A stretch of DNA of 64,000 nt from Candidatus Algichlamydia australiensis (GTDB taxonomy: Bacteria; Chlamydiota; Chlamydiia; Chlamydiales; JAJFMI01), in the NCBI GenBank assembly GCA_033977065.1, contig JAXCHI010000003.1, positions 416,001 to 480,000 on the forward strand. The letters run 5' to 3'. The position numbers were made by a program, and so were the translations under genes. The notes below the pieces were generated by a model. That model did no database searches, was not told the DNA's origin, and saw nothing but the letters and a program-made list of their open reading frames with translations. Positions 1-64,000 of the stretch are shown piece after piece. The stretch's first letter is position 1; the number at the start of each line of letters is the position of its first letter.

Positions 1-312
1 CTTCTGTTTTTTTAGACGCTGAATGTGTGAGCAGTTATGCAAGAAGTAGTAGCTATCATCGCGAAGAGGAATGGTGGTATCTGCTTGTCCCTCTGTAATA
101 AAAAGAGAGTTCGAAAGGTCATATTTTGAGAGATCATCCTTCTCATCAAGCCAGTAAGTCTCATAACCTAAGTGTTTAAACGCACGATAAAAGGCGTTAT
201 GAATGTAGGAGTGGGTGTGCGTATGGAGTTTATGGCCCCAGATCACAACTCTTTCGAATGGATCAGCTTGCAAAAGAGCAAAGCAGATAAAAAAAAGAAC
301 GAACCTCTTCAT
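1..312 (-). CDS. 5' part of an exported glycosyltransferase-like protein (runs off the window); paralog of 10526-11575
   Basis: Not in the ORF track. Manual translation from ATG at 312 gives MKRFVLFFICFALLQADPFERVVIWGHKLHTHTHSYIHNAFYRAFKHLG, open to position 1. Shares VVIWGxKLHTHTHSYIH..FYRAFKHLG with 10526-11575. Confidence 0.85.
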   Translation of the reverse strand, partial: MKRFVLFFICFALLQADPFERVVIWGHKLHTHTHSYIHNAFYRAFKHLGYETYWLDEKDDLSKYDLSNSLFITEGQADTTIPLRDDSYYFLHNCSHIQRLKKQK

Positions 313-360
313 GTTTTGTGATGGTACCGTTAAGACAATTTTCAGATCCAGTGAATTTTT

Positions 361-533
361 CCTCTGTACTGGACAAAAATTTCACCAATGGGAGAGCTGT
401 GCCTTTATCAAATCGATTCTCCTCCTCGTCCATAGCAATATGGGTTACGGACTCGTCGCTCGAAACGCTGCTGCTTCGATTTGATTTTGGCTCGCTTTGC
501 TCCTCTTGGCAAAATTTTTGTCCAGTACAGAGG
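361..533. mobile_element. MITE family A, copy 1 (173 bp)
   Basis: 22-bp TIR CCTCTGTACTGGACAAAAATTT at both ends; 7-bp direct repeat AATTTTT at 354-360 and 534-540; near-identical inverted copy at 46890-47062. Confidence 0.93.
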
Positions 534-579
534 AATTTTTCTTGCGAAGCTATTTATACAGGAGTACTATCCAGTAGGT

Positions 580-1416
580 ATGAAAAAGTTAAGTATTGTT
601 TTTTTTATTTTCTGTTGTTCTTTTTTGAATGCAAAGGTGAGTGGATACAAAAAGGATCCAATTATTACTTTCACAGATGAGAAAGTTCACAGATTTCCCT
701 ACCAAGACCAAGAGCCTCATCTCTTTGTTGCCTCGTTTCCTCACAGTGGAAGCCATTTTTTCATGTACATGGTGCAGTATTTTTCTCGGCGCGTTTGGCA
801 GGTCCCAAGAAAGCGCTACTTTTTTCACCTAGATCGAATTGATAAAAAGCTTTCTCCTTATTATCGTTGCCATAGCTGCACAGATACAGATTTTTACAAT
901 CGAATAAAGGGATATTTTTTTCCCTATGTTGTAGAAAAAGATAAACTGATTCTTTTGCTTCGAAATTACAAAGAAAACTGTTTTAACAAAAGTCGTTATA
1001 TTAAGTACCAAGACTCCTCTCAGTTTGAAAAAATCTTACGTAGTGGAAGTAGGCAATATCTTAATCTTCTCAGATGTTTTGATCGTTGGCCAGAAGAGAG
1101 GCGGCTCCTCATTCGTTATGAAGATTTGATTAAATCTCCAGAAAAGGTACTGCGCCAAGCTCTAGAGTTTCTCGAGGTTGAGTATAAAGAGAGGGAGATG
1201 CATGAGTTTTTTACCCCCAAAAAATTTCAATTCCATCGATTGCGGTGCATGAAATTAATGGAAATTTTGAACGGGGGACCGAGCATTTCGAAGGGAAAAA
1301 GTACAAGATTTCATGCGGGATATGCTAAGCAAGAAATTCTTGATCAAATTGATTGTCACTTTGAAGAGGCGGCTCCCGATCTTTTTAACCGTTACCTTGA
1401 GGAGTATCGAGAATGA
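580..1416 (+). CDS. Exported sulfotransferase-domain protein
   Basis: PAPS-loop-like SFPHSGSHF, LLLRNYKE and IRYEDL motifs; signal peptide from ATG 580 (MKKLSIVFFIFCCSFLNA). The ORF-track start at 481 lies inside the MITE. Confidence 0.8.
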   Translation: MKKLSIVFFIFCCSFLNAKVSGYKKDPIITFTDEKVHRFPYQDQEPHLFVASFPHSGSHFFMYMVQYFSRRVWQVPRKRYFFHLDRIDKKLSPYYRCHSCTDTDFYNRIKGYFFPYVVEKDKLILLLRNYKENCFNKSRYIKYQDSSQFEKILRSGSRQYLNLLRCFDRWPEERRLLIRYEDLIKSPEKVLRQALEFLEVEYKEREMHEFFTPKKFQFHRLRCMKLMEILNGGPSISKGKSTRFHAGYAKQEILDQIDCHFEEAAPDLFNRYLEEYRE

Positions 1417-2474
1417 AGCGCGCTCTGCTTTTTATTTTGGTTACCATTTCCCTTTTTTCTCAAAAGAAGGTTCTGCACATCACATTTCATAAAGGGTGTG
1501 CCAAAGAGTTTGAGTTTGTTGCAGATGAACTTGATCTGGATTTGACAACTCTTTTTGTTCACAAGTTGGGTCCAAAAGAGTTTGATGGGGTAGCCAAAGG
1601 ATCTGCTCTCTACAATGTGGGTCATGATCGGGCAAAGCGCGTTTGGGATTTGCATAAAGAGATGTTCGAATCCTATGATTTGATTGTGACCTCTGATACA
1701 GCACCTCTCTCTCGTATTTTTTTGCAGAATGGATGGAAAAAACCTCTAATTATATGGGTCTGTAATCGATTTGATTATGTAGCAAAGTGCGCATTAGACT
1801 GTTCTTTTCCGGATAAGGAGTACTATCATTTGATCGCTTCAACGAAAAAGAGACCAAATGTAAAAGTTTTTTCCTATACACCTTATGAACATCGCTATGC
1901 GAAAGTTGTTCGCGGTGTTGATGCTTGGTCAGATACAATCAAACCGACAGGCGGAGGAAGTCCCTATTGCGGGGATAGATCTCCTATTCCAGCTACTGTT
2001 GATCGCTCTGAAACTTTTTTTATTCCGCCTTACCACAACGATACGCATTTTATGAATCTCTCTGCTAAGCTAACATCTCTTGGAATTCCCAACTATCGAG
2101 GGCGCTATTCTGGACCTGAAGATCTTGCCTCTTTTAAGGGGATTGTGCATATCCCTTATGCATGGTCGAACCTAGCTCTATTTGAAAACTTAAGAAATGG
2201 TCTGATCTACTTTATTCCTTCAAAGAAGTTTCTTCTACGGCTCTCTAAGATGAGTAATTTTTTCTGGTCGCCCCCTTTTCGTCGGGAGTTTGTTGAGGAC
2301 TCTGAGTGGTACAATCCGGAGTATAAGGATCTATTTGTCTTTTTTGACTCTTGGAAAGATCTGAAAAAAAGGGTTGAGACAACAGATTACCTGGCCATGC
2401 AAGAGAGAATCATGCAGTTTTCTAAACAGCATCAGAAAGAGATGTTGGAAAAATGGAGAGCAGCGATTTATTGA
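1413..2474 (+). CDS. Exported hypothetical protein, probably glycosyltransferase-like (GT-B)
   Basis: Signal peptide MKRALLFILVTISLFS; C-terminal HIPYAWSNLALFE resembles a GT-B donor-binding segment; ATGA overlap with the upstream gene. Confidence 0.5.
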   Translation: MKRALLFILVTISLFSQKKVLHITFHKGCAKEFEFVADELDLDLTTLFVHKLGPKEFDGVAKGSALYNVGHDRAKRVWDLHKEMFESYDLIVTSDTAPLSRIFLQNGWKKPLIIWVCNRFDYVAKCALDCSFPDKEYYHLIASTKKRPNVKVFSYTPYEHRYAKVVRGVDAWSDTIKPTGGGSPYCGDRSPIPATVDRSETFFIPPYHNDTHFMNLSAKLTSLGIPNYRGRYSGPEDLASFKGIVHIPYAWSNLALFENLRNGLIYFIPSKKFLLRLSKMSNFFWSPPFRREFVEDSEWYNPEYKDLFVFFDSWKDLKKRVETTDYLAMQERIMQFSKQHQKEMLEKWRAAIY

Positions 2475-3181
2475 TAGCGCATCAGGTACTTTTCAGTTAG
2501 CTCAGGGTAAGTTGTCATTACAAGGTCATCGATTTTTTTGAGACGTTGAGGGCTCGCCTTTTTTGAGTGGTAGATCGTTCCTTTTCCCTTTGTTGAGGAG
2601 CCATGAAAGTTTGCGTCATAGATTTTTATAGCTCTTTTTTGATGCTCTTCATATCTCTCCATAAACGTCTCAAATGTGTTGGGATCGCCTTCTAGAAACT
2701 CAACTAGCTTTTCTAGAGATTCGCGAGGATTTTTAATAATGTCTTCGTAGTAGAGAAGAAGTTTTTTATCTTCATCCCAAATGTCGTAACTCTCTAAATT
2801 ATGGAAGTAGTGAAACTCCTTTTTTGCAATCATATCTAGCAGCTGATTAAGTCGTCCAACGCCAAGTCCAGGTTTGCGAAAAGAGGCATAACGACAAAGG
2901 ATTTCTTTGTAGTTGCGAACGAGCAAGATGAGTTTTTTTTCTCTGCCGAGCTGCTTTGCTTTGTTCGGGTGGATGGAGTGGGACTTTGCAATGATCGGAG
3001 CGCCCTCGGGTTTTGGAGAGAGTTGTGTAAAGTTTGTGTCGTAATCTGTAAGAGTCTCAATACAGTAACGGACCCATGTATTTCCACTTTTGGGGGAAGA
3101 GAGGAGATAACCCTCGTAGTGTGCTGGATTTGCAATCAAAAAAAGGGGGAAAAGGAGCAAACAAATCATTTTTTTTAGCAT
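2468..3181 (-). CDS. Exported sulfotransferase-domain protein
   Basis: SSPKSGNTW (5'-PSB loop), LLVRNYKE, LYYEDI; signal peptide. Confidence 0.85.
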   Translation of the reverse strand: MLKKMICLLLFPLFLIANPAHYEGYLLSSPKSGNTWVRYCIETLTDYDTNFTQLSPKPEGAPIIAKSHSIHPNKAKQLGREKKLILLVRNYKEILCRYASFRKPGLGVGRLNQLLDMIAKKEFHYFHNLESYDIWDEDKKLLLYYEDIIKNPRESLEKLVEFLEGDPNTFETFMERYEEHQKRAIKIYDANFHGSSTKGKGTIYHSKKASPQRLKKIDDLVMTTYPELTEKYLMRYQ

Positions 3182-3184
3182 CAA

Positions 3185-4060
3185 TTATTCCTCTCTATTG
3201 GGGTTAAAAAGAACTTGCAGCTCTTCATATGGGGGGATATTGCGAATTTTTTCGGCTAAAGAGAACTGTGTATTCCCTCTGACAAAGCAATCACTCAATG
3301 GGTTGTCTGACTGGTAAAGAACAAGGCAATCGGGAATGTAGTAAGCGTGTAGACGCGCCATGTCGATCATAGGAAGCATGGTCGCAAGGTCAGAGGTGGA
3401 GGGGAGGTACTTCCCGCGGTCTTTCTGATCTTCAAGTCGAATTTTTTTTGCTAACCCTGCGTAATAAGTACGAAGGTGAGAGGTGGTCCATTTGCATTTG
3501 CGAATTGTGCCCTCCTCCAGTACCTTTTTAGGGACAGGTTGTGCCAATTTTCCGAGATTATGAGTGGGTACTTCTATGTGAGATCCGTAGGTGAGCCAGA
3601 CGTGAGGGTTTGCGTAGACTTGATTCAGTTTTTCGAGCACATAAGGATTAGAAAAAGAGTCATCTCCATCTAAAAGTACAATGATCTCGCGATCTTTACA
3701 CATTCCCACTGCGTTCACGTGGTTAGCCATAGCTCCCACATTTTTTTTATTTCGGATCATGGTGGCTTTCTCTTCTAACCCGTACGCTGCAACCACCTCT
3801 TTTGCAACCGAAAAATTATCATCGGTGGAGGCGTCGTCAATATAGATTAAGCGAAAATTTCCATAAACTTGCTCTGCTACAGATTGCAGTGTTTTTCTCA
3901 CATAAGCTGCATTGTTGTAGCAGCTCATTAAGACTACAAAGGGTTTTTCTTCTTTTGGGGCTGTAGGCTGGGCGATTTGGTACTGCTGTTTTAAGAGATT
4001 GGGAAGGGCAAAGAAGGTGAGGACAAAGCCAGAGAGAAATACAAAAAAGCAACGGATCAT
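3185..4060 (-). CDS. Glycosyltransferase family 2, N-terminal anchor
   Basis: VLMSCYNN, YIDDAS, LDGDD, HLRTYY motifs. Confidence 0.85.
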   Translation of the reverse strand: MIRCFFVFLSGFVLTFFALPNLLKQQYQIAQPTAPKEEKPFVVLMSCYNNAAYVRKTLQSVAEQVYGNFRLIYIDDASTDDNFSVAKEVVAAYGLEEKATMIRNKKNVGAMANHVNAVGMCKDREIIVLLDGDDSFSNPYVLEKLNQVYANPHVWLTYGSHIEVPTHNLGKLAQPVPKKVLEEGTIRKCKWTTSHLRTYYAGLAKKIRLEDQKDRGKYLPSTSDLATMLPMIDMARLHAYYIPDCLVLYQSDNPLSDCFVRGNTQFSLAEKIRNIPPYEELQVLFNPNREE

Positions 4061-4887
4061 AACTGTTTGTAGGCTGGTTTAGCGCGAATTTCTTTGTTAA
4101 TCGCAAACTGTTTTATGTGATCAATACGATGATCACTTATTGGATTGTGGTCATTATATAGGTAAAGGACTTCAGGGACAAAACAAAAATGGTTGCAAGC
4201 CATTTCAATCATTGGAATCATGGCGGCAGAGTCCCAGCTCATCTCATAAAACTTTCCCTCTTTTTGAAGGTCTTCAATTTTGATTTTTTGAAAGAGCCAG
4301 GCGTAAAAGGTGCGGAGATGAGTCGGAAGATCGGGATGTTTTCGAAAAGTATTTCCTCTAATGACCTCCCTTGGGAAAGGCTTTGCAAAGCCTTTTCTAC
4401 AACTTCTTTGCTCTAAAAATTGACCATAGGTAAGCCAGATCTCTTTTTTCGGGTTGGAGTAGATGCGATTGAGATTGCTTAGTACGTGGGGGTGGGCGAG
4501 CTGATCATCTCCATCAAGGGTGATGACAATTTCATTTCCAGAAATATCGTTGTGTACGGCATGGTACAGATTGTAGAGAGCGAGTTTTCTCTTCTTATTA
4601 TTAATAATTTTTACGTTTTCTCTTCCTAAGGTCTCTCTTTCTACTAATTCAAGAGTTCTATCGGTTGAGCAGTCGTTAATAAAAAGAACACGAAAATTCT
4701 TATACTCTTGCTGCAGTGCGCTCCGAATGTTCGCTACGCAATATTTTTCATTATTATAGGAGGGGATGAGGATGACAAAGGGTTTTTCCTCTTTCGCTTT
4801 TGGAAAATGGTTTTTTTTAATTTGAGGCGGGCAAAGAGCAAAAAAACCAGCAGAAAAAAAGAAGAGATAGAAAGCAAATCTTTTCAC
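4057..4887 (-). CDS. Glycosyltransferase family 2, N-terminal anchor/signal
   Basis: ILIPSYNN, INDCSTD, LDGDD, HLRTFYAWLF. Confidence 0.88.
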   Translation of the reverse strand: MKRFAFYLFFFSAGFFALCPPQIKKNHFPKAKEEKPFVILIPSYNNEKYCVANIRSALQQEYKNFRVLFINDCSTDRTLELVERETLGRENVKIINNKKRKLALYNLYHAVHNDISGNEIVITLDGDDQLAHPHVLSNLNRIYSNPKKEIWLTYGQFLEQRSCRKGFAKPFPREVIRGNTFRKHPDLPTHLRTFYAWLFQKIKIEDLQKEGKFYEMSWDSAAMIPMIEMACNHFCFVPEVLYLYNDHNPISDHRIDHIKQFAINKEIRAKPAYKQL

Positions 4888-5696
4888 GGACGATGGAGCA
4901 AGGGGGTGTAAACAGGTTTGTTGCGAATTTCTCGATTGATCGAAAATTGCAGCTCTTGGCTTGCTTTGTGATCATTTAATGGATTGAGATCGTTATAGAT
5001 GTAGAGCACTTTGGGAATAAACTTGAAATGGTCGCGTGCCATTTCAATCATCGGCATCATTATGGCGACATCCCAAGTCATAGGGTAAAAAGCTCCATTA
5101 CTCTTTAAGTCTTCCTCTTTGATCATTTTAAATAGCCAAGCGTAAAAAGTGCGCAGGTGAGAGGGGAGGTGCGTGTGTTTGCGAAAGGCATTTTTTTCTA
5201 CCACTTTTTTTGGCATGTCGCTAACCCAAGATTTGCATTTTGGGTTCGACCAAAAACCTAATTGACCATAGGTGAGCCAGATCTCTTTTTCGGGATTGGA
5301 GTAGGTGCGATTGAGATAATATAAAACATAATTTGAGGCGAGTTTATCATCACCATCAACGGTTAATACGATCTCATCATCATCAACGAATTCGTGAATA
5401 GCATTGTAGTAATTAGCAAGAGCAAGGTTGCGTGTGTGGTTGTCCACAATCGTAACAATTTCTTTTTTTCCACTTTTCTCTATCTCTTTTTGCACAAGCT
5501 GAAGTGTACGGTCTGAAGAGCAGTCATTAATGAAGATGATGCGGTAATTTTTATACTCTTGTCTGAGTGAAGCACGAATGTTAGCAACGCAATATTTTTC
5601 GTTATTGTAGGAGGGCGTGATTATAACAAATGGTTTCTCTGGTAATCGCGAAAAGAGCGAGAAAGTTGCAATAATAAAAGGTAGAATGATTTTCAT
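4884..5696 (-). CDS. Glycosyltransferase family 2 with signal peptide
   Basis: IITPSYNN, INDCSSD, VDGDD, HLRTFYAWLF. Confidence 0.88.
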   Translation of the reverse strand: MKIILPFIIATFSLFSRLPEKPFVIITPSYNNEKYCVANIRASLRQEYKNYRIIFINDCSSDRTLQLVQKEIEKSGKKEIVTIVDNHTRNLALANYYNAIHEFVDDDEIVLTVDGDDKLASNYVLYYLNRTYSNPEKEIWLTYGQLGFWSNPKCKSWVSDMPKKVVEKNAFRKHTHLPSHLRTFYAWLFKMIKEEDLKSNGAFYPMTWDVAIMMPMIEMARDHFKFIPKVLYIYNDLNPLNDHKASQELQFSINREIRNKPVYTPLLHRP

Positions 5697-6490
5697 GGCG
5701 CCTCTATTGGACTGTATGGGGCACGTTTGCGAATGTGCTTGTTATAATCCATCTGTTTTTTCCAGTTAATCTGATGATCACTTATTGGATTTTGATCGTT
5801 GTAAATATAGAGAATTTTATTAATAAATGTGTGGTGGTCGCGTGCCATCTCTAACATGGGAAGGATAATGGCTGAATCGCCTGTCATTTTATAAAAGTCT
5901 CCTCTATATAACAGATCCTGTTTTGCTATTCGTTTGAAGAGCCAGCCGTAGAAAGTGCGCACGTGTGTGGGAATATGGACATAGGAGCGAAACTTATTCC
6001 TCTTTACAATCTCATCAGGGAATGTGCGTCCCCATCCTTTTTCCTTGCTCTTTTTGCACTGAAAGTTGCTATAGGCTAACCAGATTTCGCGCTCTTTATT
6101 TTGGTAGACGCTGTTGAGAACATTTAAGACGTTTGGGTGAGCAAGTTCATCATCACCATCAAGCATAACAACAATCTCTTCATCGGATACTTCGTTATGA
6201 ATTGTGTAGTAGATGTTGGCAAGGGAGTAACGACGCTTAGGATTATCAATGAGTTGCACGCGATTTTTAGCATCATTTTTTTCAATAAATGATTCCACAA
6301 GGTTGAGCGTATTGTCTGTTGAGGCGTCATTCACGTAGAGAATGCGGTAGTTGCAGTAATTTTGGTTGAGTGCGCTAAAGAGGTTTTCTTCACAAAACTT
6401 TTCATTGTTATAGGAGGGAATAAGGATAACAAAGGGGAGTTGATTTGCAAAAAGGCATAGAGGAAGAAGAAGTAGAAGCATTTTTTTCAT
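5693..6490 (-). CDS. Glycosyltransferase family 2 with signal peptide
   Basis: ILIPSYNN, VNDASTD, LDGDD. Start placed at 6490 (MKKMLLLLLPLCLFA), which gives an ATGA overlap with the upstream stop. Confidence 0.88.
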   Translation of the reverse strand: MKKMLLLLLPLCLFANQLPFVILIPSYNNEKFCEENLFSALNQNYCNYRILYVNDASTDNTLNLVESFIEKNDAKNRVQLIDNPKRRYSLANIYYTIHNEVSDEEIVVMLDGDDELAHPNVLNVLNSVYQNKEREIWLAYSNFQCKKSKEKGWGRTFPDEIVKRNKFRSYVHIPTHVRTFYGWLFKRIAKQDLLYRGDFYKMTGDSAIILPMLEMARDHHTFINKILYIYNDQNPISDHQINWKKQMDYNKHIRKRAPYSPIEAP

Positions 6491-7428
6491 TCTGATAGAT
6501 CCTTTGGTGGGAAGTTTTTCCAATTAGAACGGCAGAAAACAAAGTAGGAGTTTTTGCTTTCTGAGAAGAGTTTATTTCCATTTGCAAATATGCCTTTTAA
6601 AAGCCCATTTCTACGAATGAAAACGCTTAATGGGGCCTGACAAGGGGTTGTCACAAAGAAGGGCTCTCGCATTTGTGCCGCCTTATAGTACTCGGTAAGG
6701 CATTTGTTTGCTTTTTTGTTTGAGAAGTCAAAGCCAACTACTCCACTCATGATATGGCGTGTTTGGTAGACCTCTTGGAGGGTCATATTCATCGACTTCA
6801 TAAACCTTTCATGCGCAATCATTGCAAGAGGACAAGGGTCTTTTCGAAAGAGCATACCGTTTTGTTCAATATGACTGAATAAATAACTTAAGTTTTTTGA
6901 GGGAAACATGGAAGCATCGATCCAGATAACTTTTTTGTATCCAAGTTTTCGCGCCTCCATAAGAGCGCAGGGTTTAAAAGCGTACGGGACATCAAAAAGC
7001 TCTAGCCCTCCATCTTCAATGTAGGGCCACCCTCCGACGCGATAGAGAAAATGTCCTTTGAAGCCGACTCTACGTAAGCGACGGATGATTTCATCGATGC
7101 CTTCAGAAAATTTCCCGTTTGTAGAGGTGTAGGTAAGAATGCAGCACTCACGGTCATCGGGCGATGTGTTAATAAATTCTGTTTGTAGAAGGGGAATTTT
7201 ATGAGAGTTTTCATCAATAATAGAGAACTTTTTTATCCGCTCTGATCTTCGAGAACACAGCTTTCCATCGCGTGTATGAATCCACTTTAACTCAGGGCGC
7301 TCCCCATGAGATAGATACTCCTGTAGTAGATGAAAATCTTCAACAGTAGGGTTTTTCCAGTCGGAGATTTCAATATGTGGATGGGCAAAGAGGAGGAGGG
7401 GAAGCAAAAAAAGAGTAATTTTATTCAT
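6487..7428 (-). CDS. Exported hypothetical protein, GT-A/DUF1647-like
   Basis: Signal peptide; YAFKP and WIDAS motifs resemble DUF1647-like putative transferases. Confidence 0.5.
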   Translation of the reverse strand: MNKITLFLLPLLLFAHPHIEISDWKNPTVEDFHLLQEYLSHGERPELKWIHTRDGKLCSRRSERIKKFSIIDENSHKIPLLQTEFINTSPDDRECCILTYTSTNGKFSEGIDEIIRRLRRVGFKGHFLYRVGGWPYIEDGGLELFDVPYAFKPCALMEARKLGYKKVIWIDASMFPSKNLSYLFSHIEQNGMLFRKDPCPLAMIAHERFMKSMNMTLQEVYQTRHIMSGVVGFDFSNKKANKCLTEYYKAAQMREPFFVTTPCQAPLSVFIRRNGLLKGIFANGNKLFSESKNSYFVFCRSNWKNFPPKDLSE

Positions 7429-8174
7429 ACTTTCCTTAATTTTGCGTGGTCCTTATCTAAAGCAATTAATTTAGGAGGGTAGGCGTGCTGGTTGGTAAAC
7501 CATTTTTTCTTTCTTTCTGGCATGCAGTAGCTTGGAGAGAGAATTCTGGTGGGAGGGTGATCAATAAAATAGCGATTAAGATGGCTCTCATCATGCCACA
7601 CAGCAATAACCCCCCGTTTTAGATCGCGATCAACTTTTTTCACCGTAGTTTCAAGAAGTTTGATGAACTCGCTTCGCGTCCCACCATAGTACCCACCGGC
7701 AAAATAGAATTTACCTTCCGATTTTTTTACGTAAGCTGTTGACTTTGGAGAGGTTTCATAGCTCCCTCGTTTATTCACAAATCCCGGGTGCTGCGTTCCG
7801 ATGCGGGCGCCAAGCATCTCTTCACCTACATCCGCAACAAAGAGCATGTCTGCATCTGATGCAAAGATATAATCGAGGTTGGCAAAGAGCTCTTTGTGCT
7901 TCAAATAGGTATGAAAACGTTTTAAAGTATCGTGTGGCCACCCTAGTCTCTCTTGTGGAACGACAACTACATCATCTTCAAACTCAAGATTCGTATCTGA
8001 AAAAACAAAGTAGGTGACATTGTGACCTTTAAAAAAGTGTTTGCGACAAGAGGCGATAAACTCTTTTGCGAAGACATCGTAACGCCCTGTTGCCATCATG
8101 CAAAGGCCAATGTTGTACTCTTTTGCGAAGCAGAAGAGAGGAAGCAAAAGTATAGATAGAAGAAAACGGGACAC
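7425..8174 (-). CDS. Glycosyltransferase family 6 (ABO/alpha-1,3-Gal(NAc)-transferase family)
   Basis: ATGRY, WP..TL.RF, DADM, YFAGGYYGG and WHDESHLNRYF are hallmark GT6 motifs; signal peptide. Confidence 0.92.
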   Translation of the reverse strand: MSRFLLSILLLPLFCFAKEYNIGLCMMATGRYDVFAKEFIASCRKHFFKGHNVTYFVFSDTNLEFEDDVVVVPQERLGWPHDTLKRFHTYLKHKELFANLDYIFASDADMLFVADVGEEMLGARIGTQHPGFVNKRGSYETSPKSTAYVKKSEGKFYFAGGYYGGTRSEFIKLLETTVKKVDRDLKRGVIAVWHDESHLNRYFIDHPPTRILSPSYCMPERKKKWFTNQHAYPPKLIALDKDHAKLRKV

Positions 8175-8210
8175 TTGGTTAACCTAGTTTTTTAGCCCCA
8201 GAGTAGTAGA

Positions 8211-9107
8211 ATGAAGAAATTTTTTACATCACTTTTTTTGATCACAACAATTTGTGCGCAGAAAGCAGACCTGATCATTTTTTCCTATGACCGTCCTCTA
8301 CAAGCCTATGCTCTTCTTGAGTCTGCAGAACAACATGTAACAGGGATTGAAAAAGTAGTAGTGCTTTTTCGTGCGAGCAATCCCGAGTATGAGCAAGGTT
8401 ATGAGGAAGTTGCTAAGCAATTTCCCGATACGAAATTTATTCAACAGTCTCATAGATATGCAAAGGAAGATTTTAAACCTCTTTTAATGAAAGCATTAAG
8501 TAGAGAGTGCCGCAGTCCTTATCTCTTTTTTGCCGTCGATGACATTGTGATTAAGGACCAAATTGATCTCCCTCTCTGTATCTCCTATTTAGAAAAATAC
8601 AAGGCAGAGGGTTTTCACCTTCGAATGGGAAAAAACTTGGATTACTGCTATACCGAACAGAGCAAACAGCCGCTTCCCCCGCTCACAGAAGTCGAAGAGG
8701 GAGTACTACGTTGGCGTTTTAGTCAAGGAAAGCATGATTGGCGCTATCCCCATACGGTGGATTGTTGCGTTTTTCGCAAAAAACAGATTCTTAAAGATTT
8801 TTCTTCCATGCGATTTTCAAATCCGAACACATTAGAAGCAAAATGGGCAACTCGTTGTGATTTTTCCCGTTTTGGTCTCTGTTTTGAAACTTCAAAAATT
8901 GTGAACCTTCCCCTCAATTTGGTGAATGAGACCTACAAAAATGTTCATTTGAACAGCTTTACCCCGAAAGATCTACTAAAGATCTTTAATGACGGGAAAA
9001 AGATGGATATTATGCAGCTCTACCAGATTGAAAATCGCTCTGCGCATATCGATTATGAGCCTAGCTTTACTGAGCGTACATCCAGAGATACTTCTTCCAG
9101 AGATTAG
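8211..9107 (+). CDS. Exported GT-A-fold glycosyltransferase-like protein
   Basis: IIFSYDRPLQ start motif, FFAVDD, PNTLE; signal peptide. Confidence 0.6.
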   Translation: MKKFFTSLFLITTICAQKADLIIFSYDRPLQAYALLESAEQHVTGIEKVVVLFRASNPEYEQGYEEVAKQFPDTKFIQQSHRYAKEDFKPLLMKALSRECRSPYLFFAVDDIVIKDQIDLPLCISYLEKYKAEGFHLRMGKNLDYCYTEQSKQPLPPLTEVEEGVLRWRFSQGKHDWRYPHTVDCCVFRKKQILKDFSSMRFSNPNTLEAKWATRCDFSRFGLCFETSKIVNLPLNLVNETYKNVHLNSFTPKDLLKIFNDGKKMDIMQLYQIENRSAHIDYEPSFTERTSRDTSSRD

Positions 9108-9765
9108 GATAGTTTTTCTTCGCATAATCATCTAGAGCCTGCAGTTCTCTGTCCGAGACATCTTTTGAGTGATAAGTTAAATCTTTACCTTTTGAGCGCG
9201 CTCCTCCATATTTTTTATAGAATTGCAGTACTTTTCTTCGATGAGCGGCAATATTAAAAAGAAACTCCTCTAATTCTTGCTCATCATAACAGTCTAAAAA
9301 TTTGAGTACTTTTGTTAGTGTCTGTTTTGGATGCAAGATAAGATCTTCATAGTATACAAGAAGACGTCTTTCTGGATCCCAGGAGTCATAAAGCTTCAAG
9401 TTTTCAAAATAGTTCTTTTTCTCAGATATGTTTTGGAGGGCTTTTTTTACTGACCTGTGATGACGTATCATACACTCTTTGTAATTGCGAACTTGCAAAA
9501 TCAGAAGAGTGTCATCGCTTTTTTCTACTTGTGAGTGAAAATGCGTGTGGCGGTAAGGAGGTAGAGTAGGATCGTGCTCTATACCTGCTGTTGAATAGGA
9601 GATAAGCTTTGGCCCAGCTCTGCACTCTCGATGGGAAAAATGACCAATACAGTACATCAACCAGTGCGTTCCGCAGCGTGGATAAGTCAGGAAATAGAGA
9701 TCAAACTCACTGCTTGATAGAGGAGCGATTGCGAGAAGGGCAAAATAGCACCCTCTAGCTTTTAT
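9067..9765 (-). CDS. Sulfotransferase-domain protein (start uncertain; likely ATA at 9765)
   Basis: TYPRCGTHW, LQVRNYKE, VYYEDL; close paralog of 9762-10472. Confidence 0.8.
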   Translation of the reverse strand: MKARGCYFALLAIAPLSSSEFDLYFLTYPRCGTHWLMYCIGHFSHRECRAGPKLISYSTAGIEHDPTLPPYRHTHFHSQVEKSDDTLLILQVRNYKECMIRHHRSVKKALQNISEKKNYFENLKLYDSWDPERRLLVYYEDLILHPKQTLTKVLKFLDCYDEQELEEFLFNIAAHRRKVLQFYKKYGGARSKGKDLTYHSKDVSDRELQALDDYAKKNYPNLWKKYLWMYAQ

Positions 9766-10472
9766 AAAGTCTCGTATATAGTAAAATACTTTTCCCAAAT
9801 ATCTGGGTAGTGCTTTTTTATTCGATTTTCTAACAGTTTGCATTTTTCCGCTTGTGCCTTTTTAGAATGATATAAGAGATCAGATCCTCGTGATCTTGCT
9901 CCCCCTCTTTTTTTGTCATAAAACTGCAAAACAATTTGTTGATGTATTGAGAAATTATCTAGAAATTCTTGCAGCTTTTCTTCGTCGTACTGATTTAGAA
10001 ATATTAACACTTCGCGCAACACACTCTTGGGATCTTTCATAAAATCTTCGTAATAAACAAGAAGTTTGCGCTTGGGGTTCCACTTATCAAAGTACTGGAT
10101 ATTTCTAAAAAAATAGGACTCCCTTTTTGTGCATTGCTCAATGGCATTATCGATTGATTTACAGTGACGAACAAGTGATTCTGTAGGATTTCGAACAATC
10201 ATTAAGAGGTAGTCTTTTTTTCGATCTGGTGCAGGCTTTATTCTTAAGTTGTGAGAATGAATATAGCGATTTTTATCTGGATCACACTCTGCTGCTGCGG
10301 GCGTATAGATTGTTCTTCCACCATCAACAAGCCATCCTCTATCAGTAAGCATAGTGATGCAATACATCATCCAGTTGGCACCTGATCGGGGATAGGTAAG
10401 GAAAATTACCTCAGGAGAACTTGCTGCTAAGTGCAGAGTAAAAAGAAGAGAGAGAACAAAAATTTTTCTCAT
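9762..10472 (-). CDS. Exported sulfotransferase-domain protein
   Basis: TYPRSGANW, IVRNP, VYYEDF; signal peptide MRKIFVLSLLFTLHLAA. Confidence 0.85.
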   Translation of the reverse strand: MRKIFVLSLLFTLHLAASSPEVIFLTYPRSGANWMMYCITMLTDRGWLVDGGRTIYTPAAAECDPDKNRYIHSHNLRIKPAPDRKKDYLLMIVRNPTESLVRHCKSIDNAIEQCTKRESYFFRNIQYFDKWNPKRKLLVYYEDFMKDPKSVLREVLIFLNQYDEEKLQEFLDNFSIHQQIVLQFYDKKRGGARSRGSDLLYHSKKAQAEKCKLLENRIKKHYPDIWEKYFTIYETL

Positions 10473-10525
10473 AATATTTCGATTTTTTCTTGATGCTATT
10501 CGATCGCCTTAATATTATCAAGAAA

Positions 10526-11575
10526 ATGAAAAGATTTTGTCTGGTTTTTGTTTTACTTGTCTCCTCACTTAGTGCTTTTGATAAAGTTGTGATTTGGGGT
10601 TACAAGCTTCACACGCATACGCACTCCTATATCCATCAAGGATTTTACCGTGCATTCAAACACTTAGGATTTGACGTTCGTTGGTATGATGAGAATGATC
10701 CTATTAACGAAGAGGAGCTTGCAAATTCTCTTTTCATCTTGAACTTGACTCGTTCAGATAACATTCCGATACGTTCCGATTGTTTCTATATTTTACACAC
10801 ACGTTGGCGCAAAGAGTTTTCTGCACTTGATACAAAATTTGGACCTTTGATTGAGCAGGGGCGTTGCGTTGCAATGAAGTGCTTTTGCGATCGTTTTCTC
10901 GATTTACCAGGATATGAAAAGCTAGCTCCCTGCATTTATAGGTCGTTAAAGAAGCGCGATGTTGTCATGCCGTGGGCAACGGACCTTCTGCCTCATGAGA
11001 TTGATAAAGAGAAAGAGCGCCTCGCAAACATCTCTCCTAAAAAGCGGGTTGCTTATCTTGGAACAATCGGAAGAGGTGAAGGGCGGGGGTCTAACTATCA
11101 GCAGTTGTATCCTTTTTTCAAAGAGGCAAGACGAAGAGGCTACTCTGTAAAAACGAACGACCCTTGGAGTAAACCTCTTTCGATTGAGGAGATGAAACAG
11201 CTTTTGCAAGAATCAAAGCTTGCACCAGCAATACAAGGTGCATGGCAAGTAAGAAAAGGGTATATTCCTTGCCGCATCTTTAAAAATTTAAGTTACGGCT
11301 GTCTTGGTATAACAAACTCTTATCGCGTTTGGGAACTCTTTGATCGCAAAGTTGTTTACGATCCTGATTCAGCAAACCTCTTTGTAAAAGCGGAAAAAGC
11401 TTTAGAGACCTACTCTCTTGAAGAGCGCTTTGCCATGATGGATTATATTAAGGAGCACCATACCTACTTAAGTCGTATACGGCTTCTTTTGGAAGCGTTG
11501 CATGTTTGTTCAGGTGATCAACATATTCTTGAGATCATCGAAAACTTCAGCAATAAGAGAGGTTTTAATATTTAA
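10526..11575 (+). CDS. Exported glycosyltransferase-like protein (GT-B/CgeB-like C-terminus)
   Basis: Signal peptide from ATG 10526; C-terminal CRIFK..SYG and EHHTYLSRI. Confidence 0.6.
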   Translation: MKRFCLVFVLLVSSLSAFDKVVIWGYKLHTHTHSYIHQGFYRAFKHLGFDVRWYDENDPINEEELANSLFILNLTRSDNIPIRSDCFYILHTRWRKEFSALDTKFGPLIEQGRCVAMKCFCDRFLDLPGYEKLAPCIYRSLKKRDVVMPWATDLLPHEIDKEKERLANISPKKRVAYLGTIGRGEGRGSNYQQLYPFFKEARRRGYSVKTNDPWSKPLSIEEMKQLLQESKLAPAIQGAWQVRKGYIPCRIFKNLSYGCLGITNSYRVWELFDRKVVYDPDSANLFVKAEKALETYSLEERFAMMDYIKEHHTYLSRIRLLLEALHVCSGDQHILEIIENFSNKRGFNI

Positions 11576-11615
11576 GTTGACAGGCGCTTACTATCAAAGC
11601 TAGTTTGAAATTGGA

Positions 11616-12413
11616 ATGAAAAGTCGCCTGCAGAGAGTGATTGCTCTCTTTATTATTTTGAGTGTTCCTACTTTTATTCTGAAGGAGTATCAGAATTTAA
11701 AAGTCTCTAGACGGAAAAATATTTTTTCTGAAGTCAAGCCTGCTCAACCAGTTGCGTGTTTGCGTGATAAAGAGTTTGTGATTCTCATTGTTTCGACTGC
11801 CATCAATGAGCAATTTTGGGAGAGAAATTTAAACTCTTTACTTACACAAGCTTATGAAAATTATCGTGTGGTCTATCTTGATGGTGGTAGTTCACAGAGA
11901 ATGCTCGATCGCATCGAGTATTCAGTTGCGCAGAATGAAAAAGCGGAGCTTGTAACGATCATTCGCAAGGAAGAGAAGCGCTCCTTGTTTGAGCACTATT
12001 GTGATGTTGTCAAAAACTTAGCGGATGATGCAGTGGTAGTTCACCTTGATGGAAATGACTGGCTTGCACACGACCTTGTTTTGCAAAAACTCAATAGCGC
12101 TTACTCTTGCCAAGGGGTATGGCTTACCTACGGCGGCTACTTAGAGTATACGCCTGGAAAGGCGGTATCGAGTATTGAGGCCTTTCAACAGCAAGTTAGT
12201 GGTCAAAGGCGCTCTAGCAGTGTTCCGTGGTTTCGCTCACCTCTTAAAACCTATTACGCAAAATTATTCAAACAGCTTGATTTCAGTGCGATCTATCAAG
12301 AAGACCAAGCCTTAACTGGATCGAGTTGGGGGTTCATGCTGCCGATGGTACAGATGGCGGGGCGTCATGTGCACTACATTCCTGAAGTTCTCTACGTTCA
12401 CAACACTATCTAG
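11616..12413 (+). CDS. Divergent glycosyltransferase family 2 paralog, membrane anchored
   Basis: HLDGNDWLAH, VWLTYG, LKTYYAKLF and HYIPEVLY match the four tandem GT2s; some acidic motifs are altered. Confidence 0.75.
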   Translation: MKSRLQRVIALFIILSVPTFILKEYQNLKVSRRKNIFSEVKPAQPVACLRDKEFVILIVSTAINEQFWERNLNSLLTQAYENYRVVYLDGGSSQRMLDRIEYSVAQNEKAELVTIIRKEEKRSLFEHYCDVVKNLADDAVVVHLDGNDWLAHDLVLQKLNSAYSCQGVWLTYGGYLEYTPGKAVSSIEAFQQQVSGQRRSSSVPWFRSPLKTYYAKLFKQLDFSAIYQEDQALTGSSWGFMLPMVQMAGRHVHYIPEVLYVHNTI

Positions 12414-12575
12414 ATAGCGTCGTCAAAAGGCTATAATCAGATTATTTTTCATGTTTGCAGCTTATTTTTGTGCGGAAATTGAAGCTGAATTTGTAAATTC
12501 CGCTTCATTTGAGCACAAAAATGGAGCCCAAACATGAAAAATAAGATAGTTGTATGCTTTTGACGACGCTATCTA
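12411..12575. mobile_element. MITE family B, copy 1 (165 bp including terminal TA), whole-element hairpin
   Basis: TIR TAGATAGCGTCGTCAAAAG / CTTTTGACGACGCTATCTA; nested internal inverted repeats; second full copy at 17806-17970. Confidence 0.92.
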
Positions 12576-13640
12576 GAAGCCCGTGATGCGCCTTTCATAA
12601 ACAGAACCAATGCCAAGCTCATCGCGATATTTAGCTACAGTCCTTCTGGAAATCGGTTTGCCAAGCTCTCGCAATCCCTGCGCCAACTCTTCATCAGAGA
12701 GAGGGCGCTCTTCTTGAGCAACAAGCTCTTTAAGTCTCTCTTTTGGTCCTAAATTTTTTTGCAAAAAATATTTTAGAGGGAACATTCCCATGGAACAGAG
12801 TAGCCACTTTTCTTGGCAAGCACGAGAAACGGTAGATTCGGCTACCTGGAGTTTTTCTGCGAGATACGTAAGAGTTGATCCTTTCGGGTAAGTTGTTTTT
12901 CCTAAAAAGAACTCTTTTTCTTTTTCTATTAAAAGTTGAGCAAGTTGGGTGAGCATTTTTTTGCGATTGCGCAGGGCAACCAATAGCCAGCGCTCAGTAC
13001 AAGTTTCCCCTTCACCACCAGCAATTTCAATACCACTCTCATCAATAATAATATCGGGCAAGACGTTGCGATTTTCATCGGGTGCAAAAGGGAGTCCTGG
13101 GAAGGGGTGTAGAGGGCGAATCTCTTCACGGACAATTTGCTGTACCTCTTCAACACTCAAACACATTCCCTTGGCAATTTTTTCCCATCGCTGTCTGATA
13201 AAATCATTGTAGTACTTTTCTAAAAGTTGCTTGGCGATGCCAGTTGCTTGAAGAATAAGGGCCTCTTGAGGGCCGCGTGCGGCAATGCCTATGGGGTCGA
13301 ATTGCTGAATTTTTTTTAATATGGGAAAATTCTCTCCACTATAAAATCCCTTTTCATCTAAGTTGCCAATGATTTGTTCGGCTTGCGTCAGCTCATATGG
13401 GCTAAAAACTTCACGTGCCTGTGCCATCAGGTGATCGTACAAAGTAGGTTTTGCAACTAAGCTTTCTTCAAAAAAAGCGGCTTTAGAACCTCTTTTTTTC
13501 TGTAAAAATTCTTCGATTTGGGTGATGGGCATCTCTAAAATTTTTAGAGACTGCTGCATTGTCTGTGTAAGCGCGAGTTGCTGCTGCTGTTTTAAGGTGA
13601 GCTGAAGCTTGGGTCTTCCCATAGTTCCACGATATAACAT
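12573..13640 (-). CDS. rpoN: RNA polymerase sigma-54 factor (compact)
   Basis: Gln/Leu-rich region I, QQFDPIG, ESTVSRA HTH, RpoN box SRRTVAKYR. Start may be the ATG at 13622. Confidence 0.92.
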   Translation of the reverse strand: MLYRGTMGRPKLQLTLKQQQQLALTQTMQQSLKILEMPITQIEEFLQKKRGSKAAFFEESLVAKPTLYDHLMAQAREVFSPYELTQAEQIIGNLDEKGFYSGENFPILKKIQQFDPIGIAARGPQEALILQATGIAKQLLEKYYNDFIRQRWEKIAKGMCLSVEEVQQIVREEIRPLHPFPGLPFAPDENRNVLPDIIIDESGIEIAGGEGETCTERWLLVALRNRKKMLTQLAQLLIEKEKEFFLGKTTYPKGSTLTYLAEKLQVAESTVSRACQEKWLLCSMGMFPLKYFLQKNLGPKERLKELVAQEERPLSDEELAQGLRELGKPISRRTVAKYRDELGIGSVYERRITGF

Positions 13641-13721
13641 TGACTTTAAGCCTTTGCAAGGGAGGCGATGAACAACTGCTTTGCTGGCAGACAGTATCGA
13701 AAATGTCAGGGGGTGAGTTGT

Positions 13722-15812
13722 TCAGAGTCTCCCCAAACGTGCATACTTAGCAACTAAGGTCATGGAGTCATTTTTTTCGGGGAAATAGACATCATAACAG
13801 AGACCTAGCGAGCTCTCATGTACGCCTGTCACATGACCATTACCAAAGTCTTTGTGGAAGACGCGATCGCCAACATCAAATGCGCCACGCTCTTCGTCAA
13901 AATCGGAAGATTCTTCGTGGTAGAGAGTAAGATACTCTTCAGGAACCTCTTTTAAAAAACGAGAGGGACGCATGGGCTTGGAGCTGCCCCAGAGATAGCG
14001 GTACTCTGACCCTGTCATATAAAGATATTTTTTTGCGCGCGTCATTCCGACATAGCAGAGGCGGCGCTCCTCTTCTAGCGTTTCTGGTGCATCTTTGACA
14101 TTAACATGAGGAAAGAGATCCTCCTCCATTCCCACCATGCAGACAACGGGGAATTCTAAGCCTTTACTGTTGTGAATTGTCATAAGTCGTAGAGCATCTT
14201 CATGAGCCTCTACTTCATCACTTGTCTTGAGAGTAAGCTCTTCTAAAAAGAGTGTTAGAGAACCACTATCGCGCTCCTCTTGCCACTCTGCTGCCTTGGA
14301 AATTAATTCATTAAGATTCGCCTCGCGATCTTCTAAAGTTTCAGGGTCAGCTTTGAGAACATCCAGATATCCGGAGCGTTCGATTGTTTCGCGAATAAGA
14401 GTACTTAGAGGAAGACCCTCTTTTAAAAGATTGCGCAGAGTTTGAATGAGATTTAAATACTCTTGCAGACCTGCTTGTTGTTTGGGAGAGAGTTTGAACT
14501 CACCTCGCTCACAGTAGCTAAGAATAGGCAAAATGCTCTCTTCAGAACCTGTTTTTAGCTTTGTCAAAGTAGTGGGACCAATACCGCGCTTGGGCAAATT
14601 GATCGTGCGAGAAAAGGCGATAAAGTCGCTATCTGAAAGAATCATCCGCAAATAGGCGAAGAGATCTTTGATCTCACGGCGCTGATAGAAAGAGACACCT
14701 CCAATAATCACGTAAGGAATATCATTGCGCAGGAGCTGATCTTCAAAGAGGCGCGATTGAAAATTCGTGCGATAGAAGATCACACACTCACTTAAAGGGA
14801 TGTCGTGGGTGCGGTGGTGGGAGAGGATTTTTTCAATGACAAATTCTGCTTCACGCCGATCGGATGGTGCGCGGTAGTACCCAATTTTTTCCCCGTCGCC
14901 CAACTCACTCCAGAGATGCTTTTCGTGGGAGCGTGGGTTATTGACAATCAATTCATTAGCCGCTTTTAAAATCGTATTCGTGCTGCGGTAGTTTTGATCG
15001 AGAGTGATGACCTTTGCACCTGGAAAATCCTTTTCGAAATTCAAAATATTGCCTACGTGAGCACCGCGCCAAGAGTAGATCGATTGGTCGGGATCCCCAA
15101 CTGCAAAGAGGTTTTTGTGTTTCTCAGTCAAATACTTAGAGAGCAGATACTGCGCGCGGTTGGTGTCTTGATACTCATCGATCAAAAGAAAGGACCAGCG
15201 CCTCTGGTAGTGCTCCAAAACCTCGGGATGATTTTCAAAGAGCTTGACCGGCAAGTAGAGCAAATCATCAAAGTCAAGAGCGTTATACTCTTTGAGTTTT
15301 TGCTGATAATGCATGTAGACATCGGGAAGCAACTCATCCACCTTGCTCTCTGAGAAGTCGACGGTGACTTGGTGTGGCATCACCAAATCATTTTTTGCGT
15401 AGGAGATCGCGCCCTTTAGCGCCTTAGCAAGACCTTTTTCATCTTTTACCTCCATGCTTTTTAAAATCGACTTGATCAGTGCAATACTATCGTCGCTATC
15501 GTAGATATGGAAATTTTTTGAAAATCCAAGAGCGTCAATCGACTCACGCAAAATACGCACGCCCAGAGAGTGGAAAGTACAGGTTAAGACATTTTTATTG
15601 CAGAGATCATAAGTGCGATGACGCATCTCTTCGGCTGCCTTATTTGTGAATGTCACAGCTAGAATTTCAGATGCAGGAACTCCATGCTCAAGCAAACGAC
15701 AGATGCGGTGGGTCACAACTCTTGTTTTACCAGAGCCAGCTCCTGCTAAAACAAGCAGTGGCCCTTCAAAATGCTCAACAGCTTCCTGTTGTTGCGGATT
15801 CAATGACGACAT
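13722..15812 (-). CDS. uvrD: ATP-dependent DNA helicase UvrD/PcrA
   Basis: AGAGSGKT, DEYQDTN, VGDPDQSIYSWRGA, EEERRLCYVGMTRA. Confidence 0.96.
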   Translation of the reverse strand: MSSLNPQQQEAVEHFEGPLLVLAGAGSGKTRVVTHRICRLLEHGVPASEILAVTFTNKAAEEMRHRTYDLCNKNVLTCTFHSLGVRILRESIDALGFSKNFHIYDSDDSIALIKSILKSMEVKDEKGLAKALKGAISYAKNDLVMPHQVTVDFSESKVDELLPDVYMHYQQKLKEYNALDFDDLLYLPVKLFENHPEVLEHYQRRWSFLLIDEYQDTNRAQYLLSKYLTEKHKNLFAVGDPDQSIYSWRGAHVGNILNFEKDFPGAKVITLDQNYRSTNTILKAANELIVNNPRSHEKHLWSELGDGEKIGYYRAPSDRREAEFVIEKILSHHRTHDIPLSECVIFYRTNFQSRLFEDQLLRNDIPYVIIGGVSFYQRREIKDLFAYLRMILSDSDFIAFSRTINLPKRGIGPTTLTKLKTGSEESILPILSYCERGEFKLSPKQQAGLQEYLNLIQTLRNLLKEGLPLSTLIRETIERSGYLDVLKADPETLEDREANLNELISKAAEWQEERDSGSLTLFLEELTLKTSDEVEAHEDALRLMTIHNSKGLEFPVVCMVGMEEDLFPHVNVKDAPETLEEERRLCYVGMTRAKKYLYMTGSEYRYLWGSSKPMRPSRFLKEVPEEYLTLYHEESSDFDEERGAFDVGDRVFHKDFGNGHVTGVHESSLGLCYDVYFPEKNDSMTLVAKYARLGRL

Positions 15813-15822
15813 GCAAAACAGT

Positions 15823-16530
15823 CTAGCAAAGCGCTACTTTTTCTTCATTCGCAGAGTATTCGGGAGGAAGAGGTCTCTCTAAGCGCTTTAAGTAAGTTAC
15901 AGTTGTGAAGGTCATGATCCAAACTGAGGCAAGGCAATCAATAGGGAAGAACAAAACGCGAAATAGAATCTGCATTGCTATAGGCTTTGTGCTGATCACG
16001 CTTTCATCAAAAAAGGCTAAGGAACCGATTGCAAGGAAAAAAATGATAAAAAAGAGCCCGATTAAAGTAGTGTACCCGAGAAGACGCCAGCGATATCCCT
16101 TTGTCAAAGCGCGGCTTTTTTTCCATGCCTCTTTGATAGTAAGATCTTCCAACACTAAAATAGGAAACATAAAGAAGGCCATAATTGCAACAACGAGAGA
16201 GGGAACAACAAAGAGCATACTGCAGAGGAGAAAAATAATAGTAAATACAAGAAGAAAAAGCAGGATTTTTCCATATTTAGAAGCAGCAATTTTTAAATTA
16301 TCTCTCAATTTATAAGCTTGATCCTTATATATAGCGTTAATAGTAAGAATGGCAAAAGTTTCAAGGAGAACAAGTGTAAAAATATTATAAGCAGGAAACA
16401 GATTTAGTTGCTGCTTTGCTGTTAAGAAAAAAGAGAGTGCCACAAGAGGAAGGCAGAAAAGCGTGTTGAGTAAATAGATAGGCCCAATGATTTTGCCAAA
16501 GAACCGAAAAGTATTTCTAATGAGTTTCAT
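15823..16530 (-). CDS. Integral membrane protein (YciC/GDPD-membrane-domain-like)
   Basis: About six hydrophobic segments; AWKKSRALTKGYRWR motif. Confidence 0.6.
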   Translation of the reverse strand: MKLIRNTFRFFGKIIGPIYLLNTLFCLPLVALSFFLTAKQQLNLFPAYNIFTLVLLETFAILTINAIYKDQAYKLRDNLKIAASKYGKILLFLLVFTIIFLLCSMLFVVPSLVVAIMAFFMFPILVLEDLTIKEAWKKSRALTKGYRWRLLGYTTLIGLFFIIFFLAIGSLAFFDESVISTKPIAMQILFRVLFFPIDCLASVWIMTFTTVTYLKRLERPLPPEYSANEEKVALC

Positions 16531-16596
16531 ACAGGTAATCTTAACAAAAAGTTTGCATATTTTGCAAATAAACCCTCACTCTGTCAATGTAGTTCC

Positions 16597-17808
16597 ATGC
16601 ATAAATTTCTAATTTTGTTTTTTCCATTTTTGCTTTTTGCCAAAATTGAAGTGGGGGTCGATCGTCTTTTACAAAGCAAAGAGTTACAAAGTCTAAACGG
16701 CAAGCGTGTTGCTCTTGTCACCAATCAAACAGGTGTGAATGGGGAGCTTAAGCCGACCTATCAGCTTTTGCAAGAGCATTGCAAGTTGACGGCCCTATTT
16801 TTTCCTGAGCATGGATTTTGGGGGAGTGATTGGGCAGAAAAAAAAATCAAAAGTGGACAGCTGGGTGAAATTCCTCTCTACAGTCTTCATGGAGAGACAA
16901 GACGTCCAACAAAAGAGATGCTGCAGGGTCTCGATCTCATTATTTATGATATTCAAGACATTGGCGTGCGCTCCTACACTTACGCTTCGACACTCTTTTA
17001 TGTGATGGAAGAAGCGGCAAAAGAAAAAATTCCTGTGATGGTGCTGGATCGTCCGAATCCGCTTGGCGGAAACCTTGTCGATGGACCTATGCTTGAGGAA
17101 AAGTGGCGCTCGTTTGTGGGGTATGTCAATGTTCCTTATTGCCATGGAATGACGATTGGGGAGTTAGCAGATTTTTTTAATCAAGAGTACAAAATTGGCT
17201 GTCAGCTCTCTGTGATTCCCATGCGAGGCTACAAGCGTGCAATGACTTATGAGCAGACAGGACTCCCTTGGATTCCTACCTCACCCAATATTCCAGAAGC
17301 CGATAGCGCGCTTTTTTGTGCTTCAACGGGGATTTTGGGCCAACTCGAACTCGGCGTTAACATTGGGGTAGGGTATACTCTTCCCTTTAAAGTAGTGGGG
17401 GCGCCGTGGATCGATGCAGAGAGCTTTGCCTCAGCACTCAACAAACTCAAACTTTCAGGCGTACATTTTCGTCCTTTTCACTTCACGCCTTTCTCGGGAA
17501 AATTAAAAAATAGAGAGTGTCATGGTGTTCTTCTCATTGTTACCGATCAAAAAACGTATAAACCGCTCTCTGTACAATTTGCTCTTCTGGGAATTTTAAA
17601 AAGCCTCTACCCAGAAAGTTTTTCTAAGGCGTTAAAAGAGGTAAAGGGGTGGCGGCGCGAAATTTTCAACAAAGTATGTGGGAGTGAAAAAGTTCTGCAG
17701 CTTCTTGAAAATGAGCGGTATGTAACCTACAAACTTCTGGAAATGGATCGCAAAGAGCGCGAAGCGTTTGCAATCAAGCGCAAGAAATATCTCAGATCTG
17801 AATACTAG
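16597..17808 (+). CDS. Exo-beta-N-acetylmuramidase NamZ/YbbC family (DUF1343)
   Basis: TNQTG, PEHG, YDIQDIGVRSYTY, LDRPNP, HGMTIGELA, PTSPNIP. Confidence 0.92.
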   Translation: MHKFLILFFPFLLFAKIEVGVDRLLQSKELQSLNGKRVALVTNQTGVNGELKPTYQLLQEHCKLTALFFPEHGFWGSDWAEKKIKSGQLGEIPLYSLHGETRRPTKEMLQGLDLIIYDIQDIGVRSYTYASTLFYVMEEAAKEKIPVMVLDRPNPLGGNLVDGPMLEEKWRSFVGYVNVPYCHGMTIGELADFFNQEYKIGCQLSVIPMRGYKRAMTYEQTGLPWIPTSPNIPEADSALFCASTGILGQLELGVNIGVGYTLPFKVVGAPWIDAESFASALNKLKLSGVHFRPFHFTPFSGKLKNRECHGVLLIVTDQKTYKPLSVQFALLGILKSLYPESFSKALKEVKGWRREIFNKVCGSEKVLQLLENERYVTYKLLEMDRKEREAFAIKRKKYLRSEY

Positions 17809-17970
17809 ATAGTGTCGTCAAAAGGCTATAATCAGATTATTTTTCATGTTTGCAGCTTATTTTTGTGCGGAAATTGAAGCTGAATTTGTAAATTCCGCTT
17901 CATTTGAGCACAAAAATGGAGCCCAAACATGAAAAATAAGATGGTTGTATGCTTTTGACGATGCTATCTA
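17806..17970. mobile_element. MITE family B, copy 2 (165 bp)
   Basis: Same length as 12411-12575, with 3 substitutions by eye; bounded by TA. Confidence 0.92.
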
Positions 17971-18008
17971 AGAGAACTTAAGTTCAGAGAGTGTCTTCGA
18001 ATATCGTA

Positions 18009-18108
18009 TGATTTATTGCGCTGGCTATAGCGTTCTTATAAGTAGCGCAATATTTTTATTTATTGATTTATTGCGCTGGCTATAGCATACTCTATAAGTA
18101 GCGCAATA
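18009..18108. repeat. Two direct repeats (55-bp period), each an inverted repeat; probable operator pair
   Basis: TGATTTATTGCGCTGGCTATAGC...TATAAGTAGCGCAATA at 18009-18052 and 18064-18108; each has TATTGCGCT/AGCGCAATA arms. Confidence 0.85.
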
Positions 18109-18122
18109 AATATAGAGATATT

Positions 18123-19598
18123 ATGAAAAAAAAGACGGAAGTGATTGGTAGACAAGAGGAAAAAGAAATTTTAGATCGGTTTTTTCAGTCAAATTCACCT
18201 GAGTTTATGGCAATTTACGGTCGTCGTAGGGTTGGAAAAACCTATTTAGTAAAAAATTATTTTACTCAAAAATCGTGTCACTTTTTTAAAGTTACAGGGA
18301 TACACAAAGGTACTATGAGTCAGCAATTGGCAGAGTTCTCGAATGGAATAGGTAGTTCTTTTTTTTACGGCACAAAAATAAAGGGGAAAAATAACTGGTT
18401 TGACGCGTTTGAGGTACTGACTCAGTCAATCCAAAAACAAATTCCCAGGAAGAAAAAAGTCGTACTGTTTTTTGATGAATTTCCTTGGATGGCCACACCA
18501 AAATCAAAATTGTTACAAGCGCTTGAATATTACTGGAATCACTATTGGTCAGAAGACAACAGGATAAAATTGATCATCTGTGGGTCTGCAGTTTCATGGA
18601 TTATCAAAAATATTATTCACAATAAGGGTGGTTTGCATAATAGGTTGACGCGGACGATCCTTCTGGAGCCTATGAGCTTGCGGGAATCAAAAAATTTATT
18701 ACATAGTATGGGGATAAAGTTGAACAACCAACAAGTTGCGCAATTGTATATGGTAACTGGAGGAATCCCCTACTATCTATCTCATGTACCTGCAGGGCTT
18801 TCAGACACCCAGATCATTGAAAGGTTGGCTTTTACTAAAAATGGGCTGTTTTTGACTGAATTTGATAAATTATACTCTTCCCTTTTTGAAAATGCGGCTT
18901 TTTACATAGACATAGTGAAAGCTATTGCTAGTCAAAGGTATGGGATTGACCAGAAAACACTGTTTGAAAAAATAAAAAAAATATCTGGTGGAGGAACAAT
19001 TTCAAAAAAACTCAAAGAATTAGAGGAGGCAGGATTTATTATAAGTTTCGTGCCTTATAAAAATCGTAGAAAAGGAATTTTTTATAAAGTTATTGATGAG
19101 TTTACCTTGTTTTATTTGTACTGGATAGAGCCCATTAAAAAGACATTGCTGAAAAAAGGAACAAGAAAAGGGTATTGGGATAAAACAAGGCAAACAAGCT
19201 CTTGGTCAAGTTGGGCGGGATATGCATATGAAGCGTTATGTTATAAACATCTATTTCAGATTAGCGAGGCGCTTGAGCTTAGCCCTACAGCTCTACCAAG
19301 CACCTGGCAATACATTCCCAAAAAAGGATCTGAAGAATTAGGAGCGCAAATTGATCTTTTATACGACAGAGATGATGGCGTCACAACGATATGTGAAATA
19401 AAATTTACAAAAGAGCCTTTTGCTATCAATAAGGATTATGCCAAAAGACTTCAGAATAAAATGGAAATTTTCCAAAAAAGAACAAAAACTCAAAAACAGC
19501 TATTTCTTGCTATTGTTTCTGCAAAAGGATTAAAAAAGACAATGTATTCAGAAGAAATTGTCGATGCGGTAGTGAGTTTAAGTGATTTGTTCAAATAA
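18123..19598 (+). CDS. AAA/archaeal-type ATPase with wHTH and C-terminal PD-(D/E)xK-like domain
   Basis: GRRRVGKT Walker A, FFDEFPW Walker B, TGGIPYYL, C-terminal QIDLL...ICEIK. Confidence 0.88.
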   Translation: MKKKTEVIGRQEEKEILDRFFQSNSPEFMAIYGRRRVGKTYLVKNYFTQKSCHFFKVTGIHKGTMSQQLAEFSNGIGSSFFYGTKIKGKNNWFDAFEVLTQSIQKQIPRKKKVVLFFDEFPWMATPKSKLLQALEYYWNHYWSEDNRIKLIICGSAVSWIIKNIIHNKGGLHNRLTRTILLEPMSLRESKNLLHSMGIKLNNQQVAQLYMVTGGIPYYLSHVPAGLSDTQIIERLAFTKNGLFLTEFDKLYSSLFENAAFYIDIVKAIASQRYGIDQKTLFEKIKKISGGGTISKKLKELEEAGFIISFVPYKNRRKGIFYKVIDEFTLFYLYWIEPIKKTLLKKGTRKGYWDKTRQTSSWSSWAGYAYEALCYKHLFQISEALELSPTALPSTWQYIPKKGSEELGAQIDLLYDRDDGVTTICEIKFTKEPFAINKDYAKRLQNKMEIFQKRTKTQKQLFLAIVSAKGLKKTMYSEEIVDAVVSLSDLFK

Positions 19599-19606
19599 TC
19601 TCAAGT

Positions 19607-19635
19607 TTGACAAAATTATCTACGAAAACTACCCT
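19607..19635 (+). promoter_or_regulatory. Sigma70-type promoter of groES-groEL
   Basis: TTGACA-N17-TACCCT, then AGGAG before ATG 19664. Confidence 0.6.
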
Positions 19636-19663
19636 ATTTTCTATAGAACCAGGAGTTTATATA

Positions 19664-21557
<1,894 letters not shown>

Positions 21558-21566
21558 AATTAAATA

Positions 21567-22592
21567 ATGGGTAATGTGCAAAAAAATTCACCTTTAAAAA
21601 TTTGTGATACAGTTGTTCAGCCAGGAGAAAGAGTTACACTCGGTCTTCCAACTCCTGAGTTTTATTCCTGCTCCCCCTCTTTTATTCCCATCCATGTTAT
21701 TCATGGCAAAAAATCAGGCCCAACTCTTCTAGTTTGTGCTGCCTCCCATGGTGATGAGATGAATGGTGTTGCTATTATCCAAAAACTGTTGGAGATGCAG
21801 CTTGTCAATAAGATACGCGGAACCTTGATCGCAGTTCCTGTCATCAATGTTTTTGGCCTTATTTCTCGATCACGAAATTTACCAGGGGAGTATGATTTTG
21901 AAGACTCTTTCCCCGGTTCGGAATCAGGCTCTTTTTCTTCTCGATTAGCTCATCGTTTTTCAGAAAAAATATTATCTCTTGCGACTCACTGTATTGACCT
22001 GCAAACAGGAAGCCTGGGAAATTACCGTGTTCCTCAAGTCTACACCGATACGGACCATGATGAAGCTTTTACTATGGCGCGCTCTTTCGCAGCTCCTATC
22101 ATTATGCATACAAAATCTGATAGGGGTATGCTCTGGAAACTGCAAAGAGAGAACTCAATTCCAACGCTCGTCTATGAGTCTGGAGAATCGTCTCGGATGG
22201 ATGAACCTTCGATCACTGTTGGGGCTAAAGGGGTTGTTCGTGTGATGCGAGATTTGGGGATGATTGGGTTGAGAAAAAATGAGGTGAAAGAGAAAAAATC
22301 TGTTGTTATCCGCAGCACTCAGCTTTTGCGTTCTCCTTGCTCAGGGATTTTCTTTTTAAAGAAAAAACTGGGATCCTCTATCCGTAAAAATGATGTGATT
22401 GCCTCTATTGTAGATCCGTTTGGTGCAGGGAAAAAACGGGAAGTGACGTCAAACCAAGACGGCGTTATGATCGCTGCTAGTTTTCACCCTCTTGTTAGTG
22501 AAGGAGAGCCGATCGTTCACCTAGGAAAAACGGAGTATGAAGAGAGCCATAATATTTTTCCCGATAGCCAGAATATAGGCCCTATCGTATGA
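21567..22592 (+). CDS. Succinylglutamate desuccinylase/aspartoacylase-family (M14-like) protein
   Basis: GPTLLV...HGDEMNG, VPVINVFG, SFPG, YESG, C-terminal barrel domain. Confidence 0.85.
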   Translation: MGNVQKNSPLKICDTVVQPGERVTLGLPTPEFYSCSPSFIPIHVIHGKKSGPTLLVCAASHGDEMNGVAIIQKLLEMQLVNKIRGTLIAVPVINVFGLISRSRNLPGEYDFEDSFPGSESGSFSSRLAHRFSEKILSLATHCIDLQTGSLGNYRVPQVYTDTDHDEAFTMARSFAAPIIMHTKSDRGMLWKLQRENSIPTLVYESGESSRMDEPSITVGAKGVVRVMRDLGMIGLRKNEVKEKKSVVIRSTQLLRSPCSGIFFLKKKLGSSIRKNDVIASIVDPFGAGKKREVTSNQDGVMIAASFHPLVSEGEPIVHLGKTEYEESHNIFPDSQNIGPIV

Positions 22593-23866
22593 AAAAAGTT
22601 ACTTTTTCTGGCGTGGCTATATGGGTAGTTGGACTGCTCTTTTATCTATTTGAATTTTTTCTTGGCGTTTTTCCTGGTACAATAGCCCCAGAACTCATGG
22701 AGTCCTTTTCTATTAATGCAGAAGAGTTTGCAATTGTAGGAGCGGGGTATTATATCGTTTATGGATTAATGCAAGTTCCTGTTGGACTTCTGGTAAAAAA
22801 ATTTGGAACACGCCTTGTACTCACGTTTGCTTCCTCGATCTGTACATTGGGAACCCTTTGGTTTAGCTTTACAACCAGCTTTATTTCTGCTCTTTTTTCC
22901 AGAATGATGATGGGTTTTGGTGCCTCTTTTGGTTTTGTGTCCATGCTGGTACTGGTATTGAATTGGTTCCCTCGAAAAAACTTCGGTCTCTTCTCAGGAT
23001 TAAGCCAGCTAGTCGGAACAGTTGGGCCAATTTTAGCGGGAGGGCCTCTTGCTTTCCTTTTGCGCTCTTTAGGGGGGGATTGGCAACTCATTTTAAGGGG
23101 GTTTGCAGCTGTGGGGGCGACTATTACAGTGCTGATTTATTTAGTCGTTCGAAACAAACCAGATCGGGCAAAAAATACTCTTGTCTACCTCACGCCTTCA
23201 CACTCACTGCGAAAAGATTTGAAAAATTTATTAAAGCGAAGACGGGTGTGGTTTATTGTTTTATATGCAGGCATTGTTTACAGTTCCGCACCCCTTTTGG
23301 GCGCTTATTGGGGAACAACTTTTCTGGCAACGAAGGGGTATTCAAAAGAGATAGCAGCCTCGATTATCTCGCTTATTTGGTTGGGAATGGCCATAGGCTC
23401 TCCTACATGGGGGTGGTTGTCAGATAGAGTTAAGAGGCGAAAGAGCGTTCTCTCTCTTGCCGCCTTAATAGGGCTCGTTTCATCGTCTCTTCTCTTCTTT
23501 CCTATCAACCAAGAGTTTATTTTGATTGCGGTTATTTTTTTTCTTGGTCTCGCTTCAGCTGGACAAGCCCTCTCCTTTGCAAGTGCGACCGAAACAGTGC
23601 CAACAGCCCTCCACTCTGCCTGTATTGGACTCAATAATTGCTTAGTTATCTTATGTAGCTCCTTTGTTCCTCCCTTTTGTAGCTCAATTATTCAATCTGC
23701 CTCACCAACAATCAATGGAGTAGTGACCTATACTGAAGAGAGTTTTACTAAAGGACTGGCCATCATTCCCATTCTTTTTCTTTTAGCTTTTTTAATAAGT
23801 ACTTTTTTAATCAAAGAGACTTTTTGTCGACAACAGCATGAAGTGCATCTGAACAATAACTCTTGA
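22589..23866 (+). CDS. MFS transporter
   Basis: About 12 TM segments; GWLSDRVKRRK motif-A repeat. Confidence 0.9.
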   Translation: MKKVTFSGVAIWVVGLLFYLFEFFLGVFPGTIAPELMESFSINAEEFAIVGAGYYIVYGLMQVPVGLLVKKFGTRLVLTFASSICTLGTLWFSFTTSFISALFSRMMMGFGASFGFVSMLVLVLNWFPRKNFGLFSGLSQLVGTVGPILAGGPLAFLLRSLGGDWQLILRGFAAVGATITVLIYLVVRNKPDRAKNTLVYLTPSHSLRKDLKNLLKRRRVWFIVLYAGIVYSSAPLLGAYWGTTFLATKGYSKEIAASIISLIWLGMAIGSPTWGWLSDRVKRRKSVLSLAALIGLVSSSLLFFPINQEFILIAVIFFLGLASAGQALSFASATETVPTALHSACIGLNNCLVILCSSFVPPFCSSIIQSASPTINGVVTYTEESFTKGLAIIPILFLLAFLISTFLIKETFCRQQHEVHLNNNS

Positions 23867-23883
23867 ACTAGATAGCCCAATCG

Positions 23884-23932
23884 CGAGGCTTTGACGTTAA
23901 AAAGAATAGCAAAATTTTCTGTTACAGAGTAC
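23884..23932. repeat. 49-bp dispersed repeat, copy 1 (overlaps prmA 3' end)
   Basis: The 25-mer CGAGGCTTTGACGTTAAAAAGAATA is identical at 54957; 44/49 identity overall. Confidence 0.75.
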
Positions 23933-24499
23933 GTAGCACGACCATCCCTCTAAAACTTCGCGCTTTGTGAAATGCAAATTCCAACTTTGCAAAAGACCCA
24001 AATACTCTCTGTGCTGCTCTTCCAAAATGCCGGAGGTAATCCAAATAGCTGGTTGATTATGCAAACAGGAGTTCATCTGCCAGGCAACTTCTTGTTCGGA
24101 GCTAATCATATTCATCAAAATGAGCAGCTCGCCCTTCGGAAGTTTTTCTAGTTTTTCAAACGTCTCGATTTGCACGCCATTGCATTTCGCATTGGCGCGT
24201 GTATGGCGCCGTGCCTCTTCGCAAATATCAAGACCATAAACTTTTTTTGCCCCTAGTTTTGCAGCAGCTACACTTAAAATCCCACTGCCACACCCAATGT
24301 CTATAACAACCCTATTTTTTACTTGATAAGGCAATAACTGTAGCATTAGCCGTGTAGTTGGATGAGAGAGATCGCCAAAGCCTCCACCAGCTACAAGTGA
24401 GAGCGACTGCTCACCAACCTCTACTTGTAAAATCCCATCTTTAAAACCTGGAGCGAAGGCTTGCCACTGCTCTTCCCAATTTACATCCGATAAATCCAT
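23897..24499 (-). CDS. prmA: Ribosomal protein L11 methyltransferase-like (short form)
   Basis: NWEEQW, GFGDLSHPTT, DIGCGSGILS, SGIL; lacks the usual N-terminal domain. Confidence 0.8.
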   Translation of the reverse strand: MDLSDVNWEEQWQAFAPGFKDGILQVEVGEQSLSLVAGGGFGDLSHPTTRLMLQLLPYQVKNRVVIDIGCGSGILSVAAAKLGAKKVYGLDICEEARRHTRANAKCNGVQIETFEKLEKLPKGELLILMNMISSEQEVAWQMNSCLHNQPAIWITSGILEEQHREYLGLLQSWNLHFTKREVLEGWSCYVLCNRKFCYSF

Positions 24500-24536
24500 G
24501 AAGACAGTATAGCGGTTTTCTGCTATTTTTCATGGG

Positions 24537-26288
24537 ATGGATAAAGAGAAATTGAATTTGAAAGGGTTTTTCTGGAAGCTATGCTCTCAACATAAGCTCT
24601 CTCTTTTCTGTTTTGCATTCTGTGCAGGGTTTGTTGGTTTACATGGGCTTATTAATTCTTTTTTCATAAAAAAAATAATAGATGCGCTTAGTAAATCGAA
24701 TTCCAATTTTTTGCTTGGAATAGGTGTTTGTGTAACCTTAAATTTTGAGTTGCATAATCTTTGTTGGCGAGCGATAAACTATCTTACTTTGAAAAAGGCG
24801 CCATTAATCAAGAGCCGAATTATAGAAAAGGCTTTTGCTGATGTGCACAATCAACCAGTACAGTTTTTCGATGAGCAGCTCTCCGGGTCTGTTGCAAATG
24901 ACATAAAGGTGCTGGCTGATGAAACAGAAAAAGTGTTTTTTTCTATTTCCATTCGTCTTATTAGAGGGATTGTTCAATTTGTTGCTGCTCTCATCTCCAT
25001 GTACTTCGTTCATTTGATTTTTTCAGTCGTACTGCTTGTTTGGGCATCTGTTTTTGTCTCAGTTAGTCTGTTTTTTTCTCGTAAAATAGTCGGGTTTTCC
25101 GATAGTTATGCAAAAATTCAGTCGCAAGCTTCTGGAAGGATATTTGATAGCATATCAAATTTTTTTACAGTGAAGATTTTTTCCAGAGAAAAAGAGGAGA
25201 TAGGAGCGTTAAAGTCTCTTTTAATGAAAGTGAAGAGCAGTTTTCAAAAGCGCGGTTGGTTTCTGCTTAAGTTTTACTTTGCACAAGGATTTTCCATTAC
25301 TGCTTTAATTGGTGCGATGATCTTTTTTTTGATTCGCTTTCAAATTAAAGGTTTAATTACTGTAGGAGAGTTTGCCTATATTTTAGGAGCAACATTTTAC
25401 GTAACAGAGTACCTATGGACTTTTACAGAAAACCTCGATCAAATAAATGATGCTCTAGGAAACTGTCAGCACTCTTATAGCTCTCTCTTATCTCTAGCAA
25501 AAAAAGAGCAAAGGAAAGATTTAGTCATAAAAAAAGGGGGAATCTCCTTTCAAAATTTACACTTCTCTTATGAATCTTTTCCTCTTTTTACGGGGTTATC
25601 AATAGAAATTGCTGCAGGTGAAAAAGTGGGCATTGTGGGCCGTAGTGGGAGTGGAAAAACAACCTTTGCAAAATTGATTTTGCATCTTTATGAACTCCAA
25701 TCAGGCGCAATTTTTATTGATGGGCAAGATATAAGTGAGATTTCGCTTAGTAGTCTGCGTCAATCGATCTCTTTAATTCCACAAATCCCATCTCTTTTTA
25801 ACCGCACCATTTGGGAAAATATTGCTTACAGCAAACAGAATGCATCGATGGCAGATGTAGTAGAAGCGGCAAAACGTGCGCAGATTCACGACTTTATTGT
25901 TGGATTGCCAAATGGGTATGAGACAGTTGTTGGTGAACAAGGAATAAGGCTCTCTGGCGGACAAAGACAAAGGGTTGCGCTTGCTCGAGGGTTTATAAAG
26001 CAAGCCCCCATTTTGATTTTAGATGAGGCGACCTCGCAGCTTGATTCCATCACGGAAAAAGCGATTCAGAAAGAGCTCTTTTCTATGATGGATGGAAGAA
26101 CAACGATTGTGATTGCTCACCGCCTTTCTACTCTCTCAAAAATGGATCGTATTTTAGTCTTTGATAGAGGGAAAATTATTGAAGAGGGTACACACGCACA
26201 GATGCTCAAAAAAAGAGGAGTGTACCACGCTTTATGGGCAGCGCAATCTTCCGATAGGAAAGTTTTAGAGAATATGTATAATGTTTAA
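24537..26288 (+). CDS. ABC exporter, fused TMD-NBD
   Basis: N-terminal TM helices, GRSGSGKT, LSGGQRQR, LILDEATS, IAHRLST. Confidence 0.93.
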   Translation: MDKEKLNLKGFFWKLCSQHKLSLFCFAFCAGFVGLHGLINSFFIKKIIDALSKSNSNFLLGIGVCVTLNFELHNLCWRAINYLTLKKAPLIKSRIIEKAFADVHNQPVQFFDEQLSGSVANDIKVLADETEKVFFSISIRLIRGIVQFVAALISMYFVHLIFSVVLLVWASVFVSVSLFFSRKIVGFSDSYAKIQSQASGRIFDSISNFFTVKIFSREKEEIGALKSLLMKVKSSFQKRGWFLLKFYFAQGFSITALIGAMIFFLIRFQIKGLITVGEFAYILGATFYVTEYLWTFTENLDQINDALGNCQHSYSSLLSLAKKEQRKDLVIKKGGISFQNLHFSYESFPLFTGLSIEIAAGEKVGIVGRSGSGKTTFAKLILHLYELQSGAIFIDGQDISEISLSSLRQSISLIPQIPSLFNRTIWENIAYSKQNASMADVVEAAKRAQIHDFIVGLPNGYETVVGEQGIRLSGGQRQRVALARGFIKQAPILILDEATSQLDSITEKAIQKELFSMMDGRTTIVIAHRLSTLSKMDRILVFDRGKIIEEGTHAQMLKKRGVYHALWAAQSSDRKVLENMYNV

Positions 26289-26293
26289 CTTAA

Positions 26294-27457
26294 ATGTTTA
26301 AACAAATCTCTCTTTTAGGTCTTGGCCATATTGGGTTGCCGACTGCTTTGCTTCTTGCGTGTAGTGGTTTTTCTGTACATGGTACTGATTGCAATCCAGA
26401 AGTTGTTGAGAGACTACTTCTTGGTAAGCTCTCTTATCCTGAGAAGGGTTTAAGAGACCTTCTCTTAACAAGTCTTTCTAATGGTTCCTTAACTATTTCG
26501 CAACAGACCAAGCCGGCAGAAGTGGTTCTTGTTGCTGTCCCCACTCCGCTAGGACCAAACTGTTTACCCGATCTCTCATCTGTTTACCAAGCAATTGATG
26601 CTACCGCTCCTTTTTTAGACCAACTAAAACTTCTGATTATTGAATCAACCTGTCCGATTGGCACAACAGATACGATTGCCAAGCAGTTAAGAAAAATTTC
26701 TCCCAATCTGGCAGTTGCTTACTGTCCGGAGAGAGTTCTTCCAGGTAATATTCTTGAAGAGCTTTTGAATAATGATCGTGTAGTTGGTGGCGTCGATAAA
26801 AACTCTTCTGAGCTCGCAGCAAAATTTTACCACTCTTTTGTTCGGGGAAGTGTGGGCAAAACAGATGCAAGGACAGCAGAAGCGGTCAAACTTGCAGAAA
26901 ATAGTTTTCGAGATCTAAACATCGCTTTTGCAAACGAGCTTTCGATGATAGCAGATGAATTAAATTTTGATACTGAAGAGGTTATCACTCTTGCTAATCG
27001 CCATCCAAGAGTAAATATTTTGCAACCAGGTGTTGGTGTAGGTGGGCATTGTCTTCCTGTTGATCCCTACTTTATCATTTCATCAGTGCCCGAGCAGGCA
27101 AATATGATGCGTGAAGCGCGACGAACAAATGAGAAGAAGACAGAGTGGGTGATTCAGAAGGTACGAGATGAGGCAAAAAAGCATGGTGTTAGTACAATTG
27201 CCTGTTTTGGACAGACGTATAAACCCGGTGTTTCAGATTTTCGAGGCTCTCCAGCAGCAAAAATTTCTGATGCTTTAGAAAATGACTTTGATGTGCTCCG
27301 TGTTGATCCATTTCTTGAAAGCTCCCCTTCTGTTGGAGATGCAGTTGAGAAGGCAGATCTTTTGTTGGGCCTTGTGGCGCATAAGGATTTTCGGCAAATC
27401 TCTTCAGAAAAACTTCGAAAAAAAATTGTATTAGACTTTATGGGAGTCTTTTCGTGA
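26294..27457 (+). CDS. wecC: UDP-N-acetyl-D-mannosamine dehydrogenase
   Basis: GLGHIGLPTA, AVPTP, IESTCP, CPERVLPG, KLAENSFRD, GVGGHC. Confidence 0.88.
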   Translation: MFKQISLLGLGHIGLPTALLLACSGFSVHGTDCNPEVVERLLLGKLSYPEKGLRDLLLTSLSNGSLTISQQTKPAEVVLVAVPTPLGPNCLPDLSSVYQAIDATAPFLDQLKLLIIESTCPIGTTDTIAKQLRKISPNLAVAYCPERVLPGNILEELLNNDRVVGGVDKNSSELAAKFYHSFVRGSVGKTDARTAEAVKLAENSFRDLNIAFANELSMIADELNFDTEEVITLANRHPRVNILQPGVGVGGHCLPVDPYFIISSVPEQANMMREARRTNEKKTEWVIQKVRDEAKKHGVSTIACFGQTYKPGVSDFRGSPAAKISDALENDFDVLRVDPFLESSPSVGDAVEKADLLLGLVAHKDFRQISSEKLRKKIVLDFMGVFS

Positions 27458-28560
27458 AAAAAATTTTAGCTTTGGTTGGAACACGCCCTGAAGTGATTAA
27501 AGTTTTTCCAGTTGTTGAAGCTCTGCAAAAGCGAAAAGGTATTCTTTGCGAAGTAGCCTTTACAGGACAACACTTAGACTTGGTTATGCCAATTGCACAG
27601 GAGTTAGGGCTATTTTTTTCTCATACTCTTTCTGGTCCCAAAAAAGAAGCAACACTTTCGATGTCAGCCTCAACAATAATGCAGCAAGTAGCAGAGCTTT
27701 TAGAGCAGACAAAACCAGATGTTGTTCTTGTTCAGGGAGATACGACAACAGCGTTTTCTGGAGCACTTGCTGCCTTTTATGCAAAAATCCCAATTGTGCA
27801 CGTAGAGGCAGGTTTGCGTACCTACGACTTGCACGCACCTTTTCCTGAAGAGATGCATCGTGTAGTCATTGACCAACTCGCTTCGATTTTATTTGCACCA
27901 ACTTCAAAAGCTCGGGACAATCTTCTCGAAAAAGGAGTGTTGGACGAAAATATTTGGGTTGTTGGAAATAGTGCAATTGATGCAGTTCGCAAGGTTTATA
28001 AACCCCCGGAAAAAGTCTATCCGCAAATAGTATTGACCATTCATAGACGTGAAAACCAAGGCGTGTACCTTGAAAAAATTTGTGCCGGTGTCAGAAAAGT
28101 AGCAAAGGCTTTTCCCAATTATAAAATCTTAGTCTTCCTTCATCCTAATCCTGAAGTAAATAAGCCGATACGCACCTCTCTTCAGGGGATATCCAATATT
28201 ACTTTTTCTCCTCCTGCAGAGTATTCAGATTTTATTTCACACCTCTCTCGCTCTCTCTTCATTGTTACAGACTCCGGAGGAATTCAAGAAGAGGCGGCAT
28301 TTCTTGGAAAGCCCGTTCTTGTTTTGCGCGAAAAAACAGAGCGAGAGGAGGGGGTAAGAGCGTTAACAGCCAAAATTATTGGAAGGGATGAGCAGGAAAT
28401 TTTTTCCTCTTGCAAGGAACTGCTTGAGGATCAAGAAAAAATTAGCGGGATGGCGAAGGTTCACTACTCTTATGGAGATGGGTATGCAGGAGAGAGGATG
28501 GCAAAAATTATCGAAGAGCAGGTGTTGGAGATAGAAAATGAAACTCCTCTTTTTTGCTGA
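27454..28560 (+). CDS. wecB: UDP-N-acetylglucosamine 2-epimerase (non-hydrolysing)
   Basis: GTRPEVIK, VQGDTTT, HVEAGLR, PFPEE, HRREN, TDSGGIQEEA. Confidence 0.95.
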   Translation: MKKILALVGTRPEVIKVFPVVEALQKRKGILCEVAFTGQHLDLVMPIAQELGLFFSHTLSGPKKEATLSMSASTIMQQVAELLEQTKPDVVLVQGDTTTAFSGALAAFYAKIPIVHVEAGLRTYDLHAPFPEEMHRVVIDQLASILFAPTSKARDNLLEKGVLDENIWVVGNSAIDAVRKVYKPPEKVYPQIVLTIHRRENQGVYLEKICAGVRKVAKAFPNYKILVFLHPNPEVNKPIRTSLQGISNITFSPPAEYSDFISHLSRSLFIVTDSGGIQEEAAFLGKPVLVLREKTEREEGVRALTAKIIGRDEQEIFSSCKELLEDQEKISGMAKVHYSYGDGYAGERMAKIIEEQVLEIENETPLFC

Positions 28561-29503
28561 TCGCTTACCTCCTCTTACAGGAGGAGTAGAGATGCATGCA
28601 CGCTATTTTTTAGAACATTTTCCTGTTCAGGAAATTGTTAAAAAGGGGATGCCAACAGAAGAAGGAGACATTCTTTTTTTTAATAGTGGGAGGTGGATTG
28701 AGGAGTTGCGAATTTTGAGAAAGCGCTTCCCAAAAGCAAAGTTTGTTTATCGAACAGGGGGCAACGAAATTCTAAAAGCCCCTCTTGAGAAAAAAGTAAT
28801 TTCAAACCATAAGCTGCGGCAAAAATTTTGGGCTCAGGAGATAAATGCTACAATTGATTGCCTGATTACAAACTCAAAATATACGGAAGACAGGTTAAGA
28901 GAGATTGGGATTAAGGTCCCATTTAAACGTGTCGTAGGAGGGGTGAACACGCATGCATTGAAACAGAGAAGAAACGTAAATAAACCTATTACCCTTTTCT
29001 GCTCTGCGCGTTTTGTCCCATATAAAAACCATCATCTCCTCATCACATCATTTCAAGAGCTTCTACGTCGTGGTTATGAGCTAGAGCTGCGCCTAGCAGG
29101 CGATGGCCCTCTGTTAAATAAAATGAAGAACCTGGCGTGCGAAAACCTGAAGTTTTTAGGAGAACTTTCTAATGAAGAGAGTTGTAGAGAAATCGCCCAG
29201 GCAGACATCTATATTCAGCTCAGTTGCAATCACTTAACTAAAGTGCCAGGAGGGTCTTATATTCATTCTGAAGGTATGGGACGATCTTTTTTAGAGGCGA
29301 TCACTGCCGGCACCTTTATTATTGCAGGTCGTAGTGGAGCTCTTGAAGAAATTATTTACGGGGACCGAGGAAAGATTATTGACTTTGATAAGGTTGCTGA
29401 TCAAATGGAACCCTATCTCAAAAAGCCATTTGAGAAAAACCCGTTTACCGACGAGTACAGCTGGAAAAATGTCTTTAAAAAATATGAGGAGATTTTCTCA
29501 TGA
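28538..29503 (+). CDS. Glycosyltransferase family 4
   Basis: GGVEMH, ARFVPYKN, AGDGP, EGMGRSFLEA (EX7E). Confidence 0.85.
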   Translation: MKLLFFADRLPPLTGGVEMHARYFLEHFPVQEIVKKGMPTEEGDILFFNSGRWIEELRILRKRFPKAKFVYRTGGNEILKAPLEKKVISNHKLRQKFWAQEINATIDCLITNSKYTEDRLREIGIKVPFKRVVGGVNTHALKQRRNVNKPITLFCSARFVPYKNHHLLITSFQELLRRGYELELRLAGDGPLLNKMKNLACENLKFLGELSNEESCREIAQADIYIQLSCNHLTKVPGGSYIHSEGMGRSFLEAITAGTFIIAGRSGALEEIIYGDRGKIIDFDKVADQMEPYLKKPFEKNPFTDEYSWKNVFKKYEEIFS

Positions 29504-30612
29504 GAATTCTTCTTGTTACAGAAAAAAATCGACCCTCAATGCAGCAACGGGATGGTGGATCACGTGTTGTCGAAACAATTAAAGAGGCATTTAAGGGATC
29601 TCTCACAATTTTGCAGTTTGCCCAAGAGGATTACCCTTATCAATCCTCCAATCGGTTTGAGCGTCGGATTCGCAACGCGCGCTTTATCGGAAAAAAAGTG
29701 AAAGAGATAGAGAGCGAATTTACCCATATCATCTTTCTTCATGTTTCGATGCAGTTTGGGAGTATAGAATTTCCTTTGCAAGAAGAGTTGAAAATTTGGA
29801 CATTCCCTATGTTTTTAACTCCCTCGTACGAGGCTTCGGGAGAAAAAGTGCCTAAACAGTACACCGAGCTGGAGCATGGAGTGATAAAGAAGGCAAAAAA
29901 CATTCTTACTCCCAGCTATTTGGAGAAAGAGCAACTTATCTCTTTTTATGGCGCTGATCGGGAGGCAATTCATGTCGTGCCTCGAGGTGTTTATACCGAA
30001 TATCTTTTTCCAAAAGTAAGAAATTTTTGTAAGCCATTAAGGGTGTGTAGTGTAGGTTCAATTAAACCGCAAAAAAACACACTTGGTCTTGTGCGTCTTT
30101 TTGCAAAAATTTGCAAGCTCTATCCTGAGGCAGTGTTACAGATTATCGGTCCCTGCCAAGATCACTCTTATGAGAGAAAAGTGATGGAAGAGATAAAAGA
30201 GCTGGGACTTGAAAAACATATTCAATTAGAAGGATATGTCTTTCCCGAAAATTTATCTCAACTTCTTGAAGCGGCGCACATACACCTCTCATGTTCAGCA
30301 TGTGAAACCTTTGGACGCTCAATTTTTGAAACGCTCGCTTTAGGGCTCCCCAATATTGCATTCTTAAAAAACAATGCTGCGGCAGACTTTTTAGAAGGGG
30401 CTTCCTACATCCGGTTTGTTGATAGTGAAAAAGAGGCTCTGTTAGCGCTTGAAGAAATATTAGACAATCTCTCCTACCACTCATCACTTGCAGTTGAAGT
30501 TGGTCATCTATACAGCGATAAGAAGCTAGGCTGCATGATACGAGCAAAGATAGAGGGAGATGATCTCAATCAAAAACAGGAGGAGGTAGAGTATGAAAAA
30601 GAGCTATTATAA
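29500..30612 (+). CDS. Glycosyltransferase family 4
   Basis: VVPRGV, VGSIKPQKN, ETFGRSIFET (EX7E). Confidence 0.85.
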   Translation: MRILLVTEKNRPSMQQRDGGSRVVETIKEAFKGSLTILQFAQEDYPYQSSNRFERRIRNARFIGKKVKEIESEFTHIIFLHVSMQFGSIEFPLQEELKIWTFPMFLTPSYEASGEKVPKQYTELEHGVIKKAKNILTPSYLEKEQLISFYGADREAIHVVPRGVYTEYLFPKVRNFCKPLRVCSVGSIKPQKNTLGLVRLFAKICKLYPEAVLQIIGPCQDHSYERKVMEEIKELGLEKHIQLEGYVFPENLSQLLEAAHIHLSCSACETFGRSIFETLALGLPNIAFLKNNAAADFLEGASYIRFVDSEKEALLALEEILDNLSYHSSLAVEVGHLYSDKKLGCMIRAKIEGDDLNQKQEEVEYEKELL

Positions 30613-31516
30613 AGGCTATTGGATGGCAACAAACAGATGCAATCTGCGTTGTAGTTATTGCGTTTTGGAAAATGCCCCTGATCAACTAAGAGCAGAACTG
30701 GACTTGGAATCAAAGAAAGAATTTGTTTCTCACCTCTACAACAATTTGGATTTTCGTCGTTTAACCCTTTCTGGAGGGGAGGTGTTGATTTTTGGAAAAA
30801 AGCCCCCGGAAGAATTTATTGAGCTTTTGCGCCATATTCGCAGTTTTCGATCAGCGGATCGAGAAAAGAACCTTGAAATTGAAGTGTATACGAATGGAAC
30901 TTACCTTAGCGATCGTGTCGCAGACGAAATGAAAGGAGTAGTGGATCTTGTTGCTGTAACAATTGATAGTGCTCAGGAAGAGTTTTTGATGCAAATCGGA
31001 CGGACAAATAGAAAATTTAATCGCTACTTTGAGCAAATTATCCAAGTTAGTAAAAGGCTTGCAGAAAGAGGAATAGAACTAAAATTGCATAGCGTGATCA
31101 GCCAGAAGAATCACATGTTTTTGACGGAAGAAATTGTACGCATTCTGGATGCAATGGAGGCAACAGGGGGAAAGGTAGCGGCGTGGAAATTTTTTCAATA
31201 TATGTCTTACGACTCTCCAGAACGCGATAGAGCACACGCAATTGATGAAAGTACCTACAACGCGTTCAAAGAAAAGGCAAAAAGAGCTTTAGCTGGACGG
31301 CATCCTAAGTTGCACTTTAAGGATAATAAAGAGATGAATAACTCGCTTTTTAACATCCTCTCTTATGGGAATGCTCAGTACATGTGTGAGGGAGATAGTT
31401 GGACAACAAGTCGCAGAACAGAAGATTTACGGAATTATTCATCAATGCAAGATCTCTTTGCAAAACACGAAATTGATGAAAGTCGCTTCCGAGCCTTTCA
31501 TGAGATCAAGCGATGA
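30593..31516 (+). CDS. Radical SAM enzyme, viperin-like
   Basis: CNLRCSYC cluster motif, LSGGE, YTNG, TIDS, KLHSVI, WKFFQ, NKEMNNS. Confidence 0.85.
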   Translation: MKKSYYKGYWMATNRCNLRCSYCVLENAPDQLRAELDLESKKEFVSHLYNNLDFRRLTLSGGEVLIFGKKPPEEFIELLRHIRSFRSADREKNLEIEVYTNGTYLSDRVADEMKGVVDLVAVTIDSAQEEFLMQIGRTNRKFNRYFEQIIQVSKRLAERGIELKLHSVISQKNHMFLTEEIVRILDAMEATGGKVAAWKFFQYMSYDSPERDRAHAIDESTYNAFKEKAKRALAGRHPKLHFKDNKEMNNSLFNILSYGNAQYMCEGDSWTTSRRTEDLRNYSSMQDLFAKHEIDESRFRAFHEIKR

Positions 31517-32241
31517 GTGAATTTATTGTAACTCTAGATATTGATTGGGCTTCTGAAGTCGCCATTGAGATGACATTAGAGTTTTTTAAAAAAGCAAAAA
31601 TTTGCACTACAGTATTTATTACTCACTTCTCTCCATATATAACAGCGAATATGAAGGAGTTTGATGTTGGCCTTCATCCATTTTTTGGAGAAAACTCCTC
31701 ACACGGGAAGACAATCGATGATGTAGTTGCTCACATTACTTCGCTACCTCATAACATTCCTGCATTTCGAGCACACCGTTTTGGGGTTTGTAATAGTTCT
31801 ATGCAGGCGATGCAAGAAGCGGGGATGCTTCTCTCATCAAATGTTTGCACAGATCTTGTTGCAATTGAACCATTTACGAACCGTTTTGGTATGACAGAGC
31901 TTCCCGTTTTTTTAGAGGATGGTGGCTACTTATGGAGAGAGCACTCTTTGAAAGTGGGGCCAATATTAAAGAAGAAACTTATATCGAAAGGGGCCAAAGT
32001 TTTGCTCATACACCCCATGCATTTTGTTCTTAATACTCCTCACTTCGGATTTATGCAGGAGATAAAAAAGAGGCTCTCTCGGAAGGCTTGGAAAAATTTA
32101 GAAGAGATTGATCTGAAACGATTGAAGTATAGTGGTTGGGGTGTTCGCGATTTTATACTTGAACTTCTGCAAGAGGCCGAACAGTTCTCTTTTCTAAAAT
32201 CGCATACTCTCCGACAACGCTCGCTTCAATTGCAAAATTAA
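31513..32241 (+). CDS. Polysaccharide deacetylase, WbmS-like
   Basis: TLDIDWA, GLHP, RAH, PVFLED, IHPMH. Confidence 0.75.
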   Translation: MSEFIVTLDIDWASEVAIEMTLEFFKKAKICTTVFITHFSPYITANMKEFDVGLHPFFGENSSHGKTIDDVVAHITSLPHNIPAFRAHRFGVCNSSMQAMQEAGMLLSSNVCTDLVAIEPFTNRFGMTELPVFLEDGGYLWREHSLKVGPILKKKLISKGAKVLLIHPMHFVLNTPHFGFMQEIKKRLSRKAWKNLEEIDLKRLKYSGWGVRDFILELLQEAEQFSFLKSHTLRQRSLQLQN

Positions 32242-32818
32242 AGCGTTCAAGCGTTGTACAAAGAGGATAATCTTCTTCGGGATACTGCCACTGATCTTCT
32301 TGGAAAAAATAGCGGCCAGGGCCAGCTTTAATTGCTGAAAGATGAGAAGAAAGATCCCACTTTTTTCCTTGGAGAGATGCGGAAAAGTAGTCCGCGCAAA
32401 GATTATCCTCTAAGGAGGGTCTTTCACCTTCGTGACCCATTGGAAAGAGTGCTATCTCTGCTCCTGAAAAAGTTTGAATATGGTTTGCGGTGGCCTTGGC
32501 GTTCCCGAACCCAACGGCAAAAATAAGATCAGCTTTTGTTGCAGCAAGAATTCCTTTTGATCCCGCTTCTGTTCTATGAATAATTACACGATCCTTTATC
32601 TCTAGATCGAATGTACGCTTAGGAGAATTAGGGATGTCATATATGACAGAAGAGTTTTTTTGCGGCTTTCCAATAAGCAGAGAGTTCCTCCATTTTTTTT
32701 TGAGATGGGAAACTACCTCACAACTTGTGCTGTAGAAATATGCTTCTGGTTGTTGCTCTAAAACGTATGCAGCAGTTGCAAAAGCGCGAAAAGCATCAAT
32801 GACTACAGCTATTTTCAT
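32153..32818 (-). CDS. 2-phosphosulfolactate phosphatase (ComB)-family protein
   Basis: VVIDAFRAFAT, NSP, T.AG, NAKATA, SLEDNLCA. Confidence 0.8.
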   Translation of the reverse strand: MKIAVVIDAFRAFATAAYVLEQQPEAYFYSTSCEVVSHLKKKWRNSLLIGKPQKNSSVIYDIPNSPKRTFDLEIKDRVIIHRTEAGSKGILAATKADLIFAVGFGNAKATANHIQTFSGAEIALFPMGHEGERPSLEDNLCADYFSASLQGKKWDLSSHLSAIKAGPGRYFFQEDQWQYPEEDYPLCTTLERFNFAIEASVVGEYAILEKRTVRPLAEVQV

Positions 32819-32837
32819 GCTTTAAGACTTTACCAGT

Positions 32838-34481
32838 TTATCTAGATTTCCAGAAACGGGGAGTGAGGATAATCAAAAAGGCGTAGAATTCAAGGCGACC
32901 AAGGAGCATGCAGAGAATCATCACAATTTTTGAAAAAGCGGGCATGAACGCGCAGGTGCTCATCGGACCTGCTGCATCAAAAGAGAGGCCAACATTATTA
33001 ATGCTGCAAGCGATTAAACCAAAAGAAGTGCGAGGATCAATCCCATCAAGTACGAGAAGAAGGGTGGCGATGGCAGCGAGTACAATGACGACCCAGAAAA
33101 AGATAAAAACTGAGGTAACAGTCTTCATCGGGATTTCACGATTGCGAATTTTCAGTGCGCGAACAGCTTCAGGGCGAAAGAGGGATTCAATTTTATGTTT
33201 GATTGTACGGAAGGAGATCAGATGGCGCACCATTTTAATTCCACCTGCTGTGGATCCCGACATTCCTCCAATAAACATGGAGAGCAGCATAACACTTTGA
33301 GCGCCCCAAGGCCAAAGATCGTAATTGGCAGTGAAAAATCCTGTTGAAGTGATGGATGAGAGAAATTGGAAGAGAGAAGTGCGTAGCTTATCAAAATAGG
33401 TCGACACTTCAGTAAGCAGAGATGCAGAGGCAAAATCGCTACGAAAAAGAAGGATGGAGATGATCGCAGCACTTGAAATGATCACACCAAGAAAAAGGAG
33501 TAGCTCGGGATCAAAGAGGCGATAGAGTTTTCCTCTAAGAGCGAAAAAGATCAGGCTAAAGTTGATCGCTCCTAAAAACATAAATAGCATGACGATCCAC
33601 TCGGTTGGATGGTGATTGTAAAAACCGATCGACTTTTCATGAATGCTAAAACCACCAGTCGAGATATTAGAAAAAGTGATGGTGATCGCATCAAAAAGTG
33701 GCATGCTGTGGTTGAAAACGCGCAGACAAAGAATTTCTAGGAGAGAGAGACCTAAGTAAATTTTCCAAAGGTAGGAGGCTGTCTCTTTAATCCGTGGCGT
33801 GAGAGCTTCTTTAAAAGGGCCCGTAATTTCAGCTTCATAGAGAAATTTTCCTCCAATAGCAAGAGCGGGAAAGATAGCGATAAAAAGGAAGATAATCCCC
33901 AATCCCCCGATCCACTGCATAAAACTGCGCCAAAAGAGAATCGGTTTGCTAACAGCGTCTAAGCCCTCTAAAATAATTTCGTGACCATCAGGAGTGCGAA
34001 GCGGAGTAATCGTACCATTAAACTGATACTCCTTTCCAACTAAACTCTTTGTTGTAACAGGCACCTCTTCATGAGAGACGTTATCAAAGGCCTTCGGATA
34101 GATAATTGTGGCCCCTGTAGTTGTAAGACCCGAGACAGATTCAAAAAGTGCATTTATGGGTTCTTTAATTGTTCCTGTGAAAACAAAGGGAAGAGCAGAG
34201 ATCACCGAAGTGATGATCCAAACAATGGGTACCAGAAGCAAGCTCTCTCTGCGATAGAGTTGCCCCTCTGTTTTCCGTCCAATAAAGCGTAACAGCAGTG
34301 CAAGCCCGAATGAAATTCCCAAAGTGCCGATAAAACTTACAGTCGCAAGGTAGGGAGGGTGTAGAGGGTCGACTTGAAAAAATTCAAAATAGATCGAAAC
34401 CCCGATTGGAATCAGCAGTACAGCTGAAAAGAGAAGAAGAAAATTGCTAATGAGCTTGCAAAGATCTCTCCAACGCATCAA
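32838..34481 (-). CDS. trkH: Trk potassium uptake permease
   Basis: FESVSGLTTTGAT, QWIGGLG, STGGF, GSTAGGIK, MLLGRLE. Confidence 0.95.
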   Translation of the reverse strand: MMRWRDLCKLISNFLLLFSAVLLIPIGVSIYFEFFQVDPLHPPYLATVSFIGTLGISFGLALLLRFIGRKTEGQLYRRESLLLVPIVWIITSVISALPFVFTGTIKEPINALFESVSGLTTTGATIIYPKAFDNVSHEEVPVTTKSLVGKEYQFNGTITPLRTPDGHEIILEGLDAVSKPILFWRSFMQWIGGLGIIFLFIAIFPALAIGGKFLYEAEITGPFKEALTPRIKETASYLWKIYLGLSLLEILCLRVFNHSMPLFDAITITFSNISTGGFSIHEKSIGFYNHHPTEWIVMLFMFLGAINFSLIFFALRGKLYRLFDPELLLFLGVIISSAAIISILLFRSDFASASLLTEVSTYFDKLRTSLFQFLSSITSTGFFTANYDLWPWGAQSVMLLSMFIGGMSGSTAGGIKMVRHLISFRTIKHKIESLFRPEAVRALKIRNREIPMKTVTSVFIFFWVVIVLAAIATLLLVLDGIDPRTSFGLIACSINNVGLSFDAAGPMSTCAFMPAFSKIVMILCMLLGRLEFYAFLIILTPRFWKSR

Positions 34482-35827
34482 AAAATCCCTTTAATTTCGT
34501 CAACGTGCTTGGGTGAGCAAATGATGATAACCGTATCACCTGGCGCAAAAATGCGGTTGCCCTTCGCGATCATGATTTGGCCCCGATTCTCAATCAAGGC
34601 AATCAAACAATCCTTTGGAAGTAGGTGCCCTAAGTCGCGTACCGGTACCCCTGCAATTTTCGTTCCAGAAGAGACCTTTAGCTCCATAATCATCACGCGA
34701 TTTTCATAGAGAGTGCGAGTTGAAATCGCACTCTCTGCGTGAATAAATGAGAGAATTCGAGAGGTGATGCACTCCTTTTCAGAAACCGCATAGTCAATGC
34801 CCAAGCGCTTAAGCAGATGCGAGTGGCGCATATCAGAAACAAGCGAATAGACATCTGAAACCCCCGCCTCTTGTGCAAGCGATGCCGTTAAAATATTGAA
34901 TTCCGTAGATGGGGTGGCAGCTAAAAAGACATCGGACTGGTCGACTCGCTCGGAGAGTAAAAATTTAATATTGGAGGGGTCTTGTTGAATAACAGTAATA
35001 TTTCCTTCAATTTTTGCTAATTGCTCACAACGAGGTAGATCACTGTCCATCACCTTCACACCAATCCCATGGCCAAGTAAAATCTTTGCTAAATGGTGCA
35101 CAACAGGAGAGCTCCCTGCTACAACAGCTGACTTGATCTCCTTACCACGCAGCCCAAACCGCGAAGGAATATTCATCATTGTCGATGTATCCCCAACAAA
35201 CGTTACCTCATCGCCCGGCTCAAGCTTGTCATCTCCGTGGGGAAAAATAATTTCGCCCCCATTCTCCCGTTTTCTGCGGATCATTCCGATCAACAGGTCA
35301 TCACCAAACTTCAGTTCACGTAATGTCTTGCCTCTTTCGGGAAATTCCGAAGGCAACACAATTGTGCGCATCTGCACCGCGCCGTGAGCAAAACTCTCAA
35401 CAGCAATACTGCCCGGATGCGAGAGACACTTAAATAATTCATGAGCCACAATCAGTTCTGGTGCGATTAGATGATCAACATAGAAGAGGCGGTCGATATC
35501 TAATCGAGATTGATCTAAAAAAGAGGCATTTGTGATGCGGCAAACAGTTGTTGGATACCCCAAATTTTTCGCAATCGAACACGCGAGCAAATTCGTTGCA
35601 TCGCAGGAACTCATCGCCAAAAAAAGCTGAGGCTTCTGCTCGACAATGCGATCAAGCAACTGCCAATCATGGCACGTGCCACAAACAGTAGCGACATCTG
35701 CACTGCGTGCAAATTGCTCTAACTTTTCCTCATCGGGATCAATGATAATGACATTTTGTTGTTCATCAGAGAGAACAGAAGCTAAATAGGTGCCGAGCTC
35801 CTCGGCCCCCGCAATGACAATACTCAT
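34478..35827 (-). CDS. trkA: Trk potassium uptake NAD-binding subunit
   Basis: Duplicated RCK_N/RCK_C domains; ATGA overlap with trkH. Confidence 0.9.
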   Translation of the reverse strand: MSIVIAGAEELGTYLASVLSDEQQNVIIIDPDEEKLEQFARSADVATVCGTCHDWQLLDRIVEQKPQLFLAMSSCDATNLLACSIAKNLGYPTTVCRITNASFLDQSRLDIDRLFYVDHLIAPELIVAHELFKCLSHPGSIAVESFAHGAVQMRTIVLPSEFPERGKTLRELKFGDDLLIGMIRRKRENGGEIIFPHGDDKLEPGDEVTFVGDTSTMMNIPSRFGLRGKEIKSAVVAGSSPVVHHLAKILLGHGIGVKVMDSDLPRCEQLAKIEGNITVIQQDPSNIKFLLSERVDQSDVFLAATPSTEFNILTASLAQEAGVSDVYSLVSDMRHSHLLKRLGIDYAVSEKECITSRILSFIHAESAISTRTLYENRVMIMELKVSSGTKIAGVPVRDLGHLLPKDCLIALIENRGQIMIAKGNRIFAPGDTVIIICSPKHVDEIKGIF

Positions 35828-35892
35828 AAGTTTCCATCTTAACTGGATCGATTACAGGCTGACAAGAATTTATTTCAATCAAAGGGTAATTT

Positions 35893-35945
35893 TAGATAGC
35901 GTCGTCAAAAGGCTATAATCAGACTATTTTTCATGTTTGCAGCTT
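35893..35945. mobile_element. MITE family B, truncated left-end copy
   Basis: TAGATAGCGTCGTCAAAAGGCTATAATCAGACTATTTTTCATGTTTGCAGCTT matches the first 53 bp of family B with 1 mismatch; no right TIR. Confidence 0.85.
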
Positions 35946-36051
35946 TTTTTCTATTCAAATTGACTCCATTTTTAATAATTAAATATTTTATTTAATAGTC
36001 GGGTGAACGCTTGAAAATAAACACGCTATGAGCGATGATAGGAGATTCCTT

Positions 36052-36125
36052 GCACCGGTAGCTCAATTGGATAGAGTACCCGGCTACGAACCGGGCGGTT
36101 AGAGGTTCGAATCCTCTCCGGTGCG
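36052..36125 (+). tRNA. tRNA-Arg(ACG), CCA not encoded
   Basis: GCACCGG/CCGGTGC acceptor stem, D arm AGCTCAATTGGATAGAGT, anticodon arm CCCGG-CTACGAA-CCGGG, T arm GGTTCGAATCC. Confidence 0.97.
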
Positions 36126-36758
36126 ATGTTTCTCAAATGCTTTCCCTCTGGCCCTTTTGCGACGAATGCATACCTAGTTGCTTGTCCTAAAACAAAAAAA
36201 GCTTTTATTATTGACCCCGCACCTGAAAGTTCTGCTGGCCTTTTACAGGAAGAGGACTGGGAAGTAGAAGCCATTTTATTGACACATAGCCATTGGGATC
36301 ATACTGGAGATTGCAAAAAGCTGAAAGAGAAGCTGCAGATTCCCGTTTATGTGCATAAAGATGATAAAGAAAATTTAGAAAAACCGGGAAGTGATGGCTT
36401 GCCACTCATGATCCCAGTTGAGGGTGTGGCAGCAGATTACGCACTGAAAGAGGGCGATTGTTTAGAATTAGGAGAATTAAAAATTGAGGTAATCGAGACG
36501 CCAGGGCATACGCCGGGTGGAGTCTCTTTCTATCTACCAGAAGAGGGTGTTTTGCTATCGGGTGATACTCTCTTTCAAGGTTCTATTGGAAATTTGAGCT
36601 TTCCCACCGCAAACCCTGAGGCGATGTGGACCTCACTTAAAAAATTAGAAAAATTGCCTAGGGAGACTAAGGTCTATCCAGGGCATGGGCCAGCAACTAC
36701 AATTGGTGATGAGAGTTGGCTAGCTAGAGCAAAAGAGATATTTGGAGATGAATCATGA
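36126..36758 (+). CDS. MBL-fold metallo-hydrolase (glyoxalase II/YcbL-like)
   Basis: THSHWDH, TPGHTPG, GDTLF, PGHG. Confidence 0.92.
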   Translation: MFLKCFPSGPFATNAYLVACPKTKKAFIIDPAPESSAGLLQEEDWEVEAILLTHSHWDHTGDCKKLKEKLQIPVYVHKDDKENLEKPGSDGLPLMIPVEGVAADYALKEGDCLELGELKIEVIETPGHTPGGVSFYLPEEGVLLSGDTLFQGSIGNLSFPTANPEAMWTSLKKLEKLPRETKVYPGHGPATTIGDESWLARAKEIFGDES

Positions 36759-37336
36759 GTAATTTAATTGGAAAAAAAGCGCCGGTATTTGCGGCAAAAG
36801 CGGTAGAAAATGGACAGATTGTAGACGATTTCTCTTTAGAGGATCTGAAGGGGCATTATGTGTTATTTTTCTTCTATCCTCTCGATTTTACGTTTGTTTG
36901 TCCAACAGAGCTACACGCTTTTCAGGAAAAGTTGGCCGAATTTGAAAAGAGAGACTGCAGGGTTGTAGGCTGTTCTATTGATAGTTGGTTTTCGCACTTT
37001 GCTTGGGTGAACACACCCAAAGAAAAGGGGGGCATCCAAGGGGTTACTTACCCAATCGTGTCTGATATTAACAAAGAGATTGCGCGCGATTATGGTGTAC
37101 TAAAAGAGAATGAAGGGATTGCTTACCGTGGACTTTTCTTGCTGGACAAGAGAGGAAGAATCCGTCACCAACTCATTAATGATCTGCCGCTTGGACGCTC
37201 TGTTGATGAGGCTCTGCGCATGGTTGATGCTCTCGCATTTTTTGAAAAAAATGGCGAGGTTTGTCCAGCTAATTGGAAAGAAGGAGAAAAGGCGATGGCT
37301 CCTACAAACGAAGGTCTTCTCAACTATTTTAGTTAG
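36755..37336 (+). CDS. ahpC: Peroxiredoxin AhpC/TSA
   Basis: YPLDFTFVCPTE and GEVCPANW. Confidence 0.95.
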   Translation: MSNLIGKKAPVFAAKAVENGQIVDDFSLEDLKGHYVLFFFYPLDFTFVCPTELHAFQEKLAEFEKRDCRVVGCSIDSWFSHFAWVNTPKEKGGIQGVTYPIVSDINKEIARDYGVLKENEGIAYRGLFLLDKRGRIRHQLINDLPLGRSVDEALRMVDALAFFEKNGEVCPANWKEGEKAMAPTNEGLLNYFS

Positions 37337-37706
37337 TAAGATAGTCATACAAATCCTGCTCGGTTGTGATGAGTAGGGCGTGATGCATAGCGAGAAGGCG
37401 GTCGGAGACCCGAATGATTTCTTCATCAGCAACACCGGGCATGCAGAGGGCGGAGAGCGGCTCGCTCTCTTCTTCAAAACGGTAGAGCCCCCGCATATAT
37501 TCGGGCTTGCTGTAGCCCTCGTTTGGGACACGGATGAAAAGCACAAGCCTTTCGTAAAGAAGAGCTTGGATGGCAAAAGAGATTCCGCAGGAGTTTTCTG
37601 GGGGATTTCCCAGTTTATCGGCAAGTTCTGGAATGGAGGCGATGCGGTAGGGAATACCATATTCACCTTTCTCAGTTTCCCCCATTAGAGCAAGAGTATA
37701 TCGCAT
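37329..37706 (-). CDS. Conserved hypothetical protein (chlamydial type)
   Basis: Plausible ORF from ATG 37706 (MRYTLALMGETEKG...DLYDYLT), convergent with ahpC. Confidence 0.65.
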   Translation of the reverse strand: MRYTLALMGETEKGEYGIPYRIASIPELADKLGNPPENSCGISFAIQALLYERLVLFIRVPNEGYSKPEYMRGLYRFEEESEPLSALCMPGVADEEIIRVSDRLLAMHHALLITTEQDLYDYLTN

Positions 37707-37968
37707 AAAATTATTAATATTAAAAGTTAATATTAATAACAATAAACACGGTTAAGTTAATTATGTTTATTGTTTGTTTTGATTTTCTTTTTTTTGTTTG
37801 TTGGGTCGGGGCAAGCCCCCGCACCCCTTCGTCTCCATCTCGCTGCGCTAAACCGAAAAACAGCCGCCACGCCTTATTACTCATACTGTCATGGCAGCTA
37901 TTTTTCGATTTTGCTTTGCGATATAAACCCGCTAGGCCGCTTCGCGCTTAAATAGGATATTGTGAATT

Positions 37969-39249
<1,281 letters not shown>

Positions 39250-39283
39250 TCACATCCTAGGAGTTAGAAGCATTTTATTAAAG

Positions 39284-39337
39284 AATCAAGTTATTACCCC
39301 CCTTTCTCCTATGGAAAGAGGAGGTAGCAACTTGAGT
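39284..39337. mobile_element. MITE family C, short degenerate copy (54 bp)
   Basis: AATCAAGTTATTACC ... GGTAGCAACTTGAGT; flanks ATTAAAG / TTAAAAG (imperfect). Confidence 0.6.
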
Positions 39338-39397
39338 TTAAAAGAAGGAGAGAACAAGTGCACTTTTTGATAAACTGGTTAGAAAGGTACGTTTGAA

Positions 39398-39787
39398 ATG
39401 AAGAAGAGAGAACATACCCTTTCAATGAAGGGAACTATTTTTTTAAAAGCGATCCGAGAAGGATCAAAAAAATTTGAAGGGAGAGTAAATGGAAGTCAGT
39501 GTCGTAAAATGCAGGTAGGAGATACTTTACGCTTCTTCGATCGTAGCGCAGGCTGGGGGATTCTCTGCGAGATTATTAGTTTGGATGCGTATCCAGATTT
39601 CCGTTCAATGTTGGAAGATAAAGGTATATTAGCGCTTCTTCCTCAATTAAAGAGAGAGAGCTGTTCCAAAGAAAAATTGATGGAAAAAGCTCTTGCAATC
39701 TATCACGGATTCCCGAAATCAGAAAGGGTTAAGAAGCTCGGAGCCGTTGCAATAGGCGTAAAATGGGTCAAAGATATTTCTGAATAA
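39398..39787 (+). CDS. ASCH/PUA-like domain protein
   Basis: IREGSKKFEGR, VGDTLRF, YPDFRSML, GAVAI. Confidence 0.8.
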   Translation: MKKREHTLSMKGTIFLKAIREGSKKFEGRVNGSQCRKMQVGDTLRFFDRSAGWGILCEIISLDAYPDFRSMLEDKGILALLPQLKRESCSKEKLMEKALAIYHGFPKSERVKKLGAVAIGVKWVKDISE

Positions 39788-39790
39788 TTT

Positions 39791-40873
39791 TTAATATTTT
39801 TCTTTTTCGTAGCCCTCGATTTCATCAAGGAGAGCGAGGTAAGATTCATAGCGTAGGGGAGAAATTTCGCCTTTTTCAAGCGCCTCTTTCACGGCACAAC
39901 CTGGCTCATGACGGTGAGTGCAGTTGGGATATTTGCAGGCGATTTTGCGCTCATTAATTTCGGTAAAGTAGCTTTCAATTTCTTGGGCTGTGAGCTCCCA
40001 CATACCAAAACTTTTTATGCCGGGCGAATCGACACAAAAACCACCATTTTCAATGGGGATGAGGGTGGTGCTAGTTGTGGTATGAGCCCCTTTTTTTGTT
40101 TTCTCAATCACATCTCCGACAGTGATCTCAAGGCCGAGCGCTTTGTTGATAAGAGAGCTTTTCCCTACACCCGATTGACCTGAAAAAAGAGAGGTTTTCT
40201 CTCTCATCGCCTCTTTTAGCGTCTCTATTCCTTCGCCTGTTTCTACACTGGTCATGAGTAGAGGGATATGGAGAGCTTTATATATCTCTTGCACTTGTGT
40301 GAGAAGGGGTCTCTCTTTTGGCGTGAGGAGATCGCTCTTGTTGACAATGATGAGCGGCGCCATATTGCCTTTTTTTGCAGCAATGATGTAGCGATCGATT
40401 AAGGCAGGTTTGAGGGGCGGGATGCCTACGGAAACAACGATGAGAACTTGGTCGATATTCACAGCAAGTAGCTGCTCTTTTTTTCCTTTGAAGTGTTCAC
40501 GGCGGGAGAGGTAGGAGTGGCGTGGGTCGACATGAACGATCGGAGAAAGTTCATTCTCCTTCGGGTAGAAGCGCACAAAGTCTCCAACGGCAACAAGGTT
40601 GCGTAGCAACTTTTTCTCTTTTTTGAGTGTTCCCTTAAGGCAGCACTCAAAGATTTTTTCTTTCGTAGTGACTTTAATGATCTCACCGTGGATAGAGAGC
40701 ACGCGGCCGCGCAAAAGGTTAGGGTCAGTAGGAGCCTCTATATCCTTTTTCTGGTCTGTTTTTTTAAATTTCGAGCGATCTTTTTTAGATATGCGTTTGC
40801 GCTCTTCACGCTCTTTGCGTTTTTTTCCTTCTCTATGAAATTGCTCTTCAAAATCAAGATAGTCGTTGCTCAT
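39791..40873 (-). CDS. rsgA: Ribosome small subunit-dependent GTPase
   Basis: VGDFV, NKSD, GQSGVGKSS, HTT, DSPG, C..C.H..EPGC. Confidence 0.95.
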   Translation of the reverse strand: MSNDYLDFEEQFHREGKKRKEREERKRISKKDRSKFKKTDQKKDIEAPTDPNLLRGRVLSIHGEIIKVTTKEKIFECCLKGTLKKEKKLLRNLVAVGDFVRFYPKENELSPIVHVDPRHSYLSRREHFKGKKEQLLAVNIDQVLIVVSVGIPPLKPALIDRYIIAAKKGNMAPLIIVNKSDLLTPKERPLLTQVQEIYKALHIPLLMTSVETGEGIETLKEAMREKTSLFSGQSGVGKSSLINKALGLEITVGDVIEKTKKGAHTTTSTTLIPIENGGFCVDSPGIKSFGMWELTAQEIESYFTEINERKIACKYPNCTHRHEPGCAVKEALEKGEISPLRYESYLALLDEIEGYEKEKY

Positions 40874-41595
40874 AAAGACCTCAATTGGTGGAGAAGGATT
40901 GAGCCGGCAATGGCCACGTTAAGGGAGTCAATCTCTTTGCGCATCGGGATAGTGATCCTTTCTCCGATTGAGGCAAGTTCAGAGCTTGGTCCGTGTGACT
41001 CATTCCCCAAGATAAGAAGGGCAGGTGTTTGCGGTTTTGTGAGTTGCTTGCCATCTAGATCAGCAATAAAAGTCGGGATTTTTTTGGAAAGTTCAAGCAG
41101 TTCTACCAGAGACCCTTGCTGGATGGCGATAAGAAACGTAGCGCCTTTGGCAGCGCGAAGCGCTTTGTCATTAAAAGGATCAGCAGAGCCTTCTGTAAGG
41201 AATACACCATCGGCTCCAAAGGCGTAGGCGGTGCGTATCAGGGTGCCGAGGTTACCGGGATCGGAGATCTTGTCGAGGGCGAGAAGGAGTTTTCCAGAAA
41301 TTTTTTGGTTTTTAGGAAGAGCGACTTCTGCAGCAATCGGTTCTGGTGAGGGAGTACCACTAATTTTTTTGAGAATCTCAGGAGTGACGATCAGCTGCTC
41401 CTCTGCTGAAAACTCCGTTTGCTCGTTAAGTGTCACAACGCGATTAAGTTGCGTGTGCGGAGCAATCGTTTGGACCATGCGTCTACCTAAGACAAAAGCG
41501 CTCTTCTGCTCCTCACGGTAGTGGCGCTTTTCCCGCAGTTTAACGAGGTGTTTGACAAGAGGATGTTGTAAACTCCCGATCTTTCGTGTATTCAT
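40870..41595 (-). CDS. TrmH/SpoU family RNA methyltransferase
   Basis: DPGNLGTLIR, LGNESHG, IPM...DSLNVA. Confidence 0.92.
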   Translation of the reverse strand: MNTRKIGSLQHPLVKHLVKLREKRHYREEQKSAFVLGRRMVQTIAPHTQLNRVVTLNEQTEFSAEEQLIVTPEILKKISGTPSPEPIAAEVALPKNQKISGKLLLALDKISDPGNLGTLIRTAYAFGADGVFLTEGSADPFNDKALRAAKGATFLIAIQQGSLVELLELSKKIPTFIADLDGKQLTKPQTPALLILGNESHGPSSELASIGERITIPMRKEIDSLNVAIAGSILLHQLRSL

Positions 41596-41604
41596 AAAAC
41601 TATT

Positions 41605-43491
41605 ATGGCAGAGAAGTGGATGGGTGACAAGAAAGAGGGATCGCTGGCCGCAAGAGTGGCGTGGATATCAATTCTTTTTTTGGTTGTTCCTCTTCTTATT
41701 TTTAGTTTTGTCGGTTATAAGATGGTCTACAACTCCCAGCTTCGTCACATTTTAGTGACAATGGAGATGCTAGAGCAGGGCGAGCGCGGTGTGATCGAAG
41801 AGTTTGTCAAAGGCCAAGATCAGGTTCTGGATGTTATGGCAAAAAATTTTGGTACAGATCCCATTACTTCTGAAGAGTTAGGAAGTTATCATGAGCTGAT
41901 TTCTGAGCATGAGGAGAGCCAAAACATCTTTTTTATTCAAAAGGGAATTTGCAAGGCAGCTTCGAATACAGCATTTGTAGGAAAAGATTTTACCGGCTTT
42001 TTGATGAATCGTACCCGATTGAAGGGAGGCCATGATCTCTTCACTTCCCCTCAATTTTTTAATCGAGGAGCGACGCTTCTTCTTGCAAAAGCGATGCCGC
42101 AAGGCTACCTAATGATCTCCTTTCCTCTTGATCGACTTTTGCGAGCGCACTCTATCGTTGATGATGAAGACTATCCTGTAAATTTCTCTCTTTTAAACCA
42201 ATTTGGTGAAGAGTTAGGCAGTACAAATCCTATCTTTGGTGAGCTTGTTTTTGCAGAGGGCGGAGTCCAAATGGAGATGATCGACTGGCAAAAAGTGCCT
42301 CGCATCAAGCAGGAAATTGACGCTTTTCGCTTCACTCTTGATGGAAAGAAGTGGGCGGGAATTATAAAACCTGTTGAAGATACAGGCTATCAACTTCTTT
42401 TTGCTATTGGTTCAGATTTTGCCTTTTTCTCTTTTGACCACTTTATCCGCATGCTTATTTTCTTTTTTGGCGCACTGATGTTGATTGGATTTCCCCTTGC
42501 CTACCTTTTTACCAAGCGGTTTTCAAAACCCCTAAAAGATCTATCGGAGGTTATGACTCTTGTGGGTAAAGGCAAGACGCATTATCGCTACGAGCCAGAT
42601 TCCTACGGTTTTGAGATCAATCACGCTGGACTTATCTTCAACGAAATGATTGATACTCTCCTTCATGCTCAGAGAGAAGGAGAAGAGCAACGTGTGGCCA
42701 ATCAGACGCTCTCAAAAGAGTTGGAAATTGGCCAAGAGGTGCAACAATCTCTAATTCCACAAACATTACCAGAAATCTCTGGTTTGCAGATGGTTGCGCG
42801 TTATCTGCCTGCAAAAGAAGTAAGCGGTGATTTTTACGATCTTTTTCAAAGAGAAGATGGCAAGTGGCTCATTGTGATGGCCGATATTTCAGGTAAAGGT
42901 ATTCACGCCTGCTTCTATGCTCTACTCCTGCGCAGTATGCTCCGCAGCTTTGCCAGCAAAAATGCGGATCTTGCTGAGATTGTCCAGCAGACAAATAAAT
43001 TGTTTGCCCTAGACACTGCGCCTCATGGCGTATTTGCTACGGTGTGGCTCGGAATTTTCGACCCCACAAGTTTCTCTCTAACGCACCTCAACTGTGGACA
43101 CCCTTCTGCCTATATTTTGCGCACCGGAGACAAAATAGAAGAGTTGAACAATCGCGCGATCTCACTTGGGGTAACAGAGCTCACCGATCTACCTATTCAA
43201 ACTACTGAATTGCAGCCAGGTGATCAGCTCTTTATTTTTACAGATGGTTTGTCAGAGATGCACAACTTAAAAAATGGGCTCTTCGGAGAAGAGCGTATAA
43301 AAGAGTTCTTAATTCAAAAAAGTGACCTCTCTTTTGAAGATTTTATTGCCGATCTTTTTGAGGAGCTTGCTTGGTTTTCTGAAGGTGCACCGCAGCACGA
43401 TGATCTCTCCTTCTTGCTCATCCGCCGGGCCAGTGAGAGGAGTCCCGAAGTCGTGCCACAATCTGATCCAAATCCTCTAGAGACTCATTAG
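41605..43491 (+). CDS. rsbU: Membrane sensor PP2C phosphatase (RsbU/SpoIIE)
   Basis: Two TM helices flanking an extracytoplasmic domain, HAMP, SGDFYD, DISGKG, FTDGL, DDLS. Confidence 0.88.
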   Translation: MAEKWMGDKKEGSLAARVAWISILFLVVPLLIFSFVGYKMVYNSQLRHILVTMEMLEQGERGVIEEFVKGQDQVLDVMAKNFGTDPITSEELGSYHELISEHEESQNIFFIQKGICKAASNTAFVGKDFTGFLMNRTRLKGGHDLFTSPQFFNRGATLLLAKAMPQGYLMISFPLDRLLRAHSIVDDEDYPVNFSLLNQFGEELGSTNPIFGELVFAEGGVQMEMIDWQKVPRIKQEIDAFRFTLDGKKWAGIIKPVEDTGYQLLFAIGSDFAFFSFDHFIRMLIFFFGALMLIGFPLAYLFTKRFSKPLKDLSEVMTLVGKGKTHYRYEPDSYGFEINHAGLIFNEMIDTLLHAQREGEEQRVANQTLSKELEIGQEVQQSLIPQTLPEISGLQMVARYLPAKEVSGDFYDLFQREDGKWLIVMADISGKGIHACFYALLLRSMLRSFASKNADLAEIVQQTNKLFALDTAPHGVFATVWLGIFDPTSFSLTHLNCGHPSAYILRTGDKIEELNNRAISLGVTELTDLPIQTTELQPGDQLFIFTDGLSEMHNLKNGLFGEERIKEFLIQKSDLSFEDFIADLFEELAWFSEGAPQHDDLSFLLIRRASERSPEVVPQSDPNPLETH

Positions 43492-44656
43492 CAGCAATGC
43501 GCTCCGCCTCTTCGAGCAGATGTCCCATCGACCTGCCGGGAGCAACGCCTTGCTCTTTGAGATGGTGAGAGCGGACGATTGGCTCGCGCATCTGGAGGCG
43601 CCAAATTGGTTTTTTTAACTCTTCAATGCGCGTTTTATGCTCTTGAAAAAGGCTTTCTCGCTTCTCCTCACTTTTTCTTGCTCCGATTACTTGTAAGATT
43701 AAAAGAAAGTGTTCGTGCGCATAGAGCTTTGCCCATTCATAGGCGTCTAGGATTTCTACTTTTGTTCCTAAAAGAGCCTCTTCAATTTTGTGGCTAAACT
43801 CTACAAAGGCACGATCTTTATTTGAGAGACGAAACATTTCGCAAACGGCTAGTTTTTCTTTAAGAGTAGCGCCAGGAAAGAGCTCGAGGACTTTGGCGAT
43901 GACAGGGGCATCGTCCGGAAATTCTGAGAGATGGCGCAGACGTGACTGGATCTCCTCCACGCTAGCTTCTTTGATTTCGGGAAAAATCTCTTGGAGGAGG
44001 TTGAGCCGGTGTAGTGTGACAAGTGCAGTATCAAAGTGGGCAAAGCGCGCCATTTTCACAAATTCTTGCCAGATGCGTTCATAGGCAACAGAAGGAAACA
44101 GTTGGTCAGCGTGGACTAAAATAGCCTGCATAGTGTCAGACTCAATCGGAAAGTGGAAGCGGCTGGAATAACGCACGGCTCGAATCATGCGCAGGCGATC
44201 TTCCAAAAAACGCTCATGCGGATTGCCAATCGCTCGTACAACACCTTTTTTTAAATCTTCTTTGCCGCCAACAAAGTCGTGCAGCTCTTCTTCAATCGGA
44301 TCGTAAAACATTCCATTGATCGTAAAATCGCGTCGCTTCGCATCCTCCTTTGGATCAGACGGCTCAATTCCCATCGGCCGACGCCCATCCTCATAGCCCA
44401 AATCTCTACGAAAAGTCGCCACCTCAAACTGGTGTTCATCTTCCACAACAACGACAATTCCAAAATTGACGCCGACAGGAATGGTTTTGGGGAAAAGGGC
44501 GATGACCTCATCTACGGAGGCACTTGTGGCAATATCGATATCATCAGAAGGGTGCTGCATCAAAAAGTCGCGCACCCAGCCGCCCGCAATATAGGCGGTA
44601 TGGCCGTGCTCCTTAAGCTTCTCGATAATGGATTTGGCTGTATTAAGTAGGCTCAC
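43418..44656 (-). CDS. CCA tRNA nucleotidyltransferase / poly(A) polymerase family
   Basis: GGWVRD, DIDIAT, EVATFR, RRDFTING, EDRLRMIRAVR. Confidence 0.9.
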   Translation of the reverse strand: MSLLNTAKSIIEKLKEHGHTAYIAGGWVRDFLMQHPSDDIDIATSASVDEVIALFPKTIPVGVNFGIVVVVEDEHQFEVATFRRDLGYEDGRRPMGIEPSDPKEDAKRRDFTINGMFYDPIEEELHDFVGGKEDLKKGVVRAIGNPHERFLEDRLRMIRAVRYSSRFHFPIESDTMQAILVHADQLFPSVAYERIWQEFVKMARFAHFDTALVTLHRLNLLQEIFPEIKEASVEEIQSRLRHLSEFPDDAPVIAKVLELFPGATLKEKLAVCEMFRLSNKDRAFVEFSHKIEEALLGTKVEILDAYEWAKLYAHEHFLLILQVIGARKSEEKRESLFQEHKTRIEELKKPIWRLQMREPIVRSHHLKEQGVAPGRSMGHLLEEAERIAANESLEDLDQIVARLRDSSHWPGG

Positions 44657-44679
44657 TTCCTCATTCTATCAGGGAAGAG

Positions 44680-45681
44680 TTATTGAAAGAAGAGGTGCGC
44701 TCGGGCTTCTTCTGCAGTAATGCGGTTTTCAGAATAGGGGTGGCCAAGTTTGTCAATTAGATCTTTTAATTTGGGGTTGATATAGGCTAGTGCGGGGTTC
44801 GTAATTAAACGCGGTTCTCGGAGATGGTAGAGGAGATAGTCCTGTTTGTCTTTGGCTCTACACACATGCCTTTTTGTTGCCATGTAAAAGAGAACGGTTG
44901 CAACTGAGTAGAAGTCTGCAGAAATATCGTACTCTGCTTTTTGCAACACTTCTGGTGCCATATTCGGAAGAGTACCGCATGAGGAGTAGCGTCTTTTATG
45001 GGATTTTTCAATGAACCGTGCCAAGCCAAGATCAAGTAACTTAATACCATCGGGTGTAATGAGAATATTCCGCGGTTTAATGTCGCGATGAATGAGTTGA
45101 AGGTTGTCTTTTTGGACATTGTGAATTGCTTGCAAACCCAGAAGAATTTCGCGAGCATATTTTTGGATTTGCGCAGAAGTAAAGCTGTTGCATTGGTTGA
45201 GTGTGATCGCTTCTGGGAAATACTCACTGATGGCTCCCACCAAAGTAAGGTTGAGATTTTGCTCACTCTTACTGTTTGCAAAAAGCTCTTGAAACTCCTC
45301 TGAATTCATCAATTTGAATTGAAGGATTTTGTGATCAAAGTAGAGGACGCGGAAGGTTTTCAAGACATGAGGCCCTAAATCAAGAAGAGAGAACCACTCT
45401 CCTCCAATCTGTTCATTTGTTACCTTGAAGCAGCGATGGTTTTCCTCTTTGGTTGCCGTCCAAAAGTTCACCATTTTGAATGCTGCTTGGGCTCTATTGC
45501 CTTCAGACGAAAGGTAGGAAAAGGAAAAAACTTTTGAAAAAGCTCCTTTTCCAATTTCCTTATTAAGCGTAATTTCGGGGTAAGCTTCCGCTAGTAGGTC
45601 TGTGATTTTTACAACCTCTTGAGTGCCTTCAGGAGGTTGTATAACAGCGTTGATGGCCTGGGCGGTTTCGACGCTAAGCAT
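44680..45681 (-). CDS. Eukaryote-like Ser/Thr protein kinase
   Basis: GKGAFSKV, AAFK, HRDIKPRN, DLG, GT..NMAPE, DFYS. Confidence 0.92.
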   Translation of the reverse strand: MLSVETAQAINAVIQPPEGTQEVVKITDLLAEAYPEITLNKEIGKGAFSKVFSFSYLSSEGNRAQAAFKMVNFWTATKEENHRCFKVTNEQIGGEWFSLLDLGPHVLKTFRVLYFDHKILQFKLMNSEEFQELFANSKSEQNLNLTLVGAISEYFPEAITLNQCNSFTSAQIQKYAREILLGLQAIHNVQKDNLQLIHRDIKPRNILITPDGIKLLDLGLARFIEKSHKRRYSSCGTLPNMAPEVLQKAEYDISADFYSVATVLFYMATKRHVCRAKDKQDYLLYHLREPRLITNPALAYINPKLKDLIDKLGHPYSENRITAEEARAHLFFQ

Positions 45682-46774
45682 TTACTTGAAAGAAGGGATG
45701 GTTTAGAGCTTCTTCGGCTGTGGGACGGTTCTCTGGCTCCTTCTGAGTCAATACCTTAATAAGATCGCGCAAATTGCTATCTTGAACAAGTTTTAAAAGG
45801 TTATTTTTTGCTTTTTCTTTTGGATCAGAAAGAAAGTTTCGAAGACAGTCGAGTGTATCTATGTTATTTCCATTCTCATCAAGGAGGGTATCTAGCCCTG
45901 TTGCCATAAACAGAAATGTGATTCCAAGAGAGTAGATGTCTACTTTGTAATTGTATCCTTCGTTAAAGAGTAATTCGGGAGCAGCAAATATGGGACTTCC
46001 TTTTATAGATTGTCTTTTTCGTTCTTTATCAGCCACTCGAGAAAACCCAAGATCAATAATTTTTACCTCTTTCCCATCTTGTGTAACAATAACGTTTTCT
46101 GGCTTCATGTCTCGGTGAATAATAGAGTGGCTATGAATGTCTTTCAAGCCTTTTAAGAGCTGTGTTCCATAGATTCGTACTTTTTCAGTTGATATTATTC
46201 CAAACTTATCTAGTGTTTTTGAGCCCTGAATATATTCGCTTACGGTACCAATAAGTGTGTAATGCAAATTTTCACGCTCTTCTTGAGAGATTTTCTGATA
46301 CTCTTGAAACTTTTCCGCGGAAAAAAGAAACACGTCCCGAGTTTTATTATTTAGAGCTATGGCATGTGAGGCCGACAGAACATGAGGACCGAATTTATCA
46401 AGTGCATTCCACTCTCCGCCAGGTCTTTTTCTTGTTAGACCAAATAGTTTTACATTTTTTTTACTTGTTGGATTAATTTCCGGCTTCACAAGTTTTAGTG
46501 CTTTATGCTCTCGGGTTTGTGTTTCTGGATTGAAGTGCTCCATAACAAGTACCTTGGAATAACTGCCTTCTCCAATTATTGTTTTCCCGAGTTTGCAGTT
46601 TGTGAAGTCCGTAAGCAGTCTGCTAGCTAACGTGTTTGGATAAGGGGACTTTCTGCCGTAAATAGTGTTTGCAAGCGTATTTGCTAAAGTTCTTTTTGCT
46701 CGCATATCTGCTAAATTTCTTCTGGAAGGGGGGCTAGCTTGACCTGTGGCTTGTAATGTTGTTAATGTTGTCAT
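45674..46774 (-). CDS. Eukaryote-like Ser/Thr protein kinase
   Basis: GEGSYSKV, ALK, HRDMKPEN, DLG, APE, DIYSLG. Confidence 0.93.
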   Translation of the reverse strand: MTTLTTLQATGQASPPSRRNLADMRAKRTLANTLANTIYGRKSPYPNTLASRLLTDFTNCKLGKTIIGEGSYSKVLVMEHFNPETQTREHKALKLVKPEINPTSKKNVKLFGLTRKRPGGEWNALDKFGPHVLSASHAIALNNKTRDVFLFSAEKFQEYQKISQEERENLHYTLIGTVSEYIQGSKTLDKFGIISTEKVRIYGTQLLKGLKDIHSHSIIHRDMKPENVIVTQDGKEVKIIDLGFSRVADKERKRQSIKGSPIFAAPELLFNEGYNYKVDIYSLGITFLFMATGLDTLLDENGNNIDTLDCLRNFLSDPKEKAKNNLLKLVQDSNLRDLIKVLTQKEPENRPTAEEALNHPFFQVNA

Positions 46775-46889
46775 TTTGTTTTATTGTTAATTATTTATTA
46801 ATTAAATTATAACAATATTTTAATTTTTATAAAACATAAATTATAAAGAATTTGTAATTCTTTTATTATCAGTTATTTATTAGTTAAGT

Positions 46890-47062
46890 CCTCTGTACTG
46901 GACAAAAATTTTGCCAAGAGGAGCAAAGCGAGCCAAAATCAAATCGAAGCAGCAGCGTTTCGAGCGACGAGTCCATAGCCCATAGTGCTATGGACGAGGA
47001 GGAGAATCGATTTGATAAAGGCGCAGCTCTCCCATTGGTGAAATTTTTGTCCAGTACAGAGG
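46890..47062. mobile_element. MITE family A, copy 2 (173 bp, inverted relative to copy 1)
   Basis: Same 22-bp TIRs; 7-bp direct repeat GTTAAGT at 46883-46889 and 47063-47069; 4 substitutions versus copy 1. Confidence 0.93.
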
Positions 47063-47101
47063 GTTAAGTCTCGTAGTAGAGGGCCAACATGAGCAAGAGC
47101 T

Positions 47102-47117
47102 GGGTAGCAACTTGAGT
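47102..47117. repeat. Solo family C terminal repeat
   Basis: GGGTAGCAACTTGAGT, identical to 49213-49228. Confidence 0.65.
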
Positions 47118-47290
47118 TTGTTCAGTGTCCCGTGAGAGAAGAGTTCGCACAGAGTACAAAAGATATTTCTTAGAGACACTTTTTGGATCAATTATAATTA
47201 TTTTTAAAGGTTGTGTATTTTTTATTTTTCTTAAAAAAATTTGCAAATCTGTTAGACTCCGATCTATTTTACAGAAGAATAGGAGTTGTG

Positions 47291-47803
47291 ATGATGAGAA
47301 AGTTGTTTGTTTTTTTAGGGCTGATTTGTGTAAGTTTGCAAGCGATGTCAGCTGATGCCAAATTGCAATCTATCAAATCGTATCGAAGTTTACCGTTTTA
47401 CAAAGGCGCAGATAAAATTATTCACGAGATTGTTTCTACTACTGCTAAGAAGAATGAAATTGAGCTTGGCTTAAGATATAAGAAGCATTTGGAAGAACTT
47501 GGAGATCGGATTGAGTTTACAGTTCATCCATTGCGTTTTTTAGGGGCAATCTTTTCAGATCCTGAGTTAAAAGTTTGTATGAGAACAATCATGCGCGGGA
47601 CTTGGTTTAAATGGCCAAACTTCATGGGATCAACAAAGAGACGTGGTGTGGTTAAAAATATGACGCGTGAGATGCGCAAACATAATATTTTTCCTCACCT
47701 CTATGGTTTTGCCCAGCATGTTAACGCTGACTACGATCGTATTTTATACTATGTAGAGCGCGAAGATTACGAGGGCCTAGTCAAGTATCTTATTAAACAC
47801 TAA
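47291..47803 (+). CDS. Exported hypothetical protein
   Basis: AGGAG RBS at 47281; signal peptide MMRKLFVFLGLICVSLQA; VHPLRFL motif. Confidence 0.7.
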   Translation: MMRKLFVFLGLICVSLQAMSADAKLQSIKSYRSLPFYKGADKIIHEIVSTTAKKNEIELGLRYKKHLEELGDRIEFTVHPLRFLGAIFSDPELKVCMRTIMRGTWFKWPNFMGSTKRRGVVKNMTREMRKHNIFPHLYGFAQHVNADYDRILYYVEREDYEGLVKYLIKH

Positions 47804-49085
47804 CAAGTTTTGGGCTTTTTGGGAGGAAAAGCGAGGGGCAGCTCTGTTCGAAGCATTCAGCTGTAAGGATCTTTGCACCGCGCTTTTCTTGTAGATAGAA
47901 AGCATTTCCAAACTCCCATTTTGGCATACCGTGGTGGGCAAGTGTCGGATCACTCGCTTCTGAGTGGATGCAAATTTGTCCTTTCGCAACGGCCATAAGC
48001 TCCATGGAAGTGAGACCACCTGATCTTGTAAAAGTTGCATTTGAGCGAAAAAAGAGGGGGGCAATGACGGCGTCGTCCTGGAAGGTCATGGGAATAACAG
48101 TGAGTTTTTCAGGATAGACGCGACAAGTGGTGATCAGGTCGTGTACACGTTTAAGTAAGCTTTTGGCTCCCGGTCTATGCGCATTGCAGAAGACAAAGAG
48201 ATGGTAGGGCTCTGCGTCGTTAGGAAGTTTTCTTAGCGTTTTAATAATATGGCGGATGTAGCGCAGAGTAGTGCACTCGGCAGGAATACTTCCTAGCATC
48301 AATGTAAAAACATGGTCGTTGGGCTGAATGCAAAATTTAAGGATAGCGTCTTGTAGCTTGTAGGGCGCGCCTCCTTTTTTTACAGTCTCTTCAATCAGAT
48401 GCTCTTCTTCTTCAGAATGAATTTGAATATTCAGTGTGAGAGGCTCTTTGACGCTCTCTTCATGCATGAATTTTTGAAAAGAGGGACGAAGGGGAGGGCT
48501 GTCGTATTTTATGCGGTAAGAGGGGAGGTTGCACGCCTCTTTCCAGAAGCCCCGGCTCTCTTGCAAAAGAGGAAAAAAGGTAATCAGGTCGATGTGTTTG
48601 CGGTCATGTTTTGAGAGATGCTTAATGGGGTCAAAAAAATGGGAGCAGTAGGGGGTTGGAAGCTCTGTGACGATTTTCTCCATGTGGATTTTTCGTCTTT
48701 TTAGTCGCATAACAAGGCGAGCCGCCTTCATGATCGAGGGAGTGAAGTTAGGTTGAGTGTCGATGATCAGTTCAATGTTGTAGCGAAAGAGCACGTAAAA
48801 TGCGTGCAGAAACATAGGAATCCAAAAAAGAATTTCACTCAGCCACTGGTATCCGATTAGTTTTAGTTGCTCTTTGACATCGCCATTTGCTTGCGCTGAA
48901 TTCCAGCGACGTACGCAATAGCTTCCCATTCGCTCGCCCATCCAGTCGAGCATAATATCCCGGACGATGAGCTTATGATTGGGATAGCGTTTTTTTGCTT
49001 CGATTTTTTTCGCTCTTGCAGCTTGAATATGGCCGCTCCCTCCGGAGGAGGTGAGGATTAAGATCCCGCGCTTTTTTTTTGTCAT
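47793..49085 (-). CDS. GT-B glycosyltransferase-like protein (GT28/MGDG-synthase-like)
   Basis: SSGGSGHIQAA, IIDTQP, TRSGGLTSME, WEFGNA. Confidence 0.7.
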   Translation of the reverse strand: MTKKKRGILILTSSGGSGHIQAARAKKIEAKKRYPNHKLIVRDIMLDWMGERMGSYCVRRWNSAQANGDVKEQLKLIGYQWLSEILFWIPMFLHAFYVLFRYNIELIIDTQPNFTPSIMKAARLVMRLKRRKIHMEKIVTELPTPYCSHFFDPIKHLSKHDRKHIDLITFFPLLQESRGFWKEACNLPSYRIKYDSPPLRPSFQKFMHEESVKEPLTLNIQIHSEEEEHLIEETVKKGGAPYKLQDAILKFCIQPNDHVFTLMLGSIPAECTTLRYIRHIIKTLRKLPNDAEPYHLFVFCNAHRPGAKSLLKRVHDLITTCRVYPEKLTVIPMTFQDDAVIAPLFFRSNATFTRSGGLTSMELMAVAKGQICIHSEASDPTLAHHGMPKWEFGNAFYLQEKRGAKILTAECFEQSCPSLFLPKSPKLVSV

Positions 49086-49109
49086 TAAGAACAAACAAAT
49101 AGGTTATTC

Positions 49110-49228
49110 ACTCAAGCTGCTACCCCTTTCCCCTTCTAGAAAGATCTTTTTTATGATCAGCGTGATTTAAAATTACATATCTCATCAAAAATCTCTCTCC
49201 ATAGAAGAAATTGGGTAGCAACTTGAGT
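49110..49228. mobile_element. MITE family C (119 bp)
   Basis: TIR ACTCAAGCTGCTACCC / GGGTAGCAACTTGAGT (15/16); 7-bp direct repeat GTTATTC at 49103-49109 and 49229-49235. Confidence 0.88.
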
Positions 49229-49266
49229 GTTATTCTTTTTTTAATTCAAATTGAGGAAGATTTCAA

Positions 49267-50658
49267 CTACTTCATTGTAAGGAGAAATTCCGCATTGCTA
49301 GATGTCTTTTTCAATCTTCCACTTAAGAGCTTCATTGCATCAACTGGAGAGAGATCGGCAAAGGCGCGGCGCAACTCATATATTTTATCCATCTCTTCAG
49401 GGTGGTAGAGAAGATCCTCTTTACGTGTTCCACTCTTTGGAATATTGATAGCTGGGAAGATGCGCAGTTCTGCCAAGCGGCGTTCTAGAACAAGCTCCAT
49501 ATTTCCGGTGCCCTTAAACTCTTCATAGATGACTTCATCCATTTTTGAGCCGGTATCGATCATTGCAGTAGCGATAATAGTTAAAGAACCGCCATTTTCA
49601 ATATTTCGCGCTGCACCAAAGAAGCGTTTTGGTTTGTGAAGGGAGTTAGCATCGACACCACCAGAAAGAATTTTTCCCGAATGAGGTTGGACGGTGTTGT
49701 AGGCGCGAGCAAGGCGTGTAAGGGAGTCGAGGAGGAGAACTACGTCTTTACCGCACTCAACCATGCGTTTTGCTTTTTCAATTGCCATATCGGCAACTTG
49801 CACGTGACGCTCAGGGGGTTCGTCAAATGTTGAAGAGACAACTTCTCCTTTTACAGAGCGCTGCATGTCGGTCACCTCTTCTGGACGTTCGTCTATAAGA
49901 AGAACCATAAGCTCGACGTCAGGATGGTTAACGGCAACAGAGTTGGCGATGCTCTGCATCAAAATTGTTTTACCCGACTTTGGCGGCGCAACGATCATAG
50001 CGCGCTGGCCCATTCCAATTGGGGCCACGAGATCGAGCACGCGCATGGAGATCTGCTCTTTTGTTGTCTCCATGATGTAACGCTTTTCAGGAAAGAGGGG
50101 GGTGAGGTTTTCAAAAAGGATGCGCTCACGTGAGAGCTCGGGGCTCTTCTCGTTAATGCGATCGACTTTATGAAGAGCAAAATATTTTTCCTTCTCTTTT
50201 GGAGAGCGGATGGTACCGTAGATATTGTCTCCTTTTTTCAGATCGAAACGGCGGATCTGCGCTGGTGAAACGTAGATATCTTCGGCAGAGGAGAGGTAGT
50301 TGTAGTTAGGAGAGCGTAGGAAACCGAAGCCGTCGGGGAGGACTTCTAAAATTCCCTCTGCAACAAGGATCTCTCCATGTTTTTGGGAGAGGCATTTGAC
50401 CACTTCAAAAACCATTTGGGACTTTGTGAGAGAGCCGAGATGGGTAAGACCTAGATTTTTAGCAAAGAGACTTAGCTGGTCAATATTCATGCGCTGCAAG
50501 TCGGCAATCCGCGTGATATTGGGCTCTCTTGCCGGCTCTTTTGGCCTTGCTTCAGCTTTCGGTTTTTTTTCAGGTAAATTTTCAGGGGGAGTCACAATTG
50601 GTGGGGGCGTTAAAGCGGGGGGAGGGGAAATTTTATGGTTAGAATTTTCTTCGCTCAT
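49267..50658 (-). CDS. rho: Transcription termination factor Rho
   Basis: [48 protein letters not shown]. Confidence 0.98.
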
Positions 50659-51242
50659 TTTATACCTAAATCTTCAATATGGGTTTTTAAAGTTTGCATG
50701 TTTTGATTGTTTTCTAAAACATGGTCGGCGCGTCTTGCTTTGTCTGCTTGTGAAAGCTGCCGAGCTGTTCTTTTTTTATACTCTTCCTCTCCCTTCCCAA
50801 AACGGTTAAGACAGAGGGAGGAGGTTGCAGTAACACAGATGGTAGCATCAAAGTATTTCTCCCAATTGACTTCAAACAGGAGAGGTACTTCTGCGACACA
50901 AAGTTTATGTTGTTTTTCTGCTTCTTTCATCTCACTTAAGAGGTGTTGGATAATTTTTGGATGAATTATTTTTTCTAATCGTTGTAATTTTACGGGGTCG
51001 GAAAATACGACTTTTGCTAAATTATCACGTAAATTCCCGGAAAAGACCTCTTGACCAAATTCATTTTTGATTTGTTGCCTAAGTTGGCTGTCTTGATTGA
51101 GCAATCTGTGGGTGATCTCATCGGCATCGACCCGATAAGCTCCTGATTCTTCAAATATTTTTGCGACTGTACTCTTTCCTGAGCCAGGCACGCCGGTAAT
51201 AGCAATCCTTTTAATTCTAACACTCTCCCCAATTTTTGCCAA
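50655..51242 (-). CDS. coaE: Dephospho-CoA kinase (5' end ambiguous)
   Basis: [25 protein letters not shown]; lies between polA and rho. Confidence 0.9.
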
Positions 51243-53886
51243 CTGAAATATCTACACTTAAAGGAACTTTCAGCTTAATAATCCCCTCCATAGTGGGTTT
51301 AACCACCTTCTCCAGGGAGGAGAGCTCGGAGTCGGGCACTTCAAAAATGAGCTCATCGTGAATTTGGAGGATCATCATCTCCTCCTCTTTTATTTTTTGA
51401 TCGATTTCAATCATTGCCATTTTAATGATATCGGCTTGTGTTCCCTGGAAGGGAGTATTGACCGCGAGACGTTCTGCTTGAGAGCGGATCATCGGGTTGC
51501 GGTTGTCGATGTCAGGCAGGGGACGCTGGCGGCCAGTCATGGTGGTGGCCATCTTTGTAGCGCGTGCCTCTTCTTTGCAGTGTTCCAGAAAGTCGCGGAC
51601 TTTTGGATATCGATCAAAATATTTCTTTATAAAATCGGAGGCCTCTTTGTGAGAAATATCTAATTCTTGGGAGAGGCCGAAGGCGCCCTGTCCATAAATT
51701 AAGCCAAAGTTCACAGCCTTTGCTCGATAGCGCATTTCGCGTGTTACTTGATCAAGAGGTCTGTCAAAAACGCGTGAGGCGGTGAAAGCGTGAATGTCTT
51801 CGCCTTCGTTAAATGCTTTTACAAGAGCGGGATCTTCGCTTAAGTGGGCCAAAATGCGCAACTCGATTTGCGAGTAGTCGGCAGCTAAAAAACTTGAAGA
51901 GGATTTTTCAGGGTGAAACGCTTCACGAATTTTTCTTCCCTCGCTTGAGCGGATCGGAATATTTTGCAGGTTGGGATCTGTGCAAGAGAGTCTTCCTGTT
52001 GCGGCAACTGACTGATTGAAACTGCAGTGGATCCGCCCTGTTTTTTCGTTGATCTGTTTGGGAAGGGAGTCAACGTAAGTGGAGCGCAACTTTTCTAAGC
52101 CTCGGTACTCTAAGATTTTTTCTGCGATGGGGTATTCGTGTGCGAGGGCTTTTAAAATTTCTGCTCCTGTCCCTACTGAGGTACCGCGCTTTTTTGGAGG
52201 GCGCTTGACTTCAAGCTTGGTGTAAAGAATGTGGCTTAGCTGCTTGGGGGAGTTAATGTTAAACTCTTCATTTGCCAGATTATAAATCTCTTTTTGCAGA
52301 CGACCTACCATCTCAACAAGCTCTTTTGATTTGACTTTGAGCTTTTCTGCATCGAGATAGATACCATTGCGCTCCATCTTTGCTAAGATTTTGATTAATG
52401 GTATTTCAATCTCATAGAGAATTTTTTTCAGCTTGCGGTGCGCAACTTCTTCTTCAAAAAGCTCTTTAAGACGGCAAGTAAAGTCCACATCTTCGCAGCA
52501 ATAATCCGATACTTCTTTAATCGGAACGTCAAGCATCGATTTTGCTTTTTTTCCTGTACCAAGAAGGCTTTTAATTGAGGTTTTGACTTTACCAAAGTGG
52601 TGCAATGAGAGGTGGTCAAGTCCGTGGCGATTCACTTGTGGGGCCAAAACATAAGAAGCGAGCATTGTATCAAAGCAAATTTTTTCAATTTCAATGCCTT
52701 CATTGAGTAAAACGTGATAATCATACTTTAAATTGTGACCATAAAAGCTACATTTGGAAAAAAGAGGCCTGAGTTTTTTTAACACAAGTTCTTTGTCCAA
52801 TTTCCCATTGACAGGGACGTAGTAAGCCTCTTTTGGTTTTACGGCAAAACCAACGCCTACAAGTTCTGCTTCTAAAGGGCGAAGCTTTGTTGTCTCTACA
52901 TCAACACAAATCTCTTGTTCTTTAGAGAGATTTTCAACAAGAATGTCTAGCTCTTTTTCGCTCTCTATCAAGTGATAAGAGGTTTTTTCTGTTGCTTCTT
53001 TTTTGTCGGAGCTCTCTGTCTCTATCCCTTGGGTGTCCGCTTTCATTTCGCGAAGCAGGGAGGAAAAACGCATCTCTTCGTAAAGAGCGGTCAACTCACC
53101 GATCTTTGGCTGAAAGCGTTCGTACTCACTCTCACTTGTAGGAATTTCTAAATTAAGGTGAAGAGTAGCGAGCTCTTGGCTGAGATACGCCTCTTTTTTA
53201 TACGTAATTAAATTTTCACCGCGCTTCCCAGAGACCTCATCAGCATGTTCATAAATTCCTTCCAAAGTGCCGTATTTATTCAAAAGATCTGCAGCAGCTT
53301 TAGGACCAAGGCCTTGAATTCCGGGGATATTATCAGACTTGTCTCCCACAATCGCAAGATAGTCGATAATTTGACTTGGCGTAACATCGTAGAGCTCTTT
53401 GACTTTTTTCTCATCAATGATGAGATTGCCCTTGTAGGTATTGAGCAATACGATATTTTCATTTACAAGCTGGCAAAGATCTTTATCACTGGAGCAGACA
53501 TAGCTTTTGGCCCCTTTTCTTTCTGCCCACTTAGCTACACAACCGATCACATCATCTGCTTCGACACCAGGAAGAGAGAGGGTGGGAATTCCTGCAAGCT
53601 TGCACCACTCAATTGCCCAATCAAGTTGAGGAATGAGATCTTCTGGCATACCGACGCGGTGCGCCTTATAGTGTTCATAGACGGCAACGCGCGCTTTTTT
53701 GTTTTCTGGGCCATCAAAAACAGCTACAAAATGAGCAGGAGAAAAGTCCTTAAAGAGTTTTTGAACCGTACGGATAAAACCGTAAAGGGCGTTTGTTGAT
53801 TCGCCCTTTGGATTCGTCATCTTCCCAATCGCAAAATAGGAGCGAAAGAGAGTATGAACCGCATCGAGAATATAGATATTTTTCAT
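51217..53886 (-). CDS. polA: DNA polymerase I
   Basis: 5'-3' exonuclease (EADD, GDKSDNIPG); polymerase motifs TGRLS, DYSQIELR, KAVNFG, QIHDEL. Confidence 0.98.
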   Translation of the reverse strand: MKNIYILDAVHTLFRSYFAIGKMTNPKGESTNALYGFIRTVQKLFKDFSPAHFVAVFDGPENKKARVAVYEHYKAHRVGMPEDLIPQLDWAIEWCKLAGIPTLSLPGVEADDVIGCVAKWAERKGAKSYVCSSDKDLCQLVNENIVLLNTYKGNLIIDEKKVKELYDVTPSQIIDYLAIVGDKSDNIPGIQGLGPKAAADLLNKYGTLEGIYEHADEVSGKRGENLITYKKEAYLSQELATLHLNLEIPTSESEYERFQPKIGELTALYEEMRFSSLLREMKADTQGIETESSDKKEATEKTSYHLIESEKELDILVENLSKEQEICVDVETTKLRPLEAELVGVGFAVKPKEAYYVPVNGKLDKELVLKKLRPLFSKCSFYGHNLKYDYHVLLNEGIEIEKICFDTMLASYVLAPQVNRHGLDHLSLHHFGKVKTSIKSLLGTGKKAKSMLDVPIKEVSDYCCEDVDFTCRLKELFEEEVAHRKLKKILYEIEIPLIKILAKMERNGIYLDAEKLKVKSKELVEMVGRLQKEIYNLANEEFNINSPKQLSHILYTKLEVKRPPKKRGTSVGTGAEILKALAHEYPIAEKILEYRGLEKLRSTYVDSLPKQINEKTGRIHCSFNQSVAATGRLSCTDPNLQNIPIRSSEGRKIREAFHPEKSSSSFLAADYSQIELRILAHLSEDPALVKAFNEGEDIHAFTASRVFDRPLDQVTREMRYRAKAVNFGLIYGQGAFGLSQELDISHKEASDFIKKYFDRYPKVRDFLEHCKEEARATKMATTMTGRQRPLPDIDNRNPMIRSQAERLAVNTPFQGTQADIIKMAMIEIDQKIKEEEMMILQIHDELIFEVPDSELSSLEKVVKPTMEGIIKLKVPLSVDISVGKNWGEC

Positions 53887-54905
53887 CGTCTCATAGGATA
53901 TTCAGCACGTGGCGTGCTATCTGCTTGCAGCAGGCTCTTCATCTGCTGGAACAAGGAGGCAGATGTGTGAATAAAATCTTGAAAAATGGGGCGATCTGGG
54001 ACGAGTTGAATCACTTGGTAAGAGCCCTCAATTTTCGCCTCTTTTGTCAACTCGCTCATCGCACCTTCATAGCTACTATCTGCAACATCAATGTAGCCAT
54101 ATTTTTGAGCTGTTGGAGCGTCGTAAATGCGCGCACCATACTCATTTTTCAATTCACTCTCAGTGATGCGGGGTCGTGATTTGGCAACAATAGCAACAAA
54201 TCGATCATAGAGATAAGTGATGAGGGGGTCAAGGGAAGCTGTTTCGTCAGGGCTCCACTTCTCATACGAGGATAGTACAACTTTATCCTTTCCTCGTGTT
54301 AGCGTTTTTTCTTTAACTCCATATTTTTCCATTAGGTCGTAGAAGTTAAAGTTAGGCCCCATTAGAACACCAACCGAGCCAATGATACTAGTAGGTGTAG
54401 AGAAAATTTTGTCTGCCCCACACGCAGAGTACATCGCACCAGATGCGCATAATCCATCAACAAAAGCGTAAACCGGAACTTGGTATTGCTCTTTGTAAGC
54501 CATAATGTGGCGATAGATATCATCAGATTGTGTGGCATCCCCACCAGGAGAGTTAATGTGAAGGAAGACCGCCTTCACGCGTCCTTTTTTTACAGAAAAG
54601 CCTTGTGAATCTAATAGCTGGCGTTTGATGTTTTTGGCTGTAGTGCTTTGCATACCAATTGCGCCATTGATGTTGACACGCAAAACTACGGGAACAGAGC
54701 TTGCAAGAGCCATGCGATTGCCCTCTGCATCAGGGGCGATGTGCACGCGTGTATTCTCGACAACTGCTTGTGAACTATTGAACATTCCGTAGAGAATGAG
54801 CAAAATAAATACCGCAATTGCTAAGCCGAAAGTTCCGAGGCAGACGCGAAAAAAAGCGCGCAGGCCAGACATAAAGATTGATTCACGTTGTATTTCCATA
54901 AACAA
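53883..54905 (-). CDS. S49 family peptidase (SppA/SohB)
   Basis: N-terminal TM, INSPGG, CASGAMY, GSVGV. Confidence 0.9.
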   Translation of the reverse strand: MFMEIQRESIFMSGLRAFFRVCLGTFGLAIAVFILLILYGMFNSSQAVVENTRVHIAPDAEGNRMALASSVPVVLRVNINGAIGMQSTTAKNIKRQLLDSQGFSVKKGRVKAVFLHINSPGGDATQSDDIYRHIMAYKEQYQVPVYAFVDGLCASGAMYSACGADKIFSTPTSIIGSVGVLMGPNFNFYDLMEKYGVKEKTLTRGKDKVVLSSYEKWSPDETASLDPLITYLYDRFVAIVAKSRPRITESELKNEYGARIYDAPTAQKYGYIDVADSSYEGAMSELTKEAKIEGSYQVIQLVPDRPIFQDFIHTSASLFQQMKSLLQADSTPRAEYPMRR

Positions 54906-54956
54906 TCATCCTACTCCTGGTTGGGGAGCTTAGTCAACAGATAAATAATAGATAGT

Positions 54957-55005
54957 CGAGGCTTTGACGTTAAAAAGAATAAAAAAATTTTCTGCCACAG
55001 ATTAC
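54957..55005. repeat. 49-bp dispersed repeat, copy 2
   Basis: Matches 23884-23932. Confidence 0.75.
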
Positions 55006-55089
55006 TCGCCTCTGTTTTTTCAATTGACTGTTAAGTTTTTAAGTGAAAAATGGGTGTCACCAAGTAAATCTTAAATTTAGGAGTCTAAG

Positions 55090-55224
55090 ATGAAATTGAT
55101 TACTTTAAGCCTCGCTCTGTTTTGTGTGTGCGCAGGATTTTTGAGTGCTACGTATGCGAAAATTTGTCCAGAGGCAATCAGCACAGACTGCCCGTTTGGT
55201 AAAGGAAATAAAGGAAAAAAGTAG
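55090..55224 (+). CDS. 44-aa secreted cationic Cys-containing peptide (below the ORF-track cutoff)
   Basis: AGGAG RBS; MKLITLSLALFCVCAGFLSATYA-KICPEAISTDCPFGKGNKGKK; followed by a hairpin. Confidence 0.7.
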   Translation: MKLITLSLALFCVCAGFLSATYAKICPEAISTDCPFGKGNKGKK

Positions 55225-55240
55225 ATGGTTTTTTGCTCTC

Positions 55241-55265
55241 AGGACTCTCTTTTAAAGAGAGTCCT
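55241..55265. terminator. Hairpin between convergent genes
   Basis: AGGACTCTCTT-TTA-AAGAGAGTCCT. Confidence 0.6.
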
Positions 55266-55325
55266 CGGTTTGATTTCAAAAAGTTTTGCAGTCTCCTAGC
55301 CAATAGAAGACGGATTGCTACTTTT

Positions 55326-55746
55326 TCAGGTGTATGATTTTATTATACGTCTGAAGTTTATAACAGAGGGAAAAAGAGGCTCTGGCAAATTATCAAGATC
55401 AAACCACTCCCATGCTTCGCATTTGTGTGGCTCCATTACTTGAGGTGTACCAGTAAAACTTTCTACAATCATATGAATCGTGATGTAGTGCTTTTCCTCT
55501 TTTGCGAAGATCTCTGTTGTCCAGGGGCCGGGCTTTACTTTTTGCCGTAAGACCTGTCTCTTCTAAGAGTTCGCGCACTGCGCACTCTTCTGGCGTTTCG
55601 CCAAATTCAAGGTGCCCTCCCGGTGGAGCGTAGGCACCTGTTCCGTGGGCATTGATGCGCTTTCCAAGAAGAATTTTTCCTTTTTGTATTACATGAACAC
55701 CAATATCAACCAGTGGCTTTTTTGAAATTGTTGTTGCTTCTCTCAT
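55326..55746 (-). pseudogene. NUDIX hydrolase (MutT/NUDT15-like) with a frameshift near 55540
   Basis: Nudix box [23 protein letters not shown]; the natural C-terminus (PGPWT...KHYIT...[11 protein letters not shown]) continues in another frame to TGA at 55326. Confidence 0.8.
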
Positions 55747-56201
55747 TTTAAAGGAATCTTTTTGTTTTTATGTTTTTGTTTCACTATTTGATAACTTTCA
55801 GAAATTAAATGTGCTATTTGTGAGAATGATTTTTCTGAAGGATTGCAGATGGAGACCCAACACATCCAGCCGTAAACGGGATGGGGTGTTAATTGATTAA
55901 GTGAAGTAAAGTCGTAAGGTCCTTCGATAACTCCTCCTTTTGAAGGGCGTTTGGGGATAACTTCAAACAGCTCCAAAAAAGTAGGTTTTGAAATTCCAAA
56001 ATTTAATCGAAAAACGCCTTGTCGATCTAGGCTTGAAGCCTTGTCATTTTGCCCATCCTTCTCTTTGATGGTGCAAAAATAGGTGCCTCTTGGGCTTAGG
56101 TTATTTGGGTTATAAAAAAAGCTTGTTTCGCCCCAGGAATCAATCACTCGCAAATCATCAAACGTTTTTAATAAGTAGCAGGAAATAGCATTTGGGTTCA
56201 T
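55743..56201 (-). CDS. Hypothetical protein, DUF6194-like
   Basis: [37 protein letters not shown]. Confidence 0.7.
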
Positions 56202-56293
56202 CAGTTTATTACTTTAGCATTTGAATCTAGAGAGATCAACTTCTTGATTTAGAAAAAAAGACAGGATATAGTTTGTTTTCTTAAAAGGTGTTT

Positions 56294-57163
56294 ATGAAAA
56301 AACTTGTTTTGTTTCTAATTTTAGTATTTTCATTAAAAGCAGAGGAAAACAAAATTATTTATCTTTTGTCTCCTCCTCGCTCTTGCTCAACTCTTTTTAT
56401 GAGGATAATTGCAAATCATGAGAGGATGGCAGTTTTTAACGAACCATCTCAGCGCTCTTACGTAAGGGTGCATCACCCGGAAGTAGAGCACTGGTGGCGA
56501 GAAGATGGCCCCAAAACTCACAAGGAGATGCAAAAGCTCCTCTATGAGCAGAGAAAAGAATCAAACGTATTTGTGAAGGAAATGAACTTTGCTGTTTATG
56601 ATTTGCTTCCAAATGAGCTGGAGTTCCTCCAAGATCCTAACGTCCATTTTGTTTTTTTAGTTCGCAATCCCCATGCCGTTGCAATTTCTATCTATAAAAA
56701 ATTAGAAAGTGTCTGGGATGATATGGATGATATCATGGGCATGAAGCAGTTATATGAGACATTTCAGCTTGCTAGAAGAGAGTCAGCAAATCCAGTAAGA
56801 GTTATTTTCAGTGAGCAAATTTATGAAAACCCAGAGAGAACAGTAAAGACTTTTTGCGACTGCTATAATTTTCCATTTAAAGAGAGTTTGCTGGAGTGGC
56901 ATCCTTATCCTGATGATTTTACTGGGGTAGAAGAGTGGCATGAATTTAAACGTTCTGATCAATTGTTTCACTGGCATGGAAATGCGATTCGTAGTAGCGG
57001 GATTGGTCGCCCCCAAGAGTATGAGCTAGACGAGTTGGGAAGACCCACATTTAATGAAATTAAAAATGAGTCTGACCGCGAAAAAACACGAGCCGTTTAT
57101 GAGAGGCAGCTTATTTGGTACAAAAAGTTTGTCAATAAAACTGGTCCATATTTAATCAAATAG
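56294..57163 (+). CDS. Exported sulfotransferase-like P-loop protein
   Basis: SPPRSCSTLFMR, FNEP, VFVKEM, FLVRNP; signal peptide. Confidence 0.75.
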   Translation: MKKLVLFLILVFSLKAEENKIIYLLSPPRSCSTLFMRIIANHERMAVFNEPSQRSYVRVHHPEVEHWWREDGPKTHKEMQKLLYEQRKESNVFVKEMNFAVYDLLPNELEFLQDPNVHFVFLVRNPHAVAISIYKKLESVWDDMDDIMGMKQLYETFQLARRESANPVRVIFSEQIYENPERTVKTFCDCYNFPFKESLLEWHPYPDDFTGVEEWHEFKRSDQLFHWHGNAIRSSGIGRPQEYELDELGRPTFNEIKNESDREKTRAVYERQLIWYKKFVNKTGPYLIK

Positions 57164-57225
57164 TCACAAACGAATATAGACTTGGAGCGTTTTGGCAAAG
57201 CTTTGCCAGGAATACGAACAGTTTT

Positions 57226-57256
57226 TTCAGTTGTACGATTAAATCGTACAACTGAA
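57226..57256. repeat. Palindrome immediately after the Bro-N stop codon
   Basis: TTCAGTTGTACGAT-TAA-ATCGTACAACTGAA (14-bp arms). Confidence 0.9.
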
Positions 57257-57257
57257 T

Positions 57258-58091
57258 TCATTCTATCTTAGGGCCATCAATAAAATTTGACGAGCTTAGT
57301 ACTTTTTTCCCGCTCTCCTTTTCGAGTTCATGTCGCGCATTTCCAGCAATTGTTCCGCCTGCTATAGCTGCTTCTCTGTTCTCTTCGAACCCTTGGGCAT
57401 CACGTTGAACGGATATTTCTGAAGTTGATGCTTCACCCAACATGGTAAAAATCAGCTCGAGATCTGTCATATGATCTCTTAAGTTTTCTCTTTTTAGGTT
57501 TTTAATTTTTTTATGTTCAGATGGTTTTACTCCAAAAGTTGCTTCAGAAATTTCAGCAGTAAGAATAGCATATTCTTTCTGCTTTTTTACACCTCTCTTT
57601 TCCCATTCCCCAGTAAGTTGCTCGCGAGTGGCAATCCCTCGCATCCTTCTTTCAATCCATTCATCGGGGTAGCCCTTTGCTTTGTAAAGTGCTCGCGTGC
57701 GCTTCGTTGCAAGCTCTGGATTTTCAATTTCTTTGATTCTTTCAAAGCCGACTCTTGCAAGCCATCGTTTTAGAGGTTCAGCTTTAGGCGATGGAATAGA
57801 TTGAATAATCCTAAAAAGCGTTTCTGTGTTGGCGGTATCGGTAGCCCTCATTCGTCCATCCGATGCTACTAATTTCAACCGTACGATTTTATCGTACGGT
57901 TGGATAAACCCTTCATCTTCAGTAAGTTTCTTCTTCAAGTCAGACCAATATCTTTTAGGGGTTAAGCTATCTGTTAATGTTTCAATGACATCAACGATAG
58001 AAAAATACCACTCGTCGTTGTAGATGATTTTTCGAATCCGTTTGCCCCGAAAAACTGCAATTTTGCCTGATTTTTGAATCTCTTGAATCAT
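57258..58091 (-). CDS. Bro-N domain (phage antirepressor-like) DNA-binding protein
   Basis: IRKI...EWYFSIVDVIE.LT, YWSDLK, RIIQSIPSPKAEP.K.WLA, NLRDHMTDLELIF; GGAG before ATG 58091. Confidence 0.88.
   Translation of the reverse strand: MIQEIQKSGKIAVFRGKRIRKIIYNDEWYFSIVDVIETLTDSLTPKRYWSDLKKKLTEDEGFIQPYDKIVRLKLVASDGRMRATDTANTETLFRIIQSIPSPKAEPLKRWLARVGFERIKEIENPELATKRTRALYKAKGYPDEWIERRMRGIATREQLTGEWEKRGVKKQKEYAILTAEISEATFGVKPSEHKKIKNLKRENLRDHMTDLELIFTMLGEASTSEISVQRDAQGFEENREAAIAGGTIAGNARHELEKESGKKVLSSSNFIDGPKIE
57876..57902. repeat. Intragenic 27-bp palindrome encoding QPYDKIVRL
   Basis: CAACCGTACGAT-TTT-ATCGTACGGTTG. Confidence 0.95.
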
Positions 58092-58124
58092 ATTTTTCTC
58101 CAAAAGCGACTAAGGTTCAAAAAA

Positions 58125-58180
58125 AGGATAACTGTTAAGTTTGTTTTTTTCAACCGTACGATTTTATCGTACGGTTGAAA
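58125..58180 (-). promoter_or_regulatory. Bro-N promoter (TTGAAA-N17-TATCCT) with a palindromic operator overlapping -35
   Basis: -35 at 58153-58148 and -10 at 58130-58125 on the minus strand; the palindrome at 58148-58180 contains an exact copy of 57873-57902. Confidence 0.75.
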
Positions 58181-58181
58181 T

Positions 58182-59126
58182 TTACAAGCGGATGTAGACT
58201 TGTGCGCCTTTTGCGGGGCGCTCGTTTTGATGGTCCCAGTGGGGTGTTTTGGCAAAGTCTTGCCAGATGCGTGGGTAGTCCTTGCGGCCGTAAAGGCGAT
58301 CAAGCGCTTGTTTGGGCTGCGCTGGGATCCAGATGCGGGTTGGGCCAAAAGCGCACCGTTTGCGATTTTGAATTTGAGAAGCTGCGTAGGTGTCATTAGG
58401 ATAATCGCGGCGAAAAAAAGGAGAGCGATGGTAGTAAGTCTCTTCCTCTTTTCTAAAAAAGAAAATATCAATGAAGGGAAAGGTCCACTCGCTTCCCATT
58501 TTTTTTCCATTTAGCGGTGAGAGTTTATAAAAGTCACCTTCATCGAGGTAGTGCAGGGCAATGCCCTGGCCAAGTAGCTCTTTTTTTAAAGAGAGAAGGG
58601 TGGTCTCATCTTGCTCAAGCATGTAGATATCGAGGTCATCATCCCAGGGGATGAGGCCTTTGTGGCGCACGGCTCCAAGCAGAGTGCCACCGCCTGCCCA
58701 GTAGGTAAGATCGTATTTAGTAAAAAGTTTGTCGACTTTTGCCATGAAATTATAGAGTTGTTTGGCAGTTTCTTTTGGGAGTGGAGGAATGTCGTGAATG
58801 GTTTTGGGAAGTTTTGCACACGCTTTTTTGATACGATGTGCAGAGATTTTTTTTGGCGCGTAGTGTTTGTATCCTGTGCGATTGGCGAGGCTGCCTAATT
58901 CTTTTTTTGTGAAAGAGCTGTTGTCAAGGATCACAATGGGAGTGAGGTTGTGGTAATGGTCAAGTGCTTCGATTTCTCTTTGAATTTGCTTTAGAGTTTT
59001 GCCCTTGGGGTTAAGAAGTGTGGCGTCTGTCTGTTTAGCCAATTTTTTGGCGTGGGCGGGAGCGTTAATGAGTAGGCGCGCTTGGAGCTGGGCGAGCAGG
59101 AGTAGGAGAGGTAGGTACTTCAGCAT
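58182..59126 (-). CDS. LicD/fukutin-family phosphotransferase with signal peptide
   Basis: GGTLLGAVRHKGLIPWDDDLDI, FIDIF, L.RLYG; N-terminus MLKYLPLLLLLAQLQA. Confidence 0.85.
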   Translation of the reverse strand: MLKYLPLLLLLAQLQARLLINAPAHAKKLAKQTDATLLNPKGKTLKQIQREIEALDHYHNLTPIVILDNSSFTKKELGSLANRTGYKHYAPKKISAHRIKKACAKLPKTIHDIPPLPKETAKQLYNFMAKVDKLFTKYDLTYWAGGGTLLGAVRHKGLIPWDDDLDIYMLEQDETTLLSLKKELLGQGIALHYLDEGDFYKLSPLNGKKMGSEWTFPFIDIFFFRKEEETYYHRSPFFRRDYPNDTYAASQIQNRKRCAFGPTRIWIPAQPKQALDRLYGRKDYPRIWQDFAKTPHWDHQNERPAKGAQVYIRL

Positions 59127-60297
59127 GGTTAATTTCTTGGTCTACTATAGCTGTTACGCAACTATCTGACCAGACGTTAAGAGAGGTTTCTACCATGTCG
59201 AATATTGAATAGAGAGGAAGGATAAGCCCCATCATGCCAAGTGGTACGTTCAAGCCAACAAGAAGTGCAGAAGTGAGAAAGAAGCAGCCCATTGGAACGC
59301 CTGCATTTCCGACAGCAGCCAGGGAAGAGACGAAGACCCAAAGAAGTAGCATGGGAACAGAAAAGGTCAAACCGTTGCTGATGGCAACAAAGAGTGAGGT
59401 GATCAAGATGAAGGCAGCGCAACCATTCATGTTGATAACAGAGCATAGGGGAAAGGAGAATCCGGCAACTTTGCTATCGATTTTTGCCCGATTCTCGGCA
59501 CACTCTAAGGCAATAGGAAGTGTCGCGCTTGAGGATTTTGAGAAGAAGGCTGCGGTCAAAGCGGGTAGCATGCTCTTTCCAAGCCGAAGAGGGCTGATTC
59601 CTTTTGCTGTAAGAATCAGGGGTAGAACGACAAATCCTTGAATGATATTTGCACCAATGACACAGAGAGCATAGAGAAGTAAGTTGCGGATACTTCCCTG
59701 ATTTTCACGAAGCGAGTGCATTAAAATTTCAGAAAAGGCAAAGATTGCAATGGGCAATAGCTTGATTGCCCATGAAGTCATTTTTACAAAAGCGGCAAAG
59801 AGCTCTTGGCAAGCTGTGCTAATTACACCCTTTTTGTTGGTTTTTAGTGCGGCAAGGCTGAAAACAACAGCCATTGCCACAATAGCAATAACATTTTGAT
59901 TGAGGAATGCGGAGAAGGGATTTTCTGGAATAAGGTTGAGGAAGAGGGTGTAGACGCTCTTGTTTTGTTCTACTGTTGGGGAGGCTCCAAGAGGGGCGTG
60001 TGCTGGTCTAATAGTAAGAAATAGGATCAGACCAACTACAGCCGCAAGAAAAGTAGTAAAGAGGGTATATTTGGTAACTTTTTTAAACAGAATTTTTAAC
60101 TTGTCGAGCGTTTCGACATTGAGTAGGGTCGCGGTGATAGAGAGGAAAATAAGAGGCATGCTTAAAAGTTTAAGTATGCGCAGAAAAGCATCACTGATGA
60201 AGATAGATGCTTCATGAATTTGTGGCAGAGCAAAATAGCCTGCAATAAGACCGAGTAACAGGGAGACAGGTGTGGAGAAGATTCTTTTAAAGAGCAT
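59065..60297 (-). CDS. Dicarboxylate/amino acid:cation symporter (DAACS)
   Basis: SKSSSATLP, INMNG, GNAGVP, DMVETSLNVWSD. Confidence 0.92.
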   Translation of the reverse strand: MLFKRIFSTPVSLLLGLIAGYFALPQIHEASIFISDAFLRILKLLSMPLIFLSITATLLNVETLDKLKILFKKVTKYTLFTTFLAAVVGLILFLTIRPAHAPLGASPTVEQNKSVYTLFLNLIPENPFSAFLNQNVIAIVAMAVVFSLAALKTNKKGVISTACQELFAAFVKMTSWAIKLLPIAIFAFSEILMHSLRENQGSIRNLLLYALCVIGANIIQGFVVLPLILTAKGISPLRLGKSMLPALTAAFFSKSSSATLPIALECAENRAKIDSKVAGFSFPLCSVINMNGCAAFILITSLFVAISNGLTFSVPMLLLWVFVSSLAAVGNAGVPMGCFFLTSALLVGLNVPLGMMGLILPLYSIFDMVETSLNVWSDSCVTAIVDQEINHAEVPTSPTPARPAPSAPTH

Positions 60298-60814
60298 GCT
60301 TATTGCTCCTGGATTGACGGATTACCTGGAAGAGCTCAATGAACGCAAGGGAGCCTAGCAAGATAAAAAGTGGATAAAGCAGTGTTGGAAGAGTAAGGTT
60401 AAACGTGAGGGCAATCAGCACACAAAACTGTAGTGTTGTGATGATTTTTCCCCAACGAATTGCACGGCAGCGGTACTCTTTCCATTGGTCTGTGACTTGA
60501 AGATAGACCCCAAAAATGCAGAGATAAAAATCTCTTGAGATCATAGCGCATGCTTGCCAAAGAGCGATCCGGTCTTCAAAAAAGAAGATTCCAAGCGCCA
60601 TGAGAACAAAAAATTTATCCATTAGAGGATCAAAGACAGCACCAACGCGGGAGGCGAACTTGTAGCGTCTAGCTATGAAACCATCAGCAAAGTCGGTGAC
60701 CATCGCCAAAAAGATGGCGATGAGGCGCACCATTTGACTTTCAACAAGGAAGAGAAGCGCGAGTGGACCACGTAAAAATGTGATCGCGTTAGAGAGATTT
60801 AGGAGTTCTTTCAC
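60287..60814 (-). CDS. pgsA: CDP-alcohol phosphatidyltransferase (PgsA-like)
   Basis: NAITFLR, TDFADGFIARR...GAVFDPLMDK. Confidence 0.85.
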   Translation of the reverse strand: MKELLNLSNAITFLRGPLALLFLVESQMVRLIAIFLAMVTDFADGFIARRYKFASRVGAVFDPLMDKFFVLMALGIFFFEDRIALWQACAMISRDFYLCIFGVYLQVTDQWKEYRCRAIRWGKIITTLQFCVLIALTFNLTLPTLLYPLFILLGSLAFIELFQVIRQSRSNKHAL

Positions 60815-61419
60815 GAAGGACGTTTTTTCCTCCTCTTATACCAGAAAAATCCAATTCCCGTCAGCCCGAACAGTGTAAAAATTATTATATTAAACTTTTT
60901 TATTACACTAGCTAGTACTTCAATATTACTCCCAATTGTATAGTAAATAGGAAAGAAAAATGCAGCCCATATGGTGCATGCAACAACGTCTCGCATAGCA
61001 AATCTTTTAAATGGTAGCCGCGACATCCCAGAGCTCATAAAGAGGCAGTTGCGTACGCCAAATGGGATAAATCTCCCAACAATTTGTGTCCAAAAACCGT
61101 ATCGCTCATAAAATGAGCGGACTTTTGCAATATTTTCATCGGATAGGGCCTTGCGGAAAAAACGCATATTTTTCAAGCTCGATCCTGCTAGACGTCCAAT
61201 CCAATAAGAGATCCAGGCAGCCAGGATGCAGCCAACCAAGACCGATGCAAAGAGAAGATAAGTGTACTCTGGAATTGTAGTGGCGGCTAAAACGGCACTT
61301 AAAGCGAGCAGAATGTCGATGCTAATGGGCACATTCATACCAGCAAGCAGTGATGCAGAGAAGACAACCCAGGGGGCATGCTTTGCATGCTCTGTAATAA
61401 GTGCAATCAACCCTTCCAT
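60811..61419 (-). CDS. DedA family membrane protein
   Basis: SYWIGR, FYERYG, GRFIPFGVR, GMSRLPFKRF. Confidence 0.9.
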   Translation of the reverse strand: MEGLIALITEHAKHAPWVVFSASLLAGMNVPISIDILLALSAVLAATTIPEYTYLLFASVLVGCILAAWISYWIGRLAGSSLKNMRFFRKALSDENIAKVRSFYERYGFWTQIVGRFIPFGVRNCLFMSSGMSRLPFKRFAMRDVVACTIWAAFFFPIYYTIGSNIEVLASVIKKFNIIIFTLFGLTGIGFFWYKRRKKRPS

Positions 61420-61427
61420 AAAATATC

Positions 61428-62978
61428 CTAGCCTAGCTCAGGTTGTGCACTCTCTTTTGGATTGATGAGCGCTGGTTCTGGTTGGGTCTTGCTTTGGAAC
61501 TGTCTTCCTAGAGATCGCGTTGCAGCAATCCAGGCTCCGGCAATGAGTACAAAGCATCCCGCAATGTAGGGGGCGCTTGCTGTAACACTCTTTAGAGGGA
61601 TTAAGAAAGCTTGATGGATCAATGAGCTTCCCGATTTTCCTAAGCGAGAGCCGACGCCGTCAATAGCGGCTTTTCCTTTGAGTTTGCTCTCAGAATCAAG
61701 AGGGATGAATGCCATCTCTTTTGTTGCATCAAATAAGGTGTATTTGCAGGCACGCGCGATGCAATTTTGCATCGAACCAAAAAATACAGCTAAGGCAAGC
61801 GGCGTTGAGCCAAGCATAAGTGCCATCGAACCAAATCCTGATTCGCGGAAAAGGAGGAATGAGAAGAAGGCGCATCCAGTTATGAGGATCGCTATGGGAG
61901 AGATCATGGCGCTAAAGGTCCATCCAAAACGTCTAATGCTACTTCCGCAAATAAAGATGGAGATGAAAGTAGAAAAAGCTCCCATTACCATGAAAACTTT
62001 CCCCATATAAGCACTAAAGTCATTGGGGTCGGGAAGTAATTGCTTTAACTGATCTTTCCAGACAACTTCAATCATGTTGATCGAGACGTTATAGGTGAAG
62101 ACAATGATTGCAATGCAAATCAAATATTTTGATTTACTTAAGAAAGCGAAATTCTCTCGTAAGCCCATTTTAAATTTTGGCTTTCCTTCTTTGCGCGCAT
62201 TGCTGCAAACGGCGCTTGTATCAAGGCCATTTTTTGAGAGCCAGCGGTAAGCGAATAGGATCGCTACCCCGCTAATAAGAATAACAAGGGTGATTAAAGA
62301 AATCGTTTTTCCCCAAGGGTCTTGAGAGCTGGGGAAAAGAGAGGAGAGCGCTTTAGAGGAGAGCTGTAAAGAGATGAACCCTGCGATGAAAGAGGCGATG
62401 TTGGCGCCCATAAGCAGAGGCGCGTAGAAACGCTTTGCTCCGCCCACATTGATCATCTGGTTGGCAAAGCCCCAAAAAAGAACAGTCATTACAATTGTCC
62501 CCCAGAGCTCACTCATGCAGTAAAAGAGAGTGAAGGTCCAGTTGCGAAACAGGGAAATCAGGCCATTAAACCCATCGGGGAGCTTTGTCGCAAGGGAGTC
62601 GCAGAACCCGTGAGGGTGAAGAGCGTGAATATTGGGGTAGATTGCAAAGGCGAAAAGGGCAAAAAAACCCAAGAAAATCGAAACCATGATGTAAAAAACA
62701 CGGTCACGGCCATAGCGATTGGCAAAACGAGAGTAGATGGCGGTGAAGAGAAGAGCCATGGGGAGGATGGCCCACACCTTGATGAAAGGAAGAGCCTCAG
62801 CACCGGAACCTTTCGCTGTGATGACAAGAGCATCCTTTGCAGCGCGAAGGAGCGTGTAATTCATGCAAATTAAAAAATAAATTACAAACATCGGCAGGAA
62901 CGTACGAAGCTCACTGCGATAGATGGGCCAAAGAAAAGAGCGGATTTTACCAAGCCGCGGTTGGGCGTCGGTAGCCAT
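61428..62978 (-). CDS. TLC/NTT family nucleotide transporter
   Basis: NYTLLRAAKD, FYCMSELWG, LFWGFAN, KYTLFDATKEMAFIPL, KGKAAIDGVGSRLGKSG; start placed at ATG 62978. Confidence 0.95.
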   Translation of the reverse strand: MATDAQPRLGKIRSFLWPIYRSELRTFLPMFVIYFLICMNYTLLRAAKDALVITAKGSGAEALPFIKVWAILPMALLFTAIYSRFANRYGRDRVFYIMVSIFLGFFALFAFAIYPNIHALHPHGFCDSLATKLPDGFNGLISLFRNWTFTLFYCMSELWGTIVMTVLFWGFANQMINVGGAKRFYAPLLMGANIASFIAGFISLQLSSKALSSLFPSSQDPWGKTISLITLVILISGVAILFAYRWLSKNGLDTSAVCSNARKEGKPKFKMGLRENFAFLSKSKYLICIAIIVFTYNVSINMIEVVWKDQLKQLLPDPNDFSAYMGKVFMVMGAFSTFISIFICGSSIRRFGWTFSAMISPIAILITGCAFFSFLLFRESGFGSMALMLGSTPLALAVFFGSMQNCIARACKYTLFDATKEMAFIPLDSESKLKGKAAIDGVGSRLGKSGSSLIHQAFLIPLKSVTASAPYIAGCFVLIAGAWIAATRSLGRQFQSKTQPEPALINPKESAQPELG

Positions 62979-63327
62979 AGTCTCCTTTGAGGTAAGCCTG
63001 GGCAACTGCTCTTTTCGATACCCATTCAAAAATTGTTGCAAAATTTGCTTTGTAGAACGCAGCTAACTTGTTAAAAGTTAGCGAGTTCGAAAAGCAGATT
63101 TGGGTCAAATTTTGAAGTGGTATCGGAAAGTCTGAGTTGTTCAGGGTTTCCTCTAAATAAAATTGTTTATGCACAAATCTGTTCAAGGTCTTGACTGTTG
63201 GGGGGAATCGAAAAGAAAATTGTTTCGAACTAGCGTTCAAGGGGAGTCAAAAGCCTCTCTTTCTTATCTGCCTCACATTATACCCTATTTTGAGTTAAAA
63301 CCCAAACTTAAGAAAATATTATAAATA

Positions 63328-64000
63328 TTAAATATTTTCCGATAAAGCGTCGATGCCGGGAAGGGTTCCTTTCTCCAAAAATTCAAGCGAAGCGCCCCCG
63401 CCTGTTGAGATATGAGTAAACTTTTCATTTAAATTTAATTTTGAAATTGCAGAAATAGAATCTCCCCCACCAACAACCCGGATAGAGCGCATTTCGGCAA
63501 GCAATTTAGCAAGGCTTTCTGTTCCTTTTGCAAACTCAGGAAACTCAAACACCCCCATGGGGCCATTCCAAAAAATAGTATGACTCTCTTCCAAGATAGG
63601 CTGCCACTTAGCAACTGTTTTTGGACCAATATCCATCCCTTGCCAGCCATCTGGCACACCCTCTTTTAAACGAACTGTTTTCACCTCTGCCCCGTTGGAA
63701 AATTGGTTGGCAATGACGATATCTTCAGGTAGCACAAGGTTTGGTGCCTCGTCCAAAAATTCGCTTGCTAGTTCGAGGTGAGTCGGGTCATAAATGGAGT
63801 TTCCAATTGAAAGGCCCATCGCTTTCATTAAGGAAAAAATCATCCCCCCACCAACAAAAAGATGGTCAACTCGCGGTTGAAGGGCGTGCAGTATTGCGAA
63901 CTTTGTATCGATTTTTGCCCCACCCAAAATAGCAGAAAAGGGGCGTTCAGGATTTTCAACAAGTGGAGTGAGATTGTCGATCTCTTTTTCCATGAGAAAA
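63328..64000 (-). CDS. pgk: Phosphoglycerate kinase, 3' part (start lies beyond the window)
   Basis: ILGGAK, DIGPKT, WNGPMGVFE, VGGGDS, HISTGGGASLEFLE. Confidence 0.97.
   Translation of the reverse strand, partial: FLMEKEIDNLTPLVENPERPFSAILGGAKIDTKFAILHALQPRVDHLFVGGGMIFSLMKAMGLSIGNSIYDPTHLELASEFLDEAPNLVLPEDIVIANQFSNGAEVKTVRLKEGVPDGWQGMDIGPKTVAKWQPILEESHTIFWNGPMGVFEFPEFAKGTESLAKLLAEMRSIRVVGGGDSISAISKLNLNEKFTHISTGGGASLEFLEKGTLPGIDALSENI

Follow-up and report, generated by a model that had tools for sequence, protein, structure and literature searches.

The window analysed here is a stretch of 64,000 nucleotides from the genome of Candidatus Algichlamydia australiensis, which lives in single-cell inclusions (PMC11317633). 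The bacterium is a chlamydial symbiont and its host is a coral alga. Positions 1-12413 are occupied by 15 consecutive ORFs (Table 1), of which Pfam recognised four as sulfotransferases, five as GT2 (four clear, one weak) and one as GT6, leaving five without a family. ORF calls and Pfam thus bear out the census given in an earlier note on this DNA, its fifth GT2 scoring just below cut-off by itself (22.8 bits vs. 23.3) and reaching 23.4 bits with its neighbours in the frame. That note's five further "GT-like" genes are only partly so: predicted structures mark three of the five family-less ORFs, the truncated paralogue at 1-312 among them, as GT-A or GT-B, and 8211-9107 matches the C-terminal domain of GT2 fusions, but 1413-2474 has no assigned family.

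Table 1. Genes at positions 1-12413 and other features of the window.
Feature	Position	Strand	Remarks
GT-B-like, 5' part of 321-aa gene	1..312	-	whole gene C3:415347-416312; signal-like N-terminus MKRFVLFFICFALLQA, LQA/D site; 44% identity to 10490-11575, both GT-B-like in predicted (Atlas) structure
Sulfotransferase paralogue	580..1416	+	Sulfotransfer_3/_1, E 9e-8 and 3e-7; start at the ATG yielding MKKLSIVFFIFCCSFLNA
353-aa protein, signal-like N-terminus, no assigned family	1413..2474	+	conserved chlamydial family, often beside GT-B-like gene; no match in Pfam, NCBIfam or PDB; homologues in 32/400 Chlamydiota genomes
Sulfotransferase paralogue	2468..3184	-	Sulfotransfer_1, E 3e-8; LIA/N site; closes 7-gene minus-strand run
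GT2	3185..4060	-	Glycos_transf_2, E 8e-18, domain from residue 43; 16 hydrophobic residues, no cleavage-type site; possible signal anchor
GT2	4057..4887	-	E 5e-17; hydrophobic N-terminal segment, then basic flank (+3); 1061 relatives
GT2, signal-like N-terminus	4884..5696	-	E 2e-14; 59% identity to 4057-4887
GT2	5693..6490 (ORF 5693-6523)	-	E 1e-16; LFA/N site; start set at MKKMLLLLLPLCLFA, giving 4-base overlap with upstream gene
313-aa GT-A-fold protein (Nucleotid_trans/GT34/GT8-like), signal-like N-terminus	6487..7428	-	predicted (Atlas) structure, TM 0.53-0.78 to chlamydial, phage and Nucleotid_trans clusters; paralogue at C3:582492
GT6, signal-like N-terminus	7425..8174	-	Glyco_transf_6, E 3e-44, residues 18-225; opens minus-strand run
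298-aa protein, signal-like N-terminus	8211..9107	+	no family matched in family searches; 39% identity over 274 residues to residues 285-554 (C-terminal domain) of a 555-aa GT2 fusion (relatives' fusions 475-555 aa)
Sulfotransferase paralogue	9067..9843	-	Sulfotransfer_1, E 4e-7; atypical: hydrophobic stretch after long basic N-tail
Sulfotransferase paralogue, signal-like N-terminus	9762..10472	-	Sulfotransfer_1, E 1e-9
GT-B-like glycosyltransferase	10526..11575 (ORF 10490-11575)	+	start set at MKRFCLVFVLLVSSLSA; Atlas entry begins at residue 13; predicted structure, TM about 0.8 to phage GT-like clusters, residues 27-340
Divergent GT2-like protein	11616..12413	+	hydrophobic segment, basic flanks both sides
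Conventional glycan cluster	24537..32241		ABC exporter (24537-26288), UDP-GlcNAc 2-epimerase, dehydrogenase, two GT4-type genes
Separate sulfotransferase-like gene, signal-like N-terminus	56294..57163	+	Sulfotransfer_3, E 4e-7
LicD-family protein, signal-like N-terminus	58182..59126	-	LicD, E 5e-19

These genes belong to a larger island that reaches 10 kb further upstream of the window, to C3:406363, and spans ~22 kb in all (C3:406363-428413), with 24 genes, among them eight PAPS-type sulfotransferases. Its products are about twenty small, single-domain enzymes transferring sugar or sulfate; the glycosyltransferases are of Leloir type and of at least six kinds (GT2, GT6, GT32-like, one GT-A, one GT-B and a GT2-associated domain). 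Sulfotransferase paralogues number 12 in all and have diverged to 25-58% identity. The island is variable and lies between conserved genes, flanked by a sigma-54 gene and a UvrD/PcrA-like helicase gene and with topA inside. Packing is tight and operon-like, several starts being set by 4-base overlaps; all reading frames are intact, and the G+C content (0.39-0.42) is slightly below the upper range of the window. Judged from sequence, the catalytic motifs are intact as well: in the sulfotransferases the PRSGxxW loop, RNYKE and an invariant His line up with the PAPS loops and the catalytic His of SULT1C3, the GT2s carry DGDD, and the GT6 has D-A-D and WHDESHLN. The sulfotransferases are nearest to cytosolic SULTs and bacterial StaL/Teg (PDB 2reo, 3ckl, 2ov8, 3nib), while the named glycosyltransferase relatives are chlamydial, Dependentiae or phage, phage relatives being found for the GT-B protein, the GT-A protein and the GT6 clade.

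In 14 of the 15 proteins at positions 1-12413 the N-terminus consists of a basic tail and then a stretch of 10-16 hydrophobic residues; in the remaining one (9067-9843) the hydrophobic stretch comes after a 30-residue basic tail. Behind the stretch, 11 of the 15 have an x-x-A/S/G site. Signals were called by home-made heuristic rules, one loose and one strict, on which every topology statement made here rests; the loose rule also picks up Rossmann first strands. The strict rule flagged 17 of the 24 island genes vs. 153 of 1492 elsewhere in the genome (p 6e-12), the loose rule 20/24 vs. 265/1492 (p 9e-12). Outside the island, 98 proteins of 180-520 aa were positive by the strict rule; of 60 picked from them at random and run against Pfam, 34 were assigned a family, 22 of these being classical envelope families (OMPs, HtrA, ZnuA, solute-binding proteins, secretin, PBP4, Amidase_3 and others) and two clear false hits. 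The earlier claim that nearly all genes of the cluster bear a basic-plus-hydrophobic N-terminus is therefore upheld, both by the count and by the enrichment over the genome, and the table of N-termini extends it, as had been proposed, to the sulfotransferase-like gene at 56294 and the LicD gene at 58182.

The segment is an addition before a complete catalytic domain, to judge from the alignments, and not the first strand of the fold. Position 2 of Pfam GT2 aligns at residues 25-43 of the island GT2s, and in the GT6 the domain begins at residue 18, whereas the three GT2 genes outside the island begin directly at the first strand of the fold and the segment is missing from both GT4-type genes in the conventional cluster. 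With their short core, basic N-flank and A-type site, the island N-termini look like Sec signals whose N-terminus stays inside, and the best 19-residue insertion sum was positive in 21 of the 22 island proteins scored hydrophobic. Because the C-flanks of four island proteins are basic (+3 or +4; L001:10569-11372, 1413-2474, 4057-4887 and 11616-12413), their orientation is left ambiguous, that of 4057-4887, with its +3 flank, appearing the least certain. Other signal-like, cofactor-dependent enzymes in the genome are a kinase-like protein, a GNAT protein and a SAM methyltransferase adjoining a sulfotransferase paralogue. Co-varying cysteine pairs, sought as a hint of disulfides, were not found.

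Among relatives, the N-terminal signals are family-wide: a hydrophobic N-terminus is present in 117 of 150 sulfotransferase representatives, 110 of the 120 best GT6 relatives and 112 of 120 GT2 relatives. In the fetched chlamydial loci it is signal-like in 41/44 sulfotransferases and 7/7 members of the 353-aa family, vs. 0/2 each for the negative controls, topA and a 221-aa protein. The N-flank rather than the C-flank is the more basic in 85 vs. 13 sulfotransferases, 66 vs. 15 GT6 and 75 vs. 22 GT2 proteins. Cores of at least 18 residues occur in 24 of the 120 GT2 relatives, eight of the 24 having the more basic C-flank; these long-core relatives and the island proteins with basic C-flanks could be N-out anchors with a cytoplasmic catalytic domain. 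Overall, the N-terminal property is kept while the sequence diverges, in hundreds of relatives from many chlamydial families. The sulfotransferase family was not found in any of the 29 genomes searched of family f4 (about 1.1-Mb genomes).

The earlier note saw no donor-synthesis, flippase or polymerase genes in the visible part. None lies within the island, but the window itself has donor-synthesis and export genes in the conventional cluster, which is separate from the island and 12 kb away. In the genome, which is 93.4% complete, no Wzy/WaaL (Wzy_C) or Wza (Poly_export) was found, and the flippase family gave only a sub-threshold Polysacc_synt match. Searches of the same genome detected no route to PAPS: ATP sulfurylase and PAPS_reduct/CysD gave no matches, and the sole APS-kinase match (19.7 bits) is FtsY. 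Nor did the genome search find a nucleotide-sugar or PAPS transporter or a signal-bearing PAP phosphatase, the sole inositol-phosphatase-family protein (a candidate PAP remover) having no signal. We further surveyed 23 APS-kinase or PAPS-synthase ORFs from 23 other chlamydial genomes; 16 were flagged by rule (15 signal peptides, one longer anchor), three were recognised by eye after a long N-tail and four had none, so that an export-type signal marks the PAPS-making enzyme in 19 of 23 genomes. Two ORFs of this signal survey sit inside clusters with homologues of the island. APS kinase is commoner in sulfotransferase-positive genomes (15/48 vs. 45/352), which means that reliance on host PAPS is not general.

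It is conceivable, though in our view unlikely, that the pathway operates on the cytoplasmic face, with the N-termini as uncleaved tethers keeping the catalytic domains at the cytoplasmic side of the inner membrane. PAPS and UDP-sugars would then be present in the cytoplasm through NTT-type import or local synthesis, and the glycan would be assembled on either lipid A-core or a lipid carrier before ABC export, e.g. by 24537-26288. To our knowledge, all characterised bacterial Leloir glycosyltransferases and PAPS sulfotransferases do act in the cytoplasm. The basic C-flanks of four island proteins and the long segments of some GT2 relatives suit such tethers, yet in most proteins by far the basic side is the N-flank, cleavage sites of A type occur, and cores of 10-16 residues with positive insertion sums are too short for a membrane span. 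An NTT carrier gene within one sulfotransferase cluster (L020) and a signal-less CysN-like GTPase adjoining a signal-bearing APS kinase (L045) may indicate that supply runs through the cytoplasm; APS kinase and PAPS synthase, however, are soluble and need no tether, and still carry the same N-terminus in most genomes surveyed. Likewise, the window holds an ABC exporter, an epimerase and a dehydrogenase, but the glycosyltransferases beside them lack the segment and the Wzy/WaaL and Wza searches of the genome were negative.

Another reading to which we give little credence is that, after Sec export, the enzymes leave through a type II system or in vesicles and modify host targets (inclusion-membrane glycans, glycoproteins, or small molecules such as phenolics or sterols), which would camouflage the vacuole or would change or detoxify host metabolites. 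The nearness of the sulfotransferases to small-molecule SULTs and StaL/Teg, the 12 diverged paralogues, which resemble substrate-diversified families, and the GspD-like secretins present in the genome are consistent with this, as are signal-bearing GT90, GT92, GT11, PLOD-type GT, Asp/Asn beta-hydroxylase and 2OG oxygenase genes in related loci, whose eukaryotic relatives modify secretory proteins. Nevertheless, packing of sulfotransferases with many glycosyltransferases by 4-base overlaps suits joint work on one glycan, and passage beyond the periplasm has no supporting sign; the export step is common to this reading and the preferred one, the acceptor being the sole difference. That the genes are relics or recent phage imports with functionless N-termini, or artefacts of mis-set start codons, is highly improbable, since the phage relatives and slightly low G+C that favour it are set against intact frames, starts pinned by overlaps, conserved catalytic motifs and an N-terminal property that outlasts sequence divergence.

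We consider it probable, at roughly 60%, that Sec exports the enzymes and that they function in the periplasm or in the single-cell inclusion on host-derived or locally made nucleotide-activated donors. The export, donors, acceptor and product that we infer for the system would be as follows. The island enzymes would cross the inner membrane via Sec, mostly cleaved by signal peptidase I, and act in the periplasm, on the bacterial surface or inside the narrow inclusion lumen, where an acceptor would be extended stepwise and sulfated, without lipid-linked repeat unit, flippase or polymerase. UDP-sugars and PAPS would come from the host, whereas relatives exporting a PAPS synthase would produce PAPS locally, using host ATP and sulfate. 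If the analogy with the tested Parachlamydia GT6 applies, a GalNAc cap resembling blood group A may form part of the product. Chlamydiae import host nucleotides via NTT carriers in the inner membrane, and for this reason host nucleotides must already be in the periplasm; this uptake makes an export-based pathway plausible, and may be why it would be possible only in such bacteria. The prior for exported transferases is nonetheless low, because we know of no established bacterial precedent for exported Leloir or PAPS enzymes. Literature searches found no description of such a system.

Among known systems, the SULT/StaL/Teg enzymes share with the island proteins the Sulfotransfer_1 fold, PAPS-binding loops and catalytic His, but are soluble, cytosolic and directed at small molecules, while the island proteins are predicted to be of ~215 residues after signal removal and lie in operons with glycosyltransferases. 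The enterobacterial arylsulfate sulfotransferase also transfers sulfate in the periplasm; it is PAPS-independent and its fold is unrelated to that of the island proteins, which have PAPS-binding motifs. O-antigen, capsule and EPS clusters with sulfotransferases, e.g. the putative sulfated-GAG cluster of Pontiella, likewise group GT2s and other glycosyltransferases with sulfotransferases and combine variable content with conserved flanks, but as described there carry flippase, polymerase or ABC export and sugar-nucleotide genes and enzymes taken as cytoplasmic (PMC7356697); the island has no such genes and its enzymes have export signals. PaGT6 of Parachlamydia acanthamoebae and the cyanophage PSSM-2 GT6 clade are minimal GT6 enzymes with a D-X-D motif, as is the GT6 of the window with D-A-D and a conserved Glu motif; the available part of that report mentions no signal peptide for PaGT6 (PMC3516806), unlike the hydrophobic N-terminus of most close relatives of our GT6.

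In C. trachomatis, glycogen is reported to be made in the inclusion lumen by secreted enzymes from host UDP-glucose (Gehre et al. 2016, PMC4829429). There too, sugar-polymer enzymes lie outside the bacterial cytoplasm, in a vacuole, and a host nucleotide sugar arrives via a co-opted host transporter; those enzymes are type III-secreted and make one storage polymer (PMC4829429), whereas the island has about twenty putative enzymes with Sec-type signals, sulfotransferases and, in relatives, a PAPS synthase.

The "Golgi-like" character proposed in the earlier note amounts to a likeness in function alone. In the Golgi the enzymes are type II membrane proteins, each with a stem and a long anchor; the island proteins have instead 10-16-residue signals of cleavable type and no stem, and the genome has no detected nucleotide-sugar/PAPS transporter or signal-bearing PAP phosphatase. 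Golgi ancestry is unsupported, and common descent is not indicated because the named relatives are bacterial or phage. In both, many single-domain Leloir glycosyltransferases and PAPS sulfotransferases would extend and sulfate an acceptor stepwise outside the cytosol, with no lipid-linked repeat unit or polymerase and with families in common (GT6 and, in related loci, GT11, GT90 and GT92). The island thus suggests that chlamydiae may assemble sulfated glycans outside the cytoplasm, much as the Golgi does.

Based on an ORF map and Pfam searches, we recovered the 15 consecutive genes that the earlier note had placed at 1-12413, together with its four sulfotransferases, five GT2 proteins and one GT6, the fifth being GT2-like and just under the cut-off; five of the 15 ORFs matched no Pfam family. 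The island extends upstream past the window edge to C3:406363 (contig C3 of the Candidatus Algichlamydia australiensis genome), where topA lies mid-stretch among four further sulfotransferase paralogues, a weak GT2, two GT32-like proteins (matching Gly_transf_sug at E 3e-13 and 3e-10) and a signal-free 221-aa protein, bringing the total to 24 genes. The 221-aa protein (C3:413211-413876, plus strand, corresponding to L001:13211-13876 in the stretch covering the upstream part) has no assigned family, keeps the same island position in two other chlamydial loci and is, with topA, the only cytoplasmic-looking gene of the island. A minus-strand run of seven genes, from 8174 down to 2468, is packed with abutting ends or 4-base overlaps, which pins down several start codons and is suggestive of a single operon. 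A search with the sigma-54 promoter consensus returned 68 matches where 51 +/- 7 were expected, and none had a convincing position. An identical 15-base string with sigma-54-like GG...TTG spacing occurs at 507-521 (plus strand) and 46902-46916 (minus strand), the overall match count being near chance; the first copy lies 59 bases before the sulfotransferase start at 580, and a sigma-54 gene is found in the window at 12573-13640.

Location of the enzymes discussed. Bare coordinates are positions in the window, which covers G000:C3:416001-480000; G000 is the genome of Candidatus Algichlamydia australiensis with its contigs C2 to C4, and L045 to L068 are loci fetched from other chlamydiae.
Feature	Location	Strand	Basis or remark
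Sulfotransfer_1 proteins	580-1416, 2468-3184, 9067-9843, 9762-10472		Pfam
Clear GT2	3185-4060, 4057-4887, 4884-5696, 5693-6523		Pfam
GT2-like, sub-cut-off	11616-12413		Pfam
GT6	7425-8174		PF03414, E 3e-44
Conventional glycan cluster	24537-32241	+	separate from island, ABC exporter 12 kb away
Kinase-like (APH/ABC1), signal-like N-terminus	G000:C2:173357-174271	-	rule
SAM methyltransferase adjoining sulfotransferase paralogue, signal-like N-terminus	G000:C2:187588-188712	+	rule
GNAT acetyltransferase, signal-like N-terminus	G000:C3:493329-494009	+	rule
Fe/Mn superoxide dismutase, signal-like N-terminus	G000:C4:410004-410702	+	rule
APS kinase or PAPS synthase of other chlamydiae	L045:11061-11630	-	
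APS kinase or PAPS synthase of other chlamydiae	L046:6231-7928	+	
APS kinase or PAPS synthase of other chlamydiae	L047:2583-3572	-	
APS kinase or PAPS synthase of other chlamydiae	L048:5726-6694	-	
APS kinase or PAPS synthase of other chlamydiae	L049-L068		

The four window sulfotransferases scored 30.3-38.7 bits against Sulfotransfer_1 (PF00685, cut-off 22 bits), placing them in this family by profile. The genome encodes 12 such paralogues with a mutual identity of 25-58%, and among solved structures their profile (A1) matched cytosolic SULTs best (SULT1C3, E 4e-13), followed by StaL/Teg (E 1e-9 to 3e-5). All 12 retain the loop P-R/K-S-G-x-x-W/F with an invariant Gly, keep RNYKE and YYED, and share invariant His74, Arg94 and Glu98; these motifs align to PKSGTTW, the SULT-motif catalytic His and RNPKD of SULT1C3. 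By these motifs, the paralogues have the 5'-phosphosulfate loop, 3'-phosphate motif and catalytic His of PAPS-dependent sulfotransferases. The GT6 carries D-A-D (SDADM) and WHDESHLN, on which grounds it was grouped with Parachlamydia PaGT6 in the D-X-D clade, as that clade is defined in the portion of the GT6 paper drawn on here (PMC3516806); profile match, D-X-D and the conserved catalytic Glu motif are all present. The four clear GT2 proteins reached 54.6-65.3 bits and contain DGDD, while 11616-12413 reached 22.8 bits, under the cut-off, and contains DGND.

Among the less readily classified proteins, 10490-11575 and its cut paralogue at 1-312 are 44% identical to each other and, as modelled, resemble phage GT-B-like proteins (TM ~0.8 over residues 27-340). 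The protein at 6487-7428 is predicted to fold as a GT-A protein near Nucleotid_trans, GT34 and GT8, and relatives carry GT2 fusion proteins of 475-555 aa whose C-terminal domain is homologous to 8211-9107. The product of 1413-2474 (the 353-aa family) represents a conserved chlamydial family present in 32/400 genomes, and BLASTP detected no similarity between it and 10490-11575. Sequence searches of the PDB gave no match for 6487-7428 and 8211-9107 and, for 1413-2474, a sole match at chance level (E 0.034); single-sequence AlphaFold models of 8211-9107 and 1413-2474 were unusable, with mean pLDDT of 37.5 and 37.1.

The claim that nearly all cluster genes begin with export-signal-like segments held up against the rest of the genome. 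Using a home-made, heuristic topology rule, which requires a basic tail plus a hydrophobic core set in an uncharged stretch and excludes any further hydrophobic span, we found 20/24 island genes vs 265/1492 others positive in its loose form (p 9e-12), and 17/24 vs 153/1492 in its strict form (p 6e-12). Since the loose rule also picks up Rossmann and P-loop proteins by their hydrophobic first strand, the strict rule was put through a control in which a random 60 of 98 strict-rule positives (180-520 aa, outside the island) were scanned with Pfam. A family could be assigned to 34/60, and 22 of these 34 are classical envelope families: six Legionella_OMP, two solute-binding proteins, HtrA, ZnuA, a secretin, PBP4, Amidase_3, MreC, TraU, TrbC, TPS, ApbE, a Mip-type FKBP, NamZ, NAGPA and SH3_3. 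Two were clear false positives (adenylate kinase and an epimerase, with domains starting at residues 11-13); five enzymes that depend on a cofactor carry a real extension at the N-terminus (two sulfotransferases, a SAM methyltransferase, a GNAT and a kinase-like protein), and five proteins fall in other families.

The hydrophobic segment of the island proteins is an addition ahead of a complete domain. Position 2 of the Pfam GT2 profile aligns at residues 25-43 of the island GT2s, and the GT6 domain begins at residue 18 with profile position 73; according to the part of PMC3516806 used here, the profile before that position holds the vertebrate tail, anchor and stem. By comparison, the three GT2 genes outside the island have their first strand right at the start with no added segment, and the two GT4-type genes of the conventional glycan cluster also lack it. 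As criteria for a Sec signal we took a basic n-region, an h-region of ~7-15 residues, small residues at -3/-1 and a neutral or acidic mature start. By the home-made rule, 11/15 window proteins possess all parts of such a signal, including an x-x-A/S/G site at the core end (among them LFA|N, LFA|H, CFA|K, ICA|Q, LIA|N, LNA|K and LQA|D).

A first alternative is that some of these segments are anchors holding the enzymes at the inner membrane. Three GT2s, 3185-4060, 4057-4887 and 11616-12413, have no x-x-A/S/G site and could remain uncleaved as anchors, and the C-flank charge of +3 or +4 in four island proteins leaves their orientation ambiguous. Against anchoring, the best 19-residue sums for membrane insertion are positive (2 to 9), 3185-4060 (-0.2) excepted. 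Some GT2s may face the cytoplasm, which counts against an extracytoplasmic reading, as does the lack of a disulfide signature: both cysteines of the best pair occur in 42 GT2 relatives, only one in 12 and 25, and neither in 41, in a co-variation confounded by relatedness. A Golgi-type (type II) anchor does not fit, as the cores span 10-16 residues rather than ~17-22 plus a stem, and the catalytic domains begin 3-25 residues behind the core with no stem region.

The same N-termini recur in other genomes. A word-indexed protein search with one sulfotransferase query returned the query only, so profile searches were needed; with these, the family was found in 48/400 sampled Chlamydiota genomes, often as tandem arrays, and in none of 29 genomes of one family with ~1.1-Mb genomes (f4). 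Against 1.84 billion representatives, the profile gave 3907 matches at E <= 0.001, 555 of them at E <= 1e-30. A hydrophobic N-terminus is present in 117 of the 150 best sulfotransferase relatives (the other 33 include several truncated gene calls or rule misses and some genuinely signal-free proteins), in 110 of the best 120 of 1078 GT6 relatives, and in 112 of the best 120 of 1061 GT2 relatives, of which 24 have a core of >= 18 residues. Those relatives whose source is named belong to Chlamydiales, Chlamydiia, Simkaniaceae, Rhabdochlamydiaceae, Dependentiae or Babeliaceae, apart from one Bathyarchaeia-labelled partial. Of the two flanks, the N-terminal one is the more basic in 85 sulfotransferases, 66 GT6 and 75 GT2 proteins, and the C-terminal one in 13, 15 and 22, respectively. 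In the fetched chlamydial loci, 41/44 sulfotransferase homologues and 7/7 members of the 353-aa family are signal-like, compared to 0/2 for topA and 0/2 for the 221-aa protein. With controls negative, the N-terminal property is kept while the sequence diverges, the pattern expected of signal peptides.

The chromosomal site is kept as well, one relative locus having the sigma-54 and UvrD-type flank and another the topA flank, while the cargo differs from that of the island. It includes GT92, GT25, GT11, three GT90 and a PLOD-type GT, next to an Asp/Asn beta-hydroxylase, a 2OG oxygenase, methyltransferases, Sulfotransfer_2 and a NodZ-like protein, with hydrophobic N-termini judged by eye from the first 40 residues and not by the rule. 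The glycosyltransferases, together with DUF1796, which begins in the same way, and the hydroxylase, oxygenase and methyltransferases are carried by three chlamydial genomes (L021, L022, L025); eukaryotic relatives of this cargo act in the ER or Golgi lumen. Eukaryotic (Golgi) ancestry of the island was dropped, since the named GT6 and GT2 relatives belong to Chlamydiales, Simkaniaceae, Rhabdochlamydiaceae, Dependentiae or Babeliaceae and the structural neighbours are largely phage for the GT-B-like protein and chlamydial plus phage for the GT-A protein 6487-7428. Host contamination was dismissed because the genes lack introns, lie close together among the topA, sigma-54 and UvrD-type genes of a 717-kb contig, and show synteny in other chlamydiae.

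A conventional surface-polysaccharide locus was a further alternative. The earlier note had reported donor and export genes to be absent, which stands for the island, as C3:406363-428413 contains no flippase, polymerase/ligase or outer-membrane exporter, but fails for the window, in which a conventional cluster encodes an MsbA-like ABC exporter, a UDP-ManNAc-dehydrogenase-like protein, UDP-GlcNAc 2-epimerase, two GT4-type proteins without signals, a radical SAM protein and a WbmS-like deacetylase. The genome-wide export search, which covered Wzy_C, Poly_export and Polysacc_synt, gave 0 matches for the first two and one sub-threshold match (19.7 bits) for the third. Six GalE-like SDR proteins and one GalU-like nucleotidyl transferase were found, none above equivalog cut-offs, and GspD-like secretins are present. 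A 2-phosphosulfolactate-phosphatase-family gene (32153-32818, opposite strand) adjoins the conventional cluster. Elsewhere in the window lie two neighbouring eukaryote-type Ser/Thr protein kinase genes (44680-46774, minus strand; Pkinase, E 2e-36 and 7e-41). A DUF6194 gene (55743-56201) sits just upstream of the separate sulfotransferase-like gene and a BRO-N-domain gene (57258-58103) between the latter and the LicD gene; 55743-58103 may be a small imported patch. An NTT gene (61428-63041, minus strand; TLC, E 7e-183) lies near LicD, with CDP-alcohol phosphatidyltransferase and DedA/VTT genes in between.

The route to PAPS is missing from this 1.80-Mb genome (7 contigs, 93.4% complete): ATP sulfurylase and PAPS_reduct/CysD gave 0 matches, and the sole APS kinase candidate (19.7 bits) lies in FtsY. 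Across 400 Chlamydiota genomes APS kinase was found in 60 (~4 matches being P-loop-only and probably FtsY), and it is present in 15 of the 48 sulfotransferase-positive genomes and absent from 33, including the present one. We fetched 23 APS-kinase or PAPS-synthase genes from 23 genomes. The rule flagged 16/23 proteins (15 signal peptides and one longer anchor), three more show a clear hydrophobic stretch that follows a long N-tail (by eye, total 19/23), and four have none. The hydrophobic segment is followed immediately, at residues 19-29, by the start of the APS-kinase or PUA_2/ATP-sulfurylase domains, and the PAPS synthases combine PUA_2, ATP-sulfurylase and APS_kinase. As a soluble PAPS synthase needs no tether to the membrane, its N-terminus is most simply read as an export signal. 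Two of these genes sit within clusters of island homologues (GT6, GT2, 353-aa family, GT-B-like protein, GT32, sulfotransferases). The signal-like N-terminus on most chlamydial APS kinases and PAPS synthases is the most telling comparative result and a finding in its own right. Three observations count against the extracytoplasmic reading: a CysN-like protein without a signal adjoins the signal-bearing APS kinase of locus L045; a search of the present genome for a signal-bearing, Golgi-like PAP phosphatase found one Inositol_P protein, which is signal-free; and a sulfotransferase/GT-A cluster in another chlamydial genome includes an NTT gene (L020:15155-16600, minus strand; TLC family, E 6e-118), whose product could transport PAPS or a nucleotide sugar.

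Starting from what is directly observed, namely the genes, their motifs, the N-terminal segments with their conservation and the missing PAPS route, we consider it likely from the sequences that the island proteins are exported, and propose, with a probability of about 0.6, an extracytoplasmic glycan and sulfation line running on host-derived or locally made donors. The enzymes would leave by Sec, most with signal cleavage, and work in the periplasm or inclusion lumen, where an acceptor would be extended stepwise and sulfated; donors would come from the host or, in relatives with an exported PAPS synthase, be made on site from host ATP. Dependentiae are also intracellular in protists, and the named relatives from this phylum fit the presumed enabling condition, that host nucleotides reach the periplasm. 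This condition follows from the NTT carriers, which, in the sections of the species paper used here, bring host nucleotides in across the inner membrane of chlamydiae, five being predicted for this organism, a member of Simkaniaceae living in single-cell inclusions within the dinoflagellate Cladocopium (PMC11317633). The main text of that paper, as covered here, has no mention of sulfotransferase, glycosyltransferase or signal peptide, which its supplementary tables may list (PMC11317633).

A wider and more tentative reading, to which we give less than even odds, is that bacteria dependent on host nucleotides, Chlamydiota and probably Dependentiae, use periplasm and vacuole as a Golgi-like space, in which a Sec-exported, nucleotide-dependent tool kit builds and sulfates host-like glycans. 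The kit would pair PAPS synthase with PAPS sulfotransferases and with Leloir glycosyltransferases from many families, and would add SAM methyltransferases, acetyl-CoA enzymes, kinase-like enzymes and, in relatives, hydroxylases of the ER type; the products, made outside the cytoplasm, would include blood-group-like glycans, and the variable islands would be a source of surface or vacuole mimicry. In textbook bacterial glycan synthesis, nucleotide-sugar and PAPS chemistry is cytoplasmic and lipid-linked donors serve outside. Should the enzymes work beyond the inner membrane, this would represent a new compartmental logic for bacterial glycobiology, enabled by host-nucleotide parasitism, with an enzyme set present in ~1/8 of sampled chlamydial genomes and in Dependentiae. 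In that case the island would also supply candidate genes for glycans, sulfated or blood-group-like, at the interface of symbiont and host, including that of a symbiont of dinoflagellates on which reef corals depend.

To our knowledge, such Golgi-like glycan synthesis in periplasm or vacuole is not known in any bacterium, and our literature search, judged mostly on listings, found no description of chlamydial sulfotransferases, signal-bearing Leloir glycosyltransferases or an exported PAPS synthase. Among known systems, the nearest is the luminal glycogen pathway of C. trachomatis, which, in the portion of the report drawn on here, uses host UDP-glucose (PMC4829429) and is a precedent for extracytoplasmic synthesis with a host donor. 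The proposed line, if true, would extend this one known case to a broad and diverse enzyme set; however, the glycogen model involves type III-secreted luminal enzymes, whereas the N-termini of the island proteins are hydrophobic and Sec-like.

Follow-up and report, generated by a model that had tools for sequence, protein, structure and literature searches.

Why does a bacterial gene carry a palindrome within the codons of its own Bro-N domain, and why do related palindromes stand at both of its ends? The locus that raises this question lies in a 64,000-nucleotide stretch of the Candidatus Algichlamydia australiensis genome (contig JAXCHI010000003.1, positions 416,001 to 480,000 of the forward strand), referred to here as the window and supplying all coordinates given without a contig. 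The features on which the argument rests are the following.

54906..58181, no strand assigned: accessory stretch (NUDIX, DUF6194, sulfotransferase-like and Bro-N genes) between the sppA-like and licD genes
55324..55353, minus strand: fourth, degenerate palindrome copy, overlapping the stop of the frameshifted NUDIX gene and reading QTYNKIIHLK
57164..57216, minus strand: about 53 bp that duplicate the licD 3' end, diverged and with an internal deletion, immediately past the downstream copy
57226..57256, no strand assigned: downstream free copy, 31 bp, starting 1 nt past the Bro-N stop
57258..58091, minus strand: gene of the Bro-N family; the ATG at 58091 gives 277 aa
57876..57902, minus strand: coding palindrome, 12-bp arms and 3-nt loop, codons 64-72 (QPYDKIVRL), inside the Bro-N domain
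57915..57962, minus strand: codons 44-59, that is, residue 44 and the predicted second helix of a helix-turn-helix (45-59)
58125..58153, minus strand: promoter-like TTGAAA-17-TATCCT, its -35 hexamer forming the edge of the upstream copy
58148..58180, no strand assigned: upstream free copy, a 33-bp palindrome with 15-bp arms, starting 1 nt past the licD stop
58182..59126, minus strand: licD-family host gene, its stop codon abutting the upstream copy

A preliminary description of the locus, made from the sequence alone, had reported three palindromes with the core GTACGAT-N3-ATCGTAC, and all three are where it placed them: exact core matches fall at 57233, 57881 and 58156, the internal palindrome encodes QPYDKIVRL within the Pfam Bro-N match, the 30 bp at 58148-58177 in the upstream copy recur exactly at 57873-57902, across the coding copy and its flank, and the downstream copy reads QLYDLIVQLKK on the gene strand. 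A 17-bp core is identical in all three, and the arms of the free copies are longer than those of the coding copy. The relaxed form GTACGA-N5-TCGTAC occurs at these three sites only in the 1.8-Mb genome, so the genome-wide repeat that the same description had considered is rejected; a search with both alleles over 24 arm positions found no further genome site at up to five mismatches beyond the copies listed. As single-stranded DNA the three palindromes fold with z scores of -6.2 to -8.1 (0 of 200 shuffles each), and the fourth copy, 1.9 kb from the Bro-N gene, has a score of -2.1. The upstream copy shares its allele, loop included, with the coding copy, and the perfect form of this allele was found in no other of the 176 loci compared below. 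The downstream copy probably keeps an older allele, because its arms are the same as those of the internal palindrome in three of the five closest GTDB homologues (L001, L002 and L005). The promoter proposed at the upstream copy is borne out as to its hexamers, with the -35 box at the edge of the copy, but the 9/12 consensus match is at chance level (2 found, 2.1 expected). The palindromes had also been judged not to be ordinary terminators, and the absence of a U-tract on the gene strand after any of the three leads us to reject intrinsic termination there; the downstream copy does, however, have a weak terminator-like score, on the plus strand only, behind the convergent sulfotransferase-like gene.

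The gene itself is readily assigned. Residues 19-112 match PF02498 (Bro-N) at E 2.2e-9, with 38.2 bits against a gathering threshold of 25.6; the closest atlas clusters are all Bro-N, plasmid homologues are annotated as “phage antirepressor” or “Bro-N domain-containing protein”, and homologues are few in phage records (4 of 50,697). Searches with the protein returned no family from NCBIfam and no match among the sequences of solved structures. An in-frame TTG at 58103 is an alternative start that would add four residues. The product is predicted to consist of a winged-helix N-terminal domain and a helical C-terminal domain in a DdrC-like fold. The score of the licD 3'-end duplicate behind the downstream copy is reached by 0 of 5000 shuffles. 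Elsewhere in the accessory stretch, the NUDIX gene at 55330-55746 is split across two reading frames, an unrelated perfect palindrome of 25 bp lies at 55241-55265, and a repeat of 50-60 bp at 54957-55015 has dozens of copies in the genome, often beside perfect palindromes of 36-40 bp. Further dispersed palindromic repeats are present, as are small tandem clusters of other palindromes (G000:C3 613571/613612, 656396-656479 and 673907-673937; C4 304938/304970).

Contigs of two sequencing runs, each a possible source of this DNA, cover the locus. One contig of run X1 spans the palindrome region with zero differences, and run X2 supplies a 305-bp piece containing both identical copies; the X2 contigs break at the 30-bp repeat, as expected in the assembly of such a repeat. 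Within the contigs of both runs, neither variant letters at the palindromes nor a joint across the copies was seen. Contig depth in X2 between 55392 and 60000 passes from 612 on the licD side through 303, 199 and 184 across the insert to 354, steps that may reflect strain mixture or amplification bias, and 57415-57613 is also covered by a deep contig that belongs to the homologue in another organism.

The coding palindrome is a property of the family. We gathered 213 loci (80 GTDB, 7 + 27 chlamydial, 19 viral and 80 metagenomic), which after removal of duplicates left 176, namely, this gene and 175 homologues. When the best centre is sought up to 12 nt from the site, every one of the 176 reaches 8 or more paired bases out of 12 (8 pairs in 3 loci, 9 in 79, 10 in 44, 11 in 44 and 12 in 6), which confirms the statement of the preliminary description that homologues have different, but also palindromic, sequences here. 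The palindrome is codon-centred in 171 loci and shifted by 2 nt in five. Elsewhere in the genes 163 of 46,692 codon-centred positions reach 8 pairs, and in 163 of 171 genes the site outranks every other codon-centred 27-mer in symmetry. Symmetry forced by the peptide alone is rejected, since the 81 distinct 27-mers average 10.0 of 12 pairs against 6.2 for synonymous shuffles encoding the same peptide, 79 of them at p<0.05. Pairs 4-7 occur as three to four different Watson-Crick types with almost no mismatch. The constraint acts on DNA symmetry and not on an mRNA stem, because G-T and A-C mismatches are equally rare (18 and 16); an mRNA hairpin as the family's constraint, which lacks the G-U preference, is rejected, and a search of Rfam returned no family of note. 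Among related genomes, the Bro-N gene of a same-family genome (L109, G002:C15:15098-15280) stops at a C-run just past its palindrome, and a Bro-N contig of a same-genus genome (L108, G001:C162 end) ends shortly before it. The literature covered, which included few subscription papers, yielded no published coding palindrome or DNA target for the Bro-N family and no published link between Bro-N and DdrC.

What lies next to the palindrome in the protein suggests what the symmetry could be for. In a predicted model (pLDDT 86), residues 64-72 follow helix 45-59 and precede the wing strands; the helix, whose domain matches DdrC, Dachshund and Mbp1 domains, is predicted to be the second of a winged helix-turn-helix, with the motif order taken from PMC9303277. 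Some 50 bp separate helix and palindrome, and the palindrome base pair at plus/minus 6 varies with residues 44 and 47. Each helix type is paired with a half-site type, in classes that were set after the data were seen: YWSD with TCGGA (89) or TCGTA (45), YWSN with CGGTA (7), YWNK/YWRK and YIKK with GTCAC (11), and YWYK/YWYR/YWFK with GTCGA (6); 2 of the 176 rows, with a short or interrupted C-terminus, were left out of this comparison. On a tree of the C-terminal domain the modules are scattered, and sisters about 0.1 changes per site apart carry different ones; helix and palindrome are therefore exchanged as a module. Nine independent supported pairs on this tree gave 7.8 in the same direction and 0 in the opposite one (median p 0.008).

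A finer correspondence is seen among the 140 genes of the main class (139 of them on the trees). R47 goes with T in 48 genes and K47 with G in 91, with one exception (139/140), and residue 44 predicts the palindrome base in every row. Arg47 is encoded by all six codons; the supported independent pairs for Arg/Lys47, two on the N-terminal tree and four on the C-terminal tree, are too few for significance. In 134 genes with YWSDLK, most synonymous positions between the helix and the palindrome are unlinked, the strongest link being at the codon of Ser50 (83%, versus 99-100%). This codon shows the R47 and K47 classes to be old lineages, and because it marks two such lineages, block inheritance could still be at work. 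The palindrome bases specify residues 65 and 70 as well, and the pattern could therefore arise from a contact within the protein; the main helix class occurs with two cores (TCGTA and TCGGA), and G-G mismatches in the outer arms are frequent. Covariation of helix and site is what self-recognition would predict, and linkage or protein-internal coupling could also produce it.

We posit, with a probability of about 0.5 and on the strength of these comparisons, that the protein's target is the palindrome in its own coding sequence, passed on together with the recognition helix, and that the end copies were shed or left over, one of them perhaps being co-opted as an operator. The nine codons would form a double-stranded DNA site recognized by the winged-helix protein they help to encode, probably as a dimer, and helix plus site would constitute one specificity module that is swapped between gene backbones, each allele bringing its matching site. 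A protein bound about 200 bp inside its own gene would most simply limit its own expression. The gene-end copies would be secondary and local, boxes shed or left behind as Bro-N alleles arrived and decayed at a hotspot of insertion, the downstream one keeping the older allele and the upstream one matching the present allele; with a common 17-bp core, all three would be bound, and the upstream copy may now act as an operator. The observations that this account draws upon are the DNA-level symmetry, the helix-site covariation and the module swapping, together with the rare flanking copies, the empty site and the excess of orphan boxes.

Three interpretations had been offered beforehand: (i) a three-operator autoregulatory loop whose binding site doubles as coding sequence, (ii) a cassette or gene-conversion system that varies this segment, and (iii) palindromes that mark the ends of a mobile unit. 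A dedicated three-site system, either a looped three-operator switch or silent cassettes feeding variants into the gene, would account for the identity of upstream and coding copies over 30 bp in an allele otherwise absent in perfect form, for the overlap of the upstream copy with a -35-like hexamer, and for the upstream arrays of other alleles at L157 and L220. The family, against this, offers little of the kind. A clear flank copy of the gene's own allele was found in 0 of 80 GTDB loci whose flanks were examined; an own core site lies within 200 bp upstream in 2 of 140 loci, and weak sites upstream of these 140 are not enriched, their mean best match being no better than that of controls. 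Family-wide promoter operators, strong or weak, are thus rejected, and the promoter at this locus is itself a chance-level match. Only 6 of 176 loci have any extra family-like palindrome: two paralogues (the extra palindromes lying within full paralogues), one relic gene, the L220 array, and this locus and L157 with bare copies. Donors beside the expressed gene are accordingly not kept across the family, free copies lack the helix codons needed for a whole-module swap, and the contigs of both runs show no variant letters. We regard a dedicated three-site system as very improbable. A three-operator loop could have arisen at this locus though it is not the design of the family. Of (i), then, a candidate binding site within the coding sequence that changes with the protein survives, and the loop as a family design does not; of (ii), the exchange of helix-palindrome modules survives, with the L220 array of old modules, and the donors are absent at most loci. 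Matching copies in the flanks are rare among homologues. At L220 the array consists of relic helix-plus-palindrome segments of different module types, 345-429 bp upstream of an intact Bro-N gene.

The gene does sit in an insertion, and the locus is an insertion hotspot. The search for empty sites in relatives that had been proposed found one in a same-genus genome (G001), in which licD is joined to the sppA-like gene over about 190 bp with no insert and no palindrome, and in which 8 bases of the left end of the upstream copy follow the licD stop directly (chance about 3e-4). An independent locus with another host gene, L157, repeats the layout: the host stop is fused to a box, two boxes lie upstream, and a diverged duplicate of the host 3' end carries another box, while a same-genus relative has neither box nor Bro-N gene there. 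These findings bear out (iii) as far as the insertion goes; the palindromes are not, however, mobile ends of the Bro-N family, because 170 of 176 loci have no extra palindrome. Other chlamydial Bro-N islets (L142, L143, L152 and L153) have direct repeats at their bounds and no box. Duplicated host 3' ends as a mark of the boxes are a weakened candidate, since other islets have flanking repeats without a box. At L289 (4395-4520, G363) the duplicated host-gene end is directly preceded by a long inverted repeat, each arm measuring about 60 bp.

Boxes also occur away from Bro-N genes. A scan of 401 genomes from the phylum gave 70 boxes, 31 of them outside any Bro-N match at E<=1e-30, compared with 1 of 54 occurrences of a control, a conserved coding motif 100 bp away, that fall outside gene matches (Fisher p 1e-8, kin not being independent); the box pattern was derived from observed alleles, and its reversal matched 7 times. 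Of the 31 outside sites, 30 were inspected: four are long N-terminal relics or broken genes below the cut-off, one is a CRISPR spacer, and five come from this locus and L157. The search of chlamydial genomes left one genome (G062) unscored. Some orphan boxes are embedded in long relics, others retain a handful of neighbouring codons, and others still are bare, paired in tandem or overlapping in a triplet. They incline weakly to gene ends: of 21 free or short-relic boxes, 10 have a stop within 35 nt, against 5.6 expected (p 0.018, sites not being independent). Many boxes persist without an evident reader, because 13 of the 25 genomes with an orphan box, incomplete as these genomes are, have no Bro-N match at E<=1e-30 and 12 have one. 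The box captured as a spacer in a CRISPR array (L252, G027:C2:39353) suggests that the Bro-N gene arrives on invading DNA. In one genome without a Bro-N match at E<=1e-30 (G334, L261 and L280), three bare boxes each stand 17 nt past the stop of a member of one repeated gene family. Box pairs in tandem, 34-39 bp apart and of mixed alleles, occur at L273 and L284, and at L287 (G111:C9, near 1472) three boxes that differ in allele overlap one another with a 21-bp period and have the outer hexamer in common.

Could the box be a mobility or recombination signal? A DdrC-like two-faced dimer or a host enzyme might pair boxes or cut their edges, so that modules are swapped, free boxes dropped and lone genes helped to insert at gene ends. 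The 8 bases of the box's left end at the G001 junction, the independent repetition of the layout at L157, the proportion of boxes outside gene matches relative to the control motif, the swapping of modules between near-identical backbones and the bridging and circularization of DNA by DdrC (PMC9303277) would all fit. A signal of this kind is nevertheless quite unlikely, given the 170 of 176 loci without an extra box, the four boxless islets with direct repeats, the absence of a joint across the copies in the contigs of the two runs, and a genome, 93% complete, in which no integron integrase scores over the family cut-off (TIGR02249, best 80.7 bits against 265).

The tandem and overlapping boxes invite another explanation, which dispenses with binding altogether and to which we give a somewhat low probability. 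Here the palindrome would be a self-correcting hairpin. Template switching would restore complementarity between the arms and alter the two together, the helix next to them would either co-evolve with whatever peptide results or simply be linked to it, and free copies would be the debris of hairpin-provoked copying errors, sometimes retained as RNA hairpins at 3' ends. The Bro-N coding palindromes do show concerted changes on both arms, as template-switch-maintained inverted repeats do, and short inverted repeats are homogenized by template switching in bacteria and in coding DNA, according to PMC5941160 and PMC8604942. The amino-acid consequences are likewise shared; template-switch events as described there are, however, scattered, whereas the Bro-N palindrome occupies one codon position family-wide and is tied to the helix type. 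Mixed alleles at L273, L284 and L287, the longer arms of the free copies at our locus, a quasi-palindrome in the licD remnant that turned perfect and the closeness of 10 of 21 boxes to a stop all speak for such a hairpin. It leaves unexplained the position of the palindrome immediately behind a helix in several families, the near-fixation of Arg/Lys47 for each site type although the codons are saturated, and the way relics shrink onto the hairpin while keeping family alleles. Hairpins, moreover, usually promote their own deletion.

Self-recognition by the encoded protein also has to be set beside systems already known. Rickettsia palindromic elements and nematomorph mitochondrial repeats are, like the Bro-N palindrome, translated inverted repeats (PMC6649704); as described there, the former are insertions that lose their identity over time, whereas the Bro-N palindrome is 27 bp in a fixed place, and the latter are long and scattered, whereas ours lies within a DNA-binding domain. 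Elements of the Rickettsia type are rejected here, with three genome sites, one of them coding, and a fixed codon position in homologues. The lambda origin in gene O and parS in parB place a binding site within the cognate gene, and type I restriction enzymes exchange specificity domains. Bro-N shares with these a cis site in the cognate gene and a swappable specificity module; in Bro-N, however, the site contributes codons to the putative binding domain and changes from allele to allele along with the helix. Integron attC sites contain two boxes as well as unpaired bases and measure at least about 57 bp. They resemble the free copies as palindromes at the 3' ends of clustered accessory genes; the Bro-N boxes, in contrast, are perfect palindromes of 27-33 bp derived from coding sequence. 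With no integrase over the cut-off and boxes too short and too perfect for attC, an integron cassette array is rejected.

The arrangement extends to other families, a generality that favours self-recognition. The same genome has six YhcG/DUF1016 genes and one RhuM-family gene (L242-L248), each with its own coding palindrome following a helix-like motif; G000:C1:6365 and C4:8067 likewise carry coding palindromes. One of the YhcG genes has a near copy upstream with its arm asymmetry swapped, and another a degenerate copy at its stop. Several of these palindrome genes are truncated or have an internal stop. In a wider survey of 24 YhcG loci, 9 without the helix-finding motif were left unscored, and in 14 of the 15 scorable genes a palindrome follows an equivalent-looking helix; a search of viral contigs confirmed no YhcG gene. 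E. coli dinD (b3645) has an 11/12 palindrome at codon 63, the best in its gene, and its product is weakly similar to the Bro-N protein at the C-terminus (hhalign E 5e-4, probability 31%), whereas the N-terminal sequence and the palindrome differ.

For the predicted fold, Deinococcus radiodurans DdrC (PDB 7qvb, 7udi, 8u0g and 8u1j) is the best whole-length match (Foldseek E 4.8e-6; VIA Z 12.0, 208 aligned, rmsd 11.3; N-terminal domain alone, Z 8.1, rmsd 3.5). It ranks first in three of four fold searches, well above unrelated rows, with Dachshund and Mbp1 domains behind; the N-terminal domain alone has no Foldseek match at E<=0.001, DdrC appearing weakly at E 0.71. The two proteins share 7-13% identity, and a profile of 40 Bro-N homologues found no DdrC chain at E<=1. 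According to PMC9303277 and PMC11347143, DdrC is a Deinococcus-specific, domain-swapped dimer with two DNA-binding faces, which senses breaks through contacts that are not sequence-specific and leaves its acidic winged helix unused for binding. The predicted resemblance supports a dimer able to bridge DNA. It also warns that the fold need not imply sequence-specific reading, and the non-specific binding reported there for the nearest fold, with its unused winged helix, counts against self-recognition. A broader conjecture, which we consider unlikely, combines the two: in Bro-N/DinD, YhcG and RhuM alike, alleles would encode their own target beside the recognition helix and swap both, and a DdrC-like dimer would pair the gene with shed boxes that serve as operators or landing sites.

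Genes of the Bro-N, DinD, YhcG and RhuM families are common and nearly uncharacterized. If the coding palindrome is the binding site, every allele supplies a predicted target together with a residue-to-base rule (Arg/Lys47 with T/G). The DdrC-like fold would connect a large family with a protein that has been called Deinococcus-specific. Even if the palindrome is neutral, a hairpin able to rewrite nine codons and scatter copies of itself over genomes would be a mutational process for which we found no description in the literature. Should the two-faced, self-addressed reading prove true, these genes would embody a natural, readable code of protein-DNA recognition, and lone genes would have a new means of self-regulation or spread.
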